This document shows, piece by piece, positions 1 through 64,000 of a stretch of DNA of 64,000 bases. The notes beneath the pieces are model-generated. The model did no database searches, had not been told where the DNA came from, and was given only the letters and a program-made list of their open reading frames with translations. The translations under genes were made by a program, and so were the position numbers. The DNA comes from a virus, in the IMG/VR virus record IMGVR_UViG_3300033066_000693, positions 192,001-256,000 of that record; one strand, written 5' to 3'. How positions within the stretch are numbered: position 1 is the stretch's first letter; each line of letters begins with the position of its first letter.

Positions 1-3000
1 TCATACAGGAACTCATCAATCTCGTCTTGCTTACAACGATCAACCAACATCTGATCTGTGGTCTTCGAAATAGCAGCTAGGATCTGATTATTGCCATATC
101 TATTGTCTTGCCAAGCGATAAGCCTTCGGCCCTTTCCGTCAATAGAAATAGACGGATTTACGCTATTGCTTTCGGAATTGGTGATTTGCGTTTCAAACCT
201 GAACGGAGCGCCTCGCTCTCTAGAGCCAGAGTAATAAATGTCCCAATAGCCATTGCGATTAGATTGCCATGCGACATGGACTTTATCTATCTTGTCTATG
301 GCAAGGTCTGCCGTCTTATTTTGATACTGCGTAGACAGCGTAATGGGTATCTGACTAAACTCATTAGTAGCATACAGGCTATAATTCAAATCAAACTCTG
401 CTTGGTCAACAAGCAAGTTCTGAGCGGTTGTAAATGAAATTGTTTCGTTGTTTAGGTCTTCTTCTGCAACAATAACAATGTTGTCTATATGAGGAGCATA
501 GGTTGCCGCCGAACTTGTGTTTTCAAAAACAATAGACGTGGTTGCTGTTGATGCAACAAATGACATTGTTCGTTTTTGCCAGTTATGAACTGCTGGATTA
601 GCAGACGTTATGACAAATGAAGCGTTCCAAGCACCAGCAGTAACTTGAACGGTTCTACTGATATTTCTTGCTGCCGTATCCGTGCTAGGGAAAGACGATA
701 TATTGAAGAAGATGTAGTATTTCTTGCCTATAGATGTTGGTATAGATTGAGAGATCTTGCCCTTGGTAAGAGTTCCGCTTGTACTTCCGCCAGTATATCC
801 GCTAAGCGAAATCCATGCGTCTCCGTTGAGAGAGAAAAACAATCCAACTTGGTCTGCCTTTGGAATCTGATAATAGGAAATTGGCTGATTAACCATCCAG
901 CCAGTGATTCCTTCAGAGCCGGAATCTGGATATGTTACTAGATTCTTAGCAAATACTGTTTCTTCAAAGCTGCCATTTCCCAGAACATTATGAACCTGTT
1001 CTGGAACTACCATTTGATATGTATTGCGATCAAAGAGAGAGAAGTTTGCAACGCCAGTATTATGCTGCATGGAATGCGGACCAACCGCAACATTGGTGAA
1101 TACCTGAGTGATATCCATGTCTTCATACAAATCACCTTGATACGGCAATGATTCATTGCTTACAAAGCCTGCTCCCTTTGGCATGCCCAAGGCAATATCA
1201 AACTTACCATATTGGTCTGAGAAATCAGCCAAAAATGATTGACCTAGAACTGTCTTGTTATCAACAGCAACCATGATATCGCCATAGAAGCGATACTGAT
1301 ACGCAAACGCTTCCTTGTCTCTCTTTAGAATACCATCTATGAAATCAGACCCCATCTTAGAATAATGGACTCCAATCTTTATGTTCTTGGTTGTAGAAAA
1401 GTCTACATAATCTCCAAAGAGTCTGGAAATGGTATACTGCTTCTTGGCAAGCTGTCCTGATGTTTCGTTTTCGCTAGTCGCCAAAATAAGAACTAGTTTG
1501 AAGCGACCAGTCAACTTCTTGTATTCTATCTCGCTCAAGAAACCGTCGCATTCGCCTTCGGAAACTCCAAGTCTGTCGCAATACTGGAAGAATGCTTCAG
1601 TATTCTTGGCCTTGAAGCGAATCTTCTCAGGCATGATAGCCAGCATGTAATGGCGAACATTTGCAGGATGAGAAAGGACCGCTCCTTCCGAAGCTGTTGC
1701 ATAGATATTTTCATCATTGTGCGAATAGCCGTCTGCTGTAGCTCCGCCGCTCAAGAAAGTCAAATCGCTTGTTGATAGTTTATATGAACCACAAATCGGT
1801 ATGATGTTGTCAAAATATGGTCCTGCCGCATCAATGGTATACGTATTGCCGTCTTTAGTATACTTATGATCTCCTGCCGGAACAAACTCCGCTTTCCACT
1901 CATCAAACTGCGATTGAATAGTTTCGTCATTCAAAACATTAGGAGGAAGTCCCTCAATCTGAAGATTGAACGATAACTGGAAGCTTAGCTGTCCAAAATA
2001 GCTAGGCAGGTATTGTCCAAACTCGTCTTTTGCCAGAGTAAAATACGTCATAGCAGCGTCCTCTTGAGGATTACCGCTTATGACAATCTTAGACAAGTTT
2101 ACAACAGAAGCTTTACCATTTCCAGACAAGATTCTGGTCCATTTTGTTTGAATGGCCGTTGGATTAGAAACTGAAAGGATGTTTTGATCCATCTCGAATG
2201 CTTCTGCCTTATCAACCGCAGACATAAAACATTGGTTGTTGATGGAACGAGAAGACGGTCCTAGAACGCTGTAGTACAACTGCGTTGCTCCAAGACGATC
2301 TGATTCCCATACAATATGCAAGTTACCAATGCTGTCGCAAGCTATGCGAGCATTCTTGTTTTCACCGTCTTGAGTAAGCTGCTTCCATTCGGTATTCTCT
2401 ACAGCGCTTCCTAGCCTGAATGAGTACAAGAATAGCTGATAGATTCCATTGACGGGAGCCTCGCATACAACATATGCAATCTCTTCTCCTGTTGCAGCAG
2501 TACGAACCGCTATAACTGGGTAGACGCAAGAAACCTCTCGACTAAAAATGTCATAGATATACGGTAGAGGATTTATCTCTATCAGATTGGTTTCAGGAAG
2601 CTCTGTATCTGCATCAACAACAACGAACTTCTCGCAATAAAGATTCTCATAGATGTTTGGCCCAACGTCGTTATTAAATCCTGACGGAACGCTTATCCTG
2701 ATTATGTTGTTTGTATAATCACGAGTTACGATATCATGAGATTGATAACCGATTTTAGGGAAAAGGAAAACAAGAGTATTACCGCCGTCTGATATGGCCT
2801 CAGGGCTTACAAGTACATCTAGAGTTTTATTACTCTTTAGCTTTGCGGTAAAGGTTCCATTTCCTGATACAACCTGAGTGCGAATTGAGAACCTATCATT
2901 AGACTTAATTTCAATGAATGATTCAAGATCAACAGCAGATATATTGTATGCTCTTGCAGAAATATCAGCATTGATTAGACCAACAAATGCTGCTACGAAT

Positions 3001-4217
3001 TCTGTGATAGACGAAGAAATGGTCGTGTATCTAACTTCGAATAGGTTTCCGTCTTCTAGCCTAAACTGTATGCTGTATGTCTCATTAGCAGATAAGCTAA
3101 GAGGAGTTGCGGTGTGATAAAACTTTGGAGGAGCAATAACCGTTCCGTCTCGGACAGGATTTCCTTTGTACTTTAGAGAAGTCGGTATATGGGCAACAAA
3201 CACTCTGCTAGATAGCGTCGGGAACGTATACGGATCGCTTGCGAATGTCTCTTGAGACGAGAAAACTACCAACCCTGCTCCGTTGTTCAAAAGAACTGAA
3301 GAGGTTGAGTTGTAGATTCGACATACAGGATCGGTACTGCTTGTTGGATAGATTTGTCTAGTTGGAGAGCAGAAGCCAACTTTAGAATTATAAAATGATG
3401 AAGCGCTATCTCCGCTATCAAAGACAGTCAAATCTCCAACGACCGCTCCTTCAACGCAAAAATCGTCCAGCTTCTTCAAAGTCAAGCCTTGACCGGGAGT
3501 TGGGTCCAATATGGCGCATTCAGGAGTAGAAGGGTCATTGGTAGCCGCCAATGCCTTCATGGATTCTGGAACGAAATGGAAGAATGAGCCAGAGTCATAT
3601 ACTGTCTTGTAATCGTCGTCAGCCTTTGCAAAGTAGACAGGAAACTTCTGAACAGTTTTGGCTGAAGAGGCGCTTCCGCTTATAACATCTATTGCTCGGA
3701 AGGACATAGACCCTTCGCCAGATTGATTTGACTTTACAATGAACCTCTTGTTGTTCACTACAATTTGAAGATTAGAGTTTGGCGAAGTATGAACTTTTAG
3801 AACTGCCTTCTGATTAGGCCCAACGAAAGCGGGGCTAATAGCAACTCTATCAGTAGTAGAATGCGTTTGTACATTTTCAATCTGAAAAGAACAAGCAGCG
3901 ATATCGCTAAGTCTCCATGTTTCGCTTTCTGTTTTCTCTTCAATATTGGCATAAACAGAAATAACGCTAGCCGTATCCGAAGGATAAAGAACTAGGTTGA
4001 ACTTACCATTGAGCGAGGAAACGCCGCTAAGATAGATCTTCCCGTCTACAATAGAACCTCTTTCAAGGCCGCTTGCTGGAATCAATCTACCTAATGTTGC
4101 GTTTTCAAAAGAAACTCTATAACTCTTCTCTGGATTGAATCCGTCAAGAGAAAAATCTATGGCTTCTGTTTTAGACAGCGGAGCGCTGAACGGTTGTAGT
4201 TTGAGCTTAACGGACAC
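1..4217 (-). CDS. Large structural protein, C-terminally truncated by the window start (over 1400 aa visible); putative tail/baseplate or fibre protein
   Basis: Minus-strand frame with codons starting at plus positions divisible by 3 is open at both ends I translated (pos 3-122 and 4141-4232) and reads as plausible protein. The only in-frame stop upstream is at 4233-4235; GTG at 4217 is preceded by GGAGAG. The ORF track omits it because there is no stop inside the window. Confidence 0.55.
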   Translation of the reverse strand, partial: MSVKLKLQPFSAPLSKTEAIDFSLDGFNPEKSYRVSFENATLGRLIPASGLERGSIVDGKIYLSGVSSLNGKFNLVLYPSDTASVISVYANIEEKTESETWRLSDIAACSFQIENVQTHSTTDRVAISPAFVGPNQKAVLKVHTSPNSNLQIVVNNKRFIVKSNQSGEGSMSFRAIDVISGSASSAKTVQKFPVYFAKADDDYKTVYDSGSFFHFVPESMKALAATNDPSTPECAILDPTPGQGLTLKKLDDFCVEGAVVGDLTVFDSGDSASSFYNSKVGFCSPTRQIYPTSSTDPVCRIYNSTSSVLLNNGAGLVVFSSQETFASDPYTFPTLSSRVFVAHIPTSLKYKGNPVRDGTVIAPPKFYHTATPLSLSANETYSIQFRLEDGNLFEVRYTTISSSITEFVAAFVGLINADISARAYNISAVDLESFIEIKSNDRFSIRTQVVSGNGTFTAKLKSNKTLDVLVSPEAISDGGNTLVFLFPKIGYQSHDIVTRDYTNNIIRISVPSGFNNDVGPNIYENLYCEKFVVVDADTELPETNLIEINPLPYIYDIFSREVSCVYPVIAVRTAATGEEIAYVVCEAPVNGIYQLFLYSFRLGSAVENTEWKQLTQDGENKNARIACDSIGNLHIVWESDRLGATQLYYSVLGPSSRSINNQCFMSAVDKAEAFEMDQNILSVSNPTAIQTKWTRILSGNGKASVVNLSKIVISGNPQEDAAMTYFTLAKDEFGQYLPSYFGQLSFQLSFNLQIEGLPPNVLNDETIQSQFDEWKAEFVPAGDHKYTKDGNTYTIDAAGPYFDNIIPICGSYKLSTSDLTFLSGGATADGYSHNDENIYATASEGAVLSHPANVRHYMLAIMPEKIRFKAKNTEAFFQYCDRLGVSEGECDGFLSEIEYKKLTGRFKLVLILATSENETSGQLAKKQYTISRLFGDYVDFSTTKNIKIGVHYSKMGSDFIDGILKRDKEAFAYQYRFYGDIMVAVDNKTVLGQSFLADFSDQYGKFDIALGMPKGAGFVSNESLPYQGDLYEDMDITQVFTNVAVGPHSMQHNTGVANFSLFDRNTYQMVVPEQVHNVLGNGSFEETVFAKNLVTYPDSGSEGITGWMVNQPISYYQIPKADQVGLFFSLNGDAWISLSGYTGGSTSGTLTKGKISQSIPTSIGKKYYIFFNISSFPSTDTAARNISRTVQVTAGAWNASFVITSANPAVHNWQKRTMSFVASTATTSIVFENTSSAATYAPHIDNIVIVAEEDLNNETISFTTAQNLLVDQAEFDLNYSLYATNEFSQIPITLSTQYQNKTADLAIDKIDKVHVAWQSNRNGYWDIYYSGSRERGAPFRFETQITNSESNSVNPSISIDGKGRRLIAWQDNRYGNNQILAAISKTTDQMLVDRCKQDEIDEFLY

Positions 4218-5304
4218 TGTAAATACTCTCCATTACCTTTCCGAAACTCGTTGCCGCGACGGTATACGAGAAGTTTTGATGGACATACTCATATGCTTTA
4301 TCGGCTTTAGTTTTGGCCTTTTCTCGGTCAGAAAAAACGCTCCTCATTGCCTTCTGCACCGAGTCTATCGAGATTCGAGGCCATTTCTTATTTGCGAACT
4401 GAGCTATCTGATCCATATTAGGTCGTAATATGAAACCTTCAGGTTCTAAAAGGGTACATCTTTCCTCGGCAGCATAATCTTGGCAACCCGAAAAGTTCGT
4501 AACTATTACAGGAACCTTTATAGCCATACATTGCATCGCCGGAAGCCCAAATCCTTCACCAAGAGTCGGCATCACGAGGCAATCTGCTGTTTTATAGAAT
4601 GAAGGGAGGTTTATCTCGTCAAACACTCTTCTTTCCAACACAATTGGAGGGTAATCCTTCTTTATGTCTATTTCTCTTCTAATCTTTTCTATATCCTGAG
4701 TTGCAAGCTGCGATTTATCGGTCTTGATAAGCAACTGTACATTATCCTTGGCGTCAAACTCTCGCAAGTAAGCTTCAACAAGCTCAGCCCATCCCTTTCT
4801 TCGTCTCCAAGACCCAATAAACAAAAAGGTGTATGCCGGGAACTTGTTCAAAGGCAATGTCTTGTCATTCCAAAGAGACGTATCAAAGCAATGCGGAAGA
4901 TAGAACAAAGGCCTCTTGACTCCTGCATGAGCGAATATCTTGTAGTTGAAATATGACGGACATACTACCGAGTCCATGCGATTAAGAAGATCTACCCATT
5001 GAATAGGCGGCTCAAAGGTTTCAAATGTTGCAAACCCAATAGCTCTATCAGTTCTAGGAAAACGAGCCTGCATGGGCGGTATACAATGATACACTTGTAT
5101 GGCTCTCGGGTTAGGAGGTAGCATGGTACAAGGCTCAAGCTTGGCTAGCTTATCTTTGGAAAGAAAGGCTTTAGACGGCCTTCCATTCAGGCAAGAAATG
5201 CGAATCTGATACTTTTTAGTCTGCAACAATGCAGAAATCAGATCAAATGCCGCCTGCCCATATCCTGTTTCATTTAGAAATGCGATGTAATCAAGAGCAA
5301 TCAT
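4207..5304 (-). CDS. GT-B fold glycosyltransferase (GT4/GT1-like)
   Basis: C-terminal motif ...PTLGEGFGLPAMQCMAIKVPVIVT... matches the E-x7-E EGFGLP...EAMA signature of GT4 enzymes; 4-nt overlaps with both neighbours. Confidence 0.7.
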   Translation of the reverse strand: MIALDYIAFLNETGYGQAAFDLISALLQTKKYQIRISCLNGRPSKAFLSKDKLAKLEPCTMLPPNPRAIQVYHCIPPMQARFPRTDRAIGFATFETFEPPIQWVDLLNRMDSVVCPSYFNYKIFAHAGVKRPLFYLPHCFDTSLWNDKTLPLNKFPAYTFLFIGSWRRRKGWAELVEAYLREFDAKDNVQLLIKTDKSQLATQDIEKIRREIDIKKDYPPIVLERRVFDEINLPSFYKTADCLVMPTLGEGFGLPAMQCMAIKVPVIVTNFSGCQDYAAEERCTLLEPEGFILRPNMDQIAQFANKKWPRISIDSVQKAMRSVFSDREKAKTKADKAYEYVHQNFSYTVAATSFGKVMESIYSVR

Positions 5305-8300
5305 GTGCTTACTATAACATCGCCATTTAGCTTAGCTCTTACGTCATTCACTTTCGCGAAAAGTCCGCCGCTAATCTGCCAAACGATGTTTCCGTCCGAA
5401 TCAACCTTGACAACTCTTCCTGCATTCCCTATGAATGACGTTTCTGCAACAACTACCAATCCGTTTTCGTCTAGTACGGCGTCGGAAGGGAAAGCGTTAT
5501 CAGAAGTTACATATTCGAAGGTGATAGACTTATCAGAGCGGTTAAGCACAATAACCTTTCCTCTATAGTTCTTGAGCTTTCGAATAGCCTGTTGCTCGTA
5601 GGTTTCAGTATCGGTTCCGCCAGTTGGCGCAGGCAAAGGATCTCCCTCCTTAACCAAACCGCTAATCACAAGCTTCTCAGAGTCAATCTCAAAAACTGAA
5701 CCCAAAGTAAAATCAGAGAAAGTCAATAGGCTATAACTGAAGACGGACTTTTCTTTGTCCAAATCAAGCTCTACAAGAGACGGAGACTCCTGCGGAGGAG
5801 TAGCCGTTGTACCGTCGTCTGCTGCAACGATATGCAAAACTACAGTATTTACCGTAGTTGCAACTGTTTCTCCGCTTGTAGTATCAACATAGACAGCCGT
5901 AAATAACAACTGCCAAGTTCTAATCTGCGTAGCAATAGGAGAGTTCAAATGGACAGTAGCCAGATTGCCGGGCAGAGGAGCGTCGAACGTAACAATGTCT
6001 TGAATCTCTGGCGGTATGTTTCTTTCCCAAAGAAGCTGGAATCCTGCACCCGGATCAGCAACCGTAACAGTAAACGTCGTTGACTCTCCTACTTTCAACG
6101 TCAAATCAGTAGTAGCTCCGCCGCTTGATGAATCTTGCGGAATAGTAGAATTGGCTATCATCCAGTTACCATTTGCCATAACATTTGAATAGACTGGCCT
6201 CTTTACTTCGTTCATGTACACGAAATCGCCAATGAATACGGTTAGCCCCTTAGTTCCTATGAGGCGTCGAGCGCTATCAGGATAGACAAACGGCGTAGGT
6301 AGGAAGCCGAAAAGCAAATCAACGTTTACGTCGAAGTTTGGATTCTGAAGCTGTTCAACCTTGTCATTTGTAAGGCTTATCTCTAGAATTTTGGCGTTCT
6401 TGCCGTTATCAAGAATGGAATCCTCGTTTCCAAGGAAAATGCTTGCTGAGCCTATCCAGAGCTTAGTTTTGGTAATATCTACCTTAGTTGAATCTATTTC
6501 TTGGCTAAAGCAGATTGTCAAAACGCCAGTTCTAGGGTTATAGACTGCCGTAAGCGGATAGAATGAGCTAGGGTCTGTGGCGTTATGCCCTCCAACGCCT
6601 CGAACAAACTCGCCGTTAGGAGTTGTCTCAATAACTCGGTCATTGGCCGTGTCTGCAACTATAAAGTTACGGTTTGTAAGCCTATAGACCGAGAAAGGAT
6701 TAGTAAAGCCGGGAGCATAGCTAGCGCTAGCGATAGTAAGAGCCTGTTGCGGAGATATAAGATCCCTAAACAGTATTCCTCGGAATCCATAAACTGCCGT
6801 TCCTTGAGGGTCATTCTCGCTCACTCCATTCTGATAGATATAGTACAAGTCTCCTACAGAGATAGGATCTTGTATCAGAATCTTACTTATGAATGGGTTG
6901 AACTCGTCTTGTTTTTCTAGGGCATTTACAAAGGAACCCTTATCCCATTGGTCTGCCGTAGAAATCGAGAATCCAGTTATCTCAGAATCTACAACAATCT
7001 GAAGTTCAAGGCTATTAAGAGTTGGTGTAGAAGTTCTTGCAGTATTGGATACCAGAACAACTTCTATTTCTGCGTCCGTGCCATTCATAGAGAATACGTC
7101 GCCAGACTTCAAGCTAGGAGTATAGATAGCCCTATTCAAAAGAGAAGGAGAGTTTGCGGTACGGATTCTAACCCTTACGTCGCATCCTTCTGGCACGATA
7201 GCGTCATAGTTGATGGCGCTGAATACAACTGGAACTCCGCTAGAATAACGGAATCGAATCAATCCAGTTGGAGGAAACAAGGCTTGATTTCTAAGGAAGA
7301 TATTGTCAATCCAGAAAACATGCTTGGTTACGGTATCATCAGTATAGAAAACAATCTTTGTAACGTTGTCTTTCGCTTCTTGCGCGATACTAAAAACTCG
7401 TCTCTCAAAAGCATTGAATGAAGGATCTACGTTATCTGTAATCTCGTCTGGCGCAAGAACAAGATAGTCTTGCGACTTCACGGCAGAATCGCCTGTACCG
7501 TTGACAAAGTACATATAGACTGCGCCATGAGAAATAGACAAGCTCTTTACGTCCAAGATTAGCTCGTCATAAAGACTCCAATCCTTGTTCTGAGACAGTG
7601 TTCTAACATAGAGTATGCGAGATTCTCTTTCCGTCTCAAACTTACCGCTGTAAAAGCCTTGAGTCTTGAAAGAAACGGCATCCTCAGAAGTAACTCCGAT
7701 CTTATCCGTAGTGATATCAACTTGCGAAGAGAACCCGGGAATCGGGACTCCGCTGCGAGGAACTTGCTCGAAGTCCTCAACGTCATTAGTGCTACCGCCT
7801 CCCCTAGTCAAAGTAACCGTGTCTCTTGCTATCGTAACATTTTGTCTTTCAACAGCCGAGAAGAAGGCCGCATTGGTTCTCCAAAGAATCGAGTTGATAG
7901 ATCCCTGCTGAACAGGCTTGCCTGAGATACAGTTGGTTGACAAATCTATGTTCGCAGTCGTTACGTCAAAATCAATAATCGAATCTGGCGTAATGCCGGG
8001 ATAGCATACCAAGATGTTAGTGAAGTCCACCAACTCTGTTAGATTTAGGCTCATACTGTTGGCCAGATAATGCTGAGCCGTTATGAGTTTCATAGTATTG
8101 ACAGCGCCAACTTCGCCAAGCAACTGACGATTGCCAGACGTAATTAGTCGAGTAAATGAGTCTAATGCGGCGTGAGTAAGAAGCCCAGTATCCGCAAGGT
8201 CGCTATGATTTAGCTGAGGAATGCGCTGAGGAGACAATCGGCCGGTAGTTACTTTAGAAGCATCAATATCCTGAAGACGAGCGCCGGGGAGTTGATTTCT

Positions 8301-8843
8301 TGTTTCAGTCTGAAGATCAATCTTAGACGGAGAACCCCTATGCTTATGCTTAGCAACTTCTTCTTTGATGAGTTCTATAAAACCGATTTCTTGACGGTTA
8401 CTGATGTCTATAGACGTTACCGAAGTATCGCCTGTAGTTACTTGAGCTAGCAAAATTGAGTTTATGCTAGGAAGGCTTCTGCTCCAAATAAAAACTACGT
8501 CTCTGGTTCTTACGGTTCCGCTAGTTATGACTGCATAAATGTTGACTGTATCATTAGATGGAAGGTCGTCAACTTCTCCGATGCCGCTAGTCTGAACAGC
8601 AACGGTATTGATGATCCCTAGACCGGGGCTAACGTCAAGAGCAATCGTATTCAGTCCGAAAGTGTCTCGAACTGTTATATCCCATCCGCTAATAACGCCA
8701 TTTCCAAAAACTGCATAAAGACCATAGAGTTGCTTGTCAATAACAAGGAACCTATTGATCTCTCGTTGCACGTTGATACCGTCACCGAGTTCGTCTCCGA
8801 AGGTGAAGTAACTGAGGCCATAAAAAGGGGTCTGTCCAGCCAT
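5301..8843 (-). CDS. 1180-aa tail-tip/baseplate structural protein (putative)
   Basis: Long uninterrupted ORF, third large gene after the tape measure protein; no catalytic motif recognised. Confidence 0.6.
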   Translation of the reverse strand: MAGQTPFYGLSYFTFGDELGDGINVQREINRFLVIDKQLYGLYAVFGNGVISGWDITVRDTFGLNTIALDVSPGLGIINTVAVQTSGIGEVDDLPSNDTVNIYAVITSGTVRTRDVVFIWSRSLPSINSILLAQVTTGDTSVTSIDISNRQEIGFIELIKEEVAKHKHRGSPSKIDLQTETRNQLPGARLQDIDASKVTTGRLSPQRIPQLNHSDLADTGLLTHAALDSFTRLITSGNRQLLGEVGAVNTMKLITAQHYLANSMSLNLTELVDFTNILVCYPGITPDSIIDFDVTTANIDLSTNCISGKPVQQGSINSILWRTNAAFFSAVERQNVTIARDTVTLTRGGGSTNDVEDFEQVPRSGVPIPGFSSQVDITTDKIGVTSEDAVSFKTQGFYSGKFETERESRILYVRTLSQNKDWSLYDELILDVKSLSISHGAVYMYFVNGTGDSAVKSQDYLVLAPDEITDNVDPSFNAFERRVFSIAQEAKDNVTKIVFYTDDTVTKHVFWIDNIFLRNQALFPPTGLIRFRYSSGVPVVFSAINYDAIVPEGCDVRVRIRTANSPSLLNRAIYTPSLKSGDVFSMNGTDAEIEVVLVSNTARTSTPTLNSLELQIVVDSEITGFSISTADQWDKGSFVNALEKQDEFNPFISKILIQDPISVGDLYYIYQNGVSENDPQGTAVYGFRGILFRDLISPQQALTIASASYAPGFTNPFSVYRLTNRNFIVADTANDRVIETTPNGEFVRGVGGHNATDPSSFYPLTAVYNPRTGVLTICFSQEIDSTKVDITKTKLWIGSASIFLGNEDSILDNGKNAKILEISLTNDKVEQLQNPNFDVNVDLLFGFLPTPFVYPDSARRLIGTKGLTVFIGDFVYMNEVKRPVYSNVMANGNWMIANSTIPQDSSSGGATTDLTLKVGESTTFTVTVADPGAGFQLLWERNIPPEIQDIVTFDAPLPGNLATVHLNSPIATQIRTWQLLFTAVYVDTTSGETVATTVNTVVLHIVAADDGTTATPPQESPSLVELDLDKEKSVFSYSLLTFSDFTLGSVFEIDSEKLVISGLVKEGDPLPAPTGGTDTETYEQQAIRKLKNYRGKVIVLNRSDKSITFEYVTSDNAFPSDAVLDENGLVVVAETSFIGNAGRVVKVDSDGNIVWQISGGLFAKVNDVRAKLNGDVIVST

Positions 8844-9043
8844 TAGCCTACCTTACCGCCACGGGTGACTCCAACAACCATTACGCCTTCTGAGGCGCTC
8901 TTCTTTGATAGTTGGTACATGCCCATGCCTCTATAACCTTGTCGGCTGTTTCGAATTGCCAAGAAGTTCTCAGACGAGTTTCGATCCTTCTTGATCTCGT
9001 CTCGCATCTTGCTCCAAATTCCAGCGGCCATATTCTTAGACAT
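8843..9043 (-). CDS. Small hypothetical protein (66 aa), possibly real
   Basis: Same strand as the operon, fills the gap between two giant genes, 1-nt overlap with the start of the downstream gene. Confidence 0.3.
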   Translation of the reverse strand: MSKNMAAGIWSKMRDEIKKDRNSSENFLAIRNSRQGYRGMGMYQLSKKSASEGVMVVGVTRGGKVG

Positions 9044-9059
9044 ACTATACTCCTAAAAA

Positions 9060-12000
9060 CTAACCTGAAATAGACCCGTCCAACCCCAAAGCGGCCTCGT
9101 TGGAAGCTCCCCATTGAATATTCTGCTTTGGGAACAGCCATAGACACTCAAAGTCTTGAATCCAACTGTTCTTAGAAGCGTCGATTTCGCTCTTCACAGA
9201 GCTTACAATAAGCGGTTGCATCTGCGTAGAACCCAAAGGCTGAAAACTGATAACATCCAAGGCCTTTATATCATTTCTTCCAATCGCACGGAAACATACC
9301 TTTATGGGCGGGATAAACATCCTAGTATAATTCTTGACCATCCACTTCACGGTAGCTTCGTTACCAAAAATTCCATCCATCTGAACAAATGGCTTATGAT
9401 AACCAAGGAAGCCCGGACTATCTGGATTGTGCAACGAAGCATAGTTAACGTGTCCGGCTATCAAAATCTCTCCATTAGGAGATGTCGAGATAACCTTGAT
9501 TTCATTCACTACGTCTTCAACAACTCTTTCTACTTTGTAGTCTCCAATGATCTGATTGCCTATAGAAAAGTTGTCTGGTTGAACTATGCTCTTTGGCGTA
9601 GCAAAGAAATCAAACTTGCTCAAAGCGAGCCAGTCCTGAATGTCCCAACTAACTTCAGTTCCCTCTTGTCCGCCAAACAACTCTTGGTCATAAGGTAGAG
9701 CTACAAAGTTGAATACTCCAAGTCTATCAAAGTATGCAACCTTATTTGAAAGCAACGAGATCTTCTCAATAGCCTCCCAACAAGACGAGTTATCTGGGAA
9801 CTTCAAGAATGGAGACTGAAGAATGTCATAAGAACCCGGAAGAGCAAACTCTCTAGTAAAGAGCTTCTGCCCATTGAATATGAAGCTATACCATTCGCTA
9901 AGCGGATCTGCGTCTGCAAGAATTCGAACAAGAGAACCCGGTTCTGTTGTAGATCCATTCTCTTCTCCGTCTCTTAGTCCAACAAGATGCAGAATCTCTT
10001 GAACAGCGTTTACGTCTCGCATTCTATCAAAGAATGGCGAGTTGAAGAAGCGACCTTCTTTTACTATCTTCGAATAGTCATACAGCTTGCAATCCAAGCA
10101 CTTCTTATTGGTTTCGGTAGTTATTGTACCGCCCGGACAGAAGCCAGTAAAGACAACCCTATCTCTAGGATCATCAGGAGTTGGCATAATACCGCCCTCC
10201 CACCATAGACTTATCTGAAGATAGAAAGCCTTATCAATAAGCGTAGACAGATAGTTGGATTGATTTCCTGAGAAATGCATACCATTACTTATGAGGAACG
10301 AAATCGAACCGCAATGCTCAATCTGCTGCCAATCCGTTTCTGACCATTCATCGCTAAATGTCAACACATGCTGGCTAACATCAATAGGAGCCTTGTCAAA
10401 TATGCATCCCTTAGGAGGGACATACATACGGAAGAAATATAGAAGCGGAGTAACGCAATCCTTAAGCGGCCAAGGGCTTCCGCCGTCAACAGCAGGGAAG
10501 AGATATCCTCCGGGCACGACGCTTATCGCTACCTGCATAAGCTTACTGGTTTCAGCAGTAGATCCTGCGCTATTAGTGCATTGAGAAGAATCAAGATAGA
10601 TTGCTGATTCATATATGCCGCTCTTAGCCGCCTTAGAGTTCTTCATCATATCAGGAGCTTTGCCGTATTTCTTTACGAACTCTGGCTGTACGTCAATGGC
10701 GTATGTCCTAACAGTTTCTACAGCAGTAGAAGCGGTTTTGGCTACATTGACCGCTCGCTCAGAATATGAACCTGCCTCATTTGTATAATGAGATTTTGGA
10801 GTCTTAATTGAAACTTCAGGATTAAGACTCTTGCCCTTGTCTCTCCAAAGAAACTGAATTTCGTCTACGTCTACAGGCCCCTCGACAGAAAAATTTTGCG
10901 GCAACGTATAGCTCTGAAGAGATTCGTAGATCAAAGGAGCAAACGTAAATCCGCACTTTAGATTGCCTCCCATGAGGGCTATCTGACTTGGAGATATCAA
11001 CATGCGAACAGAATCATAGCTTACTTGACTCTCTGTTATTGGTTGTCCGGCAGGAAGAGCATTTGCGCTTAGATCCTTACGACTGATAACCCACGGATTG
11101 TTTTCATGGTTGGAGAATGTAATGACAATATCTCCTCCATGCTGTCTAACCGTTATTCTTAGCTTGTCTTGCTTTAGCAAAGTCAACGAGCTAGCAGAAT
11201 CATACGTACTAAGCTTTCGCAGTATTGGATACTTAGGGTACTCTACAACAGTAACTTCTCGCAAGGAATATTGTACGTCTCCTCCGCTGCCTGTGTCGTC
11301 AGAGCATTTTTTGATATCTGAAGAAGTTGATTTAGCAGGAGGCGGAGAAGCTGTTGGGCCGCTACTCTGGAACTGTTGAAGATTACATTCCAAATACGGA
11401 GTCTTACCTATATGACAAAAGATAGGAAATGAGTTCTCGGCAATAATCAACACATAGTTGTGATTTGGATCGCCTACGCCAAGCTCAACCATGTAGTATT
11501 GCTGCCTACTGAAATCCAGAACCTTACGAGTATTCTCAAGAATCTCATTGTTTTTGCCCTTGTCCCATAGACCGTCAGCGTTCAAAGAACCGCAGACTGG
11601 CCCCTCAGGAACAGCAAAGACATCCAATGCGGCAAACTTGTTGAGCATACGATACTTAACAGATTTTGAACCAATATTGGTACTTTGAAAAGCCTTGCGG
11701 ATAAACTCAACAGTAAAGTCTTCGCCCTGAAAAAGAGGCGTTCTTTTGAGAACTCGCCAATGCATGCCGGGATTTATGTTCTTATATACGCCGTCAGCGT
11801 GCTTGAAATAGGCGTGATTCTGAAGCCCATGCTCAGTCATGGCCTGAATAGGATCGCCGGGCTTATCAACGCCCTTAGTCATTGGAACAAAGATGTTGTT
11901 TGTTCTTGCTTCAGTAATCTCATTGGGATCGTTAAAGACGCTTCCTGTTTGGTCTGGCGCTTGACTAAGCACCGTAATAGATTGACCAACATTTTCTGAA

Positions 12001-12587
12001 ACGTATTGCCATGTAGTGCAGAAAGACCTAGTAACTGTGGTTATCCCTTTTTCAGCGGTTTCTCCAATAGTGCTACCCTGAACAGAGTCATACTCAGAAG
12101 GAAGAATATTCTCTGAGCAATACAAACTTCCGTCTGCTATCCATGTCTGATGAGAGCCTATAGCGGTGCTACTAACCGCAGAGCCGCCGTCAAGGACAAG
12201 CGAGTTGGCTATGAGATTATTGTTTAGAGCCAAGAACTCCAAACTCTTCAGAGGAGCCACAGAAGATTCTAACCCTATAGCCTTCTTGAGCTTAGTAATT
12301 AGATCGTCTGGCTCTGCCTTGTAATCCCTCTTAGGGAATGCCAAGAAGTTGTGAAGATAAAAGTTTGGTCGAGGACGAAGAAACAGCCCGTCTACGCCAT
12401 TTATGAATGATAGCTTATTACGAAGAGACTGAGAAGCATATTGAATCGTTTCTGGCGAAAATACAAATGATTGGTCTTGACGAATGCGCTCGTACAGCGG
12501 GCAGTTGGCCCATAACAGGCACTTACACTTAAGGTTTCCCGGTCTTCCCGGTGTTGCATAATTTGGTAATTTACATCCATCGCTCAT
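9060..12587 (-). CDS. 1175-aa tail-tip/baseplate structural protein (putative)
   Basis: Long ORF, second gene after the tape measure protein; start overlaps the stop of the upstream gene (ATGA-type junction at 12587). Confidence 0.6.
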   Translation of the reverse strand: MSDGCKLPNYATPGRPGNLKCKCLLWANCPLYERIRQDQSFVFSPETIQYASQSLRNKLSFINGVDGLFLRPRPNFYLHNFLAFPKRDYKAEPDDLITKLKKAIGLESSVAPLKSLEFLALNNNLIANSLVLDGGSAVSSTAIGSHQTWIADGSLYCSENILPSEYDSVQGSTIGETAEKGITTVTRSFCTTWQYVSENVGQSITVLSQAPDQTGSVFNDPNEITEARTNNIFVPMTKGVDKPGDPIQAMTEHGLQNHAYFKHADGVYKNINPGMHWRVLKRTPLFQGEDFTVEFIRKAFQSTNIGSKSVKYRMLNKFAALDVFAVPEGPVCGSLNADGLWDKGKNNEILENTRKVLDFSRQQYYMVELGVGDPNHNYVLIIAENSFPIFCHIGKTPYLECNLQQFQSSGPTASPPPAKSTSSDIKKCSDDTGSGGDVQYSLREVTVVEYPKYPILRKLSTYDSASSLTLLKQDKLRITVRQHGGDIVITFSNHENNPWVISRKDLSANALPAGQPITESQVSYDSVRMLISPSQIALMGGNLKCGFTFAPLIYESLQSYTLPQNFSVEGPVDVDEIQFLWRDKGKSLNPEVSIKTPKSHYTNEAGSYSERAVNVAKTASTAVETVRTYAIDVQPEFVKKYGKAPDMMKNSKAAKSGIYESAIYLDSSQCTNSAGSTAETSKLMQVAISVVPGGYLFPAVDGGSPWPLKDCVTPLLYFFRMYVPPKGCIFDKAPIDVSQHVLTFSDEWSETDWQQIEHCGSISFLISNGMHFSGNQSNYLSTLIDKAFYLQISLWWEGGIMPTPDDPRDRVVFTGFCPGGTITTETNKKCLDCKLYDYSKIVKEGRFFNSPFFDRMRDVNAVQEILHLVGLRDGEENGSTTEPGSLVRILADADPLSEWYSFIFNGQKLFTREFALPGSYDILQSPFLKFPDNSSCWEAIEKISLLSNKVAYFDRLGVFNFVALPYDQELFGGQEGTEVSWDIQDWLALSKFDFFATPKSIVQPDNFSIGNQIIGDYKVERVVEDVVNEIKVISTSPNGEILIAGHVNYASLHNPDSPGFLGYHKPFVQMDGIFGNEATVKWMVKNYTRMFIPPIKVCFRAIGRNDIKALDVISFQPLGSTQMQPLIVSSVKSEIDASKNSWIQDFECLWLFPKQNIQWGASNEAALGLDGSISG

Positions 12588-15500
12588 TAGTTACTATTCC
12601 CGTAACCTATGTCCATCTTAGGTGTATTGTAAAAGGAAAATGCTCTAAAGTTACCCGCAGCGTCCTTGTAAAAGAACCTCAAGATACCGCTTGCCGTCAT
12701 ATAACCAAGAGAGGGTGTTTCGGAAATAGAGAAAGCGTCTCCGAAAAGGTCTACATCTGAATATGGGAAAACAATGGCTGTATCCTTGTTTTTAATGGAT
12801 AGCTTCGCCTCTTGACTCAAAGCTCCTACCACAAACATTGGTTTAGCTATTTTGGAATCAGGAGATAGTACGTCAGCTATCTTTGTATCTGTACTTTGAG
12901 ATATAGACGACTCAAACTTTCTCATGAAAAGCATACCCTCGCTTTGGTATGTCAAATAGCTAAACTCTTTCTTTATGTCTAGTACAACTCCTAGAGTGCT
13001 AATAGGCTTTAGTTCTTGAAGAGAGTTGTTCTTGTGAACATACATGCCGTTTGGTATTACATCAAACCACGAGTCTCCATCATTGGAACTATTGCGACAG
13101 TATAGCTTGCCATTAGAAACAAACATAACCTTCAGTTGACCAGCGCCGTCCTTGAAAGCAAAGTAATCTATCTCTGCAAAGCCTTCTTGATAATTGGTAT
13201 AGTCTCCGGCTGAGATAATTCTTGCGTCTGTTCGACCTTGTTTTTTCATCTCTTTGGAAATTTCTACTTCATTTTCTAGATAATCTCCATTGAGATTACC
13301 TACAACAATACTGCTGGTAGCTTCTCGTATAGTCTGACCACCCGGCGTGAAATGGTATAGTCCATAGCCTTTTTCTGTGGTTTGGTCAAATCGAAGCGGT
13401 CGCTTATACCCCAAGAATGCGTCTTCGCAATCAAACAAGCTAGTATCTATAAGCTTGTGCATGAGAGTATTGTTCAGTACAAAAAACAGATGAACCTTAC
13501 GGGTAAAGTAGTCAACAAAGGCATACGGAGCGCCGACAGTCTCGCCAGCAACCGTGCGAACTATCGCCTTGAAATCGAACCAAGTGCTTCCGTAGTCGGA
13601 CGAAAACAAGCACGATATCTCAGTTGCCGCAGAATCCGACAAACCCGGCAGATTTAGCTCTAGCGGTCCCTGAAGATGAGAACCGTCAGCATTGAAGCCG
13701 TTGTTTATAGTTGGACCCTCATTGCCTTTTGAGTCCTCATAGAATATCAGCCAATTGCCTGACGGATCGAAGCAAGTAGAAACTACTGAAGCTCCTATCT
13801 TGTATTTAGCATAGTCTTCTTCCGAAATAGATTCTGCCTCAACAGAGAGAATCTCCATGTTCTTGAGAATGCTTCCGTCTATGAACCATGTCTCGTCATT
13901 GACGTATCTAACATTTGCTGTTATCTTTCTAGGAGTTGAGGAAAGCAAGCCTTGATAAGGAACGCCAATATTATCAACAACTACCTTGGAGTTTGGAAAT
14001 ACGAAAGACAAAAGACGCTCTTTGTTGTCTAAGAAATCGGCGCTGTTGGGATAATACGCTATCGTTATCTTACGAATCCTTCTGTCAGGCTTTCCGTTTA
14101 TACTAAGTCTTCCGGTTTCTTTACTCTTGATTAGCGGAAGCTTGTCTACGCTCACAATGGAAGGGGAAACCTTGTTCATAAGGATTTGGGCGTCCTCAGT
14201 TGTAATTTCTGAGCCTTTGAAGTATCCCGGCTGGTCCCCTAGCAAATGGTCATACCCACCTCTTTTTATGGATTCTTCGGTCAAAGAATCGTCAATAGGA
14301 GGCAGTCTGTGACCTGTAGACGGAAGTTTATAGCTCAACTCTGATAGTTCTTTGTTCAAAGTCCCATTATCAAATGCTCTATATTTTGTGACTCCATTTG
14401 CTGTATCAGGATAAACTACAAAACCGAAGTCCCTCTTGGGGTCAGTGGTTACTCCATAGTTTTCTTGAAATGCAGGCTTAGTTCCAACCCAAATAGCTCC
14501 GTCTTTTCTAAGAGCGTATTGAGCAGAAAACTGTTCTACATAAATACGAGTCTTCTTAGTCATTGGAGCAATGAAAGTAGGAGTTCTCAAGATCATATCT
14601 GCACTGATTGTTCCCTTGTTACAGAATCCTAGATCATAAACAAAGGTAACATTGCATGAGAAAAGGTGGGCCGTACCCTGCATTGGTACAGAGTCAAACT
14701 TTGCGCTTGTCAAGTCATAGTCGTCTCTGCCTACGGTCTTGTTCTTGACAAAATCAAGATTCGGAGCGCCTACGCCAGTTCCGGCAGTATTCTTGTTGAA
14801 GACCGAGCATCTACTAATAGCCTTTGCAAATCTTCTCTCATAACCAAACTTCTCATTGTCGTAATGAATCATGTTTACATGATCGCTCACATCAAATAAG
14901 AAGTCGTCAAAGAACGTATTATTGGCGTTCGAAAGGTTTAGCTGTCCATTGTTGTCCATTGCTCCTGTCAAAGTAAGCTCTTCGATAAACGAATCGAACC
15001 ATGCTTGGTCGGCTATAGCAGAACGAGGTACTAATAACTCTGGCTGGTTGCTTCCTTTGAAATCAAGGAAAAGCAAACCCCTAGAATCAGCAAAGTAGCA
15101 TCCCTTGATAATTGGATTGCGATTGGCTTTTTCAAGCTTACTTTCTATAAGCCTCTGGCTTTCTATTTGCTCTAGCAAGATACGAGTTCTAAGCTGGGCT
15201 ATCTTTCTTTCCTTTTCAGGGCCAGTAAGAGAAGCATCATTCTGAGCAGCGGTAATTTCTTTTTCTACCGCAGCGTCATTCGCAATATCTGCCAGAGCAG
15301 CCCTGCGAGTAGGGTCTTTTCTAATCTTGAATGCAAACTTCTTGAAGTTCCACTCCTTTACCAAATCCAAAGGAGGCAACTGATAAGCGTCCTGCGATGG
15401 GAACAGGAAAAAGTTGGTTATATTCGCTGTGGCATGGCGAAAGATTGGATTGATAGCAGCGGAATAAGAGAGGTATACCTTGTCTCCCTCCTTGAGTAGA

Positions 15501-16429
15501 TTTGGAGGGCCTGCTGCATTTGGATCTTCATTAGACAAAACAAAACGAATCTTCTTGTCTGTCAAATCGTCGGTATTGCCGTTCCAAAAAACGTGTCCTT
15601 GGTCCCTATCGAACTCATTATCCGCTCTATAGCGATTCTTTCTTTCGTCGCGAACAATAGAGTCGAAATGGTTCGTAGCGTCTGACCATGAATAGTTCTT
15701 GAACGTTGCCTGAATCTGTCCTTTAGCATTGGTTGTCCATCCTCGAATGCTACGATGAGTATTGCCAAGGTTTTCAAGCTCGTTAAGATCTTGGATACCT
15801 AGAAGAACTCGCATGTCGCTTTCTGTAAGCTGGCTTGGAGCCACTCTTTTACCTAGCTTTGCTTGAACTTCGTTGTCTGTCTTTTTCTTAGCTTCGTCAA
15901 TCTGCTCAGGAGTAAGAGGATTCGTAGGGGTAACAAAAGCTATAGGCTCTCTGGTAATTCCAAGAAAACCAATAACGTAATCAGGGAGAGTAATGGTTTG
16001 AGAAGCTATTTCTTCTTTAGTCAGAACATGAACTCGGTTGAGTCTTGTTTCCGCGTCGCAAACATGGAAAACCCATTTTGAGATCGTTCTTTCCGAGTCT
16101 CCAACAAGAGTACAACCAAGAGCAAAACCAATGTTAGCTCCGCCGCCAGCGCCTAAGAATCCTAGAGCAGCAAAAGCTCCCTGTCCTTGATCTGCCAGAT
16201 TAGTGCCTGTTATTCTTGAGGAAACTCCAAACCAAAACTCAGCATAGAGACGGTCAGATGGAAGGAGACGTATCTTGTCTCTCTCTGAAATGATAACGCC
16301 GCCTTGGTTATGCGTCTTTGGGCTAGCAACGGTGCCTTCTTCAGGAATAAACCCATTCGGTATAAGGTCTATATTATCATAGGCAAGAACGCTGCTTGGA
16401 AGTAGATTTCCTAAACAGATATTGGGCAT
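12587..16429 (-). CDS. 1280-aa distal tail/baseplate hub protein (putative)
   Basis: Immediately downstream of the tape measure gene (2-nt spacing), the usual position of distal-tail/tip proteins; Gly-rich patch GFLGAGGGANIGFALG. Confidence 0.6.
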   Translation of the reverse strand: MPNICLGNLLPSSVLAYDNIDLIPNGFIPEEGTVASPKTHNQGGVIISERDKIRLLPSDRLYAEFWFGVSSRITGTNLADQGQGAFAALGFLGAGGGANIGFALGCTLVGDSERTISKWVFHVCDAETRLNRVHVLTKEEIASQTITLPDYVIGFLGITREPIAFVTPTNPLTPEQIDEAKKKTDNEVQAKLGKRVAPSQLTESDMRVLLGIQDLNELENLGNTHRSIRGWTTNAKGQIQATFKNYSWSDATNHFDSIVRDERKNRYRADNEFDRDQGHVFWNGNTDDLTDKKIRFVLSNEDPNAAGPPNLLKEGDKVYLSYSAAINPIFRHATANITNFFLFPSQDAYQLPPLDLVKEWNFKKFAFKIRKDPTRRAALADIANDAAVEKEITAAQNDASLTGPEKERKIAQLRTRILLEQIESQRLIESKLEKANRNPIIKGCYFADSRGLLFLDFKGSNQPELLVPRSAIADQAWFDSFIEELTLTGAMDNNGQLNLSNANNTFFDDFLFDVSDHVNMIHYDNEKFGYERRFAKAISRCSVFNKNTAGTGVGAPNLDFVKNKTVGRDDYDLTSAKFDSVPMQGTAHLFSCNVTFVYDLGFCNKGTISADMILRTPTFIAPMTKKTRIYVEQFSAQYALRKDGAIWVGTKPAFQENYGVTTDPKRDFGFVVYPDTANGVTKYRAFDNGTLNKELSELSYKLPSTGHRLPPIDDSLTEESIKRGGYDHLLGDQPGYFKGSEITTEDAQILMNKVSPSIVSVDKLPLIKSKETGRLSINGKPDRRIRKITIAYYPNSADFLDNKERLLSFVFPNSKVVVDNIGVPYQGLLSSTPRKITANVRYVNDETWFIDGSILKNMEILSVEAESISEEDYAKYKIGASVVSTCFDPSGNWLIFYEDSKGNEGPTINNGFNADGSHLQGPLELNLPGLSDSAATEISCLFSSDYGSTWFDFKAIVRTVAGETVGAPYAFVDYFTRKVHLFFVLNNTLMHKLIDTSLFDCEDAFLGYKRPLRFDQTTEKGYGLYHFTPGGQTIREATSSIVVGNLNGDYLENEVEISKEMKKQGRTDARIISAGDYTNYQEGFAEIDYFAFKDGAGQLKVMFVSNGKLYCRNSSNDGDSWFDVIPNGMYVHKNNSLQELKPISTLGVVLDIKKEFSYLTYQSEGMLFMRKFESSISQSTDTKIADVLSPDSKIAKPMFVVGALSQEAKLSIKNKDTAIVFPYSDVDLFGDAFSISETPSLGYMTASGILRFFYKDAAGNFRAFSFYNTPKMDIGYGNSN

Positions 16430-16430
16430 G

Positions 16431-19133
16431 TTATCTTCCGGACTGTATTTCTCTTATCGTCTCAGTCTTGACTTCTTTGAGAACGTCCTTGAGCATATCT
16501 ACCCAAGATTTTCTAAGAGTATCAATATCGTTCTGGTCAAGAAGGAACTTAGGACTGCCGTTTGTCTTGCCCTTATTGGCTTTTTCCATTGCATTTACAA
16601 AACCTTCGGTAACTGCCGTAGTAAGCTCTGCCGTTCCTTGAGGACCAACTCCTGCGGCTGCCGCAGCAGGAGACATTCTAGAGCCTATGTTTTGCTGATA
16701 TTGCATTACGGAGTTTGCCATGCCTTGCAAACCGTTATTCGTTCCAAGGCCATATTGACCCAAGACTCCCTTTTCATAAGCTCCCGCCGCTCCCTCATTA
16801 AATCCACCCGGAGTCCACTGAGCAGAGTCTCGTCGTCCTCCAATAGTTCCGCCGCCTCTCAAGCTCTTAATCCTATCAGGACCGGCAAACTGCAAGTTTC
16901 CTAGACGCTTATTCTGGTCAATGACAATTCTAGTAAAGACGCCAGCACCAGAAGTCATTGCGCTAATAGCGCTGATCCATCCTTCTCGCATGGACTTCGT
17001 AACTTCAGCTTGCTTCTGAACCGCTGCTGTTTGCTCTTGCTTAATACGGAGAATCTCGCTCTCCATTTCAAACGCCTTGTACTTATCTCCGCTGTCTACA
17101 GCTATAGCCCTTTGCTCTTCGGCTCTTGTTAGCTGTTGAGAAAGAAGAACAAGCTCTTGATTTAGCTGCTGAACGATCTGCTGACGAGCGCCAACCTGCG
17201 CTCTTAGTCCAGTACCAGCGCTATCCGCCAAAGCAACTTGCGATTCCATAAGAGAAACGGCTAGCTTCTGCTGATCAAGTTGAGGCTGATTCTGCTTGAC
17301 GTACATAGCTGCTGCGTCTACTCGCTGCTTATTCAAGTCTAGAAGCTCAGCTTCTAGCTTCTTATATTGAGCAAGCTTCTCAGGATCGTCAAGACCACCT
17401 TGCGCCTGAAGATTCTCCATTCTGTCCCGCAAGCCCTTGCCTCGTTCTGCAAGCTGTGCGTTCATAGCTGTAAGCGAGCCGCCAAGATCTCCTTGCCCAG
17501 TTCTACCAAACACAGCAGCCTGCGAAGTCATCAACTGTGTACTCGCTTCAAGCAACGTCTTTTGACGTTCAAGACCTTGGATAAGAAGAGCTTGCTTCTG
17601 AACCAATTGCAACTTGGAGTTAAGAGCTTTTTGATCTTCTGTGCTTAGTTGCTTTTGCGTTTCAAGAATCTTTGCGGCAGCCTCTTGCTGCTTCATAGTA
17701 GCAAGTTGATTCTTGATAGCAGCAATCTGGCTTGTGGTTTCTTCGCTTGCGCCGTCCGTGCCAGTCCATTGACGAACTCTACCGAACATACCACTGGCCT
17801 TATCAAACTTCTCTTTGTCAGCCTGAGACTCCAACATAGAAAGCTGCATCATTAGCTTTTTTCTTGGATCTTCTATTGACTCCGCTCTGGCTTTATAGTC
17901 GTAGTTTGTATTAAACGACTTTCCTGCTAGGTCTTTCCCTCCTAGAAGGCCTTTCTCAATGCCATAATGCTCAATACCATAGCCTACACCAAAGCCTATC
18001 GCTCCTGCTGCTGCAACTCCGCCTGTAGTCAAGGCCGCTCCGCCTAGACCGCCACCTCCCAAAGCTGCTGCGCCACCGTACAAAGAAGCGCCGCCTCTAA
18101 GAGCGGCTCCGGCCCCTCCTCGCAAAGCTCCGGCTCCTCGTCCTATCCACTTGCCAGCGCCTAGCGATTTTAGGTCGGCAGCCGCATCAAGAATGTTAAG
18201 GCTACCACCTATGGTTGACTGTATGCCTCCAAGAATAGCATTGATCTCAGCATATCTTTGGACAACAGTTGATAGACTTTCGGCCCACTTGTCTACGCCG
18301 CCTACAAGATCTGCTGTTTTACCTATAGCCCAAACGGTATCGTCGCCAGCCTTTTTAAGTCCAGTCTCAATAGCGACTTGAGCGCTTCTAATCATAACCG
18401 CAGGATTCTGAAGCTCGTCTAGTTCGTCTTGTTGACCTTGAGGCCTATTCTGTCCCTGCTGAAGTTCAAGGAACTTCTTGTAGTCTTGAAGACCTATCTT
18501 GCCAGCAGAAAGCAAACCGCTAGCGAACTTCTCGGCACCTTCAAAATCAAGATTACCAACCATCTTCTCAAGCAGAGGGTTATTAGCTAACAGTCCTTCG
18601 ATGCCTTGCCTAAACTGGTTGATAGCATCAATGTTATTGCCAACAGTATTACGGATGGCCTTGAGATAGCCGTCCATCTTTTCAGGACCAGTTACATTGA
18701 AAGCTTTTTCTAATCCAGAAGCTAGGCTAATAGATTGTTCATACGTAAGCTTATATGTTTTCCTTAGAGATTCAATTCTTGAAGTATAATCTGCAACCGA
18801 ACTTCCATACTTTTGAAACTGACTAAATGTACCAACAATGCTATCTCTATACTTGATAGTAGTGTCTAAGCCGTTTTTCAGGGTTATATTTTGCGCATTG
18901 ATAAAACCCGTAAACGTATTGACGGTGCCGCTGACCGTTCCAGCTATTCGCCCTACTGCTGCTATGCCCTTTTCAAGCTTTGCCGCGCCCTCGTTTGCCT
19001 TACGGAACGAGCCTTCAACTCGGTCCATAGACTCCATAAGGCGTCCAGCGCCCTCTTCGCCAAACTGGGCGACAAGAGCAACATAGACGGTACGGCGGTC
19101 CCCAGTTAGCTTGGATGGGTCAAAGTCAGCCAT
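16431..19133 (-). CDS. Tail tape measure protein (900 aa)
   Basis: Predominantly coiled-coil composition (Q/A/L/K/E-rich heptads), internal Gly-rich block GAGALRGGAGAALRGGASLYGGAAALGGGGLGG..., position downstream of the chaperone genes. Confidence 0.75.
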   Translation of the reverse strand: MADFDPSKLTGDRRTVYVALVAQFGEEGAGRLMESMDRVEGSFRKANEGAAKLEKGIAAVGRIAGTVSGTVNTFTGFINAQNITLKNGLDTTIKYRDSIVGTFSQFQKYGSSVADYTSRIESLRKTYKLTYEQSISLASGLEKAFNVTGPEKMDGYLKAIRNTVGNNIDAINQFRQGIEGLLANNPLLEKMVGNLDFEGAEKFASGLLSAGKIGLQDYKKFLELQQGQNRPQGQQDELDELQNPAVMIRSAQVAIETGLKKAGDDTVWAIGKTADLVGGVDKWAESLSTVVQRYAEINAILGGIQSTIGGSLNILDAAADLKSLGAGKWIGRGAGALRGGAGAALRGGASLYGGAAALGGGGLGGAALTTGGVAAAGAIGFGVGYGIEHYGIEKGLLGGKDLAGKSFNTNYDYKARAESIEDPRKKLMMQLSMLESQADKEKFDKASGMFGRVRQWTGTDGASEETTSQIAAIKNQLATMKQQEAAAKILETQKQLSTEDQKALNSKLQLVQKQALLIQGLERQKTLLEASTQLMTSQAAVFGRTGQGDLGGSLTAMNAQLAERGKGLRDRMENLQAQGGLDDPEKLAQYKKLEAELLDLNKQRVDAAAMYVKQNQPQLDQQKLAVSLMESQVALADSAGTGLRAQVGARQQIVQQLNQELVLLSQQLTRAEEQRAIAVDSGDKYKAFEMESEILRIKQEQTAAVQKQAEVTKSMREGWISAISAMTSGAGVFTRIVIDQNKRLGNLQFAGPDRIKSLRGGGTIGGRRDSAQWTPGGFNEGAAGAYEKGVLGQYGLGTNNGLQGMANSVMQYQQNIGSRMSPAAAAAGVGPQGTAELTTAVTEGFVNAMEKANKGKTNGSPKFLLDQNDIDTLRKSWVDMLKDVLKEVKTETIREIQSGR

Positions 19134-19170
19134 TCATCTCTCTCATTGTGGTGGATACTCCTATTACAAG

Positions 19171-19205
19171 AAAAAAGCCGCCAACCCTTGCAGGGTTAAC
19201 GGCTT
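19171..19205 (-). terminator. Rho-independent terminator between the membrane-protein gene and the tape measure gene
   Basis: Minus strand reads AAGCCGTTAACCCTGCAAGGGTTGGCGGCTTTTTT: two-part GC-rich stem (AAGCCG/CGGCTT and AACCCT/AGGGTT), 3-nt loop, then T6. Confidence 0.55.
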
Positions 19206-19231
19206 AATCTGCCTTCGCTCTGTATGACTTG

Positions 19232-19843
19232 TTAGTTCGTCTTATCCCAGAACCAACGGAGGCGAGGAGGAATAGCCTCTCTATCGCTCTCATGCTTCTG
19301 CTTGGCTTCCTCAGCCTTGGAGCGAAGGTCTTCGATATATGACTCAAAAGGCTTGTTATTCCAAGCTTCCCAAGTTGGGACTCTGCTTGCCTTTGTAGGA
19401 TCGGCTCGATAATCCGCCAGTTCCTTCTCTGCCTTCTCTACCATGACGGAAGAGCGGGCAGCCTCAGGAAGATTCTCGAACCTAGCCTTAGGAACAGGGC
19501 CAGCAGCCGGAAGAGTTACAAGAAGCATAAATGCCAAAACAAATGGCATAACCAAAGCCGACTGAATCACCCGCAGCCAGCCGTAGTTGAACATCCAAAA
19601 GAGAGAAGCAACCATGTAGATAAAGATTGGGATAAGCAAAGGATACCCGCCGCCCATCAACATGCTCAAGAAAAAACCATTGCCCTCCATCATGCCAACA
19701 ATGGTTCCCTTGATGAAGATGATGACGGCAAGGAGCGCCGCAAGCAACCATTCAATGAGGGTGATGGTGTACAGGATTCGACCGAAAGAAGAGAGGAACG
19801 ACATGAGTTTGACCTCCAAGATTGATTTCTGCCTATCCCACAC
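19232..19843 (-). CDS. Integral membrane protein (about 4 TM helices) with hydrophilic charged C-terminal tail
   Basis: N-terminal 120 aa are four hydrophobic segments (LLAALLAVIIFI, GYPLLIPIFIYMVASLFWMF, VMPFVLAFMLLVTL); the C-terminus is K/E-rich. Confidence 0.6.
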   Translation of the reverse strand: MWDRQKSILEVKLMSFLSSFGRILYTITLIEWLLAALLAVIIFIKGTIVGMMEGNGFFLSMLMGGGYPLLIPIFIYMVASLFWMFNYGWLRVIQSALVMPFVLAFMLLVTLPAAGPVPKARFENLPEAARSSVMVEKAEKELADYRADPTKASRVPTWEAWNNKPFESYIEDLRSKAEEAKQKHESDREAIPPRLRWFWDKTN

Positions 19844-19906
19844 AATCCTAGGCGAAGTCTAGTCTTGGAGAAGCCAAAAACGCCGTTCAGATACCGAACA
19901 GGTGCT

Positions 19907-20314
19907 TTACACTTCTGAAACCTGACGGTCCAATTCATTTGAAATCAGTTGGGCAACTGTATTTTCAAGCAAAAGTACGCTATCAGCCGTCGCAGGTACA
20001 GGTTCTCCCTTTTCATCCTTGAAATCCCATGACTTCAAAAGCTGAACAAAGCGAGTGTACGGCAATCTGGTTGGACTCATGGACATTTTTCCCTCTTCAT
20101 TGAACCTGAGAGCAGAATCCAAAAGTTGCAGGTTATCACCGTATGAAGGGACTCTGAACTTTACTGTATGAGTAGTAACTCCAAGAGATGCCTCAGGTAT
20201 CCCTTTGGGTTTTTGAGCTACCTGTCCATCCGTCCAAGCATGTAGCTTCCCCTCTAGCGTGCAAGTATATACCTTGATAACTATTTCTGCGTCCTTACTT
20301 ACAAATAAGCTCAT
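19907..20314 (-). CDS. Tail assembly chaperone paralog (G-like, 135 aa)
   Basis: Shares the C-terminal pattern LKSWDFKDEKGEPVPAT...L...V..LISNEL with the 20544..20984 product (KEWDVEDDDGKTVPVT...L..VIASALLDKY); ATGA start/stop overlap with the upstream ORF. Confidence 0.55.
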   Translation of the reverse strand: MSLFVSKDAEIVIKVYTCTLEGKLHAWTDGQVAQKPKGIPEASLGVTTHTVKFRVPSYGDNLQLLDSALRFNEEGKMSMSPTRLPYTRFVQLLKSWDFKDEKGEPVPATADSVLLLENTVAQLISNELDRQVSEV

Positions 20315-20544
20315 CCCATGCTCCTTATTGCTCCAACTCCCATTATTGCTTCAGCATGCTTTTGCAAGATCTTGGCTTTGATCGTACAGATAAGAACATG
20401 CTCTGTAAACTTTTTGATACTAAGATTTCGAATGTACTCCAAATCCCAACCATATTCTGACGCCAGCAAATGTTCATAGAATGCTTCATGCAGCGTGTCT
20501 GTTCCTGTATCTTTGCCGCCATAGAAACTTACTGCGTCAGCCAC
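20311..20544 (-). CDS. T-extension segment of a G/GT tail assembly chaperone, reached by -1 frameshift
   Basis: ORF in -1 frame relative to 20544..20984, begins exactly at its stop; an A9 slippery run (plus-strand T9 at 20547-20555) lies immediately 5' of the junction. Confidence 0.55.
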   Translation of the reverse strand: MADAVSFYGGKDTGTDTLHEAFYEHLLASEYGWDLEYIRNLSIKKFTEHVLICTIKAKILQKHAEAIMGVGAIRSMG

Positions 20545-20984
20545 TATTTTTTTTTATCCTCTTCCTCCAAGGACAAGCAACCGTTGTACTTATCCAATAG
20601 AGCAGATGCAATAACGCTAGGAAGCGAGCCAATCGTTTCTACGGTTACTGGAACAGTCTTTCCGTCGTCGTCTTCTACGTCCCATTCTTTCAGGCACGTT
20701 TTGAACAAGTTGTCCTGATACTTAGACCAATCAATCTTGCTGGCTCCGTCAGAAGGGCTATAGAATGTTGATGATCTTACTAGATAGTTATTCGTATGCC
20801 AAGTTGGTACGCTCCATTTAGTAGTCAACGAATCAGCCTCAACCGAGCCGCTTGCAGCTAGCTTTTTGAACTCTTCTTCTTCCAAAATCTTATACTGTCT
20901 AATGCCAAAGCGATTAGCTCGAACTTGGTAATAAATGGTTATAGTAACAAGTTCATCGCTTTTGACTAGCATTGATTTTGCCAT
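20544..20984 (-). CDS. Tail assembly chaperone G (146 aa)
   Basis: Size and position between the tail-tube candidate and the tape measure gene; ends GAT AAA AAA AAA TAG, a classic slippery stop context. Confidence 0.6.
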   Translation of the reverse strand: MAKSMLVKSDELVTITIYYQVRANRFGIRQYKILEEEEFKKLAASGSVEADSLTTKWSVPTWHTNNYLVRSSTFYSPSDGASKIDWSKYQDNLFKTCLKEWDVEDDDGKTVPVTVETIGSLPSVIASALLDKYNGCLSLEEEDKKK

Positions 20985-21076
20985 GCAGTTTCTCCTACAG
21001 TTACAACAGTGACATACCAGACCGAAGTAGTCTGGTATGCCGTCATTGTGCTATCGTCATTTTGTTGAAAGCTCAG

Positions 21077-22150
21077 TTAGAGCGGGTTGAACCCTGTCAA
21101 CGGTCTGAAGTATCCCGGAGCGGTTGGACCACCAAAAGTGTTGCTAGCGCTATCTACAGATACATTGCATGTTCCAAGCTCAATGGCTTCGTAATCATTC
21201 TCGCAATCGCCAAGCGCTCGGAATGGAATACGAGTTTCGATAATGTCATTGCTAATCGCAACTTGTTCGATCTCAAAGATAACGCCCCAAAGAGCCGTAG
21301 CCCAATAAGGAATAGTAGCGCTACCCAGAGTGTATCCGAACGCAATCTTAGACTGAGACGTGAACCTCTGCTGATTATTGTAAATAAACTCATGGAACTG
21401 CTTTGCCGTAAAGCCCATCAAGGCAATGCTGCCTTCGATAGAACGCTTACGAGCAGTAATGTCTTGCGGGACCAGCTTTCCATTCAAAGTGTAGAAACGA
21501 TCTGCGTTGTTGTTAATAGTTACTTCGAAGGAGCGGATATAAGAACCCGGAATGGTTATGCTCTCTTCTCGAATAAAGATGTTGATACGGAAGTCGTTCC
21601 AAGTTACGATACGTGCCGGAGATAGGAAGGTTGGGTCGCGCTCTGTGGTCAATGGCTCTCTAACGCTGTCTGTTGAGTTTGCTCCGCCGATAACGCTGAA
21701 GTTCAATTTTACAATATCAGCTTGATTTACGCTGACCTTCATGGTGTTGATAATGCAGTTTGGGTAACGGAAGGCGGCGTTGTCAGTATAACGAACATCA
21801 ACATTGAACTGATTTACAAGCCTACCGACTTGATCTCGCTTCGCAGCGATATTCCAAAGTCGATTTGCTAAGTTCGTATCGCATGTAGTTGTGTTTCCGC
21901 CGCAGTTCTTAGAAGTACCGTTCTGAATGCCTTCGTGAACAAGAGGAAACTCGCAATCTCCGTCAACCATACGAGGGCCAAGCTGATACAGAGTGTTGTC
22001 AATACGTCCGTCAACAACGTCTGGATAGTCAATCTTTTGCTTAGCGCTGATATTACAAGACAAAGCTCTAACGAGGATTTCTTGACCGATAGTGCCACCG
22101 TTGAATCGGATACTGCCCACAAACCCCATACTTGCAGTCGGGATAGCCAT
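21077..22150 (-). CDS. Major tail (tube) protein candidate, 357 aa
   Basis: Position directly upstream of the chaperone genes; strong AGGAG Shine-Dalgarno 8 nt before the ATG; no sequence motif recognised, so the call is positional only. Confidence 0.4.
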   Translation of the reverse strand: MAIPTASMGFVGSIRFNGGTIGQEILVRALSCNISAKQKIDYPDVVDGRIDNTLYQLGPRMVDGDCEFPLVHEGIQNGTSKNCGGNTTTCDTNLANRLWNIAAKRDQVGRLVNQFNVDVRYTDNAAFRYPNCIINTMKVSVNQADIVKLNFSVIGGANSTDSVREPLTTERDPTFLSPARIVTWNDFRINIFIREESITIPGSYIRSFEVTINNNADRFYTLNGKLVPQDITARKRSIEGSIALMGFTAKQFHEFIYNNQQRFTSQSKIAFGYTLGSATIPYWATALWGVIFEIEQVAISNDIIETRIPFRALGDCENDYEAIELGTCNVSVDSASNTFGGPTAPGYFRPLTGFNPL

Positions 22151-22197
22151 TTTTGGTTAACTCCTAATAAACGTCCCGCTATCTCGACCCAAAGGGT

Positions 22198-22635
22198 TTA
22201 GCATACGGGGATTGATGTTCCGTCAGAGAACAGGTGATTGCTAGGCAGATTCGAAATATTAGTTCGGCAAACAAGAACGCCTGTAGCCTTGCAAAGCTCG
22301 GCCCATCCCAGAGGGATCTTGATACTTTCTGCTTCTAGATAATCATTCAAATCTGTTACCGTAGTTCCTGAACGATTGATTACGTGATTGTTAATGGAAC
22401 GGACAGCGCTCAAATACGTAGACGGGGAACGATAGATGTCTGCGTTGATCTGATAGCTATTCCAGAACTCATTGATTAGGTCGATTGTTGGATAAAATTG
22501 CGTCGATAGGACGATTTTATATACCGCATCATACAAATAGTCAACCGAGCCAATATTGCTGCTTCTCGCATCTGCGTAGTAGGTAGCAATAGCTAGGTAG
22601 TCTGTTCCCGAAATTACGTTTGTGGAAAGTGCCAT
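22198..22635 (-). CDS. Tail completion/terminator-like small structural protein (145 aa)
   Basis: Position upstream of the tail-tube candidate; GAGGAG Shine-Dalgarno. Confidence 0.35.
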   Translation of the reverse strand: MALSTNVISGTDYLAIATYYADARSSNIGSVDYLYDAVYKIVLSTQFYPTIDLINEFWNSYQINADIYRSPSTYLSAVRSINNHVINRSGTTVTDLNDYLEAESIKIPLGWAELCKATGVLVCRTNISNLPSNHLFSDGTSIPVC

Positions 22636-22765
22636 TCGTGTTGACTCCTCGTTCTAAGCTTTGTCCTCATCGTACCCATTTCAATAGATGCTATTCGAAA
22701 CCTGTACGATGTCTTCCTCTTTGTTCAACGGACCTTTCCAAACTCCTTCTAAACGGTCACAGATT

Positions 22766-23935
22766 TTACAGGGAATCAAGGGCCAACGCCAACGGGGTTA
22801 GCGAGACTGTTTCTATAACTTGTCTTAGGTTGTTGATAAAAGCTGTATTCGAGAACTTTTTCGATATCTCCGAAGCAGCAGCGCTTAGCTCGCAAAGAGT
22901 AGGTATATCTAATGCTAGTATCTTTGACAAAACGGCTTCCAAATCCGCAGGAGAAATTATTGCAAACTCCTCTTCGTTCTGTCCTATGAATGTGTTATAC
23001 GAAACATAGTATTGGAATCCTTCTGGCATCTGAGAAATAATCTCTCCTACCCTTCCATAGGCAGGTCCAACCGGGATACAGCCGCAAGCCATGCCTTCCA
23101 GTAAACTTAGAGCAGTAGCCGATTTCAAGGAACAATCAACTATAGCCTTAGTTTCATTGTATATTCCAGCCATGCCCTCGTCTGAAAGTCCCTCCTTGAT
23201 CGAACAGTAATAGGTTGGCAAGAAAAGACCGTCAGCCTTGTATCTTTCCTTAAGACTCTCAAGGTTGTAATCTCCCACATCATACAAGTTAGTATGAATG
23301 ACGCTTGTTGCTGGAAGTTTGGCAACTCCTTCTATGAAGGCAGGTATATTGCTCGATTGAGCATTCCTAGCGCTACAAAGCATAAATCTCCTATCCATAT
23401 GCGACCCCTTGGACACAAACTTAGAATGGTCAGGCCCATAGGGGAAAAACTGCCCTTGTACCGTAGCAAATGAACTTAGCTCATTCCAACCAAACTCACT
23501 GGTAGATATCACGTAGTCTGTATACTCAAAGGCGTCTTTGTTATTTCTTAGAATTCCGCTTGCGTCAAACGTATATATGGCTATCCACTTGAACAAACTT
23601 GGATACATAGCCTTGATAGCATATAAGAAATTGGTATCCTTGTAATCTCCAATAGTTATAACTACTTGCGGCTGAACCAACTTCATAAGTTCGTAGACAA
23701 ATGGCGAGGCTTCGTCTGTCTTAGGCGTGAACGGATATAGCTGACAAACGTTCTTGCCGTCCTTTTCGTAGGCATGAATACCCTCTTCGGATGGCATGAA
23801 ATAGCCTTCGTCATGATGCCATACGGCTGCCGACACTTCATGACCGTCAGCTTTTAGGGCGTTGATTACGTCCGCATGTATTCTGCCATTGCGAACAAGA
23901 AGATACGGAGAGGCTCCAATTGTAAGTATTTTCAT
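22766..23935 (-). CDS. GT-B fold glycosyltransferase (GT4-like), 389 aa
   Basis: C-terminal LLEGMACGCIPVGPAYGRVGEII matches the E-x7-E GT4 donor-binding motif; N-terminal MKILTIG... is typical of a GT-B N-domain. Confidence 0.6.
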   Translation of the reverse strand: MKILTIGASPYLLVRNGRIHADVINALKADGHEVSAAVWHHDEGYFMPSEEGIHAYEKDGKNVCQLYPFTPKTDEASPFVYELMKLVQPQVVITIGDYKDTNFLYAIKAMYPSLFKWIAIYTFDASGILRNNKDAFEYTDYVISTSEFGWNELSSFATVQGQFFPYGPDHSKFVSKGSHMDRRFMLCSARNAQSSNIPAFIEGVAKLPATSVIHTNLYDVGDYNLESLKERYKADGLFLPTYYCSIKEGLSDEGMAGIYNETKAIVDCSLKSATALSLLEGMACGCIPVGPAYGRVGEIISQMPEGFQYYVSYNTFIGQNEEEFAIISPADLEAVLSKILALDIPTLCELSAAASEISKKFSNTAFINNLRQVIETVSLTPLALALDSL

Positions 23936-23962
23936 CGTTACTCCTTGGCAGGAATATCGACA

Positions 23963-24256
23963 TTACCTACGGAATACCCTGATTCTTCCTTGCGGCCACT
24001 TTGCTTTTACAGCGTCGGCGCAACCTTCAGGGATACCGTTCAAAGCCATCATGCTAATCATGTTAGTCGCCGGGTCATAACGTCCTCGACACATGCTGCC
24101 GCTACTGCTACCAGCGGTTTCTGCATGGCCTATCTTAGCGTCAGTCGTCTGCTGTACATGCAGAGATCCGTCCCACCACCATAGGAATATAGGAGCTTCT
24201 GGCGACGGCTTATGGCCTATTTCAAAGTACGGATGTTCTGCTTGCTTGTACCACAT
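23963..24256 (-). CDS. Hypothetical protein (97 aa)
   Basis: Operon strand, fills an intergenic space. Confidence 0.35.
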   Translation of the reverse strand: MWYKQAEHPYFEIGHKPSPEAPIFLWWWDGSLHVQQTTDAKIGHAETAGSSSGSMCRGRYDPATNMISMMALNGIPEGCADAVKAKWPQGRIRVFRR

Positions 24257-24265
24257 AGGCTTTCT

Positions 24266-25171
24266 TTATGTCATCTGGGGGTCTGACCAACCGTGTCTTG
24301 TTTGAATCTCTTGTTCTTCCGCGAACCAAGAAATGCTTGCAGCATGAAGAAGGGTTCCCTTGTACTTGAACCCATAATCAATATCGCTAGGCCATGAGTT
24401 GTAGATAAAGCGAGACAAGATGATAACCTTAGAGCGGTCAGACATCAGATACGCATGATGAGGATTAGGCCATACACGAATAGTTGTCGAGTCTACAATC
24501 TCTGCTACTCGGAGTTCTTCGGCTTGATACTGATTCTCAAGGATAATCTTGTCTTCGCATGAGAATCTTGAGGTATCAGAAACCTTGATATACTCGTCCC
24601 CGTCCGCAACGTCAGCCGTTACATTGACAGTAACCGACGATCCTACAAGAGGGAAAATGTTCTTCTTAAGTCCCAACTGTATAATGTCAGCCAACTGCAT
24701 AACGCTGCGATATGCTGCCTCGTGATTATCGTTCTGCGCATAAATGACAATCTGAAGACTGTAACGTTCTTTGGTTGTTCCTAAAGTAAACCATTCAGAC
24801 GTTCGCTTTTGACCAAGAATAGTGATTGCAGGGTAGGCAGGGATTACGTCTGGCTCGCCAATATACAATGCTTGCACAAACTGCCCGTCATAAGTCTTAG
24901 TAAGCATAGCGCTGTTGCTTACTTTCCATCCTGTAATAGTCTTGATTGGAGTTTCAAGAATGATAGTATTGCGATCAACAACCTCTCGAATACGAAGGTT
25001 TGGCTCTCCTACAGAGCCGTTGTGCAACGCAACCTCGTCTCCTGCTCGAAAGCGTATTGTAGAGCTAACCGTTAGATCGGTTGCTCCATACGGAGCGTCA
25101 GCCGTCAGGGTAACAGTAGTGTTTACCCAGCGGTATATAGTACGTCTTACGCTTTCAAGAATATCAATCAT
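24266..25171 (-). CDS. Virion structural protein (putative head-tail joining or neck), 301 aa
   Basis: ORF in the structural operon with 4-nt overlap to the next gene. Confidence 0.45.
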   Translation of the reverse strand: MIDILESVRRTIYRWVNTTVTLTADAPYGATDLTVSSTIRFRAGDEVALHNGSVGEPNLRIREVVDRNTIILETPIKTITGWKVSNSAMLTKTYDGQFVQALYIGEPDVIPAYPAITILGQKRTSEWFTLGTTKERYSLQIVIYAQNDNHEAAYRSVMQLADIIQLGLKKNIFPLVGSSVTVNVTADVADGDEYIKVSDTSRFSCEDKIILENQYQAEELRVAEIVDSTTIRVWPNPHHAYLMSDRSKVIILSRFIYNSWPSDIDYGFKYKGTLLHAASISWFAEEQEIQTRHGWSDPQMT

Positions 25172-25419
25172 CCGAGGTGTTTCCTAACAATATCTTTTAC
25201 GAAGTGTTCTAGGTTATCTTCTACTTTATTCTGGTCCGGTTCAGATTGTCCATTTCTTAGGAAGTCTTCATAGCTGCTTCTCTTTTGAGCTTCCGCTGGG
25301 GTTTTGCTGATAACCACTCCATTCGGAATAATGGCGTCTCGGATATCTCTTCCTTCTAACGTTTGAAAATCAGATAACAAAGACTTGAGATCCTTGAAGC
25401 CGCTCATGTCAGATTTCAT
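25168..25419 (-). CDS. Hypothetical small protein (83 aa)
   Basis: Translationally coupled on both sides (4-nt overlaps). Confidence 0.4.
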   Translation of the reverse strand: MKSDMSGFKDLKSLLSDFQTLEGRDIRDAIIPNGVVISKTPAEAQKRSSYEDFLRNGQSEPDQNKVEDNLEHFVKDIVRKHLG

Positions 25420-26144
25420 TTGTCGCCTCCTTCAATCTTGATGTTGAAGTCCTTATCCAGAGGAGGCAGGCTATATCTATCCCTAAGGGTAGGATTGAAG
25501 AATCTCTGACCAATACGAGTCTGTCCATGCAGAATGGTAATGCCGTTGATTATGGCATTCATGTCCGATAGCGCCCAAGAACGCAAAGTCTTGCCATAGT
25601 CAGACTTGTCTGGATTTGCTTGCGCGGAAAAATACTTATCGTAGATGTTAGCAGCAGCCAGCCTTGTTGCCATGACATTGATAGGAGCCGGGAATCTCAC
25701 TCTAACAACTCTGGTTGTTTCGGCATGATATATGCCCAAAAGAGGCTCTTGGAGTTCAATAGTTGTGTTGTTTACCAAGGCGCTGACAGTATGACGCTCT
25801 TCATTAAGCGTATCAGCAAAAATCAAAGAATCGCCCACATTCAAGCTCATGGCCTTATCTAGCTCGATTGCGTCATTGTAAGTATCAATATCTACCAACA
25901 AAGAAAGCTCTAGGTCGATCTTTTCCATAAAAGGAACGACATAAAGCTCGCTAAGGGCTGCGTCTATCTGGTCGCTAGCCCAAGTAATGTATTGGTATAC
26001 GGTATCGTCCGAGATAGAGTTAGAATCTTTGGCCTTACCGAATGTCCACAGAGGAACAGGCTGACCATTTACAACCCTATTGGTAGCGCTGGTAAGAGCT
26101 TGAGCAAGAATATCATAAACTTGCGCCGGAGTTGTATAGGCCAT
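25416..26144 (-). CDS. Virion structural protein (putative), 242 aa
   Basis: Operon ORF; no motif recognised. Confidence 0.45.
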   Translation of the reverse strand: MAYTTPAQVYDILAQALTSATNRVVNGQPVPLWTFGKAKDSNSISDDTVYQYITWASDQIDAALSELYVVPFMEKIDLELSLLVDIDTYNDAIELDKAMSLNVGDSLIFADTLNEERHTVSALVNNTTIELQEPLLGIYHAETTRVVRVRFPAPINVMATRLAAANIYDKYFSAQANPDKSDYGKTLRSWALSDMNAIINGITILHGQTRIGQRFFNPTLRDRYSLPPLDKDFNIKIEGGDK

Positions 26145-26156
26145 TTATCATCCTCG

Positions 26157-27230
26157 TCAAGTCAAGAGTTTATCTATCGGGTCTTGAGCTTGGGGAGGAT
26201 TCTGCGACTCTTTCTTGGCTGTTATCATTGCTTGAGCTAACAAACCTTCAACTACAGCATTCCTTGGACTCTTTGCGTGCCTGACTTCCTTGACCGTAAA
26301 AGGCAGGTTTAGACCCTTTACTATCTTCTCTAGTTTCCTGCAAAACCCTTTAGGCATCGAGGTGCCACCAGCTATGATGATGTCAAGAGGCTGAGTAAAC
26401 TGACTCTTAACTTCTTGGAACTTCTTACCGAAGTGTTTGAAAACATACTCAATCATTGAGTCATAGTAGGCATTTAGAGCAAAAACTACGTCGTCGTCGT
26501 CATTGAGGTTATCAAAGTCAAGCTTGCGTTCCTTGGCAGAAATAACCTGAGAAATGGCAACGCCAGTTTGCTCAGAAACTTGCTTGTCAATCCAATCTCC
26601 GCTTCGAGCAACGCTCATTCCAATAACAGGCAAACCTTTATAAGCAAGCAAGCAGTTGACTCGCCCTGCTCCAAAACTTACGCCAATGCCGGAATATGGA
26701 ACAACGGTTCCGTCCTCTTCGATAATAGTAGGACGTTCGCTTAGTACAACCGCTTGGGCCTCTTCGATGATCTTTACTTTCCATCCTAGGCGAGTAAAGA
26801 GGGCCGTCAAACGGTTGCGATGAAATGTTGAGTCAGCAGATCCGTCCAAAGACTCAGAGCTTACGCAGGTGCAAACCCAAGAGTTATCGTCGGGGGCCTG
26901 ACCAATAGAAGCCTTGACAATCTCTGAAAGCACTACAAGCTTCTTGTCTTCGTTCTTGTTAAGAACTCCGTCTGCCATCGGGCGACGAACCTCCACCTTG
27001 CCCGGGAATATATTAGCTACCTTGATACAGTCGTCTCCAACTACGAAATAGCTGTCGCCGTCTTTGATATATTGCCAGCCATTGCGCTTGAGAGTTTCCT
27101 CAATATCGTCTCCCTTCGGAAGCTCGACAAACGCATTGCGAGTATTCTTTACTTTAAGTACCCCATTTTCGAATTCTCCTACTTGGAAAAACATCGTACC
27201 GGGGTCGCACGCCACTACTCTACTTGCCAT
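26157..27230 (-). CDS. Actin-like (MreB/ParM-family, ASKHA fold) ATPase
   Basis: N-terminal VVACDPGTMFF (phosphate-1 DxG), YFVVGDDCIKV, RRPMADGVL (compare MreB RPMKDGVIADF), IGVSFGAGRVN (phosphate-2 G-x-G-x-G), IIAGGTSMPKGF (adenosine motif), all in canonical order. Confidence 0.6.
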   Translation of the reverse strand: MASRVVACDPGTMFFQVGEFENGVLKVKNTRNAFVELPKGDDIEETLKRNGWQYIKDGDSYFVVGDDCIKVANIFPGKVEVRRPMADGVLNKNEDKKLVVLSEIVKASIGQAPDDNSWVCTCVSSESLDGSADSTFHRNRLTALFTRLGWKVKIIEEAQAVVLSERPTIIEEDGTVVPYSGIGVSFGAGRVNCLLAYKGLPVIGMSVARSGDWIDKQVSEQTGVAISQVISAKERKLDFDNLNDDDDVVFALNAYYDSMIEYVFKHFGKKFQEVKSQFTQPLDIIIAGGTSMPKGFCRKLEKIVKGLNLPFTVKEVRHAKSPRNAVVEGLLAQAMITAKKESQNPPQAQDPIDKLLT

Positions 27231-28029
27231 GATCTATCTCCTCTTTCGTTTTGTAATTTAACTCTCTAACTCTGTTTCTCTTGCGATACTCATTCATATA
27301 TTTCAAAGGTCTATCTACAAAGCTCTTCTTCCAATAATTCATATCCATATATGGCCCAAAATCAAACTTGTATTGATATTCTGGGATTGGTGACTCTGTA
27401 CCCAAAAAACGTATTAGTTTACAAAGAGACTGTCTTCCTATCATTATCTCATTTCGTTCTTTATAAACTGAATCAGTACCAAATCTTTTGCTAAGTTGTT
27501 CTACTAAAAAATCTACATCCTCAACAGAAAAACCTTCTGTTGCAAATTCTATACGCCTATAATTGGGACGAGATTTCTTTCGACAAAGATGACCATCGCC
27601 AATATACCACCACAAAAGACATCTATCTGATAGAACCAAATCCCTTGGAACTGTTTTCTTTCGATTAGGATACCATCTTCGATATTCTTCGGTCAATATC
27701 TCTGAAGTCTTACTACGAGCATAATGACTTGTGTATATATTGCCAGTCCTAGCATCTGGTTTTCTTTGGATTGAATAAGGTTCTGCCCAAGCGAATATAT
27801 CAAGTTTTTCTCGTACTATATTAGCAAAAGATTCGTGTTTACAGCATAGAGACAGTCGTGCATTCTTGCTTTTTGGTTCCATAGTTAAACAGCCATCAGA
27901 AAGCATAAGACCATCTAAAATTTCCATTCTAAAGCTTTTTTGAATCTCCGCCGGATCTCCCGGTATCCAGCGGTATCTACCCCAAGCTATAGATTCTAAC
28001 TGTTTTTCTACTTCATCTGTCTCGGTCAT
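27220..28029 (-). CDS. LAGLIDADG homing endonuclease (double-motif), free-standing
   Basis: Two LAGLIDADG-type motifs, ILDGLMLSDGCL and LLWWYIGDGHL, about 100 aa apart; K/R-rich DNA-binding-like C-terminus; overlaps the neighbouring gene start by 11 nt. Confidence 0.65.
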   Translation of the reverse strand: MTETDEVEKQLESIAWGRYRWIPGDPAEIQKSFRMEILDGLMLSDGCLTMEPKSKNARLSLCCKHESFANIVREKLDIFAWAEPYSIQRKPDARTGNIYTSHYARSKTSEILTEEYRRWYPNRKKTVPRDLVLSDRCLLWWYIGDGHLCRKKSRPNYRRIEFATEGFSVEDVDFLVEQLSKRFGTDSVYKERNEIMIGRQSLCKLIRFLGTESPIPEYQYKFDFGPYMDMNYWKKSFVDRPLKYMNEYRKRNRVRELNYKTKEEIDHGK

Positions 28030-28619
28030 AACAAGCCTTCTAGTTCGTCAATGTTCCTCTGCACACTACTATTATCGGCTGTTTCTTCGGTATGTTTGAC
28101 ATTGCTTTGAGCATCTTTTGATAGTCTATCCAGCGTTCTTTTGTGGATATCTACAACTCTCTCATCCGAGGCTTCCTCGACCTTCTCGGTAGCTGCTGGC
28201 TTAACTGCTTGATTTGCTAAGTTTTGCAAAACCGTAAGAGCTTGAGTCAAGGCGGCCAAATCGATCTGCGGTTGCTGAGGAGTATTGCTAAGCTTGTCGT
28301 CTAGCCTCTTTGCTAGCTTTTCTTCAAGCTGCTTAACAGCCTCGATGACATCTTGATTCTTGTTGGGATCAGGAGGAGTAATGAAAATAGGCTGCTGTCT
28401 GGATAGCTCATCAGTCTTGATTTGATAATCGCCCCTATGATCGTCTTTGACAATTACCTTAAGATAACCTCCACGAAAGGCTCCCTTCAAAGACCTTGAT
28501 TGTTCTGAGTGAAATCTAGACGTAACCATGTCAAGATCAATCTGATCTTTAGAGCTTAGTACAATATGTAGATCTGGCAACTCTACGTCTTGATTGCTTA
28601 CGTTTTTTACTATGAACAT
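28026..28619 (-). CDS. Hypothetical protein with coiled-coil C-terminal half (197 aa)
   Basis: Operon ORF; Q/E/L-rich C-terminal segment. Confidence 0.4.
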   Translation of the reverse strand: MFIVKNVSNQDVELPDLHIVLSSKDQIDLDMVTSRFHSEQSRSLKGAFRGGYLKVIVKDDHRGDYQIKTDELSRQQPIFITPPDPNKNQDVIEAVKQLEEKLAKRLDDKLSNTPQQPQIDLAALTQALTVLQNLANQAVKPAATEKVEEASDERVVDIHKRTLDRLSKDAQSNVKHTEETADNSSVQRNIDELEGLL

Positions 28620-28621
28620 GG

Positions 28622-28846
28622 TTATAACCTTCTGGTTTTAGGGTAAGCTGCTGGCATTGGCTTGGAAAAATCCATCGTATTCATCTTCTGGCACTCGGCA
28701 CACAGCCAATAAACCTTGGAATCTCCAAAGTTGAACTCCAAAGTAGGATTGTGCTGATGATAGCGACAGAAGCCGCAAACCGCTACAGTCTTACATATAT
28801 TGTCATTAGCAGGTTTACTGAGATCCCATGCTTTCTCGTCTGGCAT
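28622..28846 (-). CDS. Small zinc-ribbon protein (C-x2-C ... C-x2-C), 74 aa
   Basis: CGFCRYH ... CAECQK cysteine pairs. Confidence 0.4.
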   Translation of the reverse strand: MPDEKAWDLSKPANDNICKTVAVCGFCRYHQHNPTLEFNFGDSKVYWLCAECQKMNTMDFSKPMPAAYPKTRRL

Positions 28847-31800
28847 TTTCCGCCAACCTTTCGATTATTGCATCTACAACGGAGGTATCGACATTGCGCT
28901 TAGCGAGTCGATATCTCAACACTAACAAGTCATTTGTTCTCTTCTGGTTAGCGATCTTACGCATAACAGGATAATGAGCATGAGCAGCAACTCGCTGCGC
29001 TGTTGGCATATCCAAAATACGAGCAAATGCCAAGGCTTGATCATAGAAGGTCGTTCTTCCGTCTGTAGCAGAACCACCATCGTCGTCTCCGCCTGCTTCT
29101 TCTTGCGGAGCTTCAACTTGCTGCAAAGTCTGGAACTTGTTCAAGAAATCAGTCAATAGTTCATTCGCAACAAGCTCATTCTTGGCGCTATCTACTTTAG
29201 ACAAGACCTTATAAACTTCTGTGTTCTTCATTTCGCCTGAAGAGTACGCCCTGTAAACTTGAGGGAAGAACTTCTGAGCTATCTGCAATACTCTACGACG
29301 AGGCATTGCATATATGTCGTCTTCGCTACCCGCTCCAATACTGCTTAGGAACTGAGGGTTCTTGCTAGTTTCTTGCCCAACATAATAACGAAGCATCTTG
29401 CGAAGACCAGTTTCATTTCTATCAATGAACAACTTGAACTTCTGGAACTTGGGAGTTGCGTAGAGTTTCTTTGCCAACCCTAGCTTTTTATCTGGCGGAA
29501 GCTTTTGGAATGTTTCCTTACTATTGACTTGTGGCATGCCCGAAGCTGCGGCTACCTGAGAGATATCTTCAGCAGAAACATAAGGATTAGCTGGGTCTTC
29601 GATAATGCTAATCATATCTTCTGACTTACCATAGAGCGCCTGCAACTGTCTCTGAACACCGCCAAAGATTTCAGCTACTTGACGCAATGGCATATTCTCG
29701 ATCTCTTCTTCGCTTAGATGAGGAAGAGCGCCTTTACGAACAAGCTCTGTCAAGTATTCAATCTTGTCGTCATATGTAGCCGAGTTGGTCTTAGACAACA
29801 AAGCTCCAAGAGACGCAATGTTCTTGCGGAATCCTGTAAGGTCAATAAACGATATGATTGCTTCTTTACCATGCTTAGCGACAATCTCAGGACTAAGATA
29901 AACCTCTTGCATGCTTTCCATGCCTGCGTCTATCTTACGCTGAATATTGTTCTTGTTTACGTTTCCCTTGTCGTCATAAGCCTTGCCTATAACGTCGGCA
30001 TAGACGCTCGCTGCGTCTCCTAGACCGTCCTGAACGCCCTTATTGACGACTGCTTGGATTTGAGGATCGTTCATTGACCAATCAAAGTTGCCCCAGTCCT
30101 CTTGCTTGAATAGACTGTCCCATTCCTGATTTAGGATATTCTTGAGTCGCTCGTCTCCAACATGGATGTCGTTGCCGTCCTGCGCTTTCATGAACAATCC
30201 ATTCATGATCTTGTCAGCAGTAGCGAAGATGCGTTCATACAGAACTGCCTTCTGAAGCATGTTAAACATGACCGCTCGAATCTTCTTCCTATTCTTAGGA
30301 TTCTGCGCGAGTTCCTGTTTGGCTTGCTCGTAGCGAGATTCCATTGCGTTCTTGACATCAGAATACAAGCCGTTCAATTTACGATAGTTCGCAAAAAAGC
30401 TTGTAAGCTTTGCAGGGCGAACAAGGCCATTCATATCAACGACGTTCTTATCGCCGGGCAAGCCTTCGGACTCAAATACGCCGCCTTGTTCAAGGTCGCG
30501 GCCTACTGCATTCTCTTCTCTGTCGTCAAGCGTTTCGCCGCCGAACTCTGCCTCTTCGTCGTTCTGCTGCTCCATGATATCGCCGCGCTCTTCGCTCCAA
30601 CCGCCGTCGCTTTTCGTGTCAGAATAATCAAAGGCGCTCATCGAGCCGTCGTCATTCTTGACTTGCGCTCCCTGTCGTTCTTTGTTCTGAGTTCTACCAG
30701 CCCATCTCCAAGCTTCTTGACAAGCCCAATCAAAGAACTCCTCGTCCTTATGACGCATGAGGTTCATGACATATTCAGAAAGAGGCTTGATATACTTGAT
30801 ACAAACGTTCTGGACTTCTTCTGTATTCTTACCCTTCTTACGAGTCTTACCTGAATCGTCCGTGATTTCTTTTTTGATGTTGGAAACTTCAGTTAGTTCT
30901 TCAGGAGTAGCTCCGTTTTGACTTATAACAGACATGAGAGCTTTCTTGTCTCTGTCAAGGAAATACTTCATGAAGTTTTCTTTGCCGTAGTCGTCTGGAT
31001 TGAACATTACATTCTCAATGAAATGAGGAATGTTACTGCTTTCCAATCTACTCGTCATAGAGTCGGCAGAACCCTTAAGTCCTTTGGTAACAATCTTTAC
31101 AGCGTCTTGCGCAGAAATCTTCGCTGCATTGTTAATGAACATCTTGTAATAACGCTGGAACGATTTGGGATCTTGAGCGTCAAAGGCTAGGTAGGACGAC
31201 TCGAACAGAACAGCCATTGCCTCTCGGTCGATGCCTCTCTTTTCCTTGGCTTCGTTCATAATCTCTGTAAAGATATGACTGTTTGTTGGATTGTCTCTAA
31301 TCTCAGGCATGCTGCCAGTTGCGGTAGCTCCATTCAAAAAGATTAGACCTCGGATTTCTTGTTCCGAGAGAGATTCATTTTCGTCCACCATAGTGGGCGC
31401 ATTCTCTTCTGGCAATATCTGCGATTGAATCTTCTCCAAGAACTCTCTCATATATGGAGCGTACTTGGGGTCTTTGCTGTACTTGGCAATAAACTCATTG
31501 TTCAATGCTTCAACGTCATAACGACCGCCGTTGGCTTGGCGTGCCTGAGATACCATAGAAAGATACTTGCTTTCCAACTCCTGCAAAGCTGTTTGCGGAT
31601 CAACCTTGTCATTGCTCCCCATAAGCTTGCTCATTACAAACTGAAGAGCAACTCTGGTGTCTTGGCGAGCCATTGGAGGACTGCTGAGAATCTTTTGCTC
31701 CATGTCTTCTTGAAACTTCAATGCCAAAGCATGAAGTCTGGGGCCTGTTGGTTCCCCTCCTTCTTCTCTTGCGGTATTGACTCTAAACTCGAAGATTTGC

Positions 31801-32090
31801 TCTAGCGAATCCGCTATCTTCTTCTGCATAGGAGTCAGATTCGTTACAAGCTGAGCTTTTGGAGCAGCAGGAGCTTCAACCGCAGGAGCCATGCGAGGAG
31901 GAGCTACCGGCTTAGGAGCGGCAGGAGGCGGAGTAGGAGCAGCTACGGGAGGCTTATATCCTTGCTGAAAATGAGATAGAGGAGGGAACTCGGCAGGATA
32001 AGGGTCATTCTGCGACAAAGGTACGTCACGCTCGATAAAGCGTCGTAAAGCTGCTTCCTTAAGGTTTTGTAAAAAGGCTCTTACATTCAT
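28815..32090 (-). CDS. 1091-aa hypothetical virion/internal protein with Pro/Ala-rich N-terminal region
   Basis: Long ORF; N-terminal PVAAPTPPPAAPKPVAPPRMAPAVEAPAAPK low-complexity linker; no catalytic motif recognised. Confidence 0.55.
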   Translation of the reverse strand: MNVRAFLQNLKEAALRRFIERDVPLSQNDPYPAEFPPLSHFQQGYKPPVAAPTPPPAAPKPVAPPRMAPAVEAPAAPKAQLVTNLTPMQKKIADSLEQIFEFRVNTAREEGGEPTGPRLHALALKFQEDMEQKILSSPPMARQDTRVALQFVMSKLMGSNDKVDPQTALQELESKYLSMVSQARQANGGRYDVEALNNEFIAKYSKDPKYAPYMREFLEKIQSQILPEENAPTMVDENESLSEQEIRGLIFLNGATATGSMPEIRDNPTNSHIFTEIMNEAKEKRGIDREAMAVLFESSYLAFDAQDPKSFQRYYKMFINNAAKISAQDAVKIVTKGLKGSADSMTSRLESSNIPHFIENVMFNPDDYGKENFMKYFLDRDKKALMSVISQNGATPEELTEVSNIKKEITDDSGKTRKKGKNTEEVQNVCIKYIKPLSEYVMNLMRHKDEEFFDWACQEAWRWAGRTQNKERQGAQVKNDDGSMSAFDYSDTKSDGGWSEERGDIMEQQNDEEAEFGGETLDDREENAVGRDLEQGGVFESEGLPGDKNVVDMNGLVRPAKLTSFFANYRKLNGLYSDVKNAMESRYEQAKQELAQNPKNRKKIRAVMFNMLQKAVLYERIFATADKIMNGLFMKAQDGNDIHVGDERLKNILNQEWDSLFKQEDWGNFDWSMNDPQIQAVVNKGVQDGLGDAASVYADVIGKAYDDKGNVNKNNIQRKIDAGMESMQEVYLSPEIVAKHGKEAIISFIDLTGFRKNIASLGALLSKTNSATYDDKIEYLTELVRKGALPHLSEEEIENMPLRQVAEIFGGVQRQLQALYGKSEDMISIIEDPANPYVSAEDISQVAAASGMPQVNSKETFQKLPPDKKLGLAKKLYATPKFQKFKLFIDRNETGLRKMLRYYVGQETSKNPQFLSSIGAGSEDDIYAMPRRRVLQIAQKFFPQVYRAYSSGEMKNTEVYKVLSKVDSAKNELVANELLTDFLNKFQTLQQVEAPQEEAGGDDDGGSATDGRTTFYDQALAFARILDMPTAQRVAAHAHYPVMRKIANQKRTNDLLVLRYRLAKRNVDTSVVDAIIERLAENARRESMGSQ

Positions 32091-32144
32091 TAACCTGACT
32101 CCTTCTAAGCTTTTTGTATTTCAAGCTTTTGACAGCCCATTCCT

Positions 32145-33008
32145 TCATAATTTGAGAGATCGGAGCCTCTCTTCGGCATTCTTGCATATATCCTCGCCCC
32201 TATCGCCGCCAAAGAAAGAAAATCCCTTACTTTTAGCCACTATTGCCGTTGTACCGCTTCCCATAAATGGGTCCAAAACCAATCCTCCCTTTCGGCAGCA
32301 AGCGTCTATAGGAACCTCAACAAGCTCTTCAGGATATGGGGCTATATGCCCTACCCCATGCTCTGTACTAAGATCCCAAACAGACCTTCTCTCCCTTGGT
32401 TCTGCTAAGAGATTGTCCGTCATCAAATACCTAACCTTCTCTTTATCAAAGAAGTATTTCTGCTTCTTGGAAAACATAAACAGAGGCTCATAGTCTATCG
32501 TGAACCTATTTTGGGCAGTCGTAGGTTGAACAACCCTTTTGCGCCAGATAATATGATTTCGACAAAACCAGCCTCTCTCGTCAATCATTTGAATCGCAAA
32601 ACGATATGGTATCATCAAAAGCGACCGTCTAGGCAACTGCTTCTGATACTTAGTTGTTTTGATCCTATTTTTGCCAATCGAGGGGGCGTCGTTCTGCCCG
32701 CTATTAAAGTAGCCGCCAGTGTTCTCGTTAAAACAATCGCCCAAGTTTACCCAAACAGTTCCGTCTGACTTTAGGACTCTCTTGACTCCATCAAATACGT
32801 CCACAAGACAATCTATGTAGTCTTTTAGGGCATTCTCTAAGCCAATCTGTCCAACGTATCCATAGTCTCTCTGCTGCCAGTAAGGAGGCGAAGTCACGCA
32901 GATATCTACGCTCTTATCAGGAAGAAGAGACAATATCTCTTTGCAATCGCCGCAAAGAACTTGGTCTATAGCCTCTCGCCAATTGGTTATCTGAGATGCA
33001 TAACGCAT
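32145..33008 (-). CDS. DNA amino-methyltransferase (N4-cytosine or N6-adenine, beta-class), orphan
   Basis: Motif IV SPPY near the N-terminus (VTSPPYWQQ) and motif I DPFMGSGTT near the C-terminus (beta-class order); no adjacent restriction endonuclease gene. Confidence 0.7.
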   Translation of the reverse strand: MRYASQITNWREAIDQVLCGDCKEILSLLPDKSVDICVTSPPYWQQRDYGYVGQIGLENALKDYIDCLVDVFDGVKRVLKSDGTVWVNLGDCFNENTGGYFNSGQNDAPSIGKNRIKTTKYQKQLPRRSLLMIPYRFAIQMIDERGWFCRNHIIWRKRVVQPTTAQNRFTIDYEPLFMFSKKQKYFFDKEKVRYLMTDNLLAEPRERRSVWDLSTEHGVGHIAPYPEELVEVPIDACCRKGGLVLDPFMGSGTTAIVAKSKGFSFFGGDRGEDICKNAEERLRSLKL

Positions 33009-33021
33009 ACATCAGATATCG

Positions 33022-33810
33022 TCACAGACTGCCGTGACCAACTTCAGCGGTGCCATTGTTATGAACATTAGAGTCTCGCATTTTACGAAGGTCCAAAGTA
33101 ATCGCCTTGGTTTCCTTGTACCGAGCGTCAATATCAGAAACTATCTTCTCTCGGACGCAAGATTCATAAGTCATCTCAACGAACTCTAGACCCCTAACTC
33201 CATTGAGTCTAGCAATGGCGTCAGACAGTCCATTACTGTTTCCAATAAGGTCAGACTGTTCAACGTCGCCTGTACAAACGATCTTTGACCCCTCTCCAAT
33301 ACGTGTCAAGATCATTCTCATCTGCTGCCTAGTGGAGTTCTGCATTTCGTCCGCAATGACATAAGAGTTCTTGAACGTACATCCTCGCATGTATGCGATA
33401 GGATAGATCATGATTTTCTTCTCTTCAATCAGTTCTTTGATTGCGTCATGGCTAAGGTAGTCTGAGACAACCTCATACAACGGCATGACTGCCCATCCCA
33501 TCTTAGCATCAAAGTTACCGGGCAAGAATCCTAGCTTCTCACCAGCTTCAACATAAGGTCTAGTAAAAATCACTCGCTCGTATCTACCCTTAAGCATTTC
33601 TTGAATGCCCCAACCAACGGCGCAGTGACTTTTTCCCGAGCCGGGGACTCCATACAAAAAGGTAACTTGATTTTCGGAAATGGCTCTCAGCGCCTTTTTC
33701 TGTCCTTCATTCTTAGCACTTACGGAAACAAGAAGTTTCGAATTCCCAGTTCCTTCGTGTAGAACAAACTCATTGCTACCTTTTCTGCTGGTCTTGGTTT
33801 TTCTTGCCAT
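33022..33810 (-). CDS. phoH: PhoH-like ATPase
   Basis: Walker A GVPGSGKSH; PhoH-family motif IAYMRGCTF (compare AFMRGRT); Walker B region VIADEMQN; GGAGA Shine-Dalgarno. Confidence 0.75.
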   Translation of the reverse strand: MARKTKTSRKGSNEFVLHEGTGNSKLLVSVSAKNEGQKKALRAISENQVTFLYGVPGSGKSHCAVGWGIQEMLKGRYERVIFTRPYVEAGEKLGFLPGNFDAKMGWAVMPLYEVVSDYLSHDAIKELIEEKKIMIYPIAYMRGCTFKNSYVIADEMQNSTRQQMRMILTRIGEGSKIVCTGDVEQSDLIGNSNGLSDAIARLNGVRGLEFVEMTYESCVREKIVSDIDARYKETKAITLDLRKMRDSNVHNNGTAEVGHGSL

Positions 33811-33870
33811 AAAGTCTCCTATATCAAACGAACGAATAAGCCTTAGAAGAAGGCCAAATTAGTAAATGAT

Positions 33871-33938
33871 AAAACCTTCCTTACCCATTTAGCTGGGCTG
33901 CGGGTCGATTGTTTTGACTCGCTTTTAAGGAAGGTTTT
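33871..33938. promoter_or_regulatory. Perfect 13-bp inverted repeat (AAAACCTTCCTTA / TAAGGAAGGTTTT) with a 42-nt spacer, in the 149-nt gap upstream of phoH
   Basis: Seen directly: arms at 33871-33883 and 33926-33938; on the minus strand the distal arm is followed by a T-rich tract, so it may act as a long-loop terminator, RNA structure or operator. Confidence 0.35.
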
Positions 33939-33959
33939 CACCAATGTATTCTCGATTTA

Positions 33960-34415
33960 TTACGCCTTGCGTTTACCTAGTTCATTTTCAAGAATATCGT
34001 ATTTGACTCCTTTGATTGTGTTGTTCTTTGAACGATTAAGACACTTTATCATAAGGTCATGTTCATTTCTAACACGAATCTCGCCCAAATCGAAAATATA
34101 AGAGTTTCTTGCGTCTAACGTACCTTCAATATACTTAAGCACCATAGGAACATGAAGGGCGTGACCTTGGTTTTTTGATGCTCCCAAGAACACTTTTTTG
34201 GCAAGTTCTGGAAGCTGATCAATAATAGGATCTCCGCCTCTAACTATTCTGTTTATTAGCTCTTGAGAAGGTACAAAGTAAAACTCAATCTCATTTTCTA
34301 TTCCAAGAGATCGAAGCTTTGAAATCATTTCGCCGGTGGTTGGTTTTAGTTTGTTTTCCATACCAATATTGTCGGCTATTCTTATGAACCGCCTCCGAAC
34401 ATATACCTGAACCAA
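33960..34415 (-). CDS. Hypothetical protein (151 aa)
   Basis: Operon ORF; overlaps the upstream gene by 34 nt. Confidence 0.4.
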   Translation of the reverse strand: MVQVYVRRRFIRIADNIGMENKLKPTTGEMISKLRSLGIENEIEFYFVPSQELINRIVRGGDPIIDQLPELAKKVFLGASKNQGHALHVPMVLKYIEGTLDARNSYIFDLGEIRVRNEHDLMIKCLNRSKNNTIKGVKYDILENELGKRKA

Positions 34416-35665
34416 CGGCTTCGTCCGCCGGGCAAAGTAAACTCAGGAGTAACAATAGCCTTGGTTCTTGGATATGGTCCAAACTTCTTCTGCTCAAGAA
34501 GCCTAGTCACTTCTTCTTCATAGTTCTTCTTCAGAGTTTCTAGATTAGAGAACGCCTTCTGCGCGGCTTCTGTTCCGCCAAACACCTGCTGAGGCTGTTG
34601 GAACTGAAGACACATTAGCATTTCTCGAATAGCGTCCTTGGCCGCTCCATACAAAACAACTGGGATATACATATCTGGAAATGTCAACAAGTTGTATCTT
34701 GTTGCAGGAGGGTATAGATTGATAATGAATACGGCGTTTTCAAGGAATCGATCCAACTGAGAGTCAGAAAACCATCTAAAGTTGTAATCAGCATATACTG
34801 TGTCGTATGAAGTAAGAGGCTCATCAAACGTGACAAGCCCCTTGAAGTAGTTGATCTCCAAGCCTTCTTCTATTTGCTTCTGATTTCGATAGATACGAGT
34901 ACCAAATGCTTGATTCCAACGATTGAATGTAAACTTGAACTTAGAATTAGTTGGATCCGGAATAGCCTGCTCTCGGTATACTGGAATTCTTTGAGCGCAG
35001 GCAAGCATTTCGGTAAGGGCTGTTCGCATATCTGCCAACGCATTACCATAAAGATGGATTATGGAGTTTGATTGGTCGCCAGCAGCAGAGACAACAATAG
35101 TCTGAAGCTCTACGCCGCTAAAACCGCTAGCAGTATAAGCCCATGTAGCGAGATAATCGCCGGGGGTTATATCAGAAGCAACGCTCCAATCCCAAGCATA
35201 GAAACCACTCTTAATGAAAACCGGACTTACAGCAGAGATAATCGTAGTGCCTTCAAAAGAGATGGAAAGAGTGATAGAATCCGCTGTCAAAGGATTACCA
35301 TGAACATCGGTTATGTTCAAAAAGAGCGTGCTGGTAGTACCTTGAGCAAACTTGCCTCTAACTTCGGAAACAGCTTGAACAGGAGTGCTAACGCTAAACG
35401 GACCAATGGTTTGACTCGTATAGATTGGTTCATCCCCATCCGTAGAGATAATTTCCCATGTTGCTATGTACGTTGTATTGTTTTCTATAGCAAGATTGTA
35501 TTCATAGATTCCAGTAGAAGAATTCGTAACGGCTGTATCATCAGGAACAACAATAGTTCCGTCTTGCTTCTTGACTCCATAAGACTCGTCAGAAGACGAC
35601 AGCTTTACGGAATATGCGTTTGCAAGATCCGACCCTACTCGATATTCGATATAAATTCTCTGCAT
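34382..35665 (-). CDS. Virion structural protein (427 aa), putative
   Basis: Operon ORF; T/S-rich N-terminal half. Confidence 0.5.
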   Translation of the reverse strand: MQRIYIEYRVGSDLANAYSVKLSSSDESYGVKKQDGTIVVPDDTAVTNSSTGIYEYNLAIENNTTYIATWEIISTDGDEPIYTSQTIGPFSVSTPVQAVSEVRGKFAQGTTSTLFLNITDVHGNPLTADSITLSISFEGTTIISAVSPVFIKSGFYAWDWSVASDITPGDYLATWAYTASGFSGVELQTIVVSAAGDQSNSIIHLYGNALADMRTALTEMLACAQRIPVYREQAIPDPTNSKFKFTFNRWNQAFGTRIYRNQKQIEEGLEINYFKGLVTFDEPLTSYDTVYADYNFRWFSDSQLDRFLENAVFIINLYPPATRYNLLTFPDMYIPVVLYGAAKDAIREMLMCLQFQQPQQVFGGTEAAQKAFSNLETLKKNYEEEVTRLLEQKKFGPYPRTKAIVTPEFTLPGGRSRWFRYMFGGGS

Positions 35666-36147
35666 TAGCCAACACCTGTTGTAATATTCACCGTGGACTG
35701 CGAACGAGAAGTTCCTTGCGTAATGTTAATCGACCCTCCATTGACGGGAGAGCTTTTGGTAATAATCTGAACATTATTTCCTACAACAGTACCACTGGAA
35801 ACATTTGTATTATTCGAAGAAACCAACGTTGGGGCCTTTATCTCTACTTGTTTAGGAGACGATACAAGATTCTCAATTATGGTAGAATACTCAATCTCTT
35901 CCGGGTTTACAGCAGTTATAGCCAAGATAACAGATAAATCAACTTGATCATAAAACTTTATTCCACCTCTAAAACCATCAGGGAAAGCAGAATACGTCCA
36001 AAGATAGTGTCCTTGACCTATTTCAACAAACCCATCAGTAAGAACGTCTGTAATGTTTGCTCCTGTTATATCAAAAAGCTGAGCAGCCAAGCTTTTTCCT
36101 GCTCTACTTGAGCCTAATGACAAAGATGTTGAAAATGCATATGACAT
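35665..36147 (-). CDS. Structural protein sharing an N-terminal module with the 51307..52299 product
   Basis: AGKSLAAQLFDITGANITDVLTDGFVEIGQGHYLWTYSAFPDGFRGGIKFYDQVDLSVILAI aligns with AGVSLCAQLIKTSGANVTPLISDGFIEIGEGFYLWEYNNVPENFRGGVKFYDQNDTSKVLSFI. Confidence 0.55.
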   Translation of the reverse strand: MSYAFSTSLSLGSSRAGKSLAAQLFDITGANITDVLTDGFVEIGQGHYLWTYSAFPDGFRGGIKFYDQVDLSVILAITAVNPEEIEYSTIIENLVSSPKQVEIKAPTLVSSNNTNVSSGTVVGNNVQIITKSSPVNGGSINITQGTSRSQSTVNITTGVG

Positions 36148-36149
36148 AG

Positions 36150-36404
36150 TTAGTACGCGAAATACGCAGAACCTCCCGATCCTCCAACTAGAGTCAGATT
36201 ATTGAACAGTATGCCATGACAAGAAAACGGATCTGTCAACCAGTCTATCGGTGCATTTAGAACTCCTGTTGGAATCTCTATAAGGAAATCATTAATAGAC
36301 GCTGAAAAAGTCACTTCTATCAATACTCCATCTGCTTCATTCGGTATTTCAAGAATGAAGTTTTGATAGTCACCTTCAGAAAAAACTATATCGTCTACAG
36401 CCAT
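36150..36404 (-). CDS. Hypothetical small protein (84 aa)
   Basis: Operon ORF between two structural genes. Confidence 0.4.
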   Translation of the reverse strand: MAVDDIVFSEGDYQNFILEIPNEADGVLIEVTFSASINDFLIEIPTGVLNAPIDWLTDPFSCHGILFNNLTLVGGSGGSAYFAY

Positions 36405-36413
36405 TCAATCTCC

Positions 36414-38552
36414 TTAATAAAGAGTCAACAAAGCTCTAACTCGGATATTGTCTCCAAGAGAAGCTGGAGTGAAGCGAAGATAAGTTGTATCATTGCCTTT
36501 ATCATCGGTTGTCCAGCTTACCCAGTTTGAACCGCCATCTGTAGATTTCTCCCAAGTACCGCTTCTAGTTGTTGAATCATCTGTAACTAACAAACTTCCG
36601 GAAACTGCGTCATACAATCTAATCTTCAATCTAGGAACAGTCCCGCCAAAGGCTGTAGCAAACCTCCACGCAAACTGCTTACTAGACAGACTAGAATTGC
36701 CAACAGACGGTTGATAGTGGCTATCGGTTGACAGATCTTCATAGATAACACCCAATGCCATTACCTGAGAAGGCACGCACGATTGTCCCATTATCTTGAA
36801 CTCAAGTTTTAGCTGACATGATGTTGCTGAACTAATGGAACTCATATCTCCTGACGCAGGCAGTACAGTCCAGCTACCGCTATTATCGCTTATGCCTGAA
36901 GTTCTAACTGATAGCCTAACTGGCTCTGTCATAACTCCAAGATTTTTTACACTTGCGCCACCTTGAATATCTTTTTGTGCAATATATGCTCTAACATAAG
37001 AAGCAACATTTGCTGTAGAAATTTCAGGAGTAATAACAACCTGATTCGTATTCGCTGTATATTCCCAATCACATGCTGTTGGAATGGCAAAAACAAAATT
37101 AGTTATAGCAGTAAGGCCTGTTTGGGCCATGTACAATATACCATTAGAGCGACCCAATAAAAAAACGCCCAAAGAATAGGAAGGATGAGGATAAACGTCA
37201 GAACTTGAAGTAACCTGAGGAGTCTGTTTATCATCCATCAAAAAGACTCTATCCCATTGTGACCCGTCACTTCGATATTGAGTACAATAACATCTTGAAG
37301 CTGTACTAATATAAAACTTATCTAGTATACTAGAATATACTAAATTATTCAAAGTAGCAGTAAGAGCAGAAGTTGTTGACGATCCCGGCGGAACCTCTAA
37401 ACAGTTATCGCCAGCCCAAGTAGTCGAGTTAGAAACAATTGTTGTTATATCCGCCGTTCTATACAAACGGGTTGTCGTGGTAAAATATCCGCATGGTATG
37501 CCAGATCCGCTTCCATGACTGGTGGTAGCAATTACAAAGTTGTTGTTCTGAGATGGAGTGCCAGTTAATGCGCCGTGCGAGCCTGATTTTAGAACAAATG
37601 CGTCGGTAGATTTTCCAGAGACGACAGTAAGAGCCGCTCGCATGTTATATTTGTACAAAATAGGATTAGCAACCGTATCTAGGACGTATAAATGCTGTGT
37701 GGTCCAGTCTGTCTTAATATAATCGCATCCAATGGGTGCAATATTTGTAGAAGTAGCCGCATCTCCAATCCAATAGTTTGTTCTTGCAACTTGATCTGCA
37801 TTGGTTGCCGCAGCAATAGACGTGCCACCGCCATTAAAGGCTTCATACTTTAATCCTTTAGATATAAATACTCCGCCGTTAGTAGATGTGGTTGCATTCG
37901 TAACAACTTGTACTGCTCGGAGTTCTTCTATCACATAGGTTCCGCTACTGATAGTAGCAGATTCCGTCAGCGTTAGGCTTGTATCGCTTCCGACAGCGGA
38001 TATCTCATACCACCTAGAAACCGAAGAAGGAGTTGTGGTTCCAAAACCTATTCTAGACCCCGGACATATTTTTGCAGTAGACCATGTAGTGCTAGAGCCA
38101 GTTACGGTCGTTCCGCTGCAAGAGGCAGTACCAGTGGTATACTTATCATATATCATCTGAAAACCTCTTACAACATATGTGCCTTGAGTGCCAGCAAATG
38201 GAAAAGCTACCGTTATAAATCCCTTCCAAGTAAATACTGATGTTGTTCTATTAAACTCATAAAGCTGGATTCTTCTAGTAGCAGCGGCGGCAGCTTGATC
38301 CGCAAAGAAAACCCAATCTATTGTACTAGACCAAGGGACGGTATCTAAGTGATAAGCTGGAACTGCTCCGCCTGTTTCTACTGGACGAGCAAATCCCATT
38401 TGTATTGGACTTACATATTTAGTATCTTCTGTAGATCCATTAGCCTGAAAAATCATAGAACCCAAGCCAAGCTTTGTGGAATCATACGACTCAACGCCAT
38501 AGACATAGCTGCTTTGAGCGCCGAATCTGTATTCATATGCTATCTTTGACAT
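36414..38552 (-). CDS. 712-aa Ser/Thr/Gly-rich structural protein (fibre or receptor-binding candidate)
   Basis: Long ORF; T/S-rich low-complexity stretches (TTTRLYRTADITTIVSNSTTW, GSGSGIP); adjacent to a collagen-like fibre gene. Confidence 0.5.
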   Translation of the reverse strand: MSKIAYEYRFGAQSSYVYGVESYDSTKLGLGSMIFQANGSTEDTKYVSPIQMGFARPVETGGAVPAYHLDTVPWSSTIDWVFFADQAAAAATRRIQLYEFNRTTSVFTWKGFITVAFPFAGTQGTYVVRGFQMIYDKYTTGTASCSGTTVTGSSTTWSTAKICPGSRIGFGTTTPSSVSRWYEISAVGSDTSLTLTESATISSGTYVIEELRAVQVVTNATTSTNGGVFISKGLKYEAFNGGGTSIAAATNADQVARTNYWIGDAATSTNIAPIGCDYIKTDWTTQHLYVLDTVANPILYKYNMRAALTVVSGKSTDAFVLKSGSHGALTGTPSQNNNFVIATTSHGSGSGIPCGYFTTTTRLYRTADITTIVSNSTTWAGDNCLEVPPGSSTTSALTATLNNLVYSSILDKFYISTASRCYCTQYRSDGSQWDRVFLMDDKQTPQVTSSSDVYPHPSYSLGVFLLGRSNGILYMAQTGLTAITNFVFAIPTACDWEYTANTNQVVITPEISTANVASYVRAYIAQKDIQGGASVKNLGVMTEPVRLSVRTSGISDNSGSWTVLPASGDMSSISSATSCQLKLEFKIMGQSCVPSQVMALGVIYEDLSTDSHYQPSVGNSSLSSKQFAWRFATAFGGTVPRLKIRLYDAVSGSLLVTDDSTTRSGTWEKSTDGGSNWVSWTTDDKGNDTTYLRFTPASLGDNIRVRALLTLY

Positions 38553-38554
38553 TA

Positions 38555-40030
38555 CTATCTCCTAAGAACCACTGTTACGTCTTGGCCTGCAATGGTAGAG
38601 CCAATCTGATCTACATCTATTGTCAGAATATCTCCTTCCGCAAGACTTGTTGTATCAAAACTTGTTTGAGTGCCAGTTGTACTGTTTGCTGCTATTTTTA
38701 TTCTGTTTGCTTGAGTAGAGTCCCAGATAGATGTTCCATTCTTATTGATATCCATGATTAAATCTGCACCAGTTGGACCTGTTTTAGCATAAGCAAAACA
38801 CTTAGTAATAGTACAATCATTGGCTATGATAATTGCGTTAGTTTTGTTTACTCCTGTAGTAATATTTTCTCCTACTGCAAGAACAAAAGTAGTAAACGAT
38901 GGAGAACTTGCCCCTGAATACCCACTTCGTCCAGAATAACCGCTAAAGCCTGAAGATCCTATGGTTCCTATGTATCCTGAGAAGCCTGAAGATCCACTAT
39001 AAGCACTGTATCCTGAAAAACCGCTTATTCCCGAGTAGGCAGAGAAACCCGATGGTCCACTGTATCCTGAGAAGCCGCTGTAAGCAGAGTAACCGCTTCT
39101 GCCGCTATAAGCAGAGTAACCACTAAAGCCTGACGTACCAGAGTAAGCGGAATATCCGCTGAAGCCCGATGGTCCGCTATAACCGCTGAATGCAGAGTAG
39201 CCGCTAAAACCACTTATACCGCTATAAGCAGAATAGCCGCTAAAGCCCGAAGGCCCACTATATCCTGAAAAACCGCTCGGTCCTGAATAGCCGCTGAAAC
39301 CGCTCTCTCCGTCAACGCCAATAATTCCGTCTGCGCCCTTATAACCGCTAAAGCCTGAAGGACCAGAGTAACCGCTAAAGCCGCTCGGTCCTGAATATCC
39401 TGAGAAGCCGGAGATTCCTTGCGTTCCAATGTAACCGCTAAAGCCAGAATAACCGCTGTATCCTGAGAAAGATGAATAGCCAGAAAAACCGCTATAAGCG
39501 GAATATCCGCTGAAGCCCGATATTCCGCTATATCCTGAAAAGCCGCTCGGTCCTGAGTAGCCGCTAAAGCCTGAAGGTCCGCTGTAGCCGCTGAAACCAC
39601 TTGGTCCTGAGTAGCCGCTGAAGCCTGAGATACCGCTATAAGCAGAGTAGCCGCTGTAGCCTGATACTCCGCTGCCAGAATAACCACTAAAACCGCTTAT
39701 GCCTGAGTAAGCCGAGTATCCTGAGAAACCACTCGGTCCTGAGTATCCACTAAAGCCAGACTGAGAAGAATAACCAGAATAGCCAGATAAACCTATATAA
39801 CCACTGTAGCCGGAAAAACCTTGCCCTGAATATCCTGAAAAGCCAGAAGCTCCGTCTCCGCCTCCTCCAAAAGAAATGGTTTTATTTTCCCATTTTCCAG
39901 TAACAGAATTATAAACTAGAACTTGACCATTAGACAGAGACGACAGTGTTACATCAGACTGTTCTCGAAGACCATCAGGAATAAAAAAGGCGGAAGACAA
40001 TAAAGATCTCCTTATTGGAGACTTTACCAT
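38555..40030 (-). CDS. Collagen-like (Gly-X-Ser)n fibre protein, 491 aa, with non-collagenous C-terminal domain
   Basis: About 300 aa of GFS/GYS/GPS/GIS triplets (...SGYSGPSGFSGYSAYSGISGFSGYS...) followed by a roughly 120-aa globular C-terminus. Confidence 0.8.
   Translation of the reverse strand: MVKSPIRRSLLSSAFFIPDGLREQSDVTLSSLSNGQVLVYNSVTGKWENKTISFGGGGDGASGFSGYSGQGFSGYSGYIGLSGYSGYSSQSGFSGYSGPSGFSGYSAYSGISGFSGYSGSGVSGYSGYSAYSGISGFSGYSGPSGFSGYSGPSGFSGYSGPSGFSGYSGISGFSGYSAYSGFSGYSSFSGYSGYSGFSGYIGTQGISGFSGYSGPSGFSGYSGPSGFSGYKGADGIIGVDGESGFSGYSGPSGFSGYSGPSGFSGYSAYSGISGFSGYSAFSGYSGPSGFSGYSAYSGTSGFSGYSAYSGRSGYSAYSGFSGYSGPSGFSAYSGISGFSGYSAYSGSSGFSGYIGTIGSSGFSGYSGRSGYSGASSPSFTTFVLAVGENITTGVNKTNAIIIANDCTITKCFAYAKTGPTGADLIMDINKNGTSIWDSTQANRIKIAANSTTGTQTSFDTTSLAEGDILTIDVDQIGSTIAGQDVTVVLRR
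38930..39845 (-). repeat. Collagen-like triplet repeat region (coding)
   Basis: Nucleotide-level repetition of ccgctgaagcc / gagtagccgct units encoding G-[FYPIT]-S. Confidence 0.8.
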
Positions 40031-40074
40031 TTAATCCCAACAAACCCTCGTTATAGACTGTCTTATCTATTTTG

Positions 40075-40557
40075 CTAATTAGCTATGGATTCTATTGCGG
40101 CTACCACTACATCTGGATCAACAAAAGCTTGTTCGGTAAATACGTCCTGTTCCCAAAGTTCAAACTGCTGAGGCCGCAAAAAGACTCTATCTTTTAGCAA
40201 GTTGATGTTTTGCGCATAGCCGAAAATGTTTGGATCAGAACGACCAAACACAGCTACGCCTCTCTTGCCATGATAAGTGGCGAAATGATTGAAAAAATTG
40301 TCTACCGAAGCCCATGTTGCTGCCTCTGACAACAACTTGGCAAGATCCTTCAATTTTAGGCCTTGCTTGACCTCATCTGCCCCAATAGGGCCTTCCCCCG
40401 GAACGCCAACCTGAATGACACGATAGCCTTTAGACTGCAACTGCTTGGTTACTTCTTTCCACCAAGGATAGTTCTTTGGATTAACTTTGTCAGGGTCAGT
40501 GGGCTTTGCTTTTCTTAGCTTCTTAGAATAAGGACTGATGATTATTGTTTTCTTCAT
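40075..40557 (-). CDS. C-terminal (donor-binding) half of a GT9 heptosyltransferase-like glycosyltransferase, as a separate 160-aa ORF
   Basis: LKLKDLAKLLSEAATWASVDNFFNHFATYHGKRGVAVFGRSDPNIFGY matches the GT9 C-domain pattern (L.eL.all..a.l.ig.DSG..HlAaA.g.P.v.lFG.tdP); ATGA overlap with the upstream ORF, whose C-terminus is the GT9 N-domain. Confidence 0.5.
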   Translation of the reverse strand: MKKTIIISPYSKKLRKAKPTDPDKVNPKNYPWWKEVTKQLQSKGYRVIQVGVPGEGPIGADEVKQGLKLKDLAKLLSEAATWASVDNFFNHFATYHGKRGVAVFGRSDPNIFGYAQNINLLKDRVFLRPQQFELWEQDVFTEQAFVDPDVVVAAIESIAN

Positions 40558-41603
40558 AGTAGCATCTTTCGATAAGCGTCAACAAGTCTTCCCTTCCAAT
40601 TATGCTCAATCATGAAACGGTAAATGTTATGCTTGTCTTGGTCAGGGTCTATAAGCTTAGAATCTGCTATGCTGATAAGCTCAACTCCGTCTTCTCCCTC
40701 AAAGACTTCTGGATAACATACCCCAAGAACAATTGGCTGGTCCTTGTATTTCTCTTTCAGTTCTGGCAGCATCATCTTGAAGGCATAATGATCTCCCAAG
40801 CCGCAATCCAAGACTACAAGCTTGTCATGCATCGTCTGAATGCCATACTCTTCAAGTTTGCGATGGAATACCTTCTCGTCATGCTCCCACAAGAAGGATG
40901 ACTCATAAGAGCGGATACCCCCTCCCGGAGAACGAAGATGCCATATAACAGCCTTAGGGTCTACAATAAGCTTGAAGCCCGCCCTTCGCATTCCATAGGT
41001 AAACAGAGTCTCTTCTCTATGACCAACAGGAGAAAGTTCCATACAATAGCCATGCTTTGCCGCAGACTTGCGAAACAAAAAGCTGTTATTCAAATGGTCA
41101 ACTTCTCTTGCGCCTTCAAATCTAAACCATTGAACATTTGGTCTATTGAATATATGCTCTATCTTGTTAGACGCAAAATGAGAAAGATGAGTAACTTCAC
41201 CGGGAACAAGGATTAATCCGCTAACTGCTCCAACGTCGTCAGCTATGTTACTTACAAGGACTTCTAGAACATTTGATTCAGGAACATCATCGTCGTCTAC
41301 TCGCCATATCCATTCGGTTTTGGCTATCTCAATAGCTGCCTGATGATTATGGACTTGTCCTTTTCGTTGTCCGTAAATTACTTCGCAAGGTATACCCTTT
41401 GAATGGAACATGGCAAATAGGCTAGAGTAAAGAGGGTCCGGCCTCAAGTCTCTTTGCTCGCCATCGTCAAATATGATAACCCTTGCTGGCTTATAGGTTT
41501 GATTAGCGACCGCTGTAAGAGCAAGAGGTAGCGTTGTATGATACCTGTCTTTTGTAGATATCTCTACTGTTACTTCCACTCGTTTTGGTTTCTCATTCTC
41601 CAT
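40554..41603 (-). CDS. GT2 (GT-A fold) glycosyltransferase fused to a GT9 N-terminal domain
   Basis: N-terminal half ISTKDRYHTTLPLALTAVANQTYKPARVIIFDDGEQ (GT2 with DDG); C-terminal KLVVLDCGLGDHYAFKMMLPELKEKYKDQPIVLGV resembles the GT9 N-domain (kIlvirl.alGDvl.t.P.l.alk..yP.a.i). Confidence 0.55.
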   Translation of the reverse strand: MENEKPKRVEVTVEISTKDRYHTTLPLALTAVANQTYKPARVIIFDDGEQRDLRPDPLYSSLFAMFHSKGIPCEVIYGQRKGQVHNHQAAIEIAKTEWIWRVDDDDVPESNVLEVLVSNIADDVGAVSGLILVPGEVTHLSHFASNKIEHIFNRPNVQWFRFEGAREVDHLNNSFLFRKSAAKHGYCMELSPVGHREETLFTYGMRRAGFKLIVDPKAVIWHLRSPGGGIRSYESSFLWEHDEKVFHRKLEEYGIQTMHDKLVVLDCGLGDHYAFKMMLPELKEKYKDQPIVLGVCYPEVFEGEDGVELISIADSKLIDPDQDKHNIYRFMIEHNWKGRLVDAYRKMLL

Positions 41604-42312
41604 GCGTCATCTTTCTTGCTAGAGCATTAGCCCTAAACAGGCTTTCAAAAGTTCCTGCATCTGTCCACTCTCCAGAAACCATCTGGAAAGGCACCTCTCC
41701 TATCTGTAGATACTGATTGTTTACATCGGTAATTTCAAGCTCGCCTCTTGCTGAGGGTTTGAGTTTCTTTATGATGCTAAAAACTCGCCAATCGTAGATA
41801 TACAACCCAGTTACAACAAGATCAGAAACGAAAGCCTTTGGCTTTTCTACTATCGAGATAATCGTATCATTAGCAACTTGCGCAACTCCAAACCGTTCAG
41901 GAGTATTGCTCTTCTTCAAGAAAAGTTTCGCTCCCCATTTGAAATCAGAAACGTCAAACGTGTCTTCGAAGATATTGTCTCCGAGGATTACGGCAACAGA
42001 ATCTACCTTGCCTACAAAATCTTCTCCTAAGCTCAAAGCTTGAGCGATACCACCAGCCTCGTCTTGTATGCGATAGGAAATGCTTACTCCAAAATCTTTA
42101 CCGCTGCCAAGTAACTGAGCAATATGACCGCAATGCTCTATGCCAGAAACAATGAGTATCTCTCGTATACCCATCTTGATAAGAGTCTCAAGCGGATACA
42201 TGATCATTGGCTTGGAATACACAGGCAACAAGTGTTTGTTCGTGACCTTGCAGAGGGGATAAAGTCTTGAACCTGTACCACCCGCCAGTATAATGCCTTT
42301 TTTTACTGACAT
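41593..42312 (-). CDS. rmlA: Glucose-1-phosphate thymidylyltransferase (RmlA-like, short form)
   Basis: KGIILAGGTGSRLYPL...NKHLLPVYSKPMIMYPL...ILGDNIF matches the RmlA/RfbA N-terminal signature. Confidence 0.75.
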   Translation of the reverse strand: MSVKKGIILAGGTGSRLYPLCKVTNKHLLPVYSKPMIMYPLETLIKMGIREILIVSGIEHCGHIAQLLGSGKDFGVSISYRIQDEAGGIAQALSLGEDFVGKVDSVAVILGDNIFEDTFDVSDFKWGAKLFLKKSNTPERFGVAQVANDTIISIVEKPKAFVSDLVVTGLYIYDWRVFSIIKKLKPSARGELEITDVNNQYLQIGEVPFQMVSGEWTDAGTFESLFRANALARKMTHGE

Positions 42313-43160
42313 ATCTTCTCCAATTCTTTATATTTATCATACTTTCTTTCCAACCTATTTTCTCCAACATTACTGTATATCCATTGACATATTTTCAATA
42401 CTTGAAATCTTCCAGTATATCTCATCATATAATGATTAGCTTTTTTATTTTGACACCAGAGTTTGGTGGTTTCGATCCCAACGTACATCACAAGTCTTTT
42501 TTGGATTTCAAGTAGCAGTTCTTTAGTTCCAACAATTTGAAAACAATAGGAGTTTCTTTGCGGATAAATAAGAATACTTCCATCTCCTTCGAATACGCCT
42601 CTGATAAAAGCCCTATCTAAAAATTCTCCTTTTATACAATTAAGATATTCCTCGGCTCCGCTCTTCGTTGGTTTTATTCCGTACTCTATTAGCTTCGAAC
42701 GCAACACTGAAGAAGATATTTTGAGTAATTTCGCCTTGTATGTCTTATTTGTTTTCTTTAGATATGTACTAGAATTAAGAATTGGTCCTGAGTATCCAAA
42801 GAATTTTCTAATATACTCAAGAATAGATTGGTCTTTTATCGCTACTTTGCATCCAAAACAATTTTCATTCTTATGCACAAAACCGTCAGAAAGAAGCCAG
42901 CCTAAAATCCATGCTACATCTGTTGTTACATTATCTAGAGCATCTTCTCTTAAGGTATGAATTTGATTAGAAAGAAAACGATCTTTAGGCAATGACGCAA
43001 TCCCCAGCTTTTTCATTCTTTGAGATATAAACCACTGCGAAACTCCAAACTCTTTGGCTATAGATTTCTGCGATCTTTTCTCCTCAAAGTATTTTTTCCT
43101 GAGATCTAATTCAGAAAGCTCTATTTTCTTATTCTTTGGCATAAGCCATTTATCGACCAA
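42303..43160 (-). CDS. LAGLIDADG homing endonuclease (double-motif) with N-terminal helix-turn-helix, free-standing
   Basis: Motifs VAWILGWLLSDGFV and FIRGVFEGDGSI; HTH-like SIAKEFGVSQWFISQRMKKLGI; inserted between rmlA and the rmlD-like gene. The track start is TTG; the real start is more likely the ATG of MPKNKK 18 nt inside. Confidence 0.65.
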   Translation of the reverse strand: MVDKWLMPKNKKIELSELDLRKKYFEEKRSQKSIAKEFGVSQWFISQRMKKLGIASLPKDRFLSNQIHTLREDALDNVTTDVAWILGWLLSDGFVHKNENCFGCKVAIKDQSILEYIRKFFGYSGPILNSSTYLKKTNKTYKAKLLKISSSVLRSKLIEYGIKPTKSGAEEYLNCIKGEFLDRAFIRGVFEGDGSILIYPQRNSYCFQIVGTKELLLEIQKRLVMYVGIETTKLWCQNKKANHYMMRYTGRFQVLKICQWIYSNVGENRLERKYDKYKELEKICQ

Positions 43161-43239
43161 TACAGCAAATAACTTTAGTTTGTTACCTTAGTAAGAGGCA
43201 TGAGTCGGCTGCCAGTACCGCCAGCTAAAATGATTCCCT

Positions 43240-44100
43240 TCATGCAACCTCCAAGAGGCGTTCTGCTTCAACATACTTTCTTATGCAGGTATCGACAGCG
43301 GTAATCGCTGATCTCAACTGAATACCCTCGTCTTCGAGCTTTCTCGTAGAAAGAACGCAGTTAGACCGACGAACTTTCGTTATCGTGTCAAGTTCTTCTT
43401 CTGAAATGAGAGAGTATTTCAGTTTCTTTCCCGAAATCTCTTCATACATTTTGAGGATTTGCGAATGGAATATAGAGCCTTTGTTTACTACATTGTAAAT
43501 GCCAGAAACATCTTTCTCTATGAGAGTTTTTGCTACATAAAGAAGATCTGGAATGTATGTAATAGAGTTTGCAGATTCAACAATCTTGGAATAGCCTAAG
43601 AGCTTGGTCAACAAATTGCGAGGGTCTGGCTTATCTCCCAATGGCATTCGTATGCGAAGTTGAAGAGCATTCTGTCTGTTCAGGTATCGTTCAGAAACTA
43701 TCTTGGTCCAACTGTAATAACTACCGTCATAGTTTGGAGCGGTCTTTTCGGAATACCCTTCGCCATAATCGTCCCCTTGATACACGCAACCGCTTCCTAT
43801 ATGAACCATTTTCGCTTTATAAGCACGGCATGCTGTTTGAATATATGACGGAACCACAACATTCGAGAAAAACGTTGCCTGCCTATTTTCCTCGCTAGCT
43901 TCGCACCAATCTATATTAGGTCTTCCAGTCTTTCCTAAGCAGTTAATGACATGGGTTGGCCTGTAGTGATAGATTCGACTCATGATTTGGTTATAATCAG
44001 TAATGTACTCGGTATACAGACTTGTAGGATAGAATGTTTGAAAAAACTCGGCAAACTGCTTGCCAAGGTACCCTCCACCAATAACCATTATTGTATACAT
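43240..44100 (-). CDS. NAD(P)-dependent sugar-nucleotide reductase, RmlD-like (dTDP-4-keto-6-deoxyhexose reductase family)
   Basis: Rossmann MVIGGGYLG, catalytic YYSWTK (YxxxK), length 286 aa typical of RmlD; adjacent to rmlB. Confidence 0.55.
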   Translation of the reverse strand: MYTIMVIGGGYLGKQFAEFFQTFYPTSLYTEYITDYNQIMSRIYHYRPTHVINCLGKTGRPNIDWCEASEENRQATFFSNVVVPSYIQTACRAYKAKMVHIGSGCVYQGDDYGEGYSEKTAPNYDGSYYSWTKIVSERYLNRQNALQLRIRMPLGDKPDPRNLLTKLLGYSKIVESANSITYIPDLLYVAKTLIEKDVSGIYNVVNKGSIFHSQILKMYEEISGKKLKYSLISEEELDTITKVRRSNCVLSTRKLEDEGIQLRSAITAVDTCIRKYVEAERLLEVA

Positions 44101-44103
44101 AGC

Positions 44104-45066
44104 TTATTCTTTCAGCATATTACCCCACCATTCGTTATTGGAGAGGTACCATTCGATTGTCGCATCTAAACTAGTATCGAACCCGCTCTTAGGTTTCCAC
44201 CCAAGCTCATGAAGCTTGGTACAATCCAATGAATATCGCAAATCATGACCAAGCCTATCTCCAACAAACTTGATACTAGACTCATTCTTGCCCATCTTTT
44301 TGAGCAAACGTTTGGTAAGATCTATATTACTTACCTCATTACCTCCGCCTATGTTGTATACCTGACCTGCCACTCCATTCTCAATGACAAATGAAATAGC
44401 ATCGCAGTTGTCTTCAACATATATCCAATCTCTTACATTCTTTCCGCTTCCATAAACAGGAACTTGTTCATTTCTAGATAACTTGGCTATAAATAGAGGT
44501 ATGATCTTCTCTGGGAACTGATAAGGTCCAAAGTTGTTTGAAGATCTAGTTATGATTACTGGCTGCTTAAAAGTATGCATTGCTGAAAAACACAGCATCT
44601 CAGCAGCAGCCTTGGAAGCGCTATACGGAGAAGACGGACGAAGTATGTCCTCTTCTGTAGAAGACTTGTGATGAAACTCAAGAGATCCGTATACCTCGTC
44701 AGTAGATATTTGAACAAACAAGCTAGCATTCTTTTCTCTGGCAGCACCAAGCATAAGCGCAGTACCCAGAACATTTGTATGAAGAAACGGTAGCTCATTC
44801 TGGATAGAGCGATCTACATGACTCTCTGCTGCAAAGTTAACAACTATATCGCCTGAACGGATAACGTCCTTTGCCGTAAATCCGTCGCATATGTCCGCTC
44901 GAACAAACGTATAGTTTGGCAAAACATCCAACTCTCTCTTTGTTTCAAGGCTTGCAGCATAGGTCATTTTATCAATATTGACAACGCTATGCGTCCCTTT
45001 GGAAAGAATGCTTCTAATAAAGTTACTACCAATGAATCCTAATCCGCCTGTTACTACTATATTCAT
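44104..45066 (-). CDS. rmlB: dTDP-glucose 4,6-dehydratase (RmlB)
   Basis: IVVTGGLGFIGSNF, FAAESHVDRSI, STDEVYG, SPYSASKAAAE (YxxxK), RDWIYVEDN: canonical RmlB motifs in order. Confidence 0.85.
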   Translation of the reverse strand: MNIVVTGGLGFIGSNFIRSILSKGTHSVVNIDKMTYAASLETKRELDVLPNYTFVRADICDGFTAKDVIRSGDIVVNFAAESHVDRSIQNELPFLHTNVLGTALMLGAAREKNASLFVQISTDEVYGSLEFHHKSSTEEDILRPSSPYSASKAAAEMLCFSAMHTFKQPVIITRSSNNFGPYQFPEKIIPLFIAKLSRNEQVPVYGSGKNVRDWIYVEDNCDAISFVIENGVAGQVYNIGGGNEVSNIDLTKRLLKKMGKNESSIKFVGDRLGHDLRYSLDCTKLHELGWKPKSGFDTSLDATIEWYLSNNEWWGNMLKE

Positions 45067-48000
45067 GAGTTGTTCTTCTTATGAAAGCGATCAGAAATCT
45101 CAGGAGTCCTCTTGGACGCCATGTTTGAAGAGAACTTTACCGTATAGGTAATCTTCGAATCGCTGTTTTTCTTGAACTTGTATCCAGCCTTTGCGATTCT
45201 CACCCACATGTCCCAATCTTCAATAGAATCCAAAGAACTATCAAATCCTCCAACAGACAGACACTTAGCTTTATGAACTACGCTTGAGATGTATATAAAT
45301 GGACAACGACGCATAAACTCCAAGCCGGGATACTCCGGAGGATTTGGTATTCCGTCAGGATAAGCTATAGAACCGTCTGTGAATTCGTGCCTAACTTCTG
45401 AATAGACCAAATCAGCCTCTTGGAGAGCCTTTATTTGAGAAGATAGATGGTTTTCGTCCCAAACATCGTCGGAATCGCAATAAGCTATATATTCAAAGCC
45501 TCCGCTCTCTTTTATCTTGTCCAGAGCGGCGTTTCTGGCGGAGCTTACTCCTCCATTGGGTTTCTCAATAATCTTGATGCGAGAATCTTTTTTGCGCCCC
45601 AAAATGGTAGAAGCTCTATTCTCAAGGCTAGAGCCGTCGTCTACCAAGAACAGAACCCAATCCCTATATGTTTGGCTTACAATAGCCATTGTACTAGAAA
45701 CAAGCATGTCTTTATCATTGTAGTAAGGCATAACAATCGCTACTCTGCCGCTCTTAATCCACTTCTTCTGCAAAAACCTCTCTTGGTTCTCAACAATGAA
45801 CTTTGGATATGTTGAGTCTATGCTAACCAAGACTGGAACATGAGGAGGATTATCTCTACCGAGAGCTTCTTTACAGCTATCTATGTTCTGCTGAATCTTC
45901 TCGGCATTGGTGAACTCTGGTTTGTTAAGTTCTTGATGGGCATAAGATTCAAGCTTTTCTACAATCTTCTCGGCTCCGCCCATCCATCCAAAATGCCATC
46001 CTCCGTCTGCTATACGATCATTCTCTGTAATCGTTTGATATCTAAGGTCAGTTAGCCCATAGTTGACTTTCTTCAAGTTGCCGAATGTAGTTATGCGACT
46101 ATAAGCTCCCGGCCCCGGCTTGCTTATGCCAACGCTCATATTGAGATAGTAGTTGTACTGGTGCTGTTCAAAGTACATCCAGTCTTTCTGACCTTTGTAC
46201 TCTTGTATTTTTGAGCCTCTAGGAATCTCGTCAAGATCAGAAAGGATAATGATGTCGTTCTCTTGGCATTGCAGCAAAGAGTTGATCATAAAGTTGCGCT
46301 GATAATGCTCTCTAACCCAAGCATTATCTGTTTGAGGACACTCGTTTATGATGACATGGATAATCTTAGGCCAGAATCTTCTAAATCTTTCCTTGTTCTC
46401 ATTGAAGTAAAGGGGCTTTGGCTTACCAGAATGCGTAACATTCATTTCGCATAAAACGAAGTGATCTACGTAAGGGTCTAGCTCGTTCAATCTAACCTCA
46501 AGTATGTCTAGCTCATTGAAGAAACAAAAGCAATCATAAACCTTTGGCTTAGGCTTTGCTTTTTCCTTACGCACAAACTTGAAGTTCTTGGTATTTATGA
46601 GCTTTGGATCAAGCGGGATAAATATGTCATAAGCACCTGATGCAGGATTGAACATCCAGAAGCCCATTTGATGTTCTTGAATAGGAACGCAATCATAGCC
46701 TAGTTTTTCAATATACTCTCTCAGCATACTGAAGTTGTATTCCTTGTTTGGATGCAGAGTGTTATGGAACTCTGCAAAGATTGTCTTGCATCGCAATATG
46801 TCTCTAGGATCTGCTTTTAGCAGTATGTCATACTCAGAACCCTCGCAATCTATCTTAAGTACAACGTCATTATCTCCCGGGAAATACTCCAACGCCTGCG
46901 CAAGGCTGATAGCCTTGATTTTCGATCCATTTCCGTTTTCTGACAACTTGGCTACGGGACCGCCTCCTTCTAGAACAACCTCTGTCGTGCCGGGCGAAGA
47001 AACAGCCACATGAACAGGATGAACATTCGAGTATTGCTTCATGTTACTTACTAAGAGCTTATATGTTTCTTCAATTGGTTCAAACGAGACTATCTTTTTG
47101 GCTCCAAGCGTAGTACACAGATAAGAGAACATTCCTACATTGCCGCCAATGTCAAGAACGCTCTTGTTCTCTACGTCTTCTCTAAATACGCTATATGAGT
47201 TTAGGCCAATCACTTCATGAAAAAGGTTGCTCTCATACGCAAGAAATGTTTCTCGAATATCAATAGCTTTTCTAGGAACAAATATCAAACCTTTCTCTTC
47301 GAACTTCTTCAGATTGTCTCTTACAAATTTAGGATACGTTTCGTCAATTTGAACCGGGGAGAAAGACAAATCTCTTCCTAGAACGTCTTTGCCATTCTCT
47401 ATGGACTTAACTACGTTGTCGTCGTTGTTGATTCTGTCGTTATTGAACTCGTCATGCGCCCAGTTATTGATCTTGTCTTTGATATGGTCTTTGTCTCCTA
47501 AGAAGCTGAAGTGCCATCCTGCGTCTTCAAATACATGCTTGTAGCCATAGTCATTTTCCCCTCGGAAGTATTGAAGATTACGACCTTTCAGTTCTGCGTA
47601 TGGGAAGATTCTTACCTTATACCACTTGATGGGAGTTTCCAAATTGAGTCTGTAATAGAACAGTCTTGTTTGCAGACAACATATACCCATACTTATATTG
47701 TACTGCTTTACAACAGAAGCCCTAGGAATCTCGTCTACGTCAGAAAGAATGATGATATCATTGTCCTTGCAGTCCTTCAGCCCTCTTGCTATTTGATTGC
47801 GCTGATAAGGCTCTCGAACCCATGTATCCGTAGTAGGAGGAAACTCCTCAACGATTACATGCTCAATCTTGTGCAAGAACTTCTTGAACCGCTCTTTGTT
47901 CTGCTCAAAGTAAAGAGGCTTTGGCTTGCCCTGATGACTATATCTAGCCTCAGCCAGAACGAACTTGTCTACAACGCTATCTAGCTCGTTCAAGCGTATT

Positions 48001-51000
48001 TCTAGAACGTCTAGCTCATTGAAGAACATAAAACAGTCATATACTTTTGGCTTGCTAGGACTAACCCTATCTATAATTGTCAATCCATTGCAGTTATCAA
48101 ATATCTCCCTTATCCTCCATTCCTTATTTTCAGCCAAGAAATCATTAATTGCGTCAACAAGCCCCTTAGAATAGTTCTCTTTGAACTTCCAATCCCACTC
48201 TTCTCCGTCTTGGCTCTTATGCCCAAAAGTAACAGTATCATGCATTATGATGTACTTCTTTACTTTGGACGAGTGCATTCGTAGTTCAGCTAAAAGCTGA
48301 TCATACGAGTGCTTGGTATCAATGAATAGCAAGTCGGTAGGCTCTATCTCTATTTGCAGGCAATCTCTGGCTTCAAATGTGAAGTTGATTCCTTTGCGGC
48401 TTGCCTCGGTAGCCACCTTCTCCACAGCAGGACAATAGAACTTGTCATAAGATCTCATAATCTTAGGAAGTCCTGCAAACAAGCCCCATGTTGAGTTGCC
48501 AGTTCTAACCCCAAACTCTGTTATGTGTTCGCACTCTTGCGCATACTTCTTAAGAGTTGGAAGATGCTCATAGATGTCTCCTGATATCCCCTCATGATTA
48601 GTGCTTCTCTTCTCGTACTCTTCAAGGGTTGGGTCTTTATGCTTTTGCTTGATATAGAGAGCGTTCTTTGGCGATTTCTCCTCGTCATTGCTTGTATAAA
48701 TCTCTCTGAATGTTCCGCCTCCCTTGTGAACCATAGGGAACAAGAACAATCTCTCGTCATTCCCGGGAGACTTATCACTGTATGTGATATCATGAGGAAC
48801 TTCTACAAGAGCATAGCCTTCGTCTGCCGCTCGCTTGCAGTAATCAGCGTCTTCATGATAACCAATACCAAACTCCTCGTCTAGGTATCCTATCTTAGAG
48901 ATTACTTCTCGCTTGATCATAGCGCAGAAGAAAAGAAGATACTCGCTCTGTATATCGCTTCTCCATGACTTCCTAGCCCCTGTAATCCCAACTTTAGGAT
49001 TAGAAAAAGGAGCAGACAATACAGATATCCAAGATCTATCTAGTATCTCTGTGTCATTGTTGAGAAGTATAACATACTCGCCTTCCGCAAGCTTCATGCC
49101 TGCATTCGTTGGCTTAACGTATCCCAATGCCTTATCAAACCAGACAAGCTTGAAAGAAGACCCAAGACTCTCTACGTAGGCTTTCGTGCCATCGGTACAT
49201 CCGTTTGCGACAACGATAACCTCGACATTGCTCATGTCTGTATACTTGATAATGCTTTCAATACAAGGCCTAAGATGATCGTCTAGATGGTTGTATGTTG
49301 GAATGACAATGGAATACTTTGGCTTAATCTTCTTGCTAGGCTTTTCTGCCTCGACTCTCATGTTATAGCCCCAATGAGATGTGAACTGAGGCTCAAGCCT
49401 CTTGAGGTTCGTAAACCCAACGCCTCCAAGATGGTCAAACATGATTTCCTCATACCATCCAAATAGATGAGGATTGCTAACCTTTGGGTCATAGACAGTT
49501 GTACCGTATATGCAGTTGAGGAGAGTATACCTATCTATTTTGTTAGCTGCTTCAAAATGGCGACAGAGTTCTAGAATGTCTGGCAACTCAAGACATAGCT
49601 TTCCTCCGGGTGCCAAAACTCTAAACCATTCAGCAAGGATTGCTGACGCCTCATAGCAAGAAAAATGCTCAAAGACATGGATAGCAGATATCTCGTCAAT
49701 GCTATTGTCTGGGTATTCTAGCTTACGAGCGTCCATTTTTACGTCTGCGGCTGGGCTATACAAGTCAATATTGATGTACCCCGGCATAAGAACGTCGCCG
49801 CATCCTATGTTTAGCTTCTTTTTCTTATTGCCGTATCTATCAAGCAAGATAGCCTCGTTTCTTGCAACGATTTCCGTCCATTTTGGAACGCCATGCACAG
49901 TTTGGCTAGATTTGTGCCAAATAGGGAAATGAATCACATGGTCAGATGCGTCTCTAAGTCTATTATACTTTACGTCATTTGGAACTTGAACAACATCAAG
50001 ATTGGCTTTATGTAACTTCCAACAGTAGTCAATATCCTCGCCATATCCGGGATTAAAGATCTCGTCCAACAATCCAAACTTCTCAATGATGGTATCTTTC
50101 AACATTACGCAGAAAAACAACAAGAACTCGAAGCTTGTCTCGGCATGAAAGTTCTTAGCTGCGCCAGTTATTCCGGTCTTTGGATTATCTATGTAAGGCT
50201 TTTCCAACATTCTAAGCCATTCACTCTTGGGTTGTTCAAGAAGTATGTTGTCATTGTTTAATAGAACAACATACTCTCCCATAGAGATCTTGATTCCTTC
50301 ATTAGTTGCCTTTGTGTAACCAGCGGGGTCAGTCATCCAGAATAGCTTAAATGGATGACCCAATCCTCGAACATAGTCCTTAGTTCCGTCAGTACAGCCA
50401 TTAGCGACAACAATAACTTCAACCTCGTCAAGGTTAGTGTACTTGATAATGCTTTCGAGACATGGCTTGAGACAGTCATCCAAATGGTTATAAGTCGGGA
50501 TAATGATGGAATACTTTGGCTTTGGGTGCTTAGTAATCACAGATTTTCTATTGTGGTCAGTCATCTTGATGTCCTTAAACGTTATTTTGTCTTTGTGATA
50601 GATAGGAAACTCTCTATTGACATTAGGATTATGAAGTAGAGAGTCTGTATCAAAATCTAGATCATAGTGAATGTCAGTAGGGATTTGCTTTATCAGATAT
50701 CCGGCTTTAGAGAGACGAACGCAAAAATCAATGTCCTCTTCATACCCTAAGCCAAATCCCTCGTCCAATATTCCTATCTTATCGAAAATCGACCGTCGAA
50801 TCATGGCACAAAAGAAAACCATGTACGGTTGTCTGAATATCGTCTTACCATTGTTCCATGCTAAGCGAATATCTTTGTTTGGTCCAGTTATACCAGTCTT
50901 AGGATTTTCAATGAAAGGCTTCTCAAGCATATTAAGCCAATCGTTCTTCTTTTGAGGACAAAGAACAACGTCATTGTTGAGCAGTACAACAAACTCTCCC

Positions 51001-51251
51001 CTTGACGCTCGGATACCAGCGTTGGTGGGCTTGATATACCCCTCAGGATTTTTCATCCAAATCAGCTTAAATGTTGGACCAAGACTCTCTACAAAAGCTT
51101 TCGTGCCATCAGTACAGCCATTGGCAACGACAATGACCTCAACCTCGTCAAGGTTAGTGTACTTGATAATGCTTTCGAGACATGGCTTGAGACAGTCATC
51201 CAAATGGTTATAAGTCGGGATGACAATAGAATACTTTACGCTAGAACTCAT
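45063..51251 (-). CDS. 2062-aa multidomain glycosyltransferase/methyltransferase polyprotein
   Basis: Approximate domain map: GT2a 50577-51239, GT2b 49842-50516, class-I SAM MTase 49347-49817 (LNIGCGDVL...HVFEHF), GT2c 48672-49319, Methyltransf_24-like O-MTase 48072-48599 (EFGVRTGNSTWGLFAGLP...LLFIDTKHSY), GT17-like 47262-48050 (YDCFMFFNELDVLEIRLNELD...GKPKPLYF), FkbM-type MTase 46617-47234 (VLDIGGNVGMFS...KIDCEGSEYDIL), second GT17-like 45762-46550, GT2d 45066-45746 (VAIVMPYYN...LVDDGS...CDSDD). Confidence 0.7.
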   Translation of the reverse strand: MSSSVKYSIVIPTYNHLDDCLKPCLESIIKYTNLDEVEVIVVANGCTDGTKAFVESLGPTFKLIWMKNPEGYIKPTNAGIRASRGEFVVLLNNDVVLCPQKKNDWLNMLEKPFIENPKTGITGPNKDIRLAWNNGKTIFRQPYMVFFCAMIRRSIFDKIGILDEGFGLGYEEDIDFCVRLSKAGYLIKQIPTDIHYDLDFDTDSLLHNPNVNREFPIYHKDKITFKDIKMTDHNRKSVITKHPKPKYSIIIPTYNHLDDCLKPCLESIIKYTNLDEVEVIVVANGCTDGTKDYVRGLGHPFKLFWMTDPAGYTKATNEGIKISMGEYVVLLNNDNILLEQPKSEWLRMLEKPYIDNPKTGITGAAKNFHAETSFEFLLFFCVMLKDTIIEKFGLLDEIFNPGYGEDIDYCWKLHKANLDVVQVPNDVKYNRLRDASDHVIHFPIWHKSSQTVHGVPKWTEIVARNEAILLDRYGNKKKKLNIGCGDVLMPGYINIDLYSPAADVKMDARKLEYPDNSIDEISAIHVFEHFSCYEASAILAEWFRVLAPGGKLCLELPDILELCRHFEAANKIDRYTLLNCIYGTTVYDPKVSNPHLFGWYEEIMFDHLGGVGFTNLKRLEPQFTSHWGYNMRVEAEKPSKKIKPKYSIVIPTYNHLDDHLRPCIESIIKYTDMSNVEVIVVANGCTDGTKAYVESLGSSFKLVWFDKALGYVKPTNAGMKLAEGEYVILLNNDTEILDRSWISVLSAPFSNPKVGITGARKSWRSDIQSEYLLFFCAMIKREVISKIGYLDEEFGIGYHEDADYCKRAADEGYALVEVPHDITYSDKSPGNDERLFLFPMVHKGGGTFREIYTSNDEEKSPKNALYIKQKHKDPTLEEYEKRSTNHEGISGDIYEHLPTLKKYAQECEHITEFGVRTGNSTWGLFAGLPKIMRSYDKFYCPAVEKVATEASRKGINFTFEARDCLQIEIEPTDLLFIDTKHSYDQLLAELRMHSSKVKKYIIMHDTVTFGHKSQDGEEWDWKFKENYSKGLVDAINDFLAENKEWRIREIFDNCNGLTIIDRVSPSKPKVYDCFMFFNELDVLEIRLNELDSVVDKFVLAEARYSHQGKPKPLYFEQNKERFKKFLHKIEHVIVEEFPPTTDTWVREPYQRNQIARGLKDCKDNDIIILSDVDEIPRASVVKQYNISMGICCLQTRLFYYRLNLETPIKWYKVRIFPYAELKGRNLQYFRGENDYGYKHVFEDAGWHFSFLGDKDHIKDKINNWAHDEFNNDRINNDDNVVKSIENGKDVLGRDLSFSPVQIDETYPKFVRDNLKKFEEKGLIFVPRKAIDIRETFLAYESNLFHEVIGLNSYSVFREDVENKSVLDIGGNVGMFSYLCTTLGAKKIVSFEPIEETYKLLVSNMKQYSNVHPVHVAVSSPGTTEVVLEGGGPVAKLSENGNGSKIKAISLAQALEYFPGDNDVVLKIDCEGSEYDILLKADPRDILRCKTIFAEFHNTLHPNKEYNFSMLREYIEKLGYDCVPIQEHQMGFWMFNPASGAYDIFIPLDPKLINTKNFKFVRKEKAKPKPKVYDCFCFFNELDILEVRLNELDPYVDHFVLCEMNVTHSGKPKPLYFNENKERFRRFWPKIIHVIINECPQTDNAWVREHYQRNFMINSLLQCQENDIIILSDLDEIPRGSKIQEYKGQKDWMYFEQHQYNYYLNMSVGISKPGPGAYSRITTFGNLKKVNYGLTDLRYQTITENDRIADGGWHFGWMGGAEKIVEKLESYAHQELNKPEFTNAEKIQQNIDSCKEALGRDNPPHVPVLVSIDSTYPKFIVENQERFLQKKWIKSGRVAIVMPYYNDKDMLVSSTMAIVSQTYRDWVLFLVDDGSSLENRASTILGRKKDSRIKIIEKPNGGVSSARNAALDKIKESGGFEYIAYCDSDDVWDENHLSSQIKALQEADLVYSEVRHEFTDGSIAYPDGIPNPPEYPGLEFMRRCPFIYISSVVHKAKCLSVGGFDSSLDSIEDWDMWVRIAKAGYKFKKNSDSKITYTVKFSSNMASKRTPEISDRFHKKNNS
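50421..51240 (-). repeat. Intragenic duplication: about 100-nt near-identical segments at 50421-50520 and 51141-51240 (start of the GT2a and GT2b modules)
   Basis: tcaacctcgtcaaggttagtgtacttgataatgctttcgagacatggcttgagacagtcatccaaatggttataagtcggga occurs twice almost verbatim. Confidence 0.7.
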
Positions 51252-51306
51252 TCAGCGCTGCCTTTCGGTTATACCTTATCTATCGGTTAGGAAGAGGATC
51301 TAGGAC

Positions 51307-52299
51307 TTACTGGAAACGCATATCCGAGCCTCTGCCCTTAGAACCTCTTGGTCCTATTCTTGGAGTTTGAACAATCGGGCTTCCCTTTGGCTTATTAGCA
51401 CAACAGGTTTGCAAAAGCTCAAATGTCTTCTGAATGCTGTTTCCTAGCTCTTTATCAACTCTTGCAAGCTCGTCTAGGGTTTTGCCTGTAGAGATGGAGA
51501 TGGCAATGAGAATTGCTTGCTGTAGGGCGGTAAAATCGCAATCTACGACTCCGCCTGCCGTTAGAGTACGATTTGCATACTCCCAAATCTGTTGAGGGGT
51601 TATCGCAGAACTTGTAAGGGTTCTTGTTCCATACTCCCACACCTTGCGAGCGATTTCCAACCAATCGCCCTGCTCTTTGCCCCAGCAGACTCGTAGCGTT
51701 CCTGTATTGAGATCGACAGAGCGATTAGGGGTAGCTCCCTTTCGCTGCCAAACCTCTAAATAGTAGTATTGATTACCGACTACAGGAGGTATATTGCTTA
51801 CATCTGTAATGATGTACTCATAAAAACCCAACCTTTCGCTGTCTTCTACAAGAGGAAGAACAAAGTCCGTTTGAGTAGCAAGCGTATAGGTTTCAAACGT
51901 GCCTGTCGAAGGCTTCCATGCTTTATCCAAGTCTTCTGCCGAGAACAAAAGAGCGTAAAGTGTCAGTGCTGGCTGGTCGCTGTATGTAATGTCAAAAACT
52001 GTATCAATCTCTCCAACGCAGCATTCATTATTTGCGCAGCATAGAGAATCTTCATTGGTTATGTCTATGAATGACAAGACTTTAGAAGTATCGTTTTGGT
52101 CATAGAACTTTACCCCTCCGCGAAAGTTTTCAGGAACGTTGTTGTATTCCCAAAGATAGAAACCTTCGCCAATCTCAATAAAGCCATCGGAGATGAGGGG
52201 AGTCACGTTTGCCCCAGAAGTCTTGATAAGCTGGGCGCAAAGGGATACTCCGGCGTAACCGGCTCCCAAGTTTACTGATATTGCAATGTTGGATGGCAT
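51307..52299 (-). CDS. 330-aa structural protein, paralog (N-terminal 75 aa) of the 35665..36147 product
   Basis: Shared N-terminal module (see 35665..36147); Cys-rich CCANNECC patch mid-protein. Confidence 0.55.
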   Translation of the reverse strand: MPSNIAISVNLGAGYAGVSLCAQLIKTSGANVTPLISDGFIEIGEGFYLWEYNNVPENFRGGVKFYDQNDTSKVLSFIDITNEDSLCCANNECCVGEIDTVFDITYSDQPALTLYALLFSAEDLDKAWKPSTGTFETYTLATQTDFVLPLVEDSERLGFYEYIITDVSNIPPVVGNQYYYLEVWQRKGATPNRSVDLNTGTLRVCWGKEQGDWLEIARKVWEYGTRTLTSSAITPQQIWEYANRTLTAGGVVDCDFTALQQAILIAISISTGKTLDELARVDKELGNSIQKTFELLQTCCANKPKGSPIVQTPRIGPRGSKGRGSDMRFQ

Positions 52300-52318
52300 A
52301 GTTATTCTTCGACCACTT

Positions 52319-52915
52319 TCATGCTAAACCTACTATTGTTTTTACGCTAGCAATAGCAAGTCCGTCTATTGTTTTTACGCTGGCTCTAGCAAGTCCTACT
52401 ACTGTTTTTTGAGATGTGCTTGAAGCTGTATAGTCTATAGAAATAGAAAAAGAATCTATACTACAAGTACATGCTTTAGGGCCAGCCCTCCTCACACTAA
52501 TCACCACGCCAAATGTACTGGCATTCACATCTGTATCAGTGAGTGTGTTTCCCCACAAATTAGATGTTGAGCCATATGTTACATCAGTAGCAGCATTAGG
52601 CCAATTGGTTGCTGTAACACCTAAGTTACTACCGCTTACTGTACCACCTTTTACTAAAGAAACAACAACATCTCTACCATTTGTGGTAGCTTTTTTATTA
52701 ATTGTTACAGTGATTCCATTGATTGTAGCACCAGAAGGAACAGAAAAACCAAAGTTTGTAGCTTTCAGATAATGAGACTGTGCAGAGGGAGCAGCATTTG
52801 TTGCAAACGTGCTGTTTGTAGTCCCTTGAGCATTAGTAACATTAGACCACGCTGTAGTACCAACAGAAGCGTCATCGGCAACCGTACCTGCATTATTCGG
52901 ACCTGCTGTTGACAC
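52319..52915 (-). CDS. 198-aa Thr/Ser/Asn/Gly-rich protein ending in tandem 11-aa repeats (KTVVGLARASV / KTIDGLAIASV / KTIVGLA)
   Basis: ORF; the C-terminus is encoded by a 33-nt tandem repeat at 52322-52412. Confidence 0.5.
   Translation of the reverse strand: MSTAGPNNAGTVADDASVGTTAWSNVTNAQGTTNSTFATNAAPSAQSHYLKATNFGFSVPSGATINGITVTINKKATTNGRDVVVSLVKGGTVSGSNLGVTATNWPNAATDVTYGSTSNLWGNTLTDTDVNASTFGVVISVRRAGPKACTCSIDSFSISIDYTASSTSQKTVVGLARASVKTIDGLAIASVKTIVGLA
52322..52412 (-). repeat. 33-nt tandem repeat, about 2.7 copies (ctattgtttttacgctagcaatagcaagtccgt-like)
   Basis: Seen directly at the 3' end of the 52319..52915 CDS. Confidence 0.6.
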
Positions 52916-53527
52916 TTAAAATCTCCTAAGACTAGAATCTACAAACTTCAAAGCATTCTCATTTACTGGCAAGCCTACAAAATTTGCTATTCCTTGAATT
53001 GTTATCTCAGAATTATCTACTAATTGATCAAACTCTACAATTAACTTGGGGACATTAGCAATTGCAAGTTGCGCATTATGTACCTCAATAAGTTTTGCAT
53101 ACCGCTCTTCAGTATTAGGATCGTTTGCTCTAGCTCTCCAACTTTCCTTACTTTTTTCAAGAGGTCGCTGCGTGATAATAAGTTTTATATCAGGCAAATT
53201 CAAAAACTCATCAGCTAAAAATCCAATAAGATGGTTCTTGACTCCCCATATTATTCCTCTGCTCATTCGATCTTGAATGATTCTCCTAATCCTCAATCGT
53301 CCATCATTATTTGAATCAATAGGTAGAGTCCATGTAATCGGATCATTTTCATTAATTAGCTCTAAGGCTTCAGTTATAATTCGATCAACAAAAAATCCTT
53401 TAGCATTCCATTCTGGATCTGATTCAAATAAATCATCTCCCATATGAACACCTAAATTATGTAATATTCCAGCGATACAACTAGTTCCACTTCTTGGTAA
53501 GCCTAAAACTAAAACGCATGTTCCCAT
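52916..53527 (-). CDS. Sulfotransferase (Stf0/Sulfotransfer_3-like)
   Basis: N-terminal VLVLGLPRSGTSCIAGIL matches the PAPS 5'-phosphosulfate-binding loop (PRSGTT/PKSGTT); later IITQRPLEKSKES fits the 3'-phosphate-binding R-x(n)-S element; about 200 aa, as in small bacterial sulfotransferases. Confidence 0.5.
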   Translation of the reverse strand: MGTCVLVLGLPRSGTSCIAGILHNLGVHMGDDLFESDPEWNAKGFFVDRIITEALELINENDPITWTLPIDSNNDGRLRIRRIIQDRMSRGIIWGVKNHLIGFLADEFLNLPDIKLIITQRPLEKSKESWRARANDPNTEERYAKLIEVHNAQLAIANVPKLIVEFDQLVDNSEITIQGIANFVGLPVNENALKFVDSSLRRF

Positions 53528-53536
53528 ATTTCGCCT

Positions 53537-56500
53537 TTAGGTATGAGTGATATAAGTCAGATCAGGGAAGAAATACATTCTATCAGCATGAGTAGCAATA
53601 CCGAGTACCTGAATTACATTATCGGTTGCGCTAGGCTGAGTTTGAGTCAAGGCTCCTGCTGTGGTTGAAAGATAAACTATACCGCCGACAGTCCAAGCCC
53701 ATGCATCATTACGAGCTATTCCATGCAGCAAAATATTGCCAGCATTGCTTGATGTTATTGTAGCTGTAGCCATTCCCATACACGGATAAGTAGCTGAACC
53801 ATCTGCGTCAGCCTTCCATACAAGACCATCAGATTTTAGATAAACAACATCTCCGAATGCTAGATTTTCTCCTGCTGTCAAACTGATTATTAAGCCATTT
53901 GCTGTTACGTCTGATCCCGGAACCGCTGTAAGAGACAAAGCTCCTGAATAACCGCTGTAAGCTGAGTATCCCGAGAAGCCTGACGAACCTTGCGTTCCAA
54001 TATATCCTGAGAAGCCGCTATAAGCCGAGTAACCGCTTCGACCACTATAAGCTGAGTAACCAGAGAAGCCGCTTATACCAGAGTAAGCAGAATAGCCACT
54101 GAAGCCGCTTAGACCGCTATATCCTGAGAAGCCACTATCCCCGCATATGGCTGTTATACAGAAATTTGCTCTTAGAAGAGTAATTACATCCGTATTTATC
54201 ATATTCTTAATGCGTATATCAACCGTGTCTGTTGCAGACAATGACAATACGCCGGTAAGAGATACTGAAAATATTCCGGTATTAGGATCTGTTGTTGTTG
54301 TTCTAGTGACAATGTTAGATTGAATACCATTTACAAAAACAGAGAAATTGAAGTTGACCGCAGTAATGGCACTATTAAAAGACAATGAAGCGTTTACTAA
54401 GTAAGCCCCATCTGATCCTGCAATAGCTTGACCAGCAGAATTTGTAAATCCTACTTGCGAACTTAGAGTTAGACCACTAAGAGAGTCCCAATCACCAGAT
54501 CCATCATATACCCAACCGCTTACTCCATCAGTCGTATCAACTAGTTCAATATAAGAAGCTACTCCCGGAGTCGCTGCCGCTCCGCTATAACCACTGAAAG
54601 CAGAGTAACCACTAAAGCCAGAGAAGCCGCTGTAAGCTGAATAACCGCTGCGACCGCTATAAGCAGAGTAGCCAGAGAAGCCTGAGACGCCTGAGTAAGC
54701 GGAGTAACCGCTGAAGCCAGAAGGCCCGCTGTAGCCGCTGAAACCGCTCGGTCCTGAATAACCACTAAAGCCAGAAGGCCCGCTGTAGCCTGAGAAGCCG
54801 CTTATGCCAGAATAAGCTGAATAGCCTGATCGCCCACTGTACCCTGAGAAGCCACTAGCTCCATCAACGCCAATAATTCCATCTGATCCTTTATATCCGC
54901 TGAAGCCGCTTATACCAGAATAAGCAGAGTAACCGCTGAAGCCAGAGATACCGCTATAAGCAGAGTAGCCCGAGAAGCCTGAAGATCCCTGCGGTCCTAT
55001 GTAACCAGAGAAACCGCTGTAGCCAGATTTTCCTGAGTATCCGCTGAATCCAGATCCACCGTCTGCCCAACTTGTATTACCAAATCCATCTGTTCTTAGG
55101 AACTGACCATTGACTCCGCCGCTTGTAGGAGGGGAGAATGAAGAACTATAAGTTCCTGCCTGTGGATATATTGAAACGGTACCAGTATTTCCGCTGTTGT
55201 ATAAAGAGAAACCAATACCATCTCTAAATTGAACAGGATTACTTGCGCTGAATCTCCATGTTGTTTCGTTAACATCATTTACTTCTAGTTGTAACTGCGA
55301 AACATCTCCGATTTTATCCACTCTCAAAATATCATAACTAAAATCACCGCTATTTGGGCTTTGTTTGATTATGAGTGATGAAGTATCATTACTTGTCGGA
55401 GTAATTGTATTACGAGTTGGAGAACTAGGAGCAACAAGAACTGCCTCGTTCAAATTGGCAGAATAACCGCTGTATCCTGATACTCCAATATAACCGCTGT
55501 ATCCTGAGAAACCGCTATAAGCAGAATAACCACTCTTACCGCTGTAGCCTGAGAAGCCGCTATAAGCAGAATAACCACTAAAGCCAGAAGAACCTTGCGG
55601 CCCAACGTAGCCTGAGAAGCCAGAAGACGCAGCCGCGCCGTCAGCGCCTTTATCTCCTGTTCTTGTAAAGCTTATTACAACCACATCATCAGTCGAGAAC
55701 AAAAAGCCAGATACAAAACTGCCTGTAACATAGGTTACCGGGATAAACAAGCCCCATGTATTGCTTCCGTCAGCAACTACCGATCCTGTTATTTGAAAAT
55801 CAGCAAAAACTGACGAGTTATCTTCTTTGAAAACTCTAATAGATCCCTTAGTAGTATTAGTGCTATCATCAATAGCATTAATCCATGTGGTTATATCTGT
55901 TCCAGATGAATTGAGAGGACTAATACCAACAAATCCTGCTAAAGTAGGATCTGCTGTTGTATTACCTATAGTTGTATTAAATGCCAAAACGCCCGGATAT
56001 GGTCCTGAGCCAGATATTCCCGACTCCTCGTATATATACTCTTGACTATCTCCGCCAAATGCCCCTATTAGACCGCTAAAGCCTGAGAATCCGCTTGTTC
56101 CAGTTCCACTATAACCTGAGAAGCCGCTATAGCCTGAAAATGCTGAATAGCCCGAGAAAGCCGAGTACCCGGAGAAGCCTGAGTAAGCAGAGTAACCGCT
56201 CTTGCCGCTGTAGCCTGAGAATGCAGAATAGCCTGATACTCCGCTGTAACCGCTAAAGCCTGACGTACCGCTGTAAGCTGAATATCCTGAGAAACCTGAG
56301 ATACCTTGCGCACCAATGTAACCACTGAAGCCCGAAGAACCTTGCGTTCCTATGTAACCTGAGAAGCCTGAAGAGCCAGAGTAAGCAGAGTATCCGCTTA
56401 TGCCACTGTAAGCTGAGTAACCCGAGAAACCGCTTATGCCACTGTAAGCTGAATATCCGCTAGAACTAGCCGAGCCGTCTAATCCCTTATCCCCTGCGCG

Positions 56501-57187
56501 AGAAAAAGAAATAACGACATCTTCGCTATTGGTAAATATTGGATCGGCAAAGTTTGTTCCAGTTACGAAAGTTACAGGGAATGCGATGTATGGATAGCTT
56601 GATCCATTTACGCCGCTTATCATGTTACCAGTAATTTGAAAATCAGCAAAAATAGTTGAATCTGTAGGACGAAAAAGCCTTAGGCTTCCTCTAATATCAT
56701 TTGTGCTATCATCCCAAGTTTGCTGCCAAAGCGAAGCTTCTTTGAATGCTATATAAGCTGCGTCAGAAGGATTGACGTTCTCATTAAACAAAGCGTCCAT
56801 GAAGAAGAAACCGCTATTTGAACTAGCTCCCGAAGCGCCGTCTGTTTGCGGAACTTGAATGCTATCGCCGCCAAATATCCCGGTAAAACCAGAAAAACCT
56901 GAGTCGCCAGCATATCCTGAATAACCGCTTACGCCTACATATCCTGAGAAGCCGCTCTTACCGCTATAAGCTGAAAAACCGCTTGGTCCTGAATAGCCAC
57001 TAAAGCCTGAAGGGCCGCTGTATCCTGAGAAGCCGCTTGTGCCTCCGCCTCCACCGCCAGCGTTGTCCTTATTCTCCCATTTACCTGAACTAGAGTTGTA
57101 CGTTAAAACTTGACCATTTGTAGGCGAACCTATAGCTACATCATTTAGCTGTCTAAGCAAATTGAGAATTTTAATTGCCGAAGGCAT
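53537..57187 (-). CDS. 1216-aa collagen-like (Gly-X-Ser)n fibre with interspersed globular domains, a C1q/TNF-like domain and a C-terminal globular head
   Basis: Five collagen-like blocks alternate with about 85-aa domains of conserved pattern W..D.STN...GS.R.F...DSS.FADFQITG...V.ISF.R.GDKG; the C-terminal 130 aa is non-repetitive. Confidence 0.8.
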   Translation of the reverse strand: MPSAIKILNLLRQLNDVAIGSPTNGQVLTYNSSSGKWENKDNAGGGGGGTSGFSGYSGPSGFSGYSGPSGFSAYSGKSGFSGYVGVSGYSGYAGDSGFSGFTGIFGGDSIQVPQTDGASGASSNSGFFFMDALFNENVNPSDAAYIAFKEASLWQQTWDDSTNDIRGSLRLFRPTDSTIFADFQITGNMISGVNGSSYPYIAFPVTFVTGTNFADPIFTNSEDVVISFSRAGDKGLDGSASSSGYSAYSGISGFSGYSAYSGISGYSAYSGSSGFSGYIGTQGSSGFSGYIGAQGISGFSGYSAYSGTSGFSGYSGVSGYSAFSGYSGKSGYSAYSGFSGYSAFSGYSAFSGYSGFSGYSGTGTSGFSGFSGLIGAFGGDSQEYIYEESGISGSGPYPGVLAFNTTIGNTTADPTLAGFVGISPLNSSGTDITTWINAIDDSTNTTKGSIRVFKEDNSSVFADFQITGSVVADGSNTWGLFIPVTYVTGSFVSGFLFSTDDVVVISFTRTGDKGADGAAASSGFSGYVGPQGSSGFSGYSAYSGFSGYSGKSGYSAYSGFSGYSGYIGVSGYSGYSANLNEAVLVAPSSPTRNTITPTSNDTSSLIIKQSPNSGDFSYDILRVDKIGDVSQLQLEVNDVNETTWRFSASNPVQFRDGIGFSLYNSGNTGTVSIYPQAGTYSSSFSPPTSGGVNGQFLRTDGFGNTSWADGGSGFSGYSGKSGYSGFSGYIGPQGSSGFSGYSAYSGISGFSGYSAYSGISGFSGYKGSDGIIGVDGASGFSGYSGRSGYSAYSGISGFSGYSGPSGFSGYSGPSGFSGYSGPSGFSGYSAYSGVSGFSGYSAYSGRSGYSAYSGFSGFSGYSAFSGYSGAAATPGVASYIELVDTTDGVSGWVYDGSGDWDSLSGLTLSSQVGFTNSAGQAIAGSDGAYLVNASLSFNSAITAVNFNFSVFVNGIQSNIVTRTTTTDPNTGIFSVSLTGVLSLSATDTVDIRIKNMINTDVITLLRANFCITAICGDSGFSGYSGLSGFSGYSAYSGISGFSGYSAYSGRSGYSAYSGFSGYIGTQGSSGFSGYSAYSGYSGALSLTAVPGSDVTANGLIISLTAGENLAFGDVVYLKSDGLVWKADADGSATYPCMGMATATITSSNAGNILLHGIARNDAWAWTVGGIVYLSTTAGALTQTQPSATDNVIQVLGIATHADRMYFFPDLTYITHT
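54150..54430 (-). other. C1q/TNF-like (BclA-CTD-like) jelly-roll domain inside the 1216-aa fibre (tentative)
   Basis: Segment FNFSVFVNGIQSNIV...TVDIRIKNMINTDVITLLRANFCITAI resembles C1q-domain C-terminal strands. Confidence 0.3.
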
Positions 57188-57226
57188 ATGCTACAATACC
57201 AAAAAACAGCCATCAACCCTTCAGTT

Positions 57227-58327
57227 TTAGAATACTGAATTAGACGACGAGGGGGCTTGAGTTGCCCCAATATCCCTGTACGGAACCAAGCCAATCGCTC
57301 TACCTACTGCTGTTGGTTTAAGGGTGAAATTCTTATTTGTTGCAGCATCAATATAATCTGATGTATACGTTCCATTATCAGTTGTCATAGGATTCTGCAA
57401 CGGCCAGTCTCCTGTATTGTTGTTCGCATTTGTATTATCTCTTGTACGATTGCGGATTAGAGCATTCGGACAAACTGCGCCAGTATATAGATTTTTCAAG
57501 AAGTATCCGCAATCTGTTGCATGACAGTTTACAATTGTATGTACAACTCCTGTAGCATTTGCGCTATTAGGTACTTGAATAGCAGCCGTACTACAGTTAT
57601 AGAATGTGCAGTTTATAATGTTGCTAGGATATGCATTGTTGACGGACTGCATATCAATACCAACAAGACTATCTCTCATAATACAATCAATAACAGTACA
57701 ACTTGTACGAGTAGCAATACAACTTCCAACTCCGCCATAGAGTTTACATCCAATGACTGCATTGTTTTGTTGTAAAGCTATGCATGTTGCAACGTCTGTA
57801 CCAGTTTTCTTTACATCGCAACCTATAATATGCACCTGCCAACCATAAGATGCAAACGCAGAAGATACAGAAAAGCCAGCATTGTATTGGTTTTCAGCAT
57901 AACAGTTGTATGCATATCCATAGTTACCATTGAACAAGATCATTTCATTTGATCTTGAGCCTACTATCTTCAATCCCTCAATAATATTACCATCGCCGTT
58001 CAATGATATTCTATCTTGCGCAGCCATATTAATTACAGGCATACCAGTTGTAACAAGATCTCCATTAGCGTCTCTTGAGTAAGTAAGATCGCCAATAGTG
58101 TTTGTATAACCACGTATCCATGCTGGGCTAGCAGATGTTTGAGTGTTCAACGTAGTAAAAGCTGCGCCGCCGTTATTGACTGTATATGTTCCAGCCTTTA
58201 CATTAAGACGTATACCTGCGCCAACATGCTGAATGCCTGTAATAAAATCCCAAGCATCAGAAGAATCATTAGTTCCTCCGTGGCCAGAAGTTCCGCTTGT
58301 AGTTACATATCTTTCAGTCCAAGCCAT
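57227..58327 (-). CDS. Right-handed parallel beta-helix protein (tailspike/polysaccharide depolymerase candidate)
   Basis: Repeated N/C/G-rich turns: IGCDVKKTG, NNAVIGCKLYGGVGSC, NCTFYNCSTAAI, VNCHATDCGYF, about 22-aa periodicity typical of pectate-lyase-type beta-helices. Confidence 0.5.
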   Translation of the reverse strand: MAWTERYVTTSGTSGHGGTNDSSDAWDFITGIQHVGAGIRLNVKAGTYTVNNGGAAFTTLNTQTSASPAWIRGYTNTIGDLTYSRDANGDLVTTGMPVINMAAQDRISLNGDGNIIEGLKIVGSRSNEMILFNGNYGYAYNCYAENQYNAGFSVSSAFASYGWQVHIIGCDVKKTGTDVATCIALQQNNAVIGCKLYGGVGSCIATRTSCTVIDCIMRDSLVGIDMQSVNNAYPSNIINCTFYNCSTAAIQVPNSANATGVVHTIVNCHATDCGYFLKNLYTGAVCPNALIRNRTRDNTNANNNTGDWPLQNPMTTDNGTYTSDYIDAATNKNFTLKPTAVGRAIGLVPYRDIGATQAPSSSNSVF

Positions 58328-58328
58328 T

Positions 58329-58733
58329 TTATCTCCTCATCATTTCAACAATCAATGATACTTGAGTAAGCGAAGCAGGAGTAGTGCCTGAATCAACAAC
58401 AAACTCGATTATATCACCGGCGTTGACTTGAGTATTCCATCCTCGTAAATTTGCGTCTTCGTATGATTGAGCAGAAGTTAGAGTAGGTTTACTTGAAGCG
58501 CATATTGATGTTGTCGTTGGAAAACCTTTGTAGGTACTTTTCTTAATATCTAACGCTATCGTACCTGCTTGATCTGCAAGCAGAGTTACTTTAGTAATAA
58601 TTCCAGCAGCAGGCAACCTCGTATAGCCTTTAGATCCAGTTGTAATAACACCACCGCCTCCTATTGTAATACCAAAGGTTTCAAGGTTTGTAGCAGGATT
58701 AGGTTGAGCAATGCCATAAAAACCCTGTTCCAT
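58329..58733 (-). CDS. Small structural protein (134 aa)
   Basis: Operon ORF between the beta-helix gene and the fibre gene. Confidence 0.45.
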   Translation of the reverse strand: MEQGFYGIAQPNPATNLETFGITIGGGGVITTGSKGYTRLPAAGIITKVTLLADQAGTIALDIKKSTYKGFPTTTSICASSKPTLTSAQSYEDANLRGWNTQVNAGDIIEFVVDSGTTPASLTQVSLIVEMMRR

Positions 58734-58736
58734 AAT

Positions 58737-59144
58737 TTAATAGTCTCCTGCAAAAGCTTGAGCTATCCATGTTTCAGCACTGTTTCTAACAGAAAAAGTA
58801 AACACAAGACTATGACCATTGCCTACAACGTATGGAGTTATATTTGGTCGCCACACGGCTGTCGCTGCCTGAACTGTATTGCTTGGAGTTGTTGCTGTAA
58901 CAGAGACTTCGCCTACCAAGTAGTATGTTGTTGAAACAAGATAAAACACACGAATAATAGCATTTGCACTTTGGGCATTTGCTACAAATGAAATTCCATC
59001 AACTCTTGTTCCATTTGTTCCACCTGTAACAACTGTAGCCTTGTTAGTCGGGGCGCTTGTACCCATGCCTGTATCTGCTGCCGCCAAAGAAACTGGCGTA
59101 AACTGAGGCGTAAGCGTAAAAATTGGATTCGTATTTGCTGGCAT
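58737..59144 (-). CDS. Small structural protein (135 aa)
   Basis: Operon ORF; T/S/A-rich. Confidence 0.45.
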   Translation of the reverse strand: MPANTNPIFTLTPQFTPVSLAAADTGMGTSAPTNKATVVTGGTNGTRVDGISFVANAQSANAIIRVFYLVSTTYYLVGEVSVTATTPSNTVQAATAVWRPNITPYVVGNGHSLVFTFSVRNSAETWIAQAFAGDY

Positions 59145-59191
59145 TTTTATCTCCCTATAATCATGTTAAACATCGGATATCATAAGCAATA

Positions 59192-62100
59192 TTATGAAAA
59201 TGCTCCATATGCGAATACCGCAGAAGAAGGATTTCCCCATCCAGAATAACCTGAGAAACCGCTGTAAGCAGAGTAGCCGCTGCGACCGCTGTACGCCGAA
59301 TAACCGCTGTAGCCTGAGTAAGCTGAGTAGCCTGAGTAGCCTGAGAATCCACTATATCCGCTGAAAGCAGAATATCCTGATCTACCACTATAGCCTGAAT
59401 TGCCTGCTCTTGCAAAACTGGCTATAATTGGATCATTATTAGCAAATGTTCCATTAGATACTATATGAGTTACTGTTAGACCTGATGCACTTCCTGCTGT
59501 TGGATCTTGATAGAGCGTAGTAGATAGGCTGTAATCAACAAAAATACTAGAGTCATTTCTCTTTACAAGTCTAAGTATGCCGCACGGATTGTTGTTAGAG
59601 GATTGTAGAGATAACATCCAAGTAGATATATCAACAGTGTCGCCGTTGGTTGAATCCATCCAAAGCAGAGTTACAGCAGATGGCGTAGCTGAGTTACCAA
59701 ACGAAAGCTTGCCAACACCCGGATTATCAGTAAGAGAAGTATTAAACAAGAATGGTTGACTATCCCCACCAAACATTCCAGAATAACCGCTCTTCCCAGA
59801 ATATCCTGAGAAGCCGCTCGGACCTGAGTAGCCGCTAAAGCCTGATGTTCCTGAGAAAGCTGAGTAACCTGAGAAAGCGGAGTAACCGCTGAAACCTGAG
59901 ATACCAGAGTAAGCAGAATAGCCGCTAAAGCCAGAAGGACCGCTGTATCCTGAGAAACCGCTTGGTCCTGAGTAACCACTAAAGCCAGAGATACCGCTGT
60001 ACGCTGAGTAACCACTGAAGCCGCTTATACCGCTATAAGCAGAGTAACCACTAAAGCCCGAGGGACCGCTATATCCTGAGAAGCCACTCGGTCCTGAATA
60101 TCCGCTAAAGCCGCTGGGGCCGGAGTATCCAGAGAAAGCAGAGTAGCCGCTGAAACCGCTGTAAGCAGAATATCCGCTGCGACCGCTATAGCCGCTGAAG
60201 CCACTAGGCCCTGAATATCCACTGAATCCTGAAGGGCCGCTATATCCGCTGAAGCCAGACATACCGCTATAGGCGGAGTAGCCACTAAAACCGCTTATAC
60301 CAGAGTAAGCAGAGTATCCTGAGAAGCCGCTTGGTCCTGAGTAGCCGCTGAAGCCCGAAGGTCCACTATAACCTGAAAAACCAGAAACTCCAATGTATCC
60401 TGAGAAGCCACTATAAGCAGAGTAGCCACTGCGTCCGCTATAAGCTGAGTACCCTGAGAAGCCGCTCGAACCTGAATAACCTGAATACCCAGACCAACCT
60501 GCTCTTGTAAAAGTTAGAATTACTGGATCATTATTTGCAAAAGCAGAACCTCCGCTAGCAACATAATTAACTTCATAACCGATTTCGGTTCCTGCCCCAA
60601 AAGAAATAGTATCTGAAACTATCTTAAAATCTACAAACTTGGCTGAATTATTTCTGGCAACAATTCTAACAAATCCATATGGATTTGCATTGTTAGCAAT
60701 CAATTGACTTTGCCAAGCACTTGTGCTTATAGAATCTGAATTAAGATCATCTATCCACAAAACGCTTGCTAAAGAATAGGTTGCATTATCAATGCTTAGA
60801 TGCATTGAAGATGCAGAACCAATAGCTGTATCAAACAAGAACGGTTGACTATCCCCGCCAAACATTCCAGAATAACCACTCTTCCCAGAATATCCTGAGA
60901 AGCCGCTCGGACCTGAATATCCTGAGAAGCCGCTCGGACCTGAGTAGCCTGAGAAGCCGCTCGGTCCTGAGTAGCCAGAGAATCCACTTATACCGCTATA
61001 AGCAGAGTAGCCGCTAAATCCCGATGGTCCGCTATATCCTGAGAAACCACTTGGTCCTGAGTAGCCGCTAAAGCCGGAAGGCCCTGAATATCCGCTAAAG
61101 CCTGAAGCTCCAATATAGCCGCTGAAGCCGCTTATGCCGCTGTAAGCTGAGTATCCTGAGAAGCCGCTCGGACCTGAGTAACCGCTGAAGCCTGATGTTC
61201 CAGAGTAAGCAGAGTAACCACTTCTACCGCTGTATCCGCTGAACGCTGAATAGCCGCTAAAGCCGCTTATTCCATACAAGTTTGTTACATAAGCAATTCT
61301 GCTTGATGTTGTACCCAAGATTTCTTGCACCTGACTAGCAGACGACCAATCAACTCTTAGTCCTTCTCCGCCTGTGTTATTATAATGCTCAATAACAATT
61401 GGATACCACTCGTTTGCAGTAAGAGCTATGGTATTTGTAGCGTTCCAAGTAGTTTGAGACTGATCAACCCAGTTGTTGATAACTAGAGTTCCATTGATCC
61501 AAATCCTACAACCGTCATCAGAGCTTTCATAGAAAGTGTATGTTTCCGTAAAGGCCGGTCTAATCCATCCAGTTATTCTTCCACTATATGCTGTTGTCTG
61601 TCCATTAGGACTCTTAGTTGTCCAGTTGATCGTGGACACAAGCTCTGTCAATATAACTCTGCCATTCAGAGAACCAACTTGAGCAGTATCATCAAACCAT
61701 ACGGCATTAAGAGAGCCTGTATTGTAAGTAAGAGCAGGAGTTCCAGAATATCCAGAGAAAGCAGAGTAACCGCTTCTGCCACTGTATCCTGAGAAACCGC
61801 TATAAGCCGAGTAGCCGCTGAAGCCCGAGTAAGCCGAGTAGCCGCTGAAGCCTGATGTTCCGCTATAAGCAGAGTATCCTGAGAAGCCAGAAGGCCCTGA
61901 ATATCCGCTGAAGCCAGAGGGGCCGCTGTACCCTGAGAAACCGCTTGGTCCTGAATAGCCTGAGAAACCTGAGAAACCTGAGACACCAGAGTAAGCTGAG
62001 TAACCACTAAAGCCTGAGGCTCCTTGAGTTCCTATGTATCCTGAGAAGCCTGAGATACCGCTATAAGCAGAGTAGCCAGAGAAGCCAGAAATACCACTAT

Positions 62101-64000
62101 AAGCAGAATAGCCGCTCTTCCCAGAGAAGCCTGAATAGCCTGAAAAGCCAGAGCGAGCAGTTCTAGATATAGATACAATTATGTCGCTATCTGTAGTGAA
62201 TAGAGATACAGCATGATCACTTGCATCAACAAGAGAGCAAGGGATCTTAGTGACAGTATGCCCATCAATAACAACTGATGTTACTGGAACGTCTATTCCA
62301 AACAACGCATAAATAGAAGAATCATATCTATCCATTATCTTAAGAAAAGCTATTGGATAAACTGTATTTATGTCATCAAAACTAGATACCCAATCCGGAT
62401 ACCCGCCTATATTCAAAATAATGTTAAAAGCATCATCAGCTATATCAGTATTTCCGTCCGCTCCGTCTATAAAACATAACCCTAAACCAGTAGCTTCTAC
62501 TTGAGCAACAGAAGACTTATAAATAAATTGCTGACTCTCTCCGCCTTCCGCCCCTACATGACCGCTATAGCCTGATTTTCCTGAATATCCACTAAAGGAA
62601 GAATAGCCACTAAAACCTGATGTTCCTAGGTATCCTGAGAAGCCGCTGTAGGCTGAATAGCCACTAAAGCCAGAAGGACCGCTATATCCTGAGAAGCCGC
62701 TTATACCGCTGTAGGCAGAGTAACCACTAAATCCTGATGTTCCAGAATAAGCAGAATATCCTGAGAAGCCGCTTATGCCACTGTAAGCTGAGTATCCGCT
62801 AAAGCCGCTTGGTCCTGAGTATCCACTGAAGCCCGAGGGTCCGCTGTAGCCACTAAAACCGCTTGGCCCTGAATAGCCGCTAAAGCCGCTATAAGCTGAG
62901 TAACCACTTCGACCGCTATAAGCTGAGTATCCTGAGAAACCGCTTATGCCTGAGTAAGCTGAGTATCCTGAGAAACCGCTAGGCCCTGAGTAGCCGCTAA
63001 AGCCTGAGATGCCAGAGTAAGCAGAATATCCGCTGAAGCCTGATATTCCAGAGTAAGCGGAATAACCGCTGAAGCCGCTTGGTCCGCTATATCCTGAGAA
63101 ACCGCTTGGCCCTGAGTATCCTGAGAAGCCGCTATAAGCTGAGTAACCAGAGAAGCCGCTTATACCAGAGTAAGCAGAATAGCCTGAGAAACCAGAAGGA
63201 CCGCTATAACCGCTAAAACCCGAGGGTCCGCTGTATCCTGAGAAAGCTGAATAGCCAGAGAAGCCTGAGGTTCCTGAGTAAGCTGAGTATCCGCTGAAGC
63301 CACTCGGTCCTGAATAGCCTGAGAAACCACTCGGTCCTGAATAGCCTGAGAAGGCTGAGTAGCCGCTAAAGCCCGAAGGTCCGCTGTAGCCGCTAAAGCC
63401 TGACGTACCGCTATAAGCTGAGTATCCTGAGAAGCCTGAAGCACCTTGTGTTCCTATGTAACCGCTGAAGCCACTTATGCCTGAGTAGCCACTTCGACCG
63501 CTATAAGCTGAGTATCCTGAGAAGCCGCTTATGCCACTGTAAGCTGAGTATCCGCTGAAGCCAGACGAACCGCTGTAAGCAGAGTAACCGCTATCTCCTG
63601 CTCTAACAAAGCTAATAGCAACTCGATCCCCAAAGGCGAATATTGGAGAACCTATTGAAGTTCCACCAATAAAAGTAACTTCAACTCCATAAACGGTATA
63701 ACTTCCACCGCCGGGATTGAATGTAAAGCCTGCCGGTCCTGTTATCTGATAATCTGCATACAAGCTTGGATCTTCGTTTCTAAAAATCCTCAAGCTTCCA
63801 TGCGGAATATTAGTTGAGTCATCAAATGTATCTAGCCACCATTGATATACGCAAGAAGTATTGAATCCTAGGGTAAGCGCATCAGAAGGGTTAAGAGTTT
63901 CAAACCCTAAAGCATCAACATAGCAAAATCCTATGTTATTTCCTGCTACGCCAGAAGCTCCGTCTTCTTGTTCGAACTCGAAACTATCTCCGCCAAACGA
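59192..64000 (-). CDS. Collagen-like (Gly-X-Ser)n fibre, over 1600 aa, N-terminus lies beyond the window end; contains a PA14 domain and repeated globular interruptions
   Basis: The frame stays open from the track start (TTG at 63793) to position 64000, and the upstream translation (...WWLDTFDDSTNIPHGSLRIFRNEDPSLYADYQITG...) continues the same domain family found inside the protein. The track therefore truncates the N-terminus. Confidence 0.8.
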   Translation of the reverse strand, partial: SFGGDSFEFEQEDGASGVAGNNIGFCYVDALGFETLNPSDALTLGFNTSCVYQWWLDTFDDSTNIPHGSLRIFRNEDPSLYADYQITGPAGFTFNPGGGSYTVYGVEVTFIGGTSIGSPIFAFGDRVAISFVRAGDSGYSAYSGSSGFSGYSAYSGISGFSGYSAYSGRSGYSGISGFSGYIGTQGASGFSGYSAYSGTSGFSGYSGPSGFSGYSAFSGYSGPSGFSGYSGPSGFSGYSAYSGTSGFSGYSAFSGYSGPSGFSGYSGPSGFSGYSAYSGISGFSGYSAYSGFSGYSGPSGFSGYSGPSGFSGYSAYSGISGFSGYSAYSGISGFSGYSGPSGFSGYSAYSGISGFSGYSAYSGRSGYSAYSGFSGYSGPSGFSGYSGPSGFSGYSGPSGFSGYSAYSGISGFSGYSAYSGTSGFSGYSAYSGISGFSGYSGPSGFSGYSAYSGFSGYLGTSGFSGYSSFSGYSGKSGYSGHVGAEGGESQQFIYKSSVAQVEATGLGLCFIDGADGNTDIADDAFNIILNIGGYPDWVSSFDDINTVYPIAFLKIMDRYDSSIYALFGIDVPVTSVVIDGHTVTKIPCSLVDASDHAVSLFTTDSDIIVSISRTARSGFSGYSGFSGKSGYSAYSGISGFSGYSAYSGISGFSGYIGTQGASGFSGYSAYSGVSGFSGFSGYSGPSGFSGYSGPSGFSGYSGPSGFSGYSAYSGTSGFSGYSAYSGFSGYSAYSGFSGYSGRSGYSAFSGYSGTPALTYNTGSLNAVWFDDTAQVGSLNGRVILTELVSTINWTTKSPNGQTTAYSGRITGWIRPAFTETYTFYESSDDGCRIWINGTLVINNWVDQSQTTWNATNTIALTANEWYPIVIEHYNNTGGEGLRVDWSSASQVQEILGTTSSRIAYVTNLYGISGFSGYSAFSGYSGRSGYSAYSGTSGFSGYSGPSGFSGYSAYSGISGFSGYIGASGFSGYSGPSGFSGYSGPSGFSGYSGPSGFSGYSAYSGISGFSGYSGPSGFSGYSGPSGFSGYSGPSGFSGYSGKSGYSGMFGGDSQPFLFDTAIGSASSMHLSIDNATYSLASVLWIDDLNSDSISTSAWQSQLIANNANPYGFVRIVARNNSAKFVDFKIVSDTISFGAGTEIGYEVNYVASGGSAFANNDPVILTFTRAGWSGYSGYSGSSGFSGYSAYSGRSGYSAYSGFSGYIGVSGFSGYSGPSGFSGYSGPSGFSGYSAYSGISGFSGYSAYSGMSGFSGYSGPSGFSGYSGPSGFSGYSGRSGYSAYSGFSGYSAFSGYSGPSGFSGYSGPSGFSGYSGPSGFSGYSAYSGISGFSGYSAYSGISGFSGYSGPSGFSGYSGPSGFSGYSAYSGISGFSGYSAFSGYSAFSGTSGFSGYSGPSGFSGYSGKSGYSGMFGGDSQPFLFNTSLTDNPGVGKLSFGNSATPSAVTLLWMDSTNGDTVDISTWMLSLQSSNNNPCGILRLVKRNDSSIFVDYSLSTTLYQDPTAGSASGLTVTHIVSNGTFANNDPIIASFARAGNSGYSGRSGYSAFSGYSGFSGYSGYSAYSGYSGYSAYSGRSGYSAYSGFSGYSGWGNPSSAVFAYGAFS
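61250..61600 (-). other. PA14 carbohydrate-binding domain inside the fibre
   Basis: SGRITGWIRPAFTETYTFYESSDDGCRIWINGTLVINNWVDQSQTTWNATNTIALTANEWYPIVIEHYNNTGGEGLRVDW matches the PA14 consensus (G.i.ap.sG.YtF...sDDg.rl.idG..vid.W...L.aG..Y.i.iey.e..G.a.l.l.W). Confidence 0.6.

Follow-up and report, generated by a model that had tools for sequence, protein, structure and literature searches.

A glycosyltransferase, methyltransferase and sulfotransferase cassette among the collagen-like fibre genes of a jumbo phage

We have analysed here a 64-kb stretch of viral DNA (64,000 nucleotides; the window) in which a cassette of sugar-pathway, glycosyltransferase (GT) and methyltransferase (MT) genes lies within a fibre-gene module. 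The cassette tracks with collagen-like, Ser-rich fibre genes in relatives, and we therefore favour, with moderate confidence, the reading that the phage uses the cassette to coat its own fibres with sugars; this is inferred, and there is no direct evidence of glycan on any protein. An initial annotation had proposed virion glycan decoration by phage enzymes from adjacency of cassette and fibre genes alone, and comparative data now support that link, although the decoration itself remains an inference.

The source is a jumbo phage (a very large bacteriophage): proteins identical to those of the window are also found on a 258-kb contig, and relatives' contigs span 124-506 kb. The cassette is wedged between three collagen-like fibre genes, as initially described, its insertion site lying between the gene for a conserved 330-aa Ig-like protein and a fibre gene. 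Its genes are all on the minus strand and closely packed, with intergenic gaps of -11 to +79 nt; promoters and terminators are not in excess within it, and the packing is co-oriented with the fibre genes.

Enzymes encoded by the cassette

Enzyme calls were made with Pfam, NCBIfam and PHROG profile searches, and with PDB phmmer for the epimerase/reductase. Failure of the glycosyltransferase, sulfotransferase and methyltransferase assignments had been named beforehand as a refuting outcome, and the profile searches uphold nearly every enzyme call, including RmlA and RmlB. The RmlA-type glucose-1-phosphate thymidylyltransferase (41593-42312; 239 aa; Pfam NTP_transferase 1.9e-53) is a short form lacking the C-terminal ~50 aa; for this reason its TIGR01207 score, 234 bits over profile positions 1-236 of 286, stays below the equivalog cut-off of 360. 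RmlB, a dTDP-glucose 4,6-dehydratase (44104-45066; 320 aa), matches TIGR01181 with 415.4 bits against a cut-off of 365.1 (E 1.3e-124).

The gene between them at 43240-44100 (286 aa), initially called an RmlD-like reductase, is more precisely assigned as an NRS/ER-type bifunctional NDP-4-keto-6-deoxyglucose 3,5-epimerase/4-reductase. Its Pfam class is the SDR, RmlD_sub_bind type, and its best PDB match by phmmer is an Arabidopsis 3,5-epimerase/4-reductase (4QQR, E 4.9e-41), followed by the Mimivirus UDP-L-rhamnose synthase L780 (7JID, E 1.7e-29), with a weaker match to bacterial RmlD (3SC6, E 1.1e-9); the TIGR01214 rmlD profile gives 47 bits, far under its cut-off of 224. Residues C105, Y129-x3-K133 and K166 align with C115, Y144/K148 and K183 of 4QQR (the catalytic Cys, YxxxK and Lys). 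We infer from sequence homology that this enzyme stands in for RmlC and RmlD, which explains the absence of RmlC, and that the pathway product is L-rhamnose. At this homology level, RmlA would yield dTDP-glucose, RmlB would convert it to dTDP-4-keto-6-deoxyglucose, and the single NRS/ER-type enzyme would carry out both 3,5-epimerisation and 4-reduction to give NDP-L-rhamnose without RmlC. Inserted in this sugar operon, between the epimerase/reductase gene and rmlA, is a LAGLIDADG homing endonuclease gene that the initial annotation omitted (42303-43160; minus strand; Pfam LAGLIDADG_3 3e-07; phrog_4645 2.7e-32). It is a selfish element outside the sugar pathway, present in relatives L003-5 and L008 and missing at the same junction in L002, L006 and L014.

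A GT2 glycosyltransferase (40554-41603; 349 aa; Pfam Glycos_transf_2 2.9e-14) and a GT9-like protein (40075-40557; 160 aa; Pfam Glyco_transf_9 28.3 bits, cut-off 22) had been described as a GT2/GT9 fusion. Both identities hold but the fusion does not: these are two distinct ORFs with a 4-nt overlap, and no relative has them joined. The GT2 protein is 51-69% identical across all relatives and has a conserved C-terminal extension of ~100 aa whose fold is unknown. In the GT9-like protein, the detectable match to a heptosyltransferase-type GT-B fold is limited to the C-terminal half of that fold, which binds the nucleotide sugar; a profile from five relatives matches residues 237-293 of E. coli WaaC (E 0.026), and an alignment of six relatives has 50 invariant columns, with the conserved motifs SVDNFFNHFA and FGRSDP. 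Relatives L021 and L028 carry minimal cassettes of the form MT-GT2-GT9-like, and comparison among relatives thus shows the GT2, the GT9-like protein and an MT to be the minimal conserved core.

The 2062-aa product of 45063-51251, characterised by segment-wise hmmscan and a whole-protein scan, is a soluble glycosyl/methyltransferase of nine domains in which no hydrophobic segment was found. The segment-wise scan gives the order GT2-GT2-MT-GT2-MT-GT17-MT-GT17-GT2, and the content initially reported (four GT2, two GT17-like and three MT domains) held exactly; the term polyprotein was a misnomer, as this is a multidomain enzyme for which processing is not indicated. The domains are GT2a (1-240), GT2b (~245-460), a class-I MT (Methyltransf_11, ~480-600), GT2c (~645-880), a CmcI-like MT of rhamnosyl-O-MT type (~910-1060), GT17-like a (~1066-1300), an FkbM MT (~1367-1520), GT17-like b (~1564-1800) and GT2d (~1836-2062). 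GT2a, b and c are paralogs with 51-58% identity, the two GT17-like domains are 45% identical, and the enzyme likely arose in part through internal duplication, an inference from sequence alone. Counterparts in relatives vary in domain number and range from 995 to 2990 aa, as expected if a surface glycan diversifies.

These MT types bear on a further possibility, that the GTs hypermodify phage DNA with sugars and so evade restriction. Phage GTs are best known for DNA glucosylation, varied DNA glycans have been reported (PMC12619734, citing Pyle 2024), and the window encodes a DNA methyltransferase at 32145-33008. Nevertheless, we regard this as very unlikely: no hydroxymethylase or other base-modifying gene was found in the window, the MTs are of the sugar-O-methyl kind (CmcI rhamnosyl-O-MT, FkbM), and the cassette lies within the fibre module and co-varies with the fibre repeats.

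A small PAPS-type sulfotransferase (52916-53527; 203 aa; Sulfotransfer_3 30.8 bits, cut-off 27) carries the PAPS-binding motifs 5'-PSB and 3'-PB, and by two methods the solved structures nearest its fold are tyrosylprotein sulfotransferases; it shares these motifs and its overall fold with TPST1/2 and with bacterial Stf1 and Stf9. The original call of a sulfotransferase thus held, yet the gene is an accessory of this strain group, absent at the cassette locus from all more distant relatives, and its target is undetermined; homologs elsewhere lie in unrelated genomic contexts. An acidic residue lies within three positions of only 25 of the 295 fibre Tyr, unlike the usual tyrosine-sulfation context.

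It is also plausible to ask whether the enzymes alter the host envelope during infection (LPS O-antigen, capsule, S-layer or teichoic acids), with superinfection block or cell-surface change as the purpose, as in phage seroconversion. Rml genes, GT2 enzymes and FkbM/CmcI methyltransferases are typical of O-antigen and capsule clusters, a resemblance that supports this reading, and in PHROG the GT families are filed under 'moron, auxiliary metabolic gene and host takeover'. However, there is no transmembrane segment in any cassette enzyme, and no flippase, polymerase, ABC transporter or polyprenyl-phosphate transferase was found in the window, which together count against envelope modification. 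Because the cassette also sits co-oriented among structural genes and co-varies with the phage's own fibre repeats, we consider this alternative unlikely.

Collagen-like fibres and their neighbours

The fibre gene directly downstream of the cassette (38555-40030, minus strand; 491 aa; Pfam Collagen 2.1e-35) encodes an N-terminal anchor motif (NGQVLxYNSxxGKWENK), 93 G/A-X-S triplets and a C-terminal globular domain; it matches PHROG tail-fibre and collagen-like minor tail families, and relatives keep a collagen-like gene at this position. Directly upstream (53537-57187, minus strand; Pfam Collagen 5.2e-45) is a 1216-aa fibre with five G/A-X-S blocks, totalling 165 triplets, and globular domains between the blocks. 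It falls just under the cut-off for Pfam Phage_cement_2 (23.1 bits against 24), its C-terminal domain resembles a phage neck-fibre domain (PDB 8KEG, 'neck fiber gp82N', E 7.4e-4), and its counterpart in the 98%-identical strain L008 is only 739 aa. The third fibre (59192-64000, minus strand; Pfam Collagen 9.8e-90) exceeds 1600 aa and includes a PA14 domain (1e-14) in addition to 309 or more G/A-X-S triplets; its ORF is open to the window end and its N-terminus lies outside.

Across the repeats, Ser occupies position 3 in 81-95% of triplets and position 2 favours Y over F over P, and the three proteins together contain 720 Ser and 295 Tyr. The G-[F/Y/P]-S triplets initially described therefore largely hold, except that 11-16% of position 1 is Ala rather than Gly; the abundance of Ser and Tyr hydroxyls also holds, but their display on a triple helix is questionable. 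With Ala in place of Gly in about one in seven triplets, a true triple helix is doubtful; the repeats are also poor in Pro. One can thus envisage a joint alternative in which the G/A-X-S repeats adopt another structure, fibrous or beta and rich in Ser and Tyr, and the product of the cassette is a polysaccharide on the fibre layer, free or only loosely attached, rather than short Ser O-glycans. The Ala substitutions and scarce Pro are consistent with this, duplicated GT domains would suit a repeating polymer, and Mimivirus fibrils carry polysaccharides (PMC9614988). Against it are the Pfam Collagen and PHROG collagen-like tail-fibre matches, which are very strong although composition-driven, and the lack of polymerase or export genes, and we consider this joint reading improbable.

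Between the second and third fibre genes are three small structural-module genes (57227-59144, minus strand) encoding a 366-aa beta-helix protein (Pfam Beta_helix 7e-4) and proteins of 134 and 135 aa; the module matches a virion structural protein family (phrog_10330, 5e-20), and its gene order is kept in relatives, with synteny in L002 and L008. The conserved 330-aa protein (51307-52299, minus strand) is non-enzymatic and forms the upstream edge of the insertion site. It has no Pfam, NCBIfam or PDB sequence match and no enzyme signature; in an AF2 model (pLDDT 74) two Ig-like beta-sandwich domains are followed by a helical region at the C-terminus, and Foldseek returns generic Ig-like matches only. 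Its 33 homologs are all on phage-like contigs. A 198-aa Ser/Thr/Asn-rich ORF (52319-52915, minus strand), found in L008-L013 and not in other relatives, has no family or PDB matches and no enzyme signature, and is likely structural.

Comparative evidence for the cassette-fibre link

About 10 related jumbo-phage contigs carry the cassette in synteny, and the order collagen gene, 330-aa gene, multidomain GT/MT, RmlB, epimerase/reductase, RmlA, GT2, GT9-like, collagen gene recurs in distinct contigs of 124-506 kb. Within the lineage defined by the 330-aa protein, which cassette-less relatives carry too, collagen-like genes are present at nine of nine cassette-bearing loci and at none of ten cassette-less loci, counting only informative cassette-bearing loci and judging cassette-less relatives at the same site. 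On a tree built from the flanking 330-aa protein, the two states are interleaved. Independent metagenome loci show a positional enrichment: a collagen-like ORF immediately follows the GT9-like gene in 11 of 33 of them, whereas of the remaining ORFs only 6 of 175 are collagen-like (odds ratio 14, p=2e-6). The wider GT2/GT9-like family has a non-collagen gene downstream at the other 22 loci, some in non-structural neighbourhoods, so collagen-like proteins cannot be the only substrates of the pair.

This last observation also supports a rival reading, in which the collagen-like repeats are not the target and the cassette instead glycosylates the capsid, the tail tube, non-collagen fibres or some other virion protein, adjacency to collagen genes reflecting mere placement in a structural module. 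Two further points are in its favour: mycobacteriophage glycans are on capsid and tail tube (PMC12619734, citing Freeman 2023), and one GT4 gene is core to the lineage with or without the cassette. That gene (4207-5304, minus strand; Pfam Glyco_trans_1_4 3.9e-16; phrog_2170 6e-32) has homologs in L001, L016, L021 and L028, occurs in cassette-less relatives too, and so has no specific tie to the cassette; it is the solid one of two GT4 genes initially annotated, the other (22766-23935) being weak and below threshold (E 6.6e-4; PDB E 0.6). However, within the lineage the collagen repeats come and go with the cassette, whereas capsid and tail genes are presumably in all of these phages, and this, with the positional enrichment, makes the rival unlikely.

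Proposed mechanism and related systems

In the favoured reading of fibre coating, the conserved core (GT2, GT9-like, MT) would start a glycan on the hydroxyl-rich G-X-Ser repeats, probably drawing sugar from the host pool, since minimal cassettes occur without Rml genes. No protein O-glycosyltransferase family can be recognised, so the initiating step is a guess. The nine-domain enzyme, with six GT and three MT domains, would lengthen and O-methylate a rhamnose-containing oligosaccharide, and these soluble enzymes would act in the cytoplasm of the host, while the fibres assemble or beforehand. In this strain the sulfotransferase may place sulfate on the glycan or on fibre tyrosines, the weakest step of the proposal.

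The systems closest to this one include the two analogs initially suggested, BclA and Mimivirus fibrils, with differences in each case. Chlorovirus PBCV-1 A064R, with the domain order GT-GT-MT, assembles methylated L-rhamnose on the viral capsid protein (PMC9614988) and has been termed one of few enzymes with three transferase domains. As with A064R/A061L, the phage encodes a soluble enzyme with GT and sugar-O-methyltransferase domains in one chain, and a cytoplasmic methylated L-rhamnose glycan on a structural protein, with virus-encoded sugar-nucleotide synthesis, would be a shared feature, inferred on the phage side (PMC9614988, PMC4691112). A064R, however, has 3 domains in 638 aa as opposed to 9 in 2062 aa (up to 2990 aa in relatives), the phage infects a bacterium rather than an alga, its domains belong to other families (GT2, GT17-like), and PBCV-1 glycans are N-linked on capsid protein rather than on fibres.

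Mimivirus encodes collagen-like proteins, as does the phage, and glycosylates a rhamnose-containing fibre layer (PMC4691112, PMC9614988); L780 of its R141/L780 UDP-L-rhamnose pathway is the same bifunctional type as the phage epimerase/reductase. The phage differs in that its RmlA and RmlB are bacterial types, giving a hybrid pathway, it lacks lysyl hydroxylase or an L230-like enzyme, its repeats are G-X-Ser and not Lys/Pro-containing, and it is a tailed phage rather than a member of Nucleocytoviricota. The collagen-like region of Bacillus anthracis BclA bears O-linked rhamnose oligosaccharides capped by an O-methylated deoxysugar, anthrose (PMC6222408, PMC6947953), and like the phage repeats has a hydroxy amino acid at position 3. 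Rhamnose genes adjoin bclA. BclA is nonetheless cellular, with GPT repeats and a classical four-enzyme RmlABCD pathway, and its system lacks a megasynthase-like multidomain GT/MT and a sulfotransferase. Among tailed phages, mycobacteriophages Che8, Corndog and Myrna O-glycosylate their own virion proteins with GTs encoded in or near the structural module (Freeman et al. 2023, via PMC12619734), a placement shared by the phage here, although they modify capsid and tail-tube subunits at the C-terminus, and they have few, single-domain GTs without such a nucleotide-sugar pathway, collagen-like substrates or a sulfotransferase.

If the fibre-coating reading is correct, the virion fibres would carry a dense, lineage-variable glycan coat with a possible role in adhesion or in the stability or protection of the Pro-poor repeats, and the phage would offer a parallel to the giant viruses of eukaryotes that glycosylate their own fibres.

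Jumbo-phage lineage and collagen-like fibre genes

The window belongs to a jumbo-phage lineage: proteins identical to its own are found on a 257,887-bp contig, and syntenic relatives include IMG/VR contigs of 124-494 kb and one 506-kb metagenome contig. Viral origin is supported by these IMG/VR relatives and by the window's own genes, among them one for a tail tube protein (match to PF18906, E 1.6e-14) and others that match a PHROG minor tail family, PhoH and DNA methyltransferases; the window also has two homing endonuclease genes. Metagenome sources of the phage are JGI 3300045312-16, SRR23702537 and SRR32380195. There is no close relative among deposited phages, in that megablast of a 13.6-kb region against 50,697 phage records returned zero matches, as did tblastn with either a 712-aa protein or the tail tube protein as query; tblastn of the nine-domain enzyme encoded at 45063-51251 gave only partial matches at no more than 25% coverage, for example to Synechococcus phage GT17-like genes. 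Only two relatives are binned in MAGs, L073 (JBAZAY010000020.1, Gallionella sp. MAG) and P0039 (Mariprofundales MAG). This binning with iron-oxidising groups is at most a hint of a host or habitat in iron-rich groundwater or mats, and the coverage of a MAG-binned contig is low, so its binning may be wrong.

Every long ORF of the window is encoded on the minus strand, and those from 38.5 kb to the window end form a single dense gene block with gaps of -11 to +79 nt. Operon limits could not be determined by a promoter and terminator scan because it gave no excess relative to shuffled sequences and no intergenic terminators; no tRNAs or Rfam families were detected in the window. Several features outside the cassette are recorded here as observations in their own right. 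In positions 1-4207 (~4.2 kb) no ORF on either strand exceeds 109 aa and there is no tRNA or Rfam match, the rest of the window being densely coding; this stretch may hold a group of very small genes or be non-coding. Strong hydrophobic segments (36 windows, KD19 ≥1.6) occur in a single ORF of the window, 19232-19843 (minus strand), which has the large tail-module proteins on one side and the tail tube region on the other. A Volactin-family actin-like protein (26157-27230, minus strand; Pfam PF25216, E 2e-57, far over the cut-off of 35), for which no solved structure matched in sequence at E≤0.01, is encoded adjacent to the second LAGLIDADG homing endonuclease (27220-28029).

The three genes flanking the cassette (38555-40030, 53537-57187, and 59192 to beyond position 64000, all on the minus strand, the last extending past the window end) match Pfam Collagen with E values of 2e-35 to 1e-89 as well as PHROG collagen-like tail-fibre families. 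Within the repeat blocks the third position is Ser in 81-95% of triplets and the second favours Tyr over Phe over Pro, and the three proteins contain 720 Ser and 295 Tyr in total. The initial annotation described the repeats as Gly-based, which held only in part, as it missed the substitution of Ala at position 1 (10 of 93, 27 of 165 and 48 of 309 triplets in the three fibres, or 11-16%). Strict Gly runs extend over only 5-26 triplets, and the repeats thus fail a strict definition of collagen, with uninterrupted Gly at every third residue, despite the strong Pfam match; a continuous triple helix of the collagen kind can therefore not be taken for granted. At its C-terminal end the 1216-aa fibre (53537-57187) has a domain similar to one from a phage neck fibre (PDB 8KEG, E 7e-4), and the longest fibre (59192 onwards) has a Pfam PA14 domain.

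The 1216-aa fibre corresponds to a product of only 739 aa in the homologous contig L008 (L008:7772-9991), where the cassette is 98% identical in nucleotide sequence and the beta-helix gene region (57227-58327) only ~78-80% identical. These differences suggest that the fibres recombine rapidly or vary in length, or possibly that repeats collapsed during assembly. We also note that a subtilisin-like Peptidase_S8 gene (L008:478-1308) consistently precedes the fibre module in relatives (L008, L016, L021 and L028), with a GT4 gene standing a few genes further upstream, and that the equivalent position in this phage lies just past the window end; processing of the fibre proteins by this peptidase is a possibility.

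Enzymes encoded by the cassette

Profile searches confirmed nearly item by item the glycosyltransferase, sulfotransferase and methyltransferase assignments of the initial annotation; its RmlB call also held, and its RmlA is supported as an RmlA-type nucleotidyltransferase. The RmlB dTDP-glucose 4,6-dehydratase (44104-45066, minus strand) scores 415.4 bits against TIGR01181 (cut-off 365.1). The RmlA-type nucleotidyltransferase (41593-42312, minus strand; Pfam NTP_transferase, E 1.9e-53) is 239 residues long and reaches 234 bits with its best NCBIfam model, rmlA TIGR01207, short of the equivalog cut-off of 360, since it lacks ~50 residues at the C-terminus. The third pathway gene (43240-44100, minus strand) is an SDR of the RmlD_sub_bind type by profile search, and its earlier label of RmlD-like reductase is imprecise. 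It obtains 47 bits against the rmlD equivalog TIGR01214, for which the cut-off is 224, and its structural matches are to the Arabidopsis enzyme 4QQR (4.9e-41) and Mimivirus L780 (7JID, 1.7e-29), with bacterial RmlD (3SC6, only 1.1e-9) far behind, so that an RmlD identity was dropped. The alignments with 4QQR and 7JID cover about 235 residues, and C105, Y129-x3-K133 and K166 align with 4QQR C115, Y144/K148 and K183, which we take to be the catalytic YxxxK and the Cys/Lys acid-base pair for epimerisation, the residue roles following work on 4QQR. Sequence homology thus identifies an NRS/ER-type bifunctional 3,5-epimerase/4-reductase, closer to the characterised bifunctional enzymes than to RmlD, with its product a prediction. 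Metagenomic homologs are in part annotated as 3,5-epimerase/4-reductase, and enzymes of this type are common in metagenomes, including those of DPANN archaea and CPR bacteria.

No match to RmlC, dTDP-sugar isomerase or cupin families was found in any cassette ORF or elsewhere in the window, an absence that the NRS/ER-type identity of the third enzyme explains. Membership in the classical RmlABCD pathway is rejected, since both RmlC and RmlD fail, and the NRS/ER-type identity leads us to predict NDP-L-rhamnose from a hybrid pathway of bacterial RmlA and RmlB with the NRS/ER-type enzyme, although its production is inferred.

The 2062-aa product of 45063-51251 has exactly the domain content first proposed for it, a nine-segment profile scan giving GT2, GT2, class-I methyltransferase, GT2, CmcI-like methyltransferase (the rhamnosyl O-methyltransferase family), GT17-like, FkbM methyltransferase, GT17-like and GT2. 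The first three GT2 domains are mutually 51-58% identical and the two GT17-like domains 45% identical, and these resemblances show that internal duplication produced part of the protein. Among relatives the multidomain enzyme ranges from 995 aa (two GT2, one GT17 and one methyltransferase domain) to 2990 aa (five GT2, three GT17 and at least four methyltransferase domains).

The proposed GT2/GT9 fusion did not hold, for the GT2 (40554-41603, minus strand; E 2.9e-14) and GT9-like (40075-40557, minus strand; 28.3 bits, Pfam cut-off 22) genes are two ORFs overlapping by 4 nt, and they are separate in every relative; the GT2 family call stands, and the other ORF is GT9-like. In the 160-aa GT9-like ORF only the C-terminal half of a GT-B fold was detected, with a weak match to WaaC 237-293 (E 0.026). 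A split GT-B composed of the C-terminal 100 aa of the GT2 protein and the 160-aa ORF remains unconfirmed, as joining them lengthened neither the Pfam nor the PDB match. Of two GT4 genes reported in the tail module, that at 4207-5304 (minus strand) is solid but belongs to the core gene set of the lineage, being found in the absence of the cassette as well, and that at 22766-23935 stayed under threshold in further profile and structure searches.

The sulfotransferase (52916-53527, minus strand) is supported by its profile (Sulfotransfer_3, 30.8 bits, cut-off 27), motifs and fold. Eight homologs share an invariant G-x-PRSGTS (residues 9-16), which we take from established sulfotransferase knowledge to be the 5'-phosphosulfate-binding loop, and an invariant R121 and S129, spaced eight residues apart, which we take to be 3'-phosphate-binding. 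That the fibres are its target is not established. TPST structures are nearest to it by a small margin only, and an acidic side chain (Asp or Glu) lies within three residues of only 25 of the 295 fibre Tyr, so that the acidic peptide context required of a tyrosylprotein sulfotransferase substrate is largely lacking. At the cassette locus the gene is limited to this strain group, and the contexts of its homologs show no consistent link to fibres (a replication-type region in L022, large ORFs alongside in L023). Its activity is inferred from sequence, and sulfation of some target is plausible, with the target open.

The cassette also contains ORFs of other kinds. A free-standing LAGLIDADG homing endonuclease (42303-43160, minus strand), an addition to the genes originally listed, separates the epimerase/reductase gene from rmlA; some relatives have it at this junction and others do not. 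The GT2 homolog of contig L021 (L021:11666-13780) contains an intein (Intein_splicing and LAGLIDADG_3), and we read the two elements as selfish DNA targeting glycosylation genes. The 330-aa (51307-52299) and 198-aa (52319-52915) ORFs were considered as missing enzymes such as RmlC, but neither matched any family, and the latter had no hits whatsoever. The 330-aa protein is not an enzyme: it is modelled as two tandem Ig-like beta-sandwiches plus helices, and it has homologs where there is no cassette. A 160-aa ORF (35665-36147, minus strand) is a paralog of its N-terminal Ig-like domain, and in relatives homologs of the two stand on either side of the fibre module, in the manner of brackets. 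The helical part of the 330-aa protein (residues ~215-266) contains a short repeated motif, [VI]W[EA]YxxR[TE][LI]T, which is also found in dozens of otherwise unrelated viral contigs (L039-L072) and is possibly a widespread assembly or attachment motif.

Co-occurrence of the cassette with collagen-like genes

The link between cassette and fibres, drawn at first by adjacency, is now backed by synteny and co-occurrence, although these support only indirectly the presence of a glycan on a virion protein. The order collagen-like gene(s), 330-aa gene, multidomain enzyme, RmlB, epimerase/reductase, RmlA, GT2, GT9-like and collagen-like gene is conserved in L002, L004/5, L006, L014 and L008. Minimal cassettes (L021 and L028) consist only of an FkbM-type methyltransferase, GT2 and GT9-like genes immediately ahead of a collagen-like gene, and the distant contig in a Gallionella MAG keeps the order GT2, GT9-like, collagen-like.

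Taking the 330-aa protein as a neutral marker of the cassette insertion site, collagen-like genes are present at all nine informative cassette-bearing loci and collagen-like blocks at none of ten cassette-less loci when 10 kb was searched on each side. At the latter, the 330-aa gene or a 245-aa form is followed directly by non-collagen fibre genes, which share the N-terminal anchor motif of the collagen-like ones. Loci with and without the cassette are interleaved on a neighbour-joining tree of the marker, so joint gain or loss of cassette and repeats must have happened repeatedly. In an independent metagenome sample, comprising loci of GT2 homologs at 42-66% identity, a collagen-like ORF directly follows the GT9-like gene in 11 of 33 cases, whereas of the remaining ORFs at these loci 6 of 175 are collagen-like (odds ratio 14, p=2e-6). 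The association is not exclusive, since other genes follow two thirds of these more distant GT2/GT9-like pairs. Glycosylation of other virion proteins is a rival reading, to be set beside both the non-exclusive pairs and the co-occurrence at the marker loci, and we regard it as unlikely.

A model for fibre glycosylation and its implications

The original observation is therefore confirmed with corrections, and its interpretation, that the cassette glycosylates the phage's own collagen-like fibres, has new comparative support; we lean modestly towards it on the strength of synteny and co-occurrence, and it is biochemically unproven. In the proposed mechanism, RmlA, RmlB and the NRS/ER-type enzyme, assigned by homology only, would supply NDP-L-rhamnose; the GT2/GT9-like/methyltransferase core would start glycans on the Ser, and possibly also Tyr, of the fibre repeats; the nine-domain enzyme would extend and methylate a rhamnose-containing oligosaccharide; and in this strain the sulfotransferase may add sulfate. 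Homology shows that a soluble array of six glycosyltransferase and three methyltransferase domains is encoded.

Modification of the host envelope is one alternative, which we consider unlikely: no cassette protein has a hydrophobic segment, and genes for a flippase, a polymerase, an ABC transporter or a polyprenyl-phosphate transferase are absent from the window, so that a cytoplasmic macromolecular substrate fits better than an envelope polysaccharide pathway. A non-collagen fibre that carries polysaccharide is a further alternative, to be weighed with the Pfam Collagen matches and the absent polymerase, and seems improbable. DNA glycosylation is likewise very doubtful, as the methyltransferase families are of the sugar O-methylating type and base-modifying genes are absent.

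Fibre glycosylation by the cassette would have its closest counterparts in three systems. In PBCV-1, A064R and A061L similarly use GT-GT-MT domains to build methylated L-rhamnose on the capsid protein, A064R being described as one of few enzymes with three transferase domains (PMC9614988); Mimivirus has the L780 rhamnose synthase, collagen-like proteins and glycosylated fibrils (PMC4691112, PMC9614988); and B. anthracis BclA carries rhamnose-anthrose O-glycans on its collagen-like region (PMC6222408, PMC6947953). The cassette shares one trait with the systems of PBCV-1, Mimivirus and the mycobacteriophages, namely virus-encoded glycosyltransferases with or without sugar-modifying or nucleotide-sugar enzymes. 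To our knowledge no phage virion glycosylation has been described other than the simpler mycobacteriophage capsid and tail-tube type (Freeman 2023, via PMC12619734), and literature searches returned no earlier description of a phage combining collagen-like fibres with rhamnose or glycosylation.

A bolder reading proposes a proteoglycan- or mucin-like virion coat, in which an assembly-line enzyme with as many as 12 transferase domains, or more, attaches methylated rhamnose oligosaccharides through O-linkage to hundreds of Ser in Pro-poor collagen-like fibres, these glycans replace hydroxyproline in stabilising the helix, and a phage TPST-like enzyme also sulfates fibre tyrosines or glycans in this strain. 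Galactosylated Thr stabilises the helix in vent-worm cuticle collagen, in the role of hydroxyproline. Taken jointly these claims are unlikely to hold; if they did, this would be the first phage-encoded protein or glycan sulfation system.

Self-encoded virion glycosylation is already established in giant eukaryotic viruses and, in simple form, in mycobacteriophages. If the fibre glycosylation model is correct, the complex giant-virus style, with a nucleotide-sugar pathway, multidomain glycosyl- and methyltransferases and collagen-like fibres, reaches tailed bacterial phages, and a rhamnose synthase of the 'eukaryote/giant-virus' NRS/ER type, its function predicted, is paired with bacterial RmlA and RmlB. 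With nine domains here and more in relatives, these would be the largest multi-transferase polypeptides yet seen for glycan assembly, and the natural variation in domain number offers a ready system for tying domain content to glycan structure. The cassette further provides a candidate for phage-encoded sulfation and testable candidates for stabilising or shielding Pro-poor bacterial or viral collagen-like repeats. Glycan-coated fibres, if they exist, would alter jumbo-phage adsorption, environmental stability and recognition by immune or defence systems.

What the first reader, a model, noticed from the sequence alone, without database searches (positions are those of the whole stretch)
40075..41603. 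GT9 glycosyltransferase split at its interdomain linker across two overlapping ORFs, with the N-half fused to a GT2
The 349-aa ORF is a GT2 followed by what looks like the N-terminal Rossmann domain of a GT9 heptosyltransferase-like enzyme (KLVVLDCGLGDHYAFKMMLPELK...). It ends in CTATGAAG, where the stop TGA overlaps the ATG of the next ORF, which encodes the matching GT9 C-terminal donor-binding domain. Either GT-B halves are made as separate chains that reassemble (unusual), or a -1 frameshift (programmed or a sequencing error) restores a single GT2-GT9 bifunctional enzyme.
Basis: partly seen in the sequence, partly recalled or inferred. Interest (0 to 1): 0.55.

Follow-up and report, generated by a model that had tools for sequence, protein, structure and literature searches.

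The report
Phage glycosyltransferase split across two genes
A phage gene pair encodes a heptosyltransferase-like enzyme in two separate chains, with the small catalytic half attached to the end of another sugar-adding enzyme; the arrangement is conserved in hundreds of phages, so it is real, not a sequencing error.

Summary
On the minus strand, a 349-aa ORF (40554-41603) and a 160-aa ORF (40075-40557) overlap by ATGA.

The last ~94 aa of the 349-aa protein (the "tail") follow a GT2 domain. They fold as a three-stranded alpha/beta unit whose best PDB matches are again GT9 enzymes. The tail carries an invariant G-x-G-D-H where GT9 has its catalytic Asp13.

The split is not an artefact or a frameshift site:
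- Across the window plus 87 related loci, 56 have the ATGA overlap, 11 have short gaps, 17 have a whole gene inserted between the halves, and 4 are fused.
- Other relatives include multidomain single-chain forms and one stand-alone tail-linker-B protein.

The family is essentially phage-specific and sits among tail-fibre and sugar-pathway genes.

Best reading: a two-chain mini-GT9 whose catalytic base and donor site lie on different polypeptides, tethered to a GT2, probably decorating virion fibres. It resembles Alg13/Alg14 but in a different family, with a truncated N-half. The complex, donor sugar and acceptor are untested.

The parts
40554..41603 (-). ORF-A, 349 aa: GT2 (GT-A) domain followed by a ~94-aa C-terminal 'tail'
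   Evidence: ORF list. Pfam PF00535 E 2.9e-14. More than 1000 homologues, nearly all 340-350 aa at 97-98% coverage.
40899..41573 (-). GT2 catalytic domain of ORF-A (approximately residues 11-235), with FDDGE and RVDDDD motifs
   Evidence: Pfam PF00535 and PF13641 stretches 17-159 and 29-224. The DDG and RxDDD motifs are conserved in the family consensus.
40557..40838 (-). Tail (ORF-A residues 256-349): truncated GT9-like N-half, beta-alpha-beta-alpha-beta plus helices
40788..40802 (-). G268-L-G-D271-H272 motif after the first strand; D271 is the proposed catalytic base, equivalent to WaaC Asp13
   Evidence: G13, G15 and D16 are invariant and H17 is at least 90% conserved in 55 tails. hhalign places this GD on D13 of both WaaF and WaaC, but not significantly (E 0.076 and 0.15). 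The role of Asp13 is taken from bioRxiv 10.1101/2021.06.16.448588.
40554..40557 (-). ATGA junction: the TGA stop of ORF-A overlaps the ATG of ORF-B, the arrangement usually read as a translational-coupling signature
   Evidence: Sequence. The same ATGA occurs in 56 of 88 loci.
40075..40557 (-). ORF-B, 160 aa: GT9 C-terminal nucleotide-sugar-binding domain made as its own chain
40285..40476 (-). Donor-site residues of ORF-B: K28 (40474-40476), E55 (40393-40395), D86 (40300-40302), H91 (40285-40287)
   Evidence: All four are invariant in the paired alignment, as K122, E149, D180 and H185. They align with WaaC K192, E222, D261 and H266.
41593..45066 (-). Context: RmlA-like nucleotidyltransferase (41593-42312), LAGLIDADG endonuclease (42303-43160), RmlD-like reductase (43240-44100), RmlB-like 4,6-dehydratase (44104-45066)
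   Evidence: Pfam and PHROGs.
45063..51251 (-). Context: 2062-aa multi-glycosyltransferase with four GT2 stretches, GT17 and methyltransferase domains. In the relative L002 the equivalent protein carries the GT2+tail module at its C-terminus.
   Evidence: Pfam. L002 architecture.
38555..40030 (-). Context: collagen-like tail-fibre protein with Ser-rich G-x-S repeats directly downstream of ORF-B; candidate acceptor
   Evidence: Pfam Collagen E 2e-35. PHROG tail-fibre families. Translation. The acceptor role is inference only.

Best explanation
ORF-A and ORF-B encode a natively two-chain enzyme. ORF-B supplies the GT9-type C-terminal domain that binds the nucleotide-sugar donor. The last ~94 residues of ORF-A supply a pared-down GT9-type N-half that carries the catalytic Asp, in a G-x-G-D-H loop after the first strand. 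A complete active site therefore forms only when the tail of A docks onto B. Because the tail is covalently attached to a GT2 domain, docking yields a two-active-site complex (GT-A plus mini GT-B) able to add two sugars in succession. The ATGA overlap is the arrangement usually associated with translational coupling, which would favour matched synthesis of the two chains; that is inferred. The pair is a phage-specific module that travels with tail-fibre genes and sugar-nucleotide, methyl- and sulfo-transferase genes. The most likely substrate is therefore a virion protein, here Ser-rich collagen-like fibres, rather than lipid A-Kdo. Shown: the split is conserved; B is a GT9 C-domain; the tail resembles GT9 structurally and has an invariant GD; tail and B co-occur almost obligatorily and are sometimes fused. 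Inferred: physical docking, catalysis in trans, ADP-heptose-like donor, and virion fibre as acceptor.
For: 1. Split conserved. The 120 best B homologues listed (of 125) are 140-182 aa, and A homologues are nearly all 340-350 aa. The cultured Methylophilaceae phage P19250A has the same pair with the same 4-nt overlap.
2. Junction census of 88 loci: 56 ATGA overlaps, 11 gaps of 2-21 nt, 17 with an inserted gene, 4 fused.
3. Co-occurrence. All 88 loci found through B contain a tail. Of 80 loci found through the tail, 78 have B downstream on the same strand.
4. Fusion evidence. P0216 (509 aa) and about 25 single-chain cluster representatives of 448-1700 aa contain tail and B in the order tail then B. 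P0241 is a complete 252-aa tail-linker-B protein with no GT2.
5. B is a GT9 C-domain.
7. Invariant residues map to HepI Asp13 on the tail and to K192, E222, D261 and H266 on B.
8. Virus-specific. At least 592 loci in IMG/VR, against 3 small MAG contigs in 185,579 species genomes.
9. Context. The pair sits among tail fibres and tail genes in small and jumbo phages.
Confidence: 0.68

Rival explanations
1. A sequencing or assembly indel split an ordinary single GT2-GT9 gene.
For: A single-base change at the ATGA would join the frames. Genuinely fused relatives exist (P0216; L012, L017, L019 and L024).
Against: The same split lengths occur in over 100 independent homologues of each ORF. An identical 160-aa protein is on 7 contigs from two data sources. 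84 of 88 loci are split, with varied junctions including whole inserted genes. Natural fusions carry a linker: 7-21 residues between the tail and B profile matches in the four fused IMG/VR loci and roughly 17 residues by eye in P0216. The window has no linker.
Confidence: 0.01
2. A programmed -1 ribosomal frameshift, or stop readthrough, at the junction makes a fused GT2-GT9 polypeptide as the functional product.
For: ORF-B lies in the -1 frame of ORF-A and overlaps its stop codon. Single-chain forms evidently work in some phages.
Against: The printed junction sequences differ among loci and share no recognisable slippery heptamer (ATTTATGATT, TAATATGATT, AAAAATGATA and others). In 11 loci the genes are separated by 2-21 nt, and in six of these B's start codon is in frame with the tail ORF. 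Several of these gaps contain purine-rich, Shine-Dalgarno-like stretches by eye. In 17 loci a complete gene (methyltransferase, F5/8-type-C protein, DUF6794) lies between them. ATGA overlaps are common in this window.
Confidence: 0.03
3. The tail is only a docking or oligomerisation domain, or belongs functionally to the GT2. B is a self-sufficient or non-catalytic sugar-nucleotide-binding subunit, and no composite active site forms.
For: Sequence similarity of the tail to the GT9 N-domain is not significant. The tail lacks half of the N-domain. The modelled tail position does not superpose on GT9 crystal structures. In L060 and L111, B is fused to other GT2 or methyltransferase modules, which fits a tethering role.
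Against: G-x-G-D is invariant in the tails at the topological position of the GT9 catalytic Asp. The tail alone retrieves GT9 enzymes as best structural matches. GT-B C-domains are not known to catalyse transfer without an N-domain (established knowledge of the GT-B fold). A stand-alone tail-linker-B protein exists without any GT2.
Confidence: 0.13
4. The split enzyme is real, but it modifies the host envelope (LPS core, O-antigen or capsule, for superinfection exclusion or receptor masking) or phage DNA, not virion proteins.
For: Characterised GT9 enzymes are mostly LPS heptosyltransferases. JGI labels B homologues 'ADP-heptose:LPS heptosyltransferase'. Phage GTs are known to serotype-convert hosts and to glycosylate DNA (PMC12619734).
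Against: No transmembrane segment is evident by eye in A or B. The HepI acceptor-binding part of the N-domain is missing. The genes sit inside tail or tail-fibre modules even in ~40-kb phages. They are accompanied by sugar O-methyl- and sulfotransferases and collagen-like fibres. TibC, a protein O-heptosyltransferase, is the best structural match of the tail, though only marginally ahead of the others.
Confidence: 0.25

Closest known systems
GT9 heptosyltransferases: E. coli WaaC/HepI (2H1F, 2GT1, 6DFE), WaaF/HepII (1PSW), Veillonella GT9 (3TOV), and the protein O-heptosyltransferase TibC (4RAP)
   Different: Known GT9 enzymes are single chains of about 320-390 aa with a full ~165-aa N-domain. 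Here the N-half is ~94 aa (three strands), sits on a different polypeptide, and is fused behind a GT2. The family is virus-specific. Donor and acceptor are unknown.
Alg13/Alg14 (eukaryotes) and EpsF/EpsE (bacteria and archaea): split GT-B enzymes related to MurG (GT1/GT28)
   Same: The N-terminal (acceptor side) and C-terminal (donor side) halves of a GT-B are encoded by separate genes, and the active site lies between the two proteins. Most members are split, with multiple independent re-fusions (PMC8993221; PMC9527342). The census here shows the same pattern.
   Different: This is a different GT family: the Pfam hit is PF01075, with no Alg14 or Glyco_tran_28_C hit. The N-half here is much smaller, soluble rather than a membrane anchor, and covalently attached to a GT-A enzyme. 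The system is encoded by phages.
Mycobacteriophage virion glycosylation (Freeman et al. 2023, cited in PMC12619734) and glycosylated collagen-like surface proteins such as B. anthracis BclA (PMC6222408)
   Same: Phage-encoded GTs accompany a glycosylated virion. In the window, collagen-like repeat proteins sit next to rhamnose-type sugar pathway genes. That mycobacteriophage GT genes sit beside structural genes, and that the rml operon lies next to bclA, is from my own recollection.
   Different: Those systems use ordinary single-chain GTs. Glycosylation of the fibres here is not shown.

Membership tests
CAZy GT9 / Pfam PF01075 (heptosyltransferase family) | Sequence match to the family profile above the curated threshold | tested here: met
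   ORF-B scores 28.3 bits against a gathering cut-off of 22, profile positions 118-218. A PDB profile search hits WaaC at E 1e-4. hhalign to WaaC gives 90.8% probability. ORF-A has no PF01075 hit.
CAZy GT9 / Pfam PF01075 | GT-B C-terminal Rossmann domain with the GT9 donor-site residues (HepI T187/T188, K192, E222, D261, H266) | tested here: met
CAZy GT9 / Pfam PF01075 | N-terminal domain carrying the strictly conserved catalytic Asp (HepI Asp13) after the first strand | tested here: inconclusive
CAZy GT9 / Pfam PF01075 | Single polypeptide with a full-size (~165 aa, seven-stranded) N-terminal acceptor domain joined by a linker to the C-domain | tested here: not met
   The N-half is ~94 aa with three strands. 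It is on a separate chain in 84 of 88 loci.
CAZy GT9 / Pfam PF01075 | Transfers heptose from ADP-heptose | not testable with these tools
   Heptose-contacting residues (D261 and H266 equivalents) are conserved. No heptose-pathway gene was found in the scanned window ORFs. A biochemical assay is needed.
Split GT-B enzymes of the Alg13/Alg14 - EpsF/EpsE type | N- and C-halves of one GT-B encoded by separate genes, with occasional re-fusions | tested here: met
   Census: 84 split and 4 fused among 88 loci. About 25 fused cluster representatives appear among the top hits of an exhaustive search.
Split GT-B enzymes of the Alg13/Alg14 - EpsF/EpsE type | Homology to Alg14 (PF08660) and Alg13/Glyco_tran_28_C (PF04101) | tested here: not met
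Split GT-B enzymes of the Alg13/Alg14 - EpsF/EpsE type | Obligate heterodimer with the active site formed between the two proteins | not testable with these tools
   Inferred only, from near-obligate co-occurrence, fusions, and catalytic and donor residues lying on different chains.
GT2 (Pfam PF00535), for the N-terminal part of ORF-A | Profile match above threshold and a DxD-type motif | tested here: met
   PF00535 scores 53.8 bits against a cut-off of 23.3. FDDGE and RVDDDD are present and conserved in the family consensus.
Programmed -1 ribosomal frameshift sites | Conserved slippery heptamer and conserved frame relation at the junction across homologues | tested here: not met
   The junction sequences vary. 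In six of the 11 short-gap loci B's start is in frame with the tail ORF, and 17 loci have an intervening gene.

The most novel reading that the evidence does not exclude
The tail/B pair is a split-enzyme 'snap fastener': a GT9-derived active site that forms only when two glycosyltransferase chains dock. Phages would use it to assemble interchangeable multi-enzyme glycosylation lines. The tail always sits at the C-terminus of proteins carrying from one GT2 up to several GT and methyltransferase modules. B is either free or fused to other GT2 or methyltransferase modules. The mini-GT9 itself would be a phage-encoded protein O-glycosyl (possibly heptosyl) transferase, of the TibC/AAH kind, that starts glycans on Ser-rich collagen-like tail fibres. 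That would make heavily glycosylated fibres a widespread feature of freshwater phages.
Probability: 0.15. Interest if true: 0.7.

Novelty: new variant of a known kind. Interest (0 to 1): 0.45.

Why it matters
If the two chains really complete one active site, this would extend the Alg13/Alg14 principle to GT9. I found no description of a split GT9 in the literature searches made here. It would also define a minimal GT-B N-half (~90 aa, three strands plus the catalytic Asp), which is useful for understanding what a GT-B needs for catalysis and for engineering split or modular glycosyltransferases. It flags a large phage-specific glycosylation module that is unannotated in the only cultured phage found carrying it: at least 592 IMG/VR loci, and about 1000 protein clusters at 50% identity. 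The module sits in tail-fibre regions, which points to virion glycosylation outside the mycobacteriophages. The cultured Methylophilaceae phage P19250A carries the pair, so the idea is directly testable.

Tried and rejected
1. MAFFT alignments mixing full-length fusions with separate A and B homologues (A1, A3) mis-stacked B onto A or onto the tails and were discarded. Adding a dozen natural fusions as scaffold fixed this (A4, A5).
3. blastn of the region against GenBank phages found nothing. Only tblastn found P19250A.
4. PHROGs has no family for B.
5. phmmer of ORF-A against PDB sequences found nothing.
6. I suspected that the 117-aa gene between the multi-GT and B in L002 was a free-standing tail. 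It is DUF6794 and unrelated. The tail is at the end of the 1596-aa protein.
7. Profile and hhalign comparisons of tail+B with WaaC and WaaF matched only B.
9. Literature searches for a phage or split heptosyltransferase returned nothing relevant.
10. Sequencing error and programmed frameshift were considered and rejected (see rival explanations).

Full report
**Observation.** The two ORFs are real and lie on the minus strand: ORF-A 40554..41603 (349 aa) and ORF-B 40075..40557 (160 aa). The minus-strand junction reads CTA CTA TGA, with the ATG of ORF-B starting one base before the stop. This is an ATGA 4-nt overlap. Pfam assigns GT2 to ORF-A (PF00535, residues 17-159, E 2.9e-14). It assigns GT9 to ORF-B (PF01075, profile positions 118-218 of 247, 28.3 bits against a cut-off of 22). 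NCBIfam's best, weak, hits for ORF-B are the LPS heptosyltransferases RfaC and heptosyltransferase I. The overlap alone is unremarkable: by my reading of the ORF coordinates, three other adjacent minus-strand gene pairs in the window also overlap by 4 nt.

**Not an artefact.**
- A search of 5.8 billion proteins with ORF-B returned 125 hits. The 120 best listed are all 140-182 aa.
- An identical 160-aa protein occurs on 7 contigs from two sources.
- ORF-A returned more than 1000 hits, nearly all 340-350 aa and covering 97-98% of the query. The GT2-plus-tail architecture is therefore conserved.
- The one cultured example is Methylophilaceae phage P19250A. Its genes 25 (322 aa, 41% identical to A) and 26 (147 aa, 41% identical to B) show the same 4-nt overlap. 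Both are annotated as hypothetical and lie just downstream of the tape-measure gene.

**Junction census.** I built HMMs for the tail (ORF-A residues 256-349) and for B. I then scanned 87 related loci plus the window.
- Every locus has both parts.
- 56 have the ATGA overlap.
- 11 have gaps of 2-21 nt. In six of these B's start codon is in frame with the tail ORF, and several gaps contain purine-rich, Shine-Dalgarno-like stretches by eye.
- 17 have 350-1158 nt between the parts, containing a complete extra gene. These are a 163-aa SAM methyltransferase with ATGA overlaps on both sides (L025 type), an F5/8-type-C protein (L021), or DUF6794 (L002).
- 4 are single fused ORFs with 7-21 residues between the tail and B profile matches.

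The varied junctions, and in particular whole genes between the halves, exclude a conserved frameshift or readthrough mechanism. They show that two separate chains are the normal state.

Starting instead from the tail, 78 of 80 viral loci have B downstream on the same strand. One ends at the contig edge, and one (L143) lacks B within 3.5 kb. In 163 of 164 non-fused locus entries, from two partly overlapping scans, the tail ends within 7 residues of its protein's C-terminus.

**What ORF-B is.**
- A profile of paired tail+B sequences hits WaaC (2H1F, 2GT1, 6DFE) residues 180-295 at E 1e-4, and WaaF at E 0.065.
- hhalign gives 90.8% probability to WaaC.
- An AF2 model of the window's tail+B concatenation is confident: pLDDT 95.5, pTM 0.84. 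It used an alignment scaffolded by natural fusions (A5; checked).
- Foldseek's top 27 hits are also all GT9.

**What the tail is.**
- Folded alone (55 tails, pLDDT 95.8), it is a beta-alpha-beta-alpha-beta unit followed by helices.
- The tail begins K-L-V-V-L-D-C-G-L-G-D-H. WaaC begins R-V-L-I-V-K-T-S-S-M-G-D and WaaF begins K-I-L-V-I-G-P-S-W-V-G-D.
- hhalign chooses exactly this register, GD on Asp13, for both enzymes, but the E-values (0.15 and 0.076) are not significant.
- G13, G15 and D16 of the tail are invariant in 55 sequences, and H17 is at least 90% conserved.

**Residue mapping.** According to the HepI literature (bioRxiv 10.1101/2021.06.16.448588):
- Thr187/188 and Lys192 hold the pyrophosphate.
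- Glu222 holds the ribose.
- Asp261 and His266 contact the heptose.

In this family the equivalents are A-D271 on one chain and B-K28, E55, D86 and H91 on the other. All are invariant. The base and the donor site are therefore encoded on different polypeptides.

**Fusions and architectures.**
- P0216 (509 aa) is GT2-tail-linker-B on a 20-kb contig.
- A profile search found a dozen more fusions, many truncated at contig ends.
- An exhaustive phmmer search of 1.84 billion cluster representatives with P0241 found 965 relatives. About 25 are single-chain proteins of 448-1700 aa in which tail and B match as one collinear stretch.
- P0241 is a complete 252-aa gene, tail-linker-B, with a divergent neighbour upstream and no GT2. 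The tail therefore belongs with B rather than with the GT2.
- The tail also ends much larger proteins, for example the 1596-aa multi-GT in L002.
- B is sometimes fused behind another GT2 (L060) or behind GT2-methyltransferase (L111) while the tail stays on a separate protein. It is also fused to downstream domains.
- The pattern of mostly split with repeated re-fusion mirrors what is described for Alg14/13 and EpsE/F (PMC8993221).

**Distribution and context.**
- The pair is essentially viral. There are at least 592 confirmed loci in IMG/VR. In one genome for each of 185,579 prokaryotic species there are only 3, all on small MAG contigs.
- In the window it closes a glycosylation island: a 2062-aa protein with four GT2 stretches, GT17 and methyltransferases; RmlB-, RmlD- and RmlA-like enzymes; and a LAGLIDADG endonuclease.
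- The island is flanked by collagen-like fibre proteins with Ser-rich G-x-S repeats. A sulfotransferase-like gene and two GT4 genes lie elsewhere in the window.
- In ~19-58-kb phage contigs, the pair sits between large structural proteins and Peptidase_S74 tail fibres.

**Mechanism proposed.**
- ORF-B binds the nucleotide-sugar.
- The C-terminal tail of ORF-A docks on it and contributes the catalytic Asp.
- The complex then has a GT-A and a mini GT-B active site side by side and adds successive sugars.
- The ATGA overlap is the arrangement usually associated with translational coupling. Coupling is inferred, not shown.
- Neither protein shows an obvious membrane segment by eye, and the part of the GT9 N-domain that binds Kdo2-lipid A in HepI is missing. 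Together with the structural-module context, this makes a virion protein (collagen-like fibres) the likeliest acceptor. A host envelope target remains a live alternative.
- Conserved heptose-contacting residues hint at an ADP-heptose-type donor taken from the host. This is a hint only.

**Limits.**
- Homology of the tail to the GT9 N-domain rests on fold ranking and a motif, not on significant sequence statistics.
- In the concatenated model, only the C-domain superposes on GT9 crystals. Foldseek's full-length alignments have TMq 0.37-0.47 and rmsd about 18 A.
- Whether the tail occupies the canonical N-domain position is therefore unresolved. The linker-less concatenation may distort it.
- No coordinates were available to measure the distance from the GD loop to the donor site.
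- The complex, the activity, the donor and the acceptor are all untested.

**Comparison and novelty.** The system works like Alg13/Alg14-EpsF/EpsE, a GT-B split into an acceptor-side and a donor-side chain. It is not a member of that family, because there is no Alg14 or Glyco_tran_28_C signal. It is GT9-like in its C-domain and probably in its N-half, but it fails the single-chain, full-N-domain architecture of GT9. I found no description of a split GT9 or of this phage module. It is best filed as a new variant of a known kind. Interest is moderate: a neat, widespread and testable case rather than a new principle.

Noticed in passing
window 38555-40030, 53537-57187, 59192-63793 (all minus strand): Three collagen-like fibre proteins. 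The first is almost entirely G-[FY]-S / G-P-S triplets, with Ser at every third position. The third also has a PA14 carbohydrate-binding domain. The Ser-rich triplets could be O-glycosylation sites for the surrounding GT island.
   Followed up: partly
window 45063-51251 (minus): A 2062-aa single protein with four GT2 stretches, a GT17 domain, and FkbM-, CmcI- and Methyltransf_11-type methyltransferase domains. In the relative L002, the homologous 1596-aa protein ends with the GT2+tail module that is a separate gene here.
   Followed up: partly
window 42303-43160 and 27220-28029 (minus): Two LAGLIDADG homing-endonuclease genes. The first is wedged between the RmlA-like and RmlD-like genes and overlaps the RmlA-like gene by 10 nt.
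   Followed up: no
window 26157-27230 (minus): Strong match (E 2e-57) to Pfam Volactin, which I recall (own knowledge, not checked) as an archaeal actin-like cytoskeletal family, inside what looks like a jumbo phage.
   Followed up: no
window 41593-45066 (minus): RmlA-, RmlB- and RmlD-like genes are present, but no RmlC (3,5-epimerase) was seen among the neighbours scanned. The dTDP-sugar made here may therefore not be L-rhamnose.
   Followed up: no
window 52916-53527 (minus); also 4207-5304 and 22766-23935: A sulfotransferase-like protein and two GT4-type glycosyltransferases add to an unusually rich glycan-tailoring toolkit in one 64-kb stretch.
   Followed up: no
L025 2843-3334 (also L028, L031-L033, L050, L051, L061): In one sub-clade, a 163-aa SAM-dependent methyltransferase gene is inserted exactly between the tail-bearing gene and B, with ATGA overlaps on both sides.
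   Followed up: partly
L060 3005-4525; L111 3722-5710: B is fused behind a different GT2 (L060) or behind GT2-methyltransferase (L111), while the tail remains on a separate upstream protein. This suggests the tail/B contact can tether two multi-domain GT chains.
   Followed up: partly
L169, L170, L171 (MAG contigs of Mucilaginibacter, Aenigmatarchaeota, Nitrososphaeria): These are the only 'cellular' hits to the module. All are small contigs (4.6-13.6 kb) in metagenome bins of unrelated taxa, so they are probably phage contigs mis-binned into MAGs.
   Followed up: no
L143 (IMGVR_UViG_3300037493_005911): The one locus where a GT2+tail protein has no B gene within 3.5 kb downstream.
   Followed up: no

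Follow-up and report, generated by a model that had tools for sequence, protein, structure and literature searches.

Which sugar does an rml gene cluster make without RmlC, and how did an endonuclease gene come to lie against its rmlA? Both questions are raised by the 64,000-nt stretch of viral DNA analyzed here (the window), in which genes for RmlA, RmlB, and a reductase are found together with a LAGLIDADG homing endonuclease gene (HEG). We consider it probable that the locus has a joint explanation, namely an RmlC-free rhamnose pathway together with a homing cassette dedicated to rmlA.

The operon and its RmlA and RmlB

The four ORFs that an earlier, sequence-only reading had assigned to RmlA, a LAGLIDADG protein, a reductase, and RmlB were found where it had placed them, each on the minus strand; matches in Pfam, NCBIfam, and the PDB showed its gene identities to be broadly right. 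They belong to a tightly packed minus-strand operon consisting of a giant glycosyltransferase/methyltransferase gene, rmlB, the reductase gene (hereafter ER, for epimerase/reductase), an rmlA stub with the HEG, rmlA, a GT2 gene, and a GT9-like gene. The giant multidomain protein (45063..51251, minus strand; 2062 aa), encoded directly upstream of rmlB, contains four GT2 and two GT17 domains, FkbM-type and class-I methyltransferases, and a weak CmcI/rhamnosyl-O-methyltransferase-like stretch, all by Pfam. It is a probable user of NDP-rhamnose, and orthologous giant genes likewise precede the module in two relatives, L013 and L022. At the other end of the operon, the start of the GT2 glycosyltransferase gene (40554..41603, minus strand; PF00535, 2.9e-14) overlaps the rmlA stop, a synteny kept in L010, L013, and L022; a small GT9-like protein is encoded in the same operon (40075..40557, minus strand; PF01075, 1.4e-6). 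Glycan synthesis, for the virion or the host, is the best explanation of the operon's role.

RmlB (44104..45066, minus strand; 320 aa) scored above the cutoff of the dTDP-glucose 4,6-dehydratase model TIGR01181 (415 vs. 365 bits). Its top PDB match was B. anthracis RmlB (6BI4, 335 bits), with Mimivirus R141 at 204 bits, and its Tyr205 aligns with Tyr208 of 1R66, the thymine-stacking residue (PMC9741107). The functional rmlA (41593..42312, minus strand; PF00483, 1.9e-53) encodes a probable glucose-1-phosphate thymidylyltransferase of 239 aa, which fell below the TIGR01207 cutoff (234 vs. 360 bits) because it is of the short form, without the model's C-terminal ∼50 residues. Its top PDB match, over the full length, was the short B. 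anthracis RmlA 3HL3 (275 bits). On these matches, both are of bacterial type, RmlB being an orthodox enzyme and RmlA probably one.

A candidate bifunctional enzyme in place of RmlC and RmlD

The ER gene (43240..44100, minus strand) encodes an SDR of 286 aa that phmmer, TIGR01214, and an AF2 model searched with Foldseek place with the NRS/ER (UGER)-type bifunctional NDP-4-keto-6-deoxyglucose 3,5-epimerases/4-reductases. Against the PDB, phmmer gave 144 bits for Arabidopsis NRS/ER (4QQR, 4.9e-41), 106 bits for Mimivirus L780 (7JID, 1.7e-29), and 41 bits for the RmlD 3SC6 (1e-9); identity to the characterized NRS/ER and L780 is about 40% or less. The score against the RmlD equivalog model TIGR01214 (47.2 bits) lies far under its cutoff of 224 and speaks against a true RmlD. 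The label of RmlD-like reductase given by the sequence-only reading therefore suits the protein poorly, whereas membership of the bifunctional family fits it well, and some of its database relatives carry the JGI name "3,5-epimerase/4-reductase." For the AF2 model (pLDDT 94.7), Foldseek ranks 1–4 went to 7JID and 4QQR (TM 0.82–0.89), followed by RmlDs at ∼0.81; the margin between 7JID (0.88) and the RmlDs (0.81) is modest.

The active site points the same way. Cys105 and Lys166 of the ER align with Cys108 and Lys175 of L780, which are key catalytic residues according to mutagenesis (PMC9614988), and the position of Cys105 is taken by a Tyr in RmlD 3SC6 in that alignment. Across 41 homologs, Cys105, Lys166, Tyr129, and Lys133 are invariant, as are G8 and G10 of the dinucleotide motif, with S103 nearly so. 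Judged from its sequence, the ER is a member of the bifunctional NRS/ER (UGER) 3,5-epimerase/4-reductase family.

The earlier claim that the window has no RmlC was borne out by a Pfam scan: no dTDP_sugar_isom or cupin match was found in the 64-kb window among nonembedded ORFs of at least 60 aa, the scan leaving out two ORFs (36417–38561 and 38558–40030). These two ORFs encode a tail-fibre-like and a Gly/Ser/Tyr-repeat protein, respectively. Other huge phage-like contigs also carry the rmlB-ER-rmlA module, as does a glycosylation cluster of a Nanoarchaeota (DPANN) MAG, and in the flanks of these modules an RmlC family is not listed. Since RmlA and RmlB are of bacterial type, the three genes are, on these assignments, a hybrid module with an NRS/ER-type enzyme.

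We infer the chemistry of the ER from its characterized homologs NRS/ER and L780, the latter of which takes both dTDP and UDP substrates (PMC9614988). RmlA would provide dTDP-glucose and possibly UDP-glucose too, and RmlB would dehydrate the NDP-glucose to NDP-4-keto-6-deoxy-D-glucose. The ER would then carry out 3,5-epimerization with Cys105 and Lys166 as the acid/base pair and an NADPH-dependent 4-reduction via Ser103, Tyr129, and Lys133, yielding NDP-beta-L-rhamnose with no need of RmlC. Because the ER belongs to this family and keeps the epimerization Cys and Lys, the product is likely dTDP/UDP-L-rhamnose, not a 6-deoxy-D-hexose. In this huge phage, one enzyme of plant and giant-virus type probably stands in for two bacterial enzymes.

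Three other products or routes were weighed. The ER could be an NRS/ER relative that makes another 6-deoxy-L-hexose (e.g., 6-deoxy-L-talose) or performs a single epimerization like Megavirus Mg535, a related SDR with changed epimerase scope (PMC9614988), and its identity of about 40% or less to NRS/ER is compatible with such a shift. This is unlikely: the enzyme retains both catalytic residues together with all of the active-site motifs, a standard RmlB supplies the canonical substrate, and the neighboring giant glycosyltransferase contains the weak rhamnosyl-O-methyltransferase-like stretch. Less probable still is an RmlD-like reductase only, with the epimerase coming in trans from an rmlC in the host or at another place in the phage genome. 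Many hosts have rmlC, and the scan covered 64 kb of a genome that may be about 258 kb, the longest contig listed with the identical SDR protein having 257,887 bp; nevertheless, the RmlC-less three-gene module recurs in several phage lineages and the Nanoarchaeota MAG, the epimerization residues are kept, and the score falls far short of the RmlD cutoff.

Lower again we place the proposal of the sequence-only reading, in which the SDR is a plain 4-ketoreductase that converts dTDP-4-keto-6-deoxy-D-glucose to dTDP-D-quinovose or dTDP-D-fucose. It draws on the lack of RmlC in the window and on the enzyme's divergence from canonical RmlD, and the two findings named as fatal to it did not appear, as the window is without rmlC and the ER does not cluster with true RmlD. 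However, the best homologs are experimentally bifunctional epimerase/reductases (PMC9614988, PMC9741107), the epimerization Cys and Lys do not vary across the family, and the only NCBIfam match of the SDR is rmlD, with no D-fucose- or D-quinovose-specific model matched. A bifunctional ER had not been considered; it explains the RmlC gap without a new sugar. The step from a missing RmlC to a 6-deoxy-D-hexose product is not supported.

The insertion in rmlA

The LAGLIDADG gene had been taken for a mobile insertion lying exactly between rmlA and the reductase gene. Its mobility agrees with the distribution of the HEG, which is present in the window and L013 and absent from L010/L011 and L022. Its position has to be revised, as the insertion really interrupts what was once the 5′ end of rmlA, after codon 22. 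The proposed comparison with HEG-free relatives gave exact breakpoints in L010, a relative of about 85–89% nucleotide identity in which the cassette is absent after rmlA codon 22: by blastn, window 45200 to 43178 corresponds to L010 705–2726, and window 42250 to 40085 corresponds to L010 2714–4879. The HEG cassette comprises 940 nt (42238..43177, minus strand; right boundary ambiguous within 42238–42250) and consists of a left linker, the HEG ORF, and recoded rmlA codons 1–22.

Upstream of the cassette stands what is left of the native 5′ end of rmlA (43175..43243, minus strand), which starts at an ATG in an ATGA overlap with the ER stop, has 22 codons (MKGIILAGGTGSRLMPLTKVTN), and ends in TAA. 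This stub (43243–43178) is identical to the L010 rmlA 5′ end at 61 of 66 nt, with all five differences synonymous, and an RmlA N terminus matches 43240–43178 by tblastn (8e-7). The cassette-borne replacement (MSVKKGIILAGGTGSRLYPLCKVTN; 42238..42312, minus strand) puts 25 codons in place of rmlA codons 1–22 and has its GGAG ribosome-binding site inside the 3′ end of the HEG. It shares 62% nucleotide identity with the stub (16 synonymous and 2 nonsynonymous codon differences); from codon 26 on, rmlA is native, with 94% amino acid identity to L010. The same junction after codon 22 and a homologous left end of the cassette are found in L013 (a 505-kb contig lineage), the homology starting at the first base past codon 22 with a score reached by 0 of 1,000 shuffles; a MSVKKG...PLCKVTN signature is common to the window's replacement end and the L013 cassette. 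The window and L013 stubs differ by 13 synonymous and 3 nonsynonymous codons, and this mostly synonymous pattern therefore indicates divergence while still coding.

The HEG itself (42303..43142, minus strand; PF14528, phrog_4645) encodes a free-standing double-motif LAGLIDADG homing endonuclease of 279 aa with an N-terminal, Sigma70_r4-like HTH. The ATG at 43142 is the more likely start and agrees with the JGI call; a TTG at 43160 is the alternative (285 aa). The protein matches PF14528 (3e-7) and phrog_4645 "endonuclease" (5e-32), and in its motifs LLSDG and VFEGDGS, D86-G87 and E185-G186-D187-G188 are invariant in 36 homologs, the catalytic acidic residues of the two LAGLIDADG motifs among them. 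The earlier statement that the HEG overlaps rmlA by 10 nt was confirmed, its stop and the rmlA start sharing 42303–42312.

The clade to which this HEG belongs is tied to rmlA. Among relatives of at least 35% identity, which span archaea, bacteria, and phages, rmlA lies directly downstream at all 41 distinct loci, vs. 0 of 13 more distant relatives directly 5′ of rmlA. Further stubs, broken within codons ∼16–23, were found in L028/29, L037, L041, L052, and L073; in all, at least six lineages besides that of the window have such a stub beside a homologous HEG, in two cases (L037 and L073) fused in frame to the HEG, and decayed HEG fragments occur in L051, L056, L058, L066, and L088. Because the breakpoints, clustered at codons ∼16–24, differ by up to ∼7 codons between lineages, precise homing may not account for every insertion, some perhaps having arisen independently by illegitimate events. 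The exact sequence TKVTNKHLLP is present in 0 of 30 HEG-linked and 20 of 66 HEG-free rmlA N termini (Fisher p = 2.6e-4, kinship ignored). Between the window and L013, the HEGs (66% at the amino acid level) are about as diverged as the flanking genes (58–71%), which also fits long coresidence rather than recent transfer. Within the window's own population, for which 11 contigs were read, the HEG was present in all eight places listed, with no polymorphism seen among them.

From these comparisons we infer intron-like homing without an intron, including the activity of the endonuclease and its cleavage site. The gene of a LAGLIDADG enzyme from the rmlA-dedicated clade sits after rmlA codon 22, between TKVTN and KHLLP of a conserved motif, and the original 22 codons are left upstream as a dead stub. 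Splicing would not be needed: the cassette's 3′ end offers a ribosome-binding site and the displaced codons in recoded form, so that full-length RmlA would still be made. The HEG would cut HEG-less rmlA alleles near codons 17–24, and repair would copy the cassette, homology being provided on the left by the recipient's rmlA 5′ end and ER gene and on the right by the body of rmlA. The changes in the HEG-linked copy (T to C in the motif and many synonymous ones) would guard that copy against recleavage and against being deleted should the two repeats recombine.

It is very improbable that the HEG is an ordinary free-standing intergenic one and the 66-nt stub a chance or tandem-duplication artefact. 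The HEG does have its own ORF between two genes, and free-standing phage HEGs are usually intergenic (PMC2988022). However, the stub shares 92% identity with the native L010 5′ end and begins at the ancestral ATGA overlap, equivalent stubs lie beside homologous HEGs in the other lineages, two of them as in-frame fusions, and all breakpoints fall within one ∼7-codon stretch. That a group I intron or an intein carries the HEG and is removed at the RNA or protein level is hardly credible: LAGLIDADG enzymes are typically intron- or intein-encoded and exact removal of the 940 nt would let the stub and the downstream exon read in frame, but Rfam gave no intron match up to an E of 1, three different reading frames are used by the stub, HEG, and rmlA, and the ribosome-binding site, ATG, and complete N terminus that the downstream rmlA has of its own would be redundant if spliced.

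Comparison with known systems

Like Arabidopsis NRS/ER (UER1; 4QQR) and Mimivirus L780 (7JID), the ER is a single RmlD-fold SDR domain of about 280–300 aa that keeps the Cys/Lys epimerization pair and the Ser/Tyr/Lys reductase triad and would stand for RmlC plus RmlD. Unlike them, it is encoded by a huge phage, with relatives in DPANN/CPR genomes, and its partners are an RmlA and an RmlB of bacterial type in place of a UDP-glucose dehydratase. With the bacterial/archaeal RmlABCD pathway to dTDP-L-rhamnose, the module shares an orthodox RmlB and a probably orthodox RmlA (short, B. anthracis-like) in a glycosyltransferase-linked operon; it differs in having no RmlC in the window and in a last enzyme that fails the RmlD equivalog model. 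A 2019 survey found the rml and udp (Uger) pathways to be mutually exclusive and Uger in eukaryotes and Mimivirus only (bioRxiv 10.1101/854612).

The cassette resembles the intronless homing of T4 SegF, SegG, and MobE, with a promoter-less HEG in an operon, an adjoining conserved gene that is presumably cut, and presence/absence polymorphism between relatives. Gene-splitting phage insertions are represented by Aeh1 mobE in nrdA and T4 mobA in gene 39/60, but here the target is not left as two working pieces: an intact rmlA stands beside a dead stub. Moreover, the T4 and Aeh1 enzymes are GIY-YIG or HNH, whereas the window's HEG is LAGLIDADG, belongs to a clade spread over archaea, bacteria, and phages, and travels in a cassette that duplicates the 22 displaced codons in recoded form.

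A partial host-gene duplicate also accompanies LAGLIDADG HEGs inside coding sequences (PMC7902536). Another shared trait is a HEG fused in frame with the part of the gene upstream of it, as seen here in L037 and L073. The rps3 coding sequence reportedly houses a LAGLIDADG HEG with a partial host-gene duplicate, a case said to have been described by Sethuraman et al. in 2009. In these cases, the 3′ end is replaced or duplicated, or the HEG lies in introns; in contrast, the window's cassette duplicates the 5′ end and gives a new start codon and ribosome-binding site, in intron-free phage and prokaryote genomes. A selfish endonuclease gene here appears to bring its own replacement for the piece of rmlA that its insertion cut off.

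The reductase and the sugar pathway

The sugar genes lie on the minus strand, in a run of overlapping genes that starts with a giant glycosyltransferase/methyltransferase gene (45063-51251). An ORF listing placed rmlB (44104-45066), the presumed RmlD-like reductase (an SDR, here ER; 43240-44100), a LAGLIDADG homing endonuclease gene (HEG; 42303-43160), and rmlA (41593-42312) where the sequence-only reading had them, followed in the same run and on the same strand by a GT2 gene (40554-41603) and a GT9-like gene (40075-40557). RmlB passed its equivalog model (TIGR01181, 415 bits; curated NCBIfam cutoff 365). RmlA, a 239-aa short form, scored 234 bits against TIGR01207 (cutoff 360) and matched the short Bacillus anthracis RmlA (3HL3) over its full length with 275 bits. 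No RmlC had been recognized in the window, and this held: a Pfam scan of the non-embedded ORFs of at least 60 aa in the 64 kb, apart from the tail-fibre-like and Gly/Ser/Tyr-repeat proteins at 36417-40030, returned no dTDP_sugar_isom or cupin match. This negative carries the caveat that it covers 64 kb, an identical reductase being recorded on contigs of up to 257,887 bp.

The proposal built on this absence, that the reductase acts directly on the 4-keto sugar to yield a 6-deoxy-D-hexose, is not supported, because the protein is nearest to bifunctional enzymes and keeps their epimerization residues. It scored only 47 bits against the RmlD equivalog model TIGR01214 (cutoff 224). Among all PDB sequences, it matched Arabidopsis NRS/ER, annotated “3,5-epimerase/4-reductase” (4QQR; 144 bits, E = 4.9e-41), and the Mimivirus UDP-L-rhamnose synthase L780 (7JID; 106 bits, E = 1.7e-29), with the best true RmlD at 41 bits (3SC6; E = 1e-9). 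In NRS/ER and L780, a single RmlD-like domain carries out both 3,5-epimerization and 4-reduction (PMC9614988; pathway overview in PMC9741107). L780 accepts UDP- and dTDP-4-keto-6-deoxyglucose alike, and its key catalytic residues, Cys108 and Lys175, have been confirmed by mutagenesis (PMC9614988). The PDB-search alignment gives their counterparts in the phage protein as Cys105 (GSGC) and Lys166 (LLTK), the former position being Tyr in the RmlD 3SC6. Across 41 aligned database homologs, C105 and K166 do not vary, nor does the SDR pair Y129/K133. A confident AlphaFold model (pLDDT 94.7) had L780 (TM 0.88) and NRS/ER as its top structural matches, followed by many RmlDs at ∼0.81; since this margin is small, the argument is carried by the sequence scores and the catalytic residues. 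All NRS/ER features that we examined are present in the protein, and it would probably share the mode of action of NRS/ER and L780.

RmlA and RmlB, for their part, are bacterial in type. RmlB scored 335 bits to B. anthracis RmlB vs. 204 to Mimivirus R141, and its Tyr205 aligns with Tyr208 of 1R66; in prokaryotic RmlB enzymes, a Tyr stacks on the thymine (PMC9741107). Read most simply, the module is a hybrid three-enzyme route, in which RmlA and RmlB would feed an NRS/ER-type enzyme that alone would form the NDP-L-rhamnose, dTDP- or perhaps UDP-linked. Such a route would account for the absent RmlC without a D-sugar.

ER has 1225 database relatives at E ≤ 1e-5; CPR bacteria and DPANN archaea account for most of those that are named, and the JGI label “3,5-epimerase/4-reductase” is attached to some. 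The order rmlB-ER-rmlA, with no RmlC family listed nearby, recurs in a Nanoarchaeota MAG, within a glycosylation cluster (L021), on a 170-kb phage-like contig (L022), on a ∼505-kb contig (L013), and in a close relative of the window (L010/L011). Deposited phage genomes gave no ER relative at E ≤ 1e-10 (tblastn, 50,697 records), and blastn for near relatives of the region among them returned one trivial match; PHROGs holds no family matching ER, save a weak generic epimerase match. The textbook view makes the one-enzyme epimerase/reductase route eukaryotic and giant-viral, and RmlC plus RmlD prokaryotic and phage-borne. A 2019 survey likewise described the rml and Uger routes as excluding each other, with Uger confined to eukaryotes and Mimivirus (bioRxiv 10.1101/854612). 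Given that survey and the lack of deposited-phage relatives or a PHROGs family, the mixed route is under-recognized, yet its chemistry is not new; its occurrence in huge phages and DPANN/CPR-type genomes runs contrary to the accepted split. Pipelines name the enzyme “RmlD,” so the pathway seems broken and wrong predictions of exotic sugars are invited. Being compact, ER is also a candidate enzyme for a two-step synthesis of dTDP-L-rhamnose from dTDP-glucose.

Glycosylation genes and other neighbors

The 2062-aa product of the giant gene at 45063-51251 contains four GT2 and two GT17 domains, FkbM-type and class-I methyltransferases, and a stretch weakly similar to CmcI/rhamnosyl-O-methyltransferase. 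Related contigs (L002, L013, and L022) carry orthologs, from 2046 to more than 2990 aa long, upstream of the rhamnose module. The sugar genes are flanked by three large repeat proteins, also on the minus strand, that are candidates for glycosylated virion fibres: one with GFSGYSG-type repeats (38555-40030) and two with collagen triple-helix repeats (53537-57187 and 59192-63793, with 7 and 15 matched stretches), one of this pair having a phage cement-like C terminus and the other a PA14 domain. A sulfotransferase-like gene lies at 52916-53527 (minus strand). Giant viruses have multidomain glycosylation enzymes resembling the 2062-aa protein, and the combination of collagen-like proteins, a giant multi-GT/MT protein, and sulfotransferases suggests giant-virus-style self-glycosylation in a phage.

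Elsewhere on the minus strand are a GT4 glycosyltransferase (4207-5304), a phage tail tube protein (Phage_tube_2; 21077-22150), an N6/N4 DNA methylase (32145-33008), and PhoH (33022-33810); most of the very large ORFs in the window (900-1400 aa) had no Pfam match. A second, unrelated HEG (27220-28029, minus strand; LAGLIDADG_2, 4e-20) occupies the lowest-GC stretch of its part of the window, and its stop and the start of a volactin-like actin gene (26157-27230, minus strand; PF25216, 2e-57) share 11 nt. Upstream of this HEG, we found no convincing remnant of the actin gene's 5′ end. The volactin family takes its name from a haloarchaeal protein, so an actin of this type is unusual in a huge phage.

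The insertion in rmlA

The HEG at 42303-43160 encodes a LAGLIDADG_3 protein with an N-terminal HTH (phrog_4645, “endonuclease”), and its stop does overlap the rmlA start by 10 nt. The sequence-only reading saw a mobile gene placed exactly between rmlA and the reductase. Its observations were confirmed and its interpretation is partly supported: wrong on the sugar, it was right on mobility, as HEG-free relatives attest, and wrong on the insertion site, which lies within rmlA after codon 22 and not between genes.

Close relatives of this kind are L010/L011, whose ER is 81% identical to that of the window at the amino acid level and whose other genes are 90-95% identical. In these, ER ends and rmlA begins within a shared ATGA, and the rmlA 5′ end reads CTTACCAAGGTAACGAAC before the junction and AAGCATTTGTTGCC after it. 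Two blastn blocks bracket the insertion: window 45200->43178 corresponds to L010 705-2726 and extends 66 nt into L010 rmlA, and window 42250->40085 corresponds to L010 2714-4879. Base-level inspection showed that the ER stop is followed directly by an ATG-initiated stub of 22 codons, MKGIILAGGTGSRLMPLTKVTN, closed by TAA (43243-43175). The stub is identical to the functional L010 5′ end at 61 of 66 nt, and all five differences are synonymous. After the stub come the HEG ORF and an intact, full-length rmlA with its own GGAG ribosome-binding site and start. The first 25 codons of this rmlA, MSVKKGIILAGGTGSRLYPLCKVTN, encode nearly the peptide of the stub in DNA that is only 62% identical (16 synonymous and 2 nonsynonymous codon differences); from KHLLP on, the gene is native (94% amino acid identity to L010). 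A 940-nt cassette (43177-42238) thus sits after rmlA codon 22 and brings a recoded replacement for the part that it displaced.

An intein or in-frame fusion in the window is excluded because stub, HEG, and rmlA each occupy a different reading frame, and a group I intron or other RNA was rejected, with no Rfam match at E ≤ 1. Promoter and terminator counts around the HEG equaled shuffled expectation (10 vs. 9.7 and 3 vs. 2.5) and are thus uninformative. In the window's own population (8 places shown, of 11 contigs), no allele without the HEG was seen. One contig of that population (L008:4060-5972) agrees with the window across the HEG and rmlA codons 1-27; beyond a breakpoint two codons from the predicted HEG site (KVTNKH joined to VNKE), it continues as unrelated DNA of higher GC content that encodes a protein resembling ATP-dependent ligases. 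We did not use this contig as evidence, since it may be a metagenome assembly chimera, the alternative being a genuine rearrangement at a break hotspot.

An endonuclease clade linked to rmlA

We collected HEG loci by HEG-alignment scans of viral, metagenome, and genome collections, which gave 58 distinct loci; single-protein locus searches had yielded one distant locus for ER and none for RmlA. Every HEG of at least 35% identity with downstream sequence has rmlA directly downstream (41/41), vs. 0/13 of the more distant LAGLIDADG relatives. Carriers include DPANN archaea (Iainarchaeum, AR10), Nealsonbacteria, Planctomycetia, Omnitrophota, a gammaproteobacterial MAG, and huge phage contigs, and the upstream genes vary (ER, rmlB, Toprim, and others). 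A cross-domain HEG cassette dedicated to rmlA is well supported, and the strict linkage predicts a target against which a new meganuclease specificity can be tested. The acidic residues of both LAGLIDADG motifs are invariant; decayed HEG fragments (L051, L056, L058, L066, and L088) point to the usual cycle in which such genes are gained, decay, and are lost.

The nearest HEG homolog (about 66-67% amino acid identity), on the ∼505-kb contigs (L013), has the layout of the window: rmlB, ER, a stub (MKGVILAGGTGSRLFPITKVTN up to the junction), HEG, and rmlA (MSVKKG through PLCKVTNKHLLP). The junction follows the same rmlA codon, and the left ends of the two cassettes are homologous from the first inserted base. 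Because the stubs differ mainly synonymously (13 codons vs. 3 nonsynonymous), they diverged while still coding, which would fit the recipient's own 5′ end becoming the stub at each homing event. HEG divergence between the window and L013 (66% amino acid identity) equals that of the flanks (58-71%), making long co-residence with intralineage homing as likely as recent transfer. Further stubs occur at L028/29, L041, and L052, and at L037:1995-2915 and L073:149-1042 a single reading frame joins the native stub (about 18-21 codons) to the HEG; in every case the break falls within codons ∼16-23. The original rmlA start would serve the fused endonucleases as their initiation codon. L013 has the stop of the stub overlapping the ATG of the HEG (ATGCTAA), which suggests translational coupling.

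In the mechanism that we propose, the HEG would cut naive rmlA near codons 17-24, and repair would copy the cassette between two homology arms, one formed by ER together with the native 5′ end and the other by the rmlA body. Recoding and motif changes would shield the HEG-linked copy from recleavage and repeat-mediated deletion, and in some lineages, such as L013 (overlap) and L037/L073 (fusion), the stub start codon would drive HEG translation. The exact motif TKVTNKHLLP occurs in none of 30 distinct HEG-linked rmlA N termini vs. 20 of 66 HEG-free ones (Fisher p = 2.6e-4, uncorrected for phylogeny), as target-site immunity would predict. On one HEG-free viral contig (L091:1464-2187), ER is followed directly by an rmlA with a cassette-like LCRVTNKHLLP (Cys for Thr); either the HEG was lost from this lineage and the replacement end retained, or this is the allele type from which the cassette 5′ end came.

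In two HEG-bearing relatives (L048:3855-3890 and L047:3860-3935), short hairpin inserts containing in-frame stops break the rmlA that directly follows the HEG, immediately past the VTN codon, the remainder of each gene being intact. L048 carries one 33-nt insert with a predicted 11-bp hairpin, and L047 carries two of ∼30 nt, after N22 and after K23-Q24. These genes could be fresh pseudogenes; otherwise, they would need ribosome skipping or RNA excision. By eye, L048 does not fit the 4-bp central helix of an archaeal bulge-helix-bulge intron, its fold being a simple hairpin. The L048 insert lies between AAC (Asn) and AAU (Asn), such that a ribosome hop would give VTN-KHLLP; matched take-off and landing codons in the style of gene 60 fit L048, but not cleanly the two L047 inserts, and this reading is speculative.

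An HEG with a candidate bypass insert at the same site recalls the T4 gene 60/mobA cassette. We regard as improbable the full composite, in which a splicing-free, rmlA-specific, intron-like homing cassette (recoded replacement N terminus; stub as upstream homology arm and, in some lineages, HEG launch pad) moves among archaea, bacteria, and huge phages and L047/L048 are a second natural case of T4-type HEG plus bypass. The stub-plus-replacement architecture indicates that an HEG can enter an essential-pathway gene at its most conserved part without intron or intein, by means of a recoded spare part. The window element would behave like the free-standing phage HEGs with intronless homing and like the gene-invading mobE and mobA insertions (PMC2988022); it differs from these in its enzyme family and in carrying a spare 5′ gene end and leaving no split gene. 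Its nearest architectural parallels are LAGLIDADG insertions in fungal mitochondria that show in-frame fusions and partial host-gene duplications (PMC7902536).
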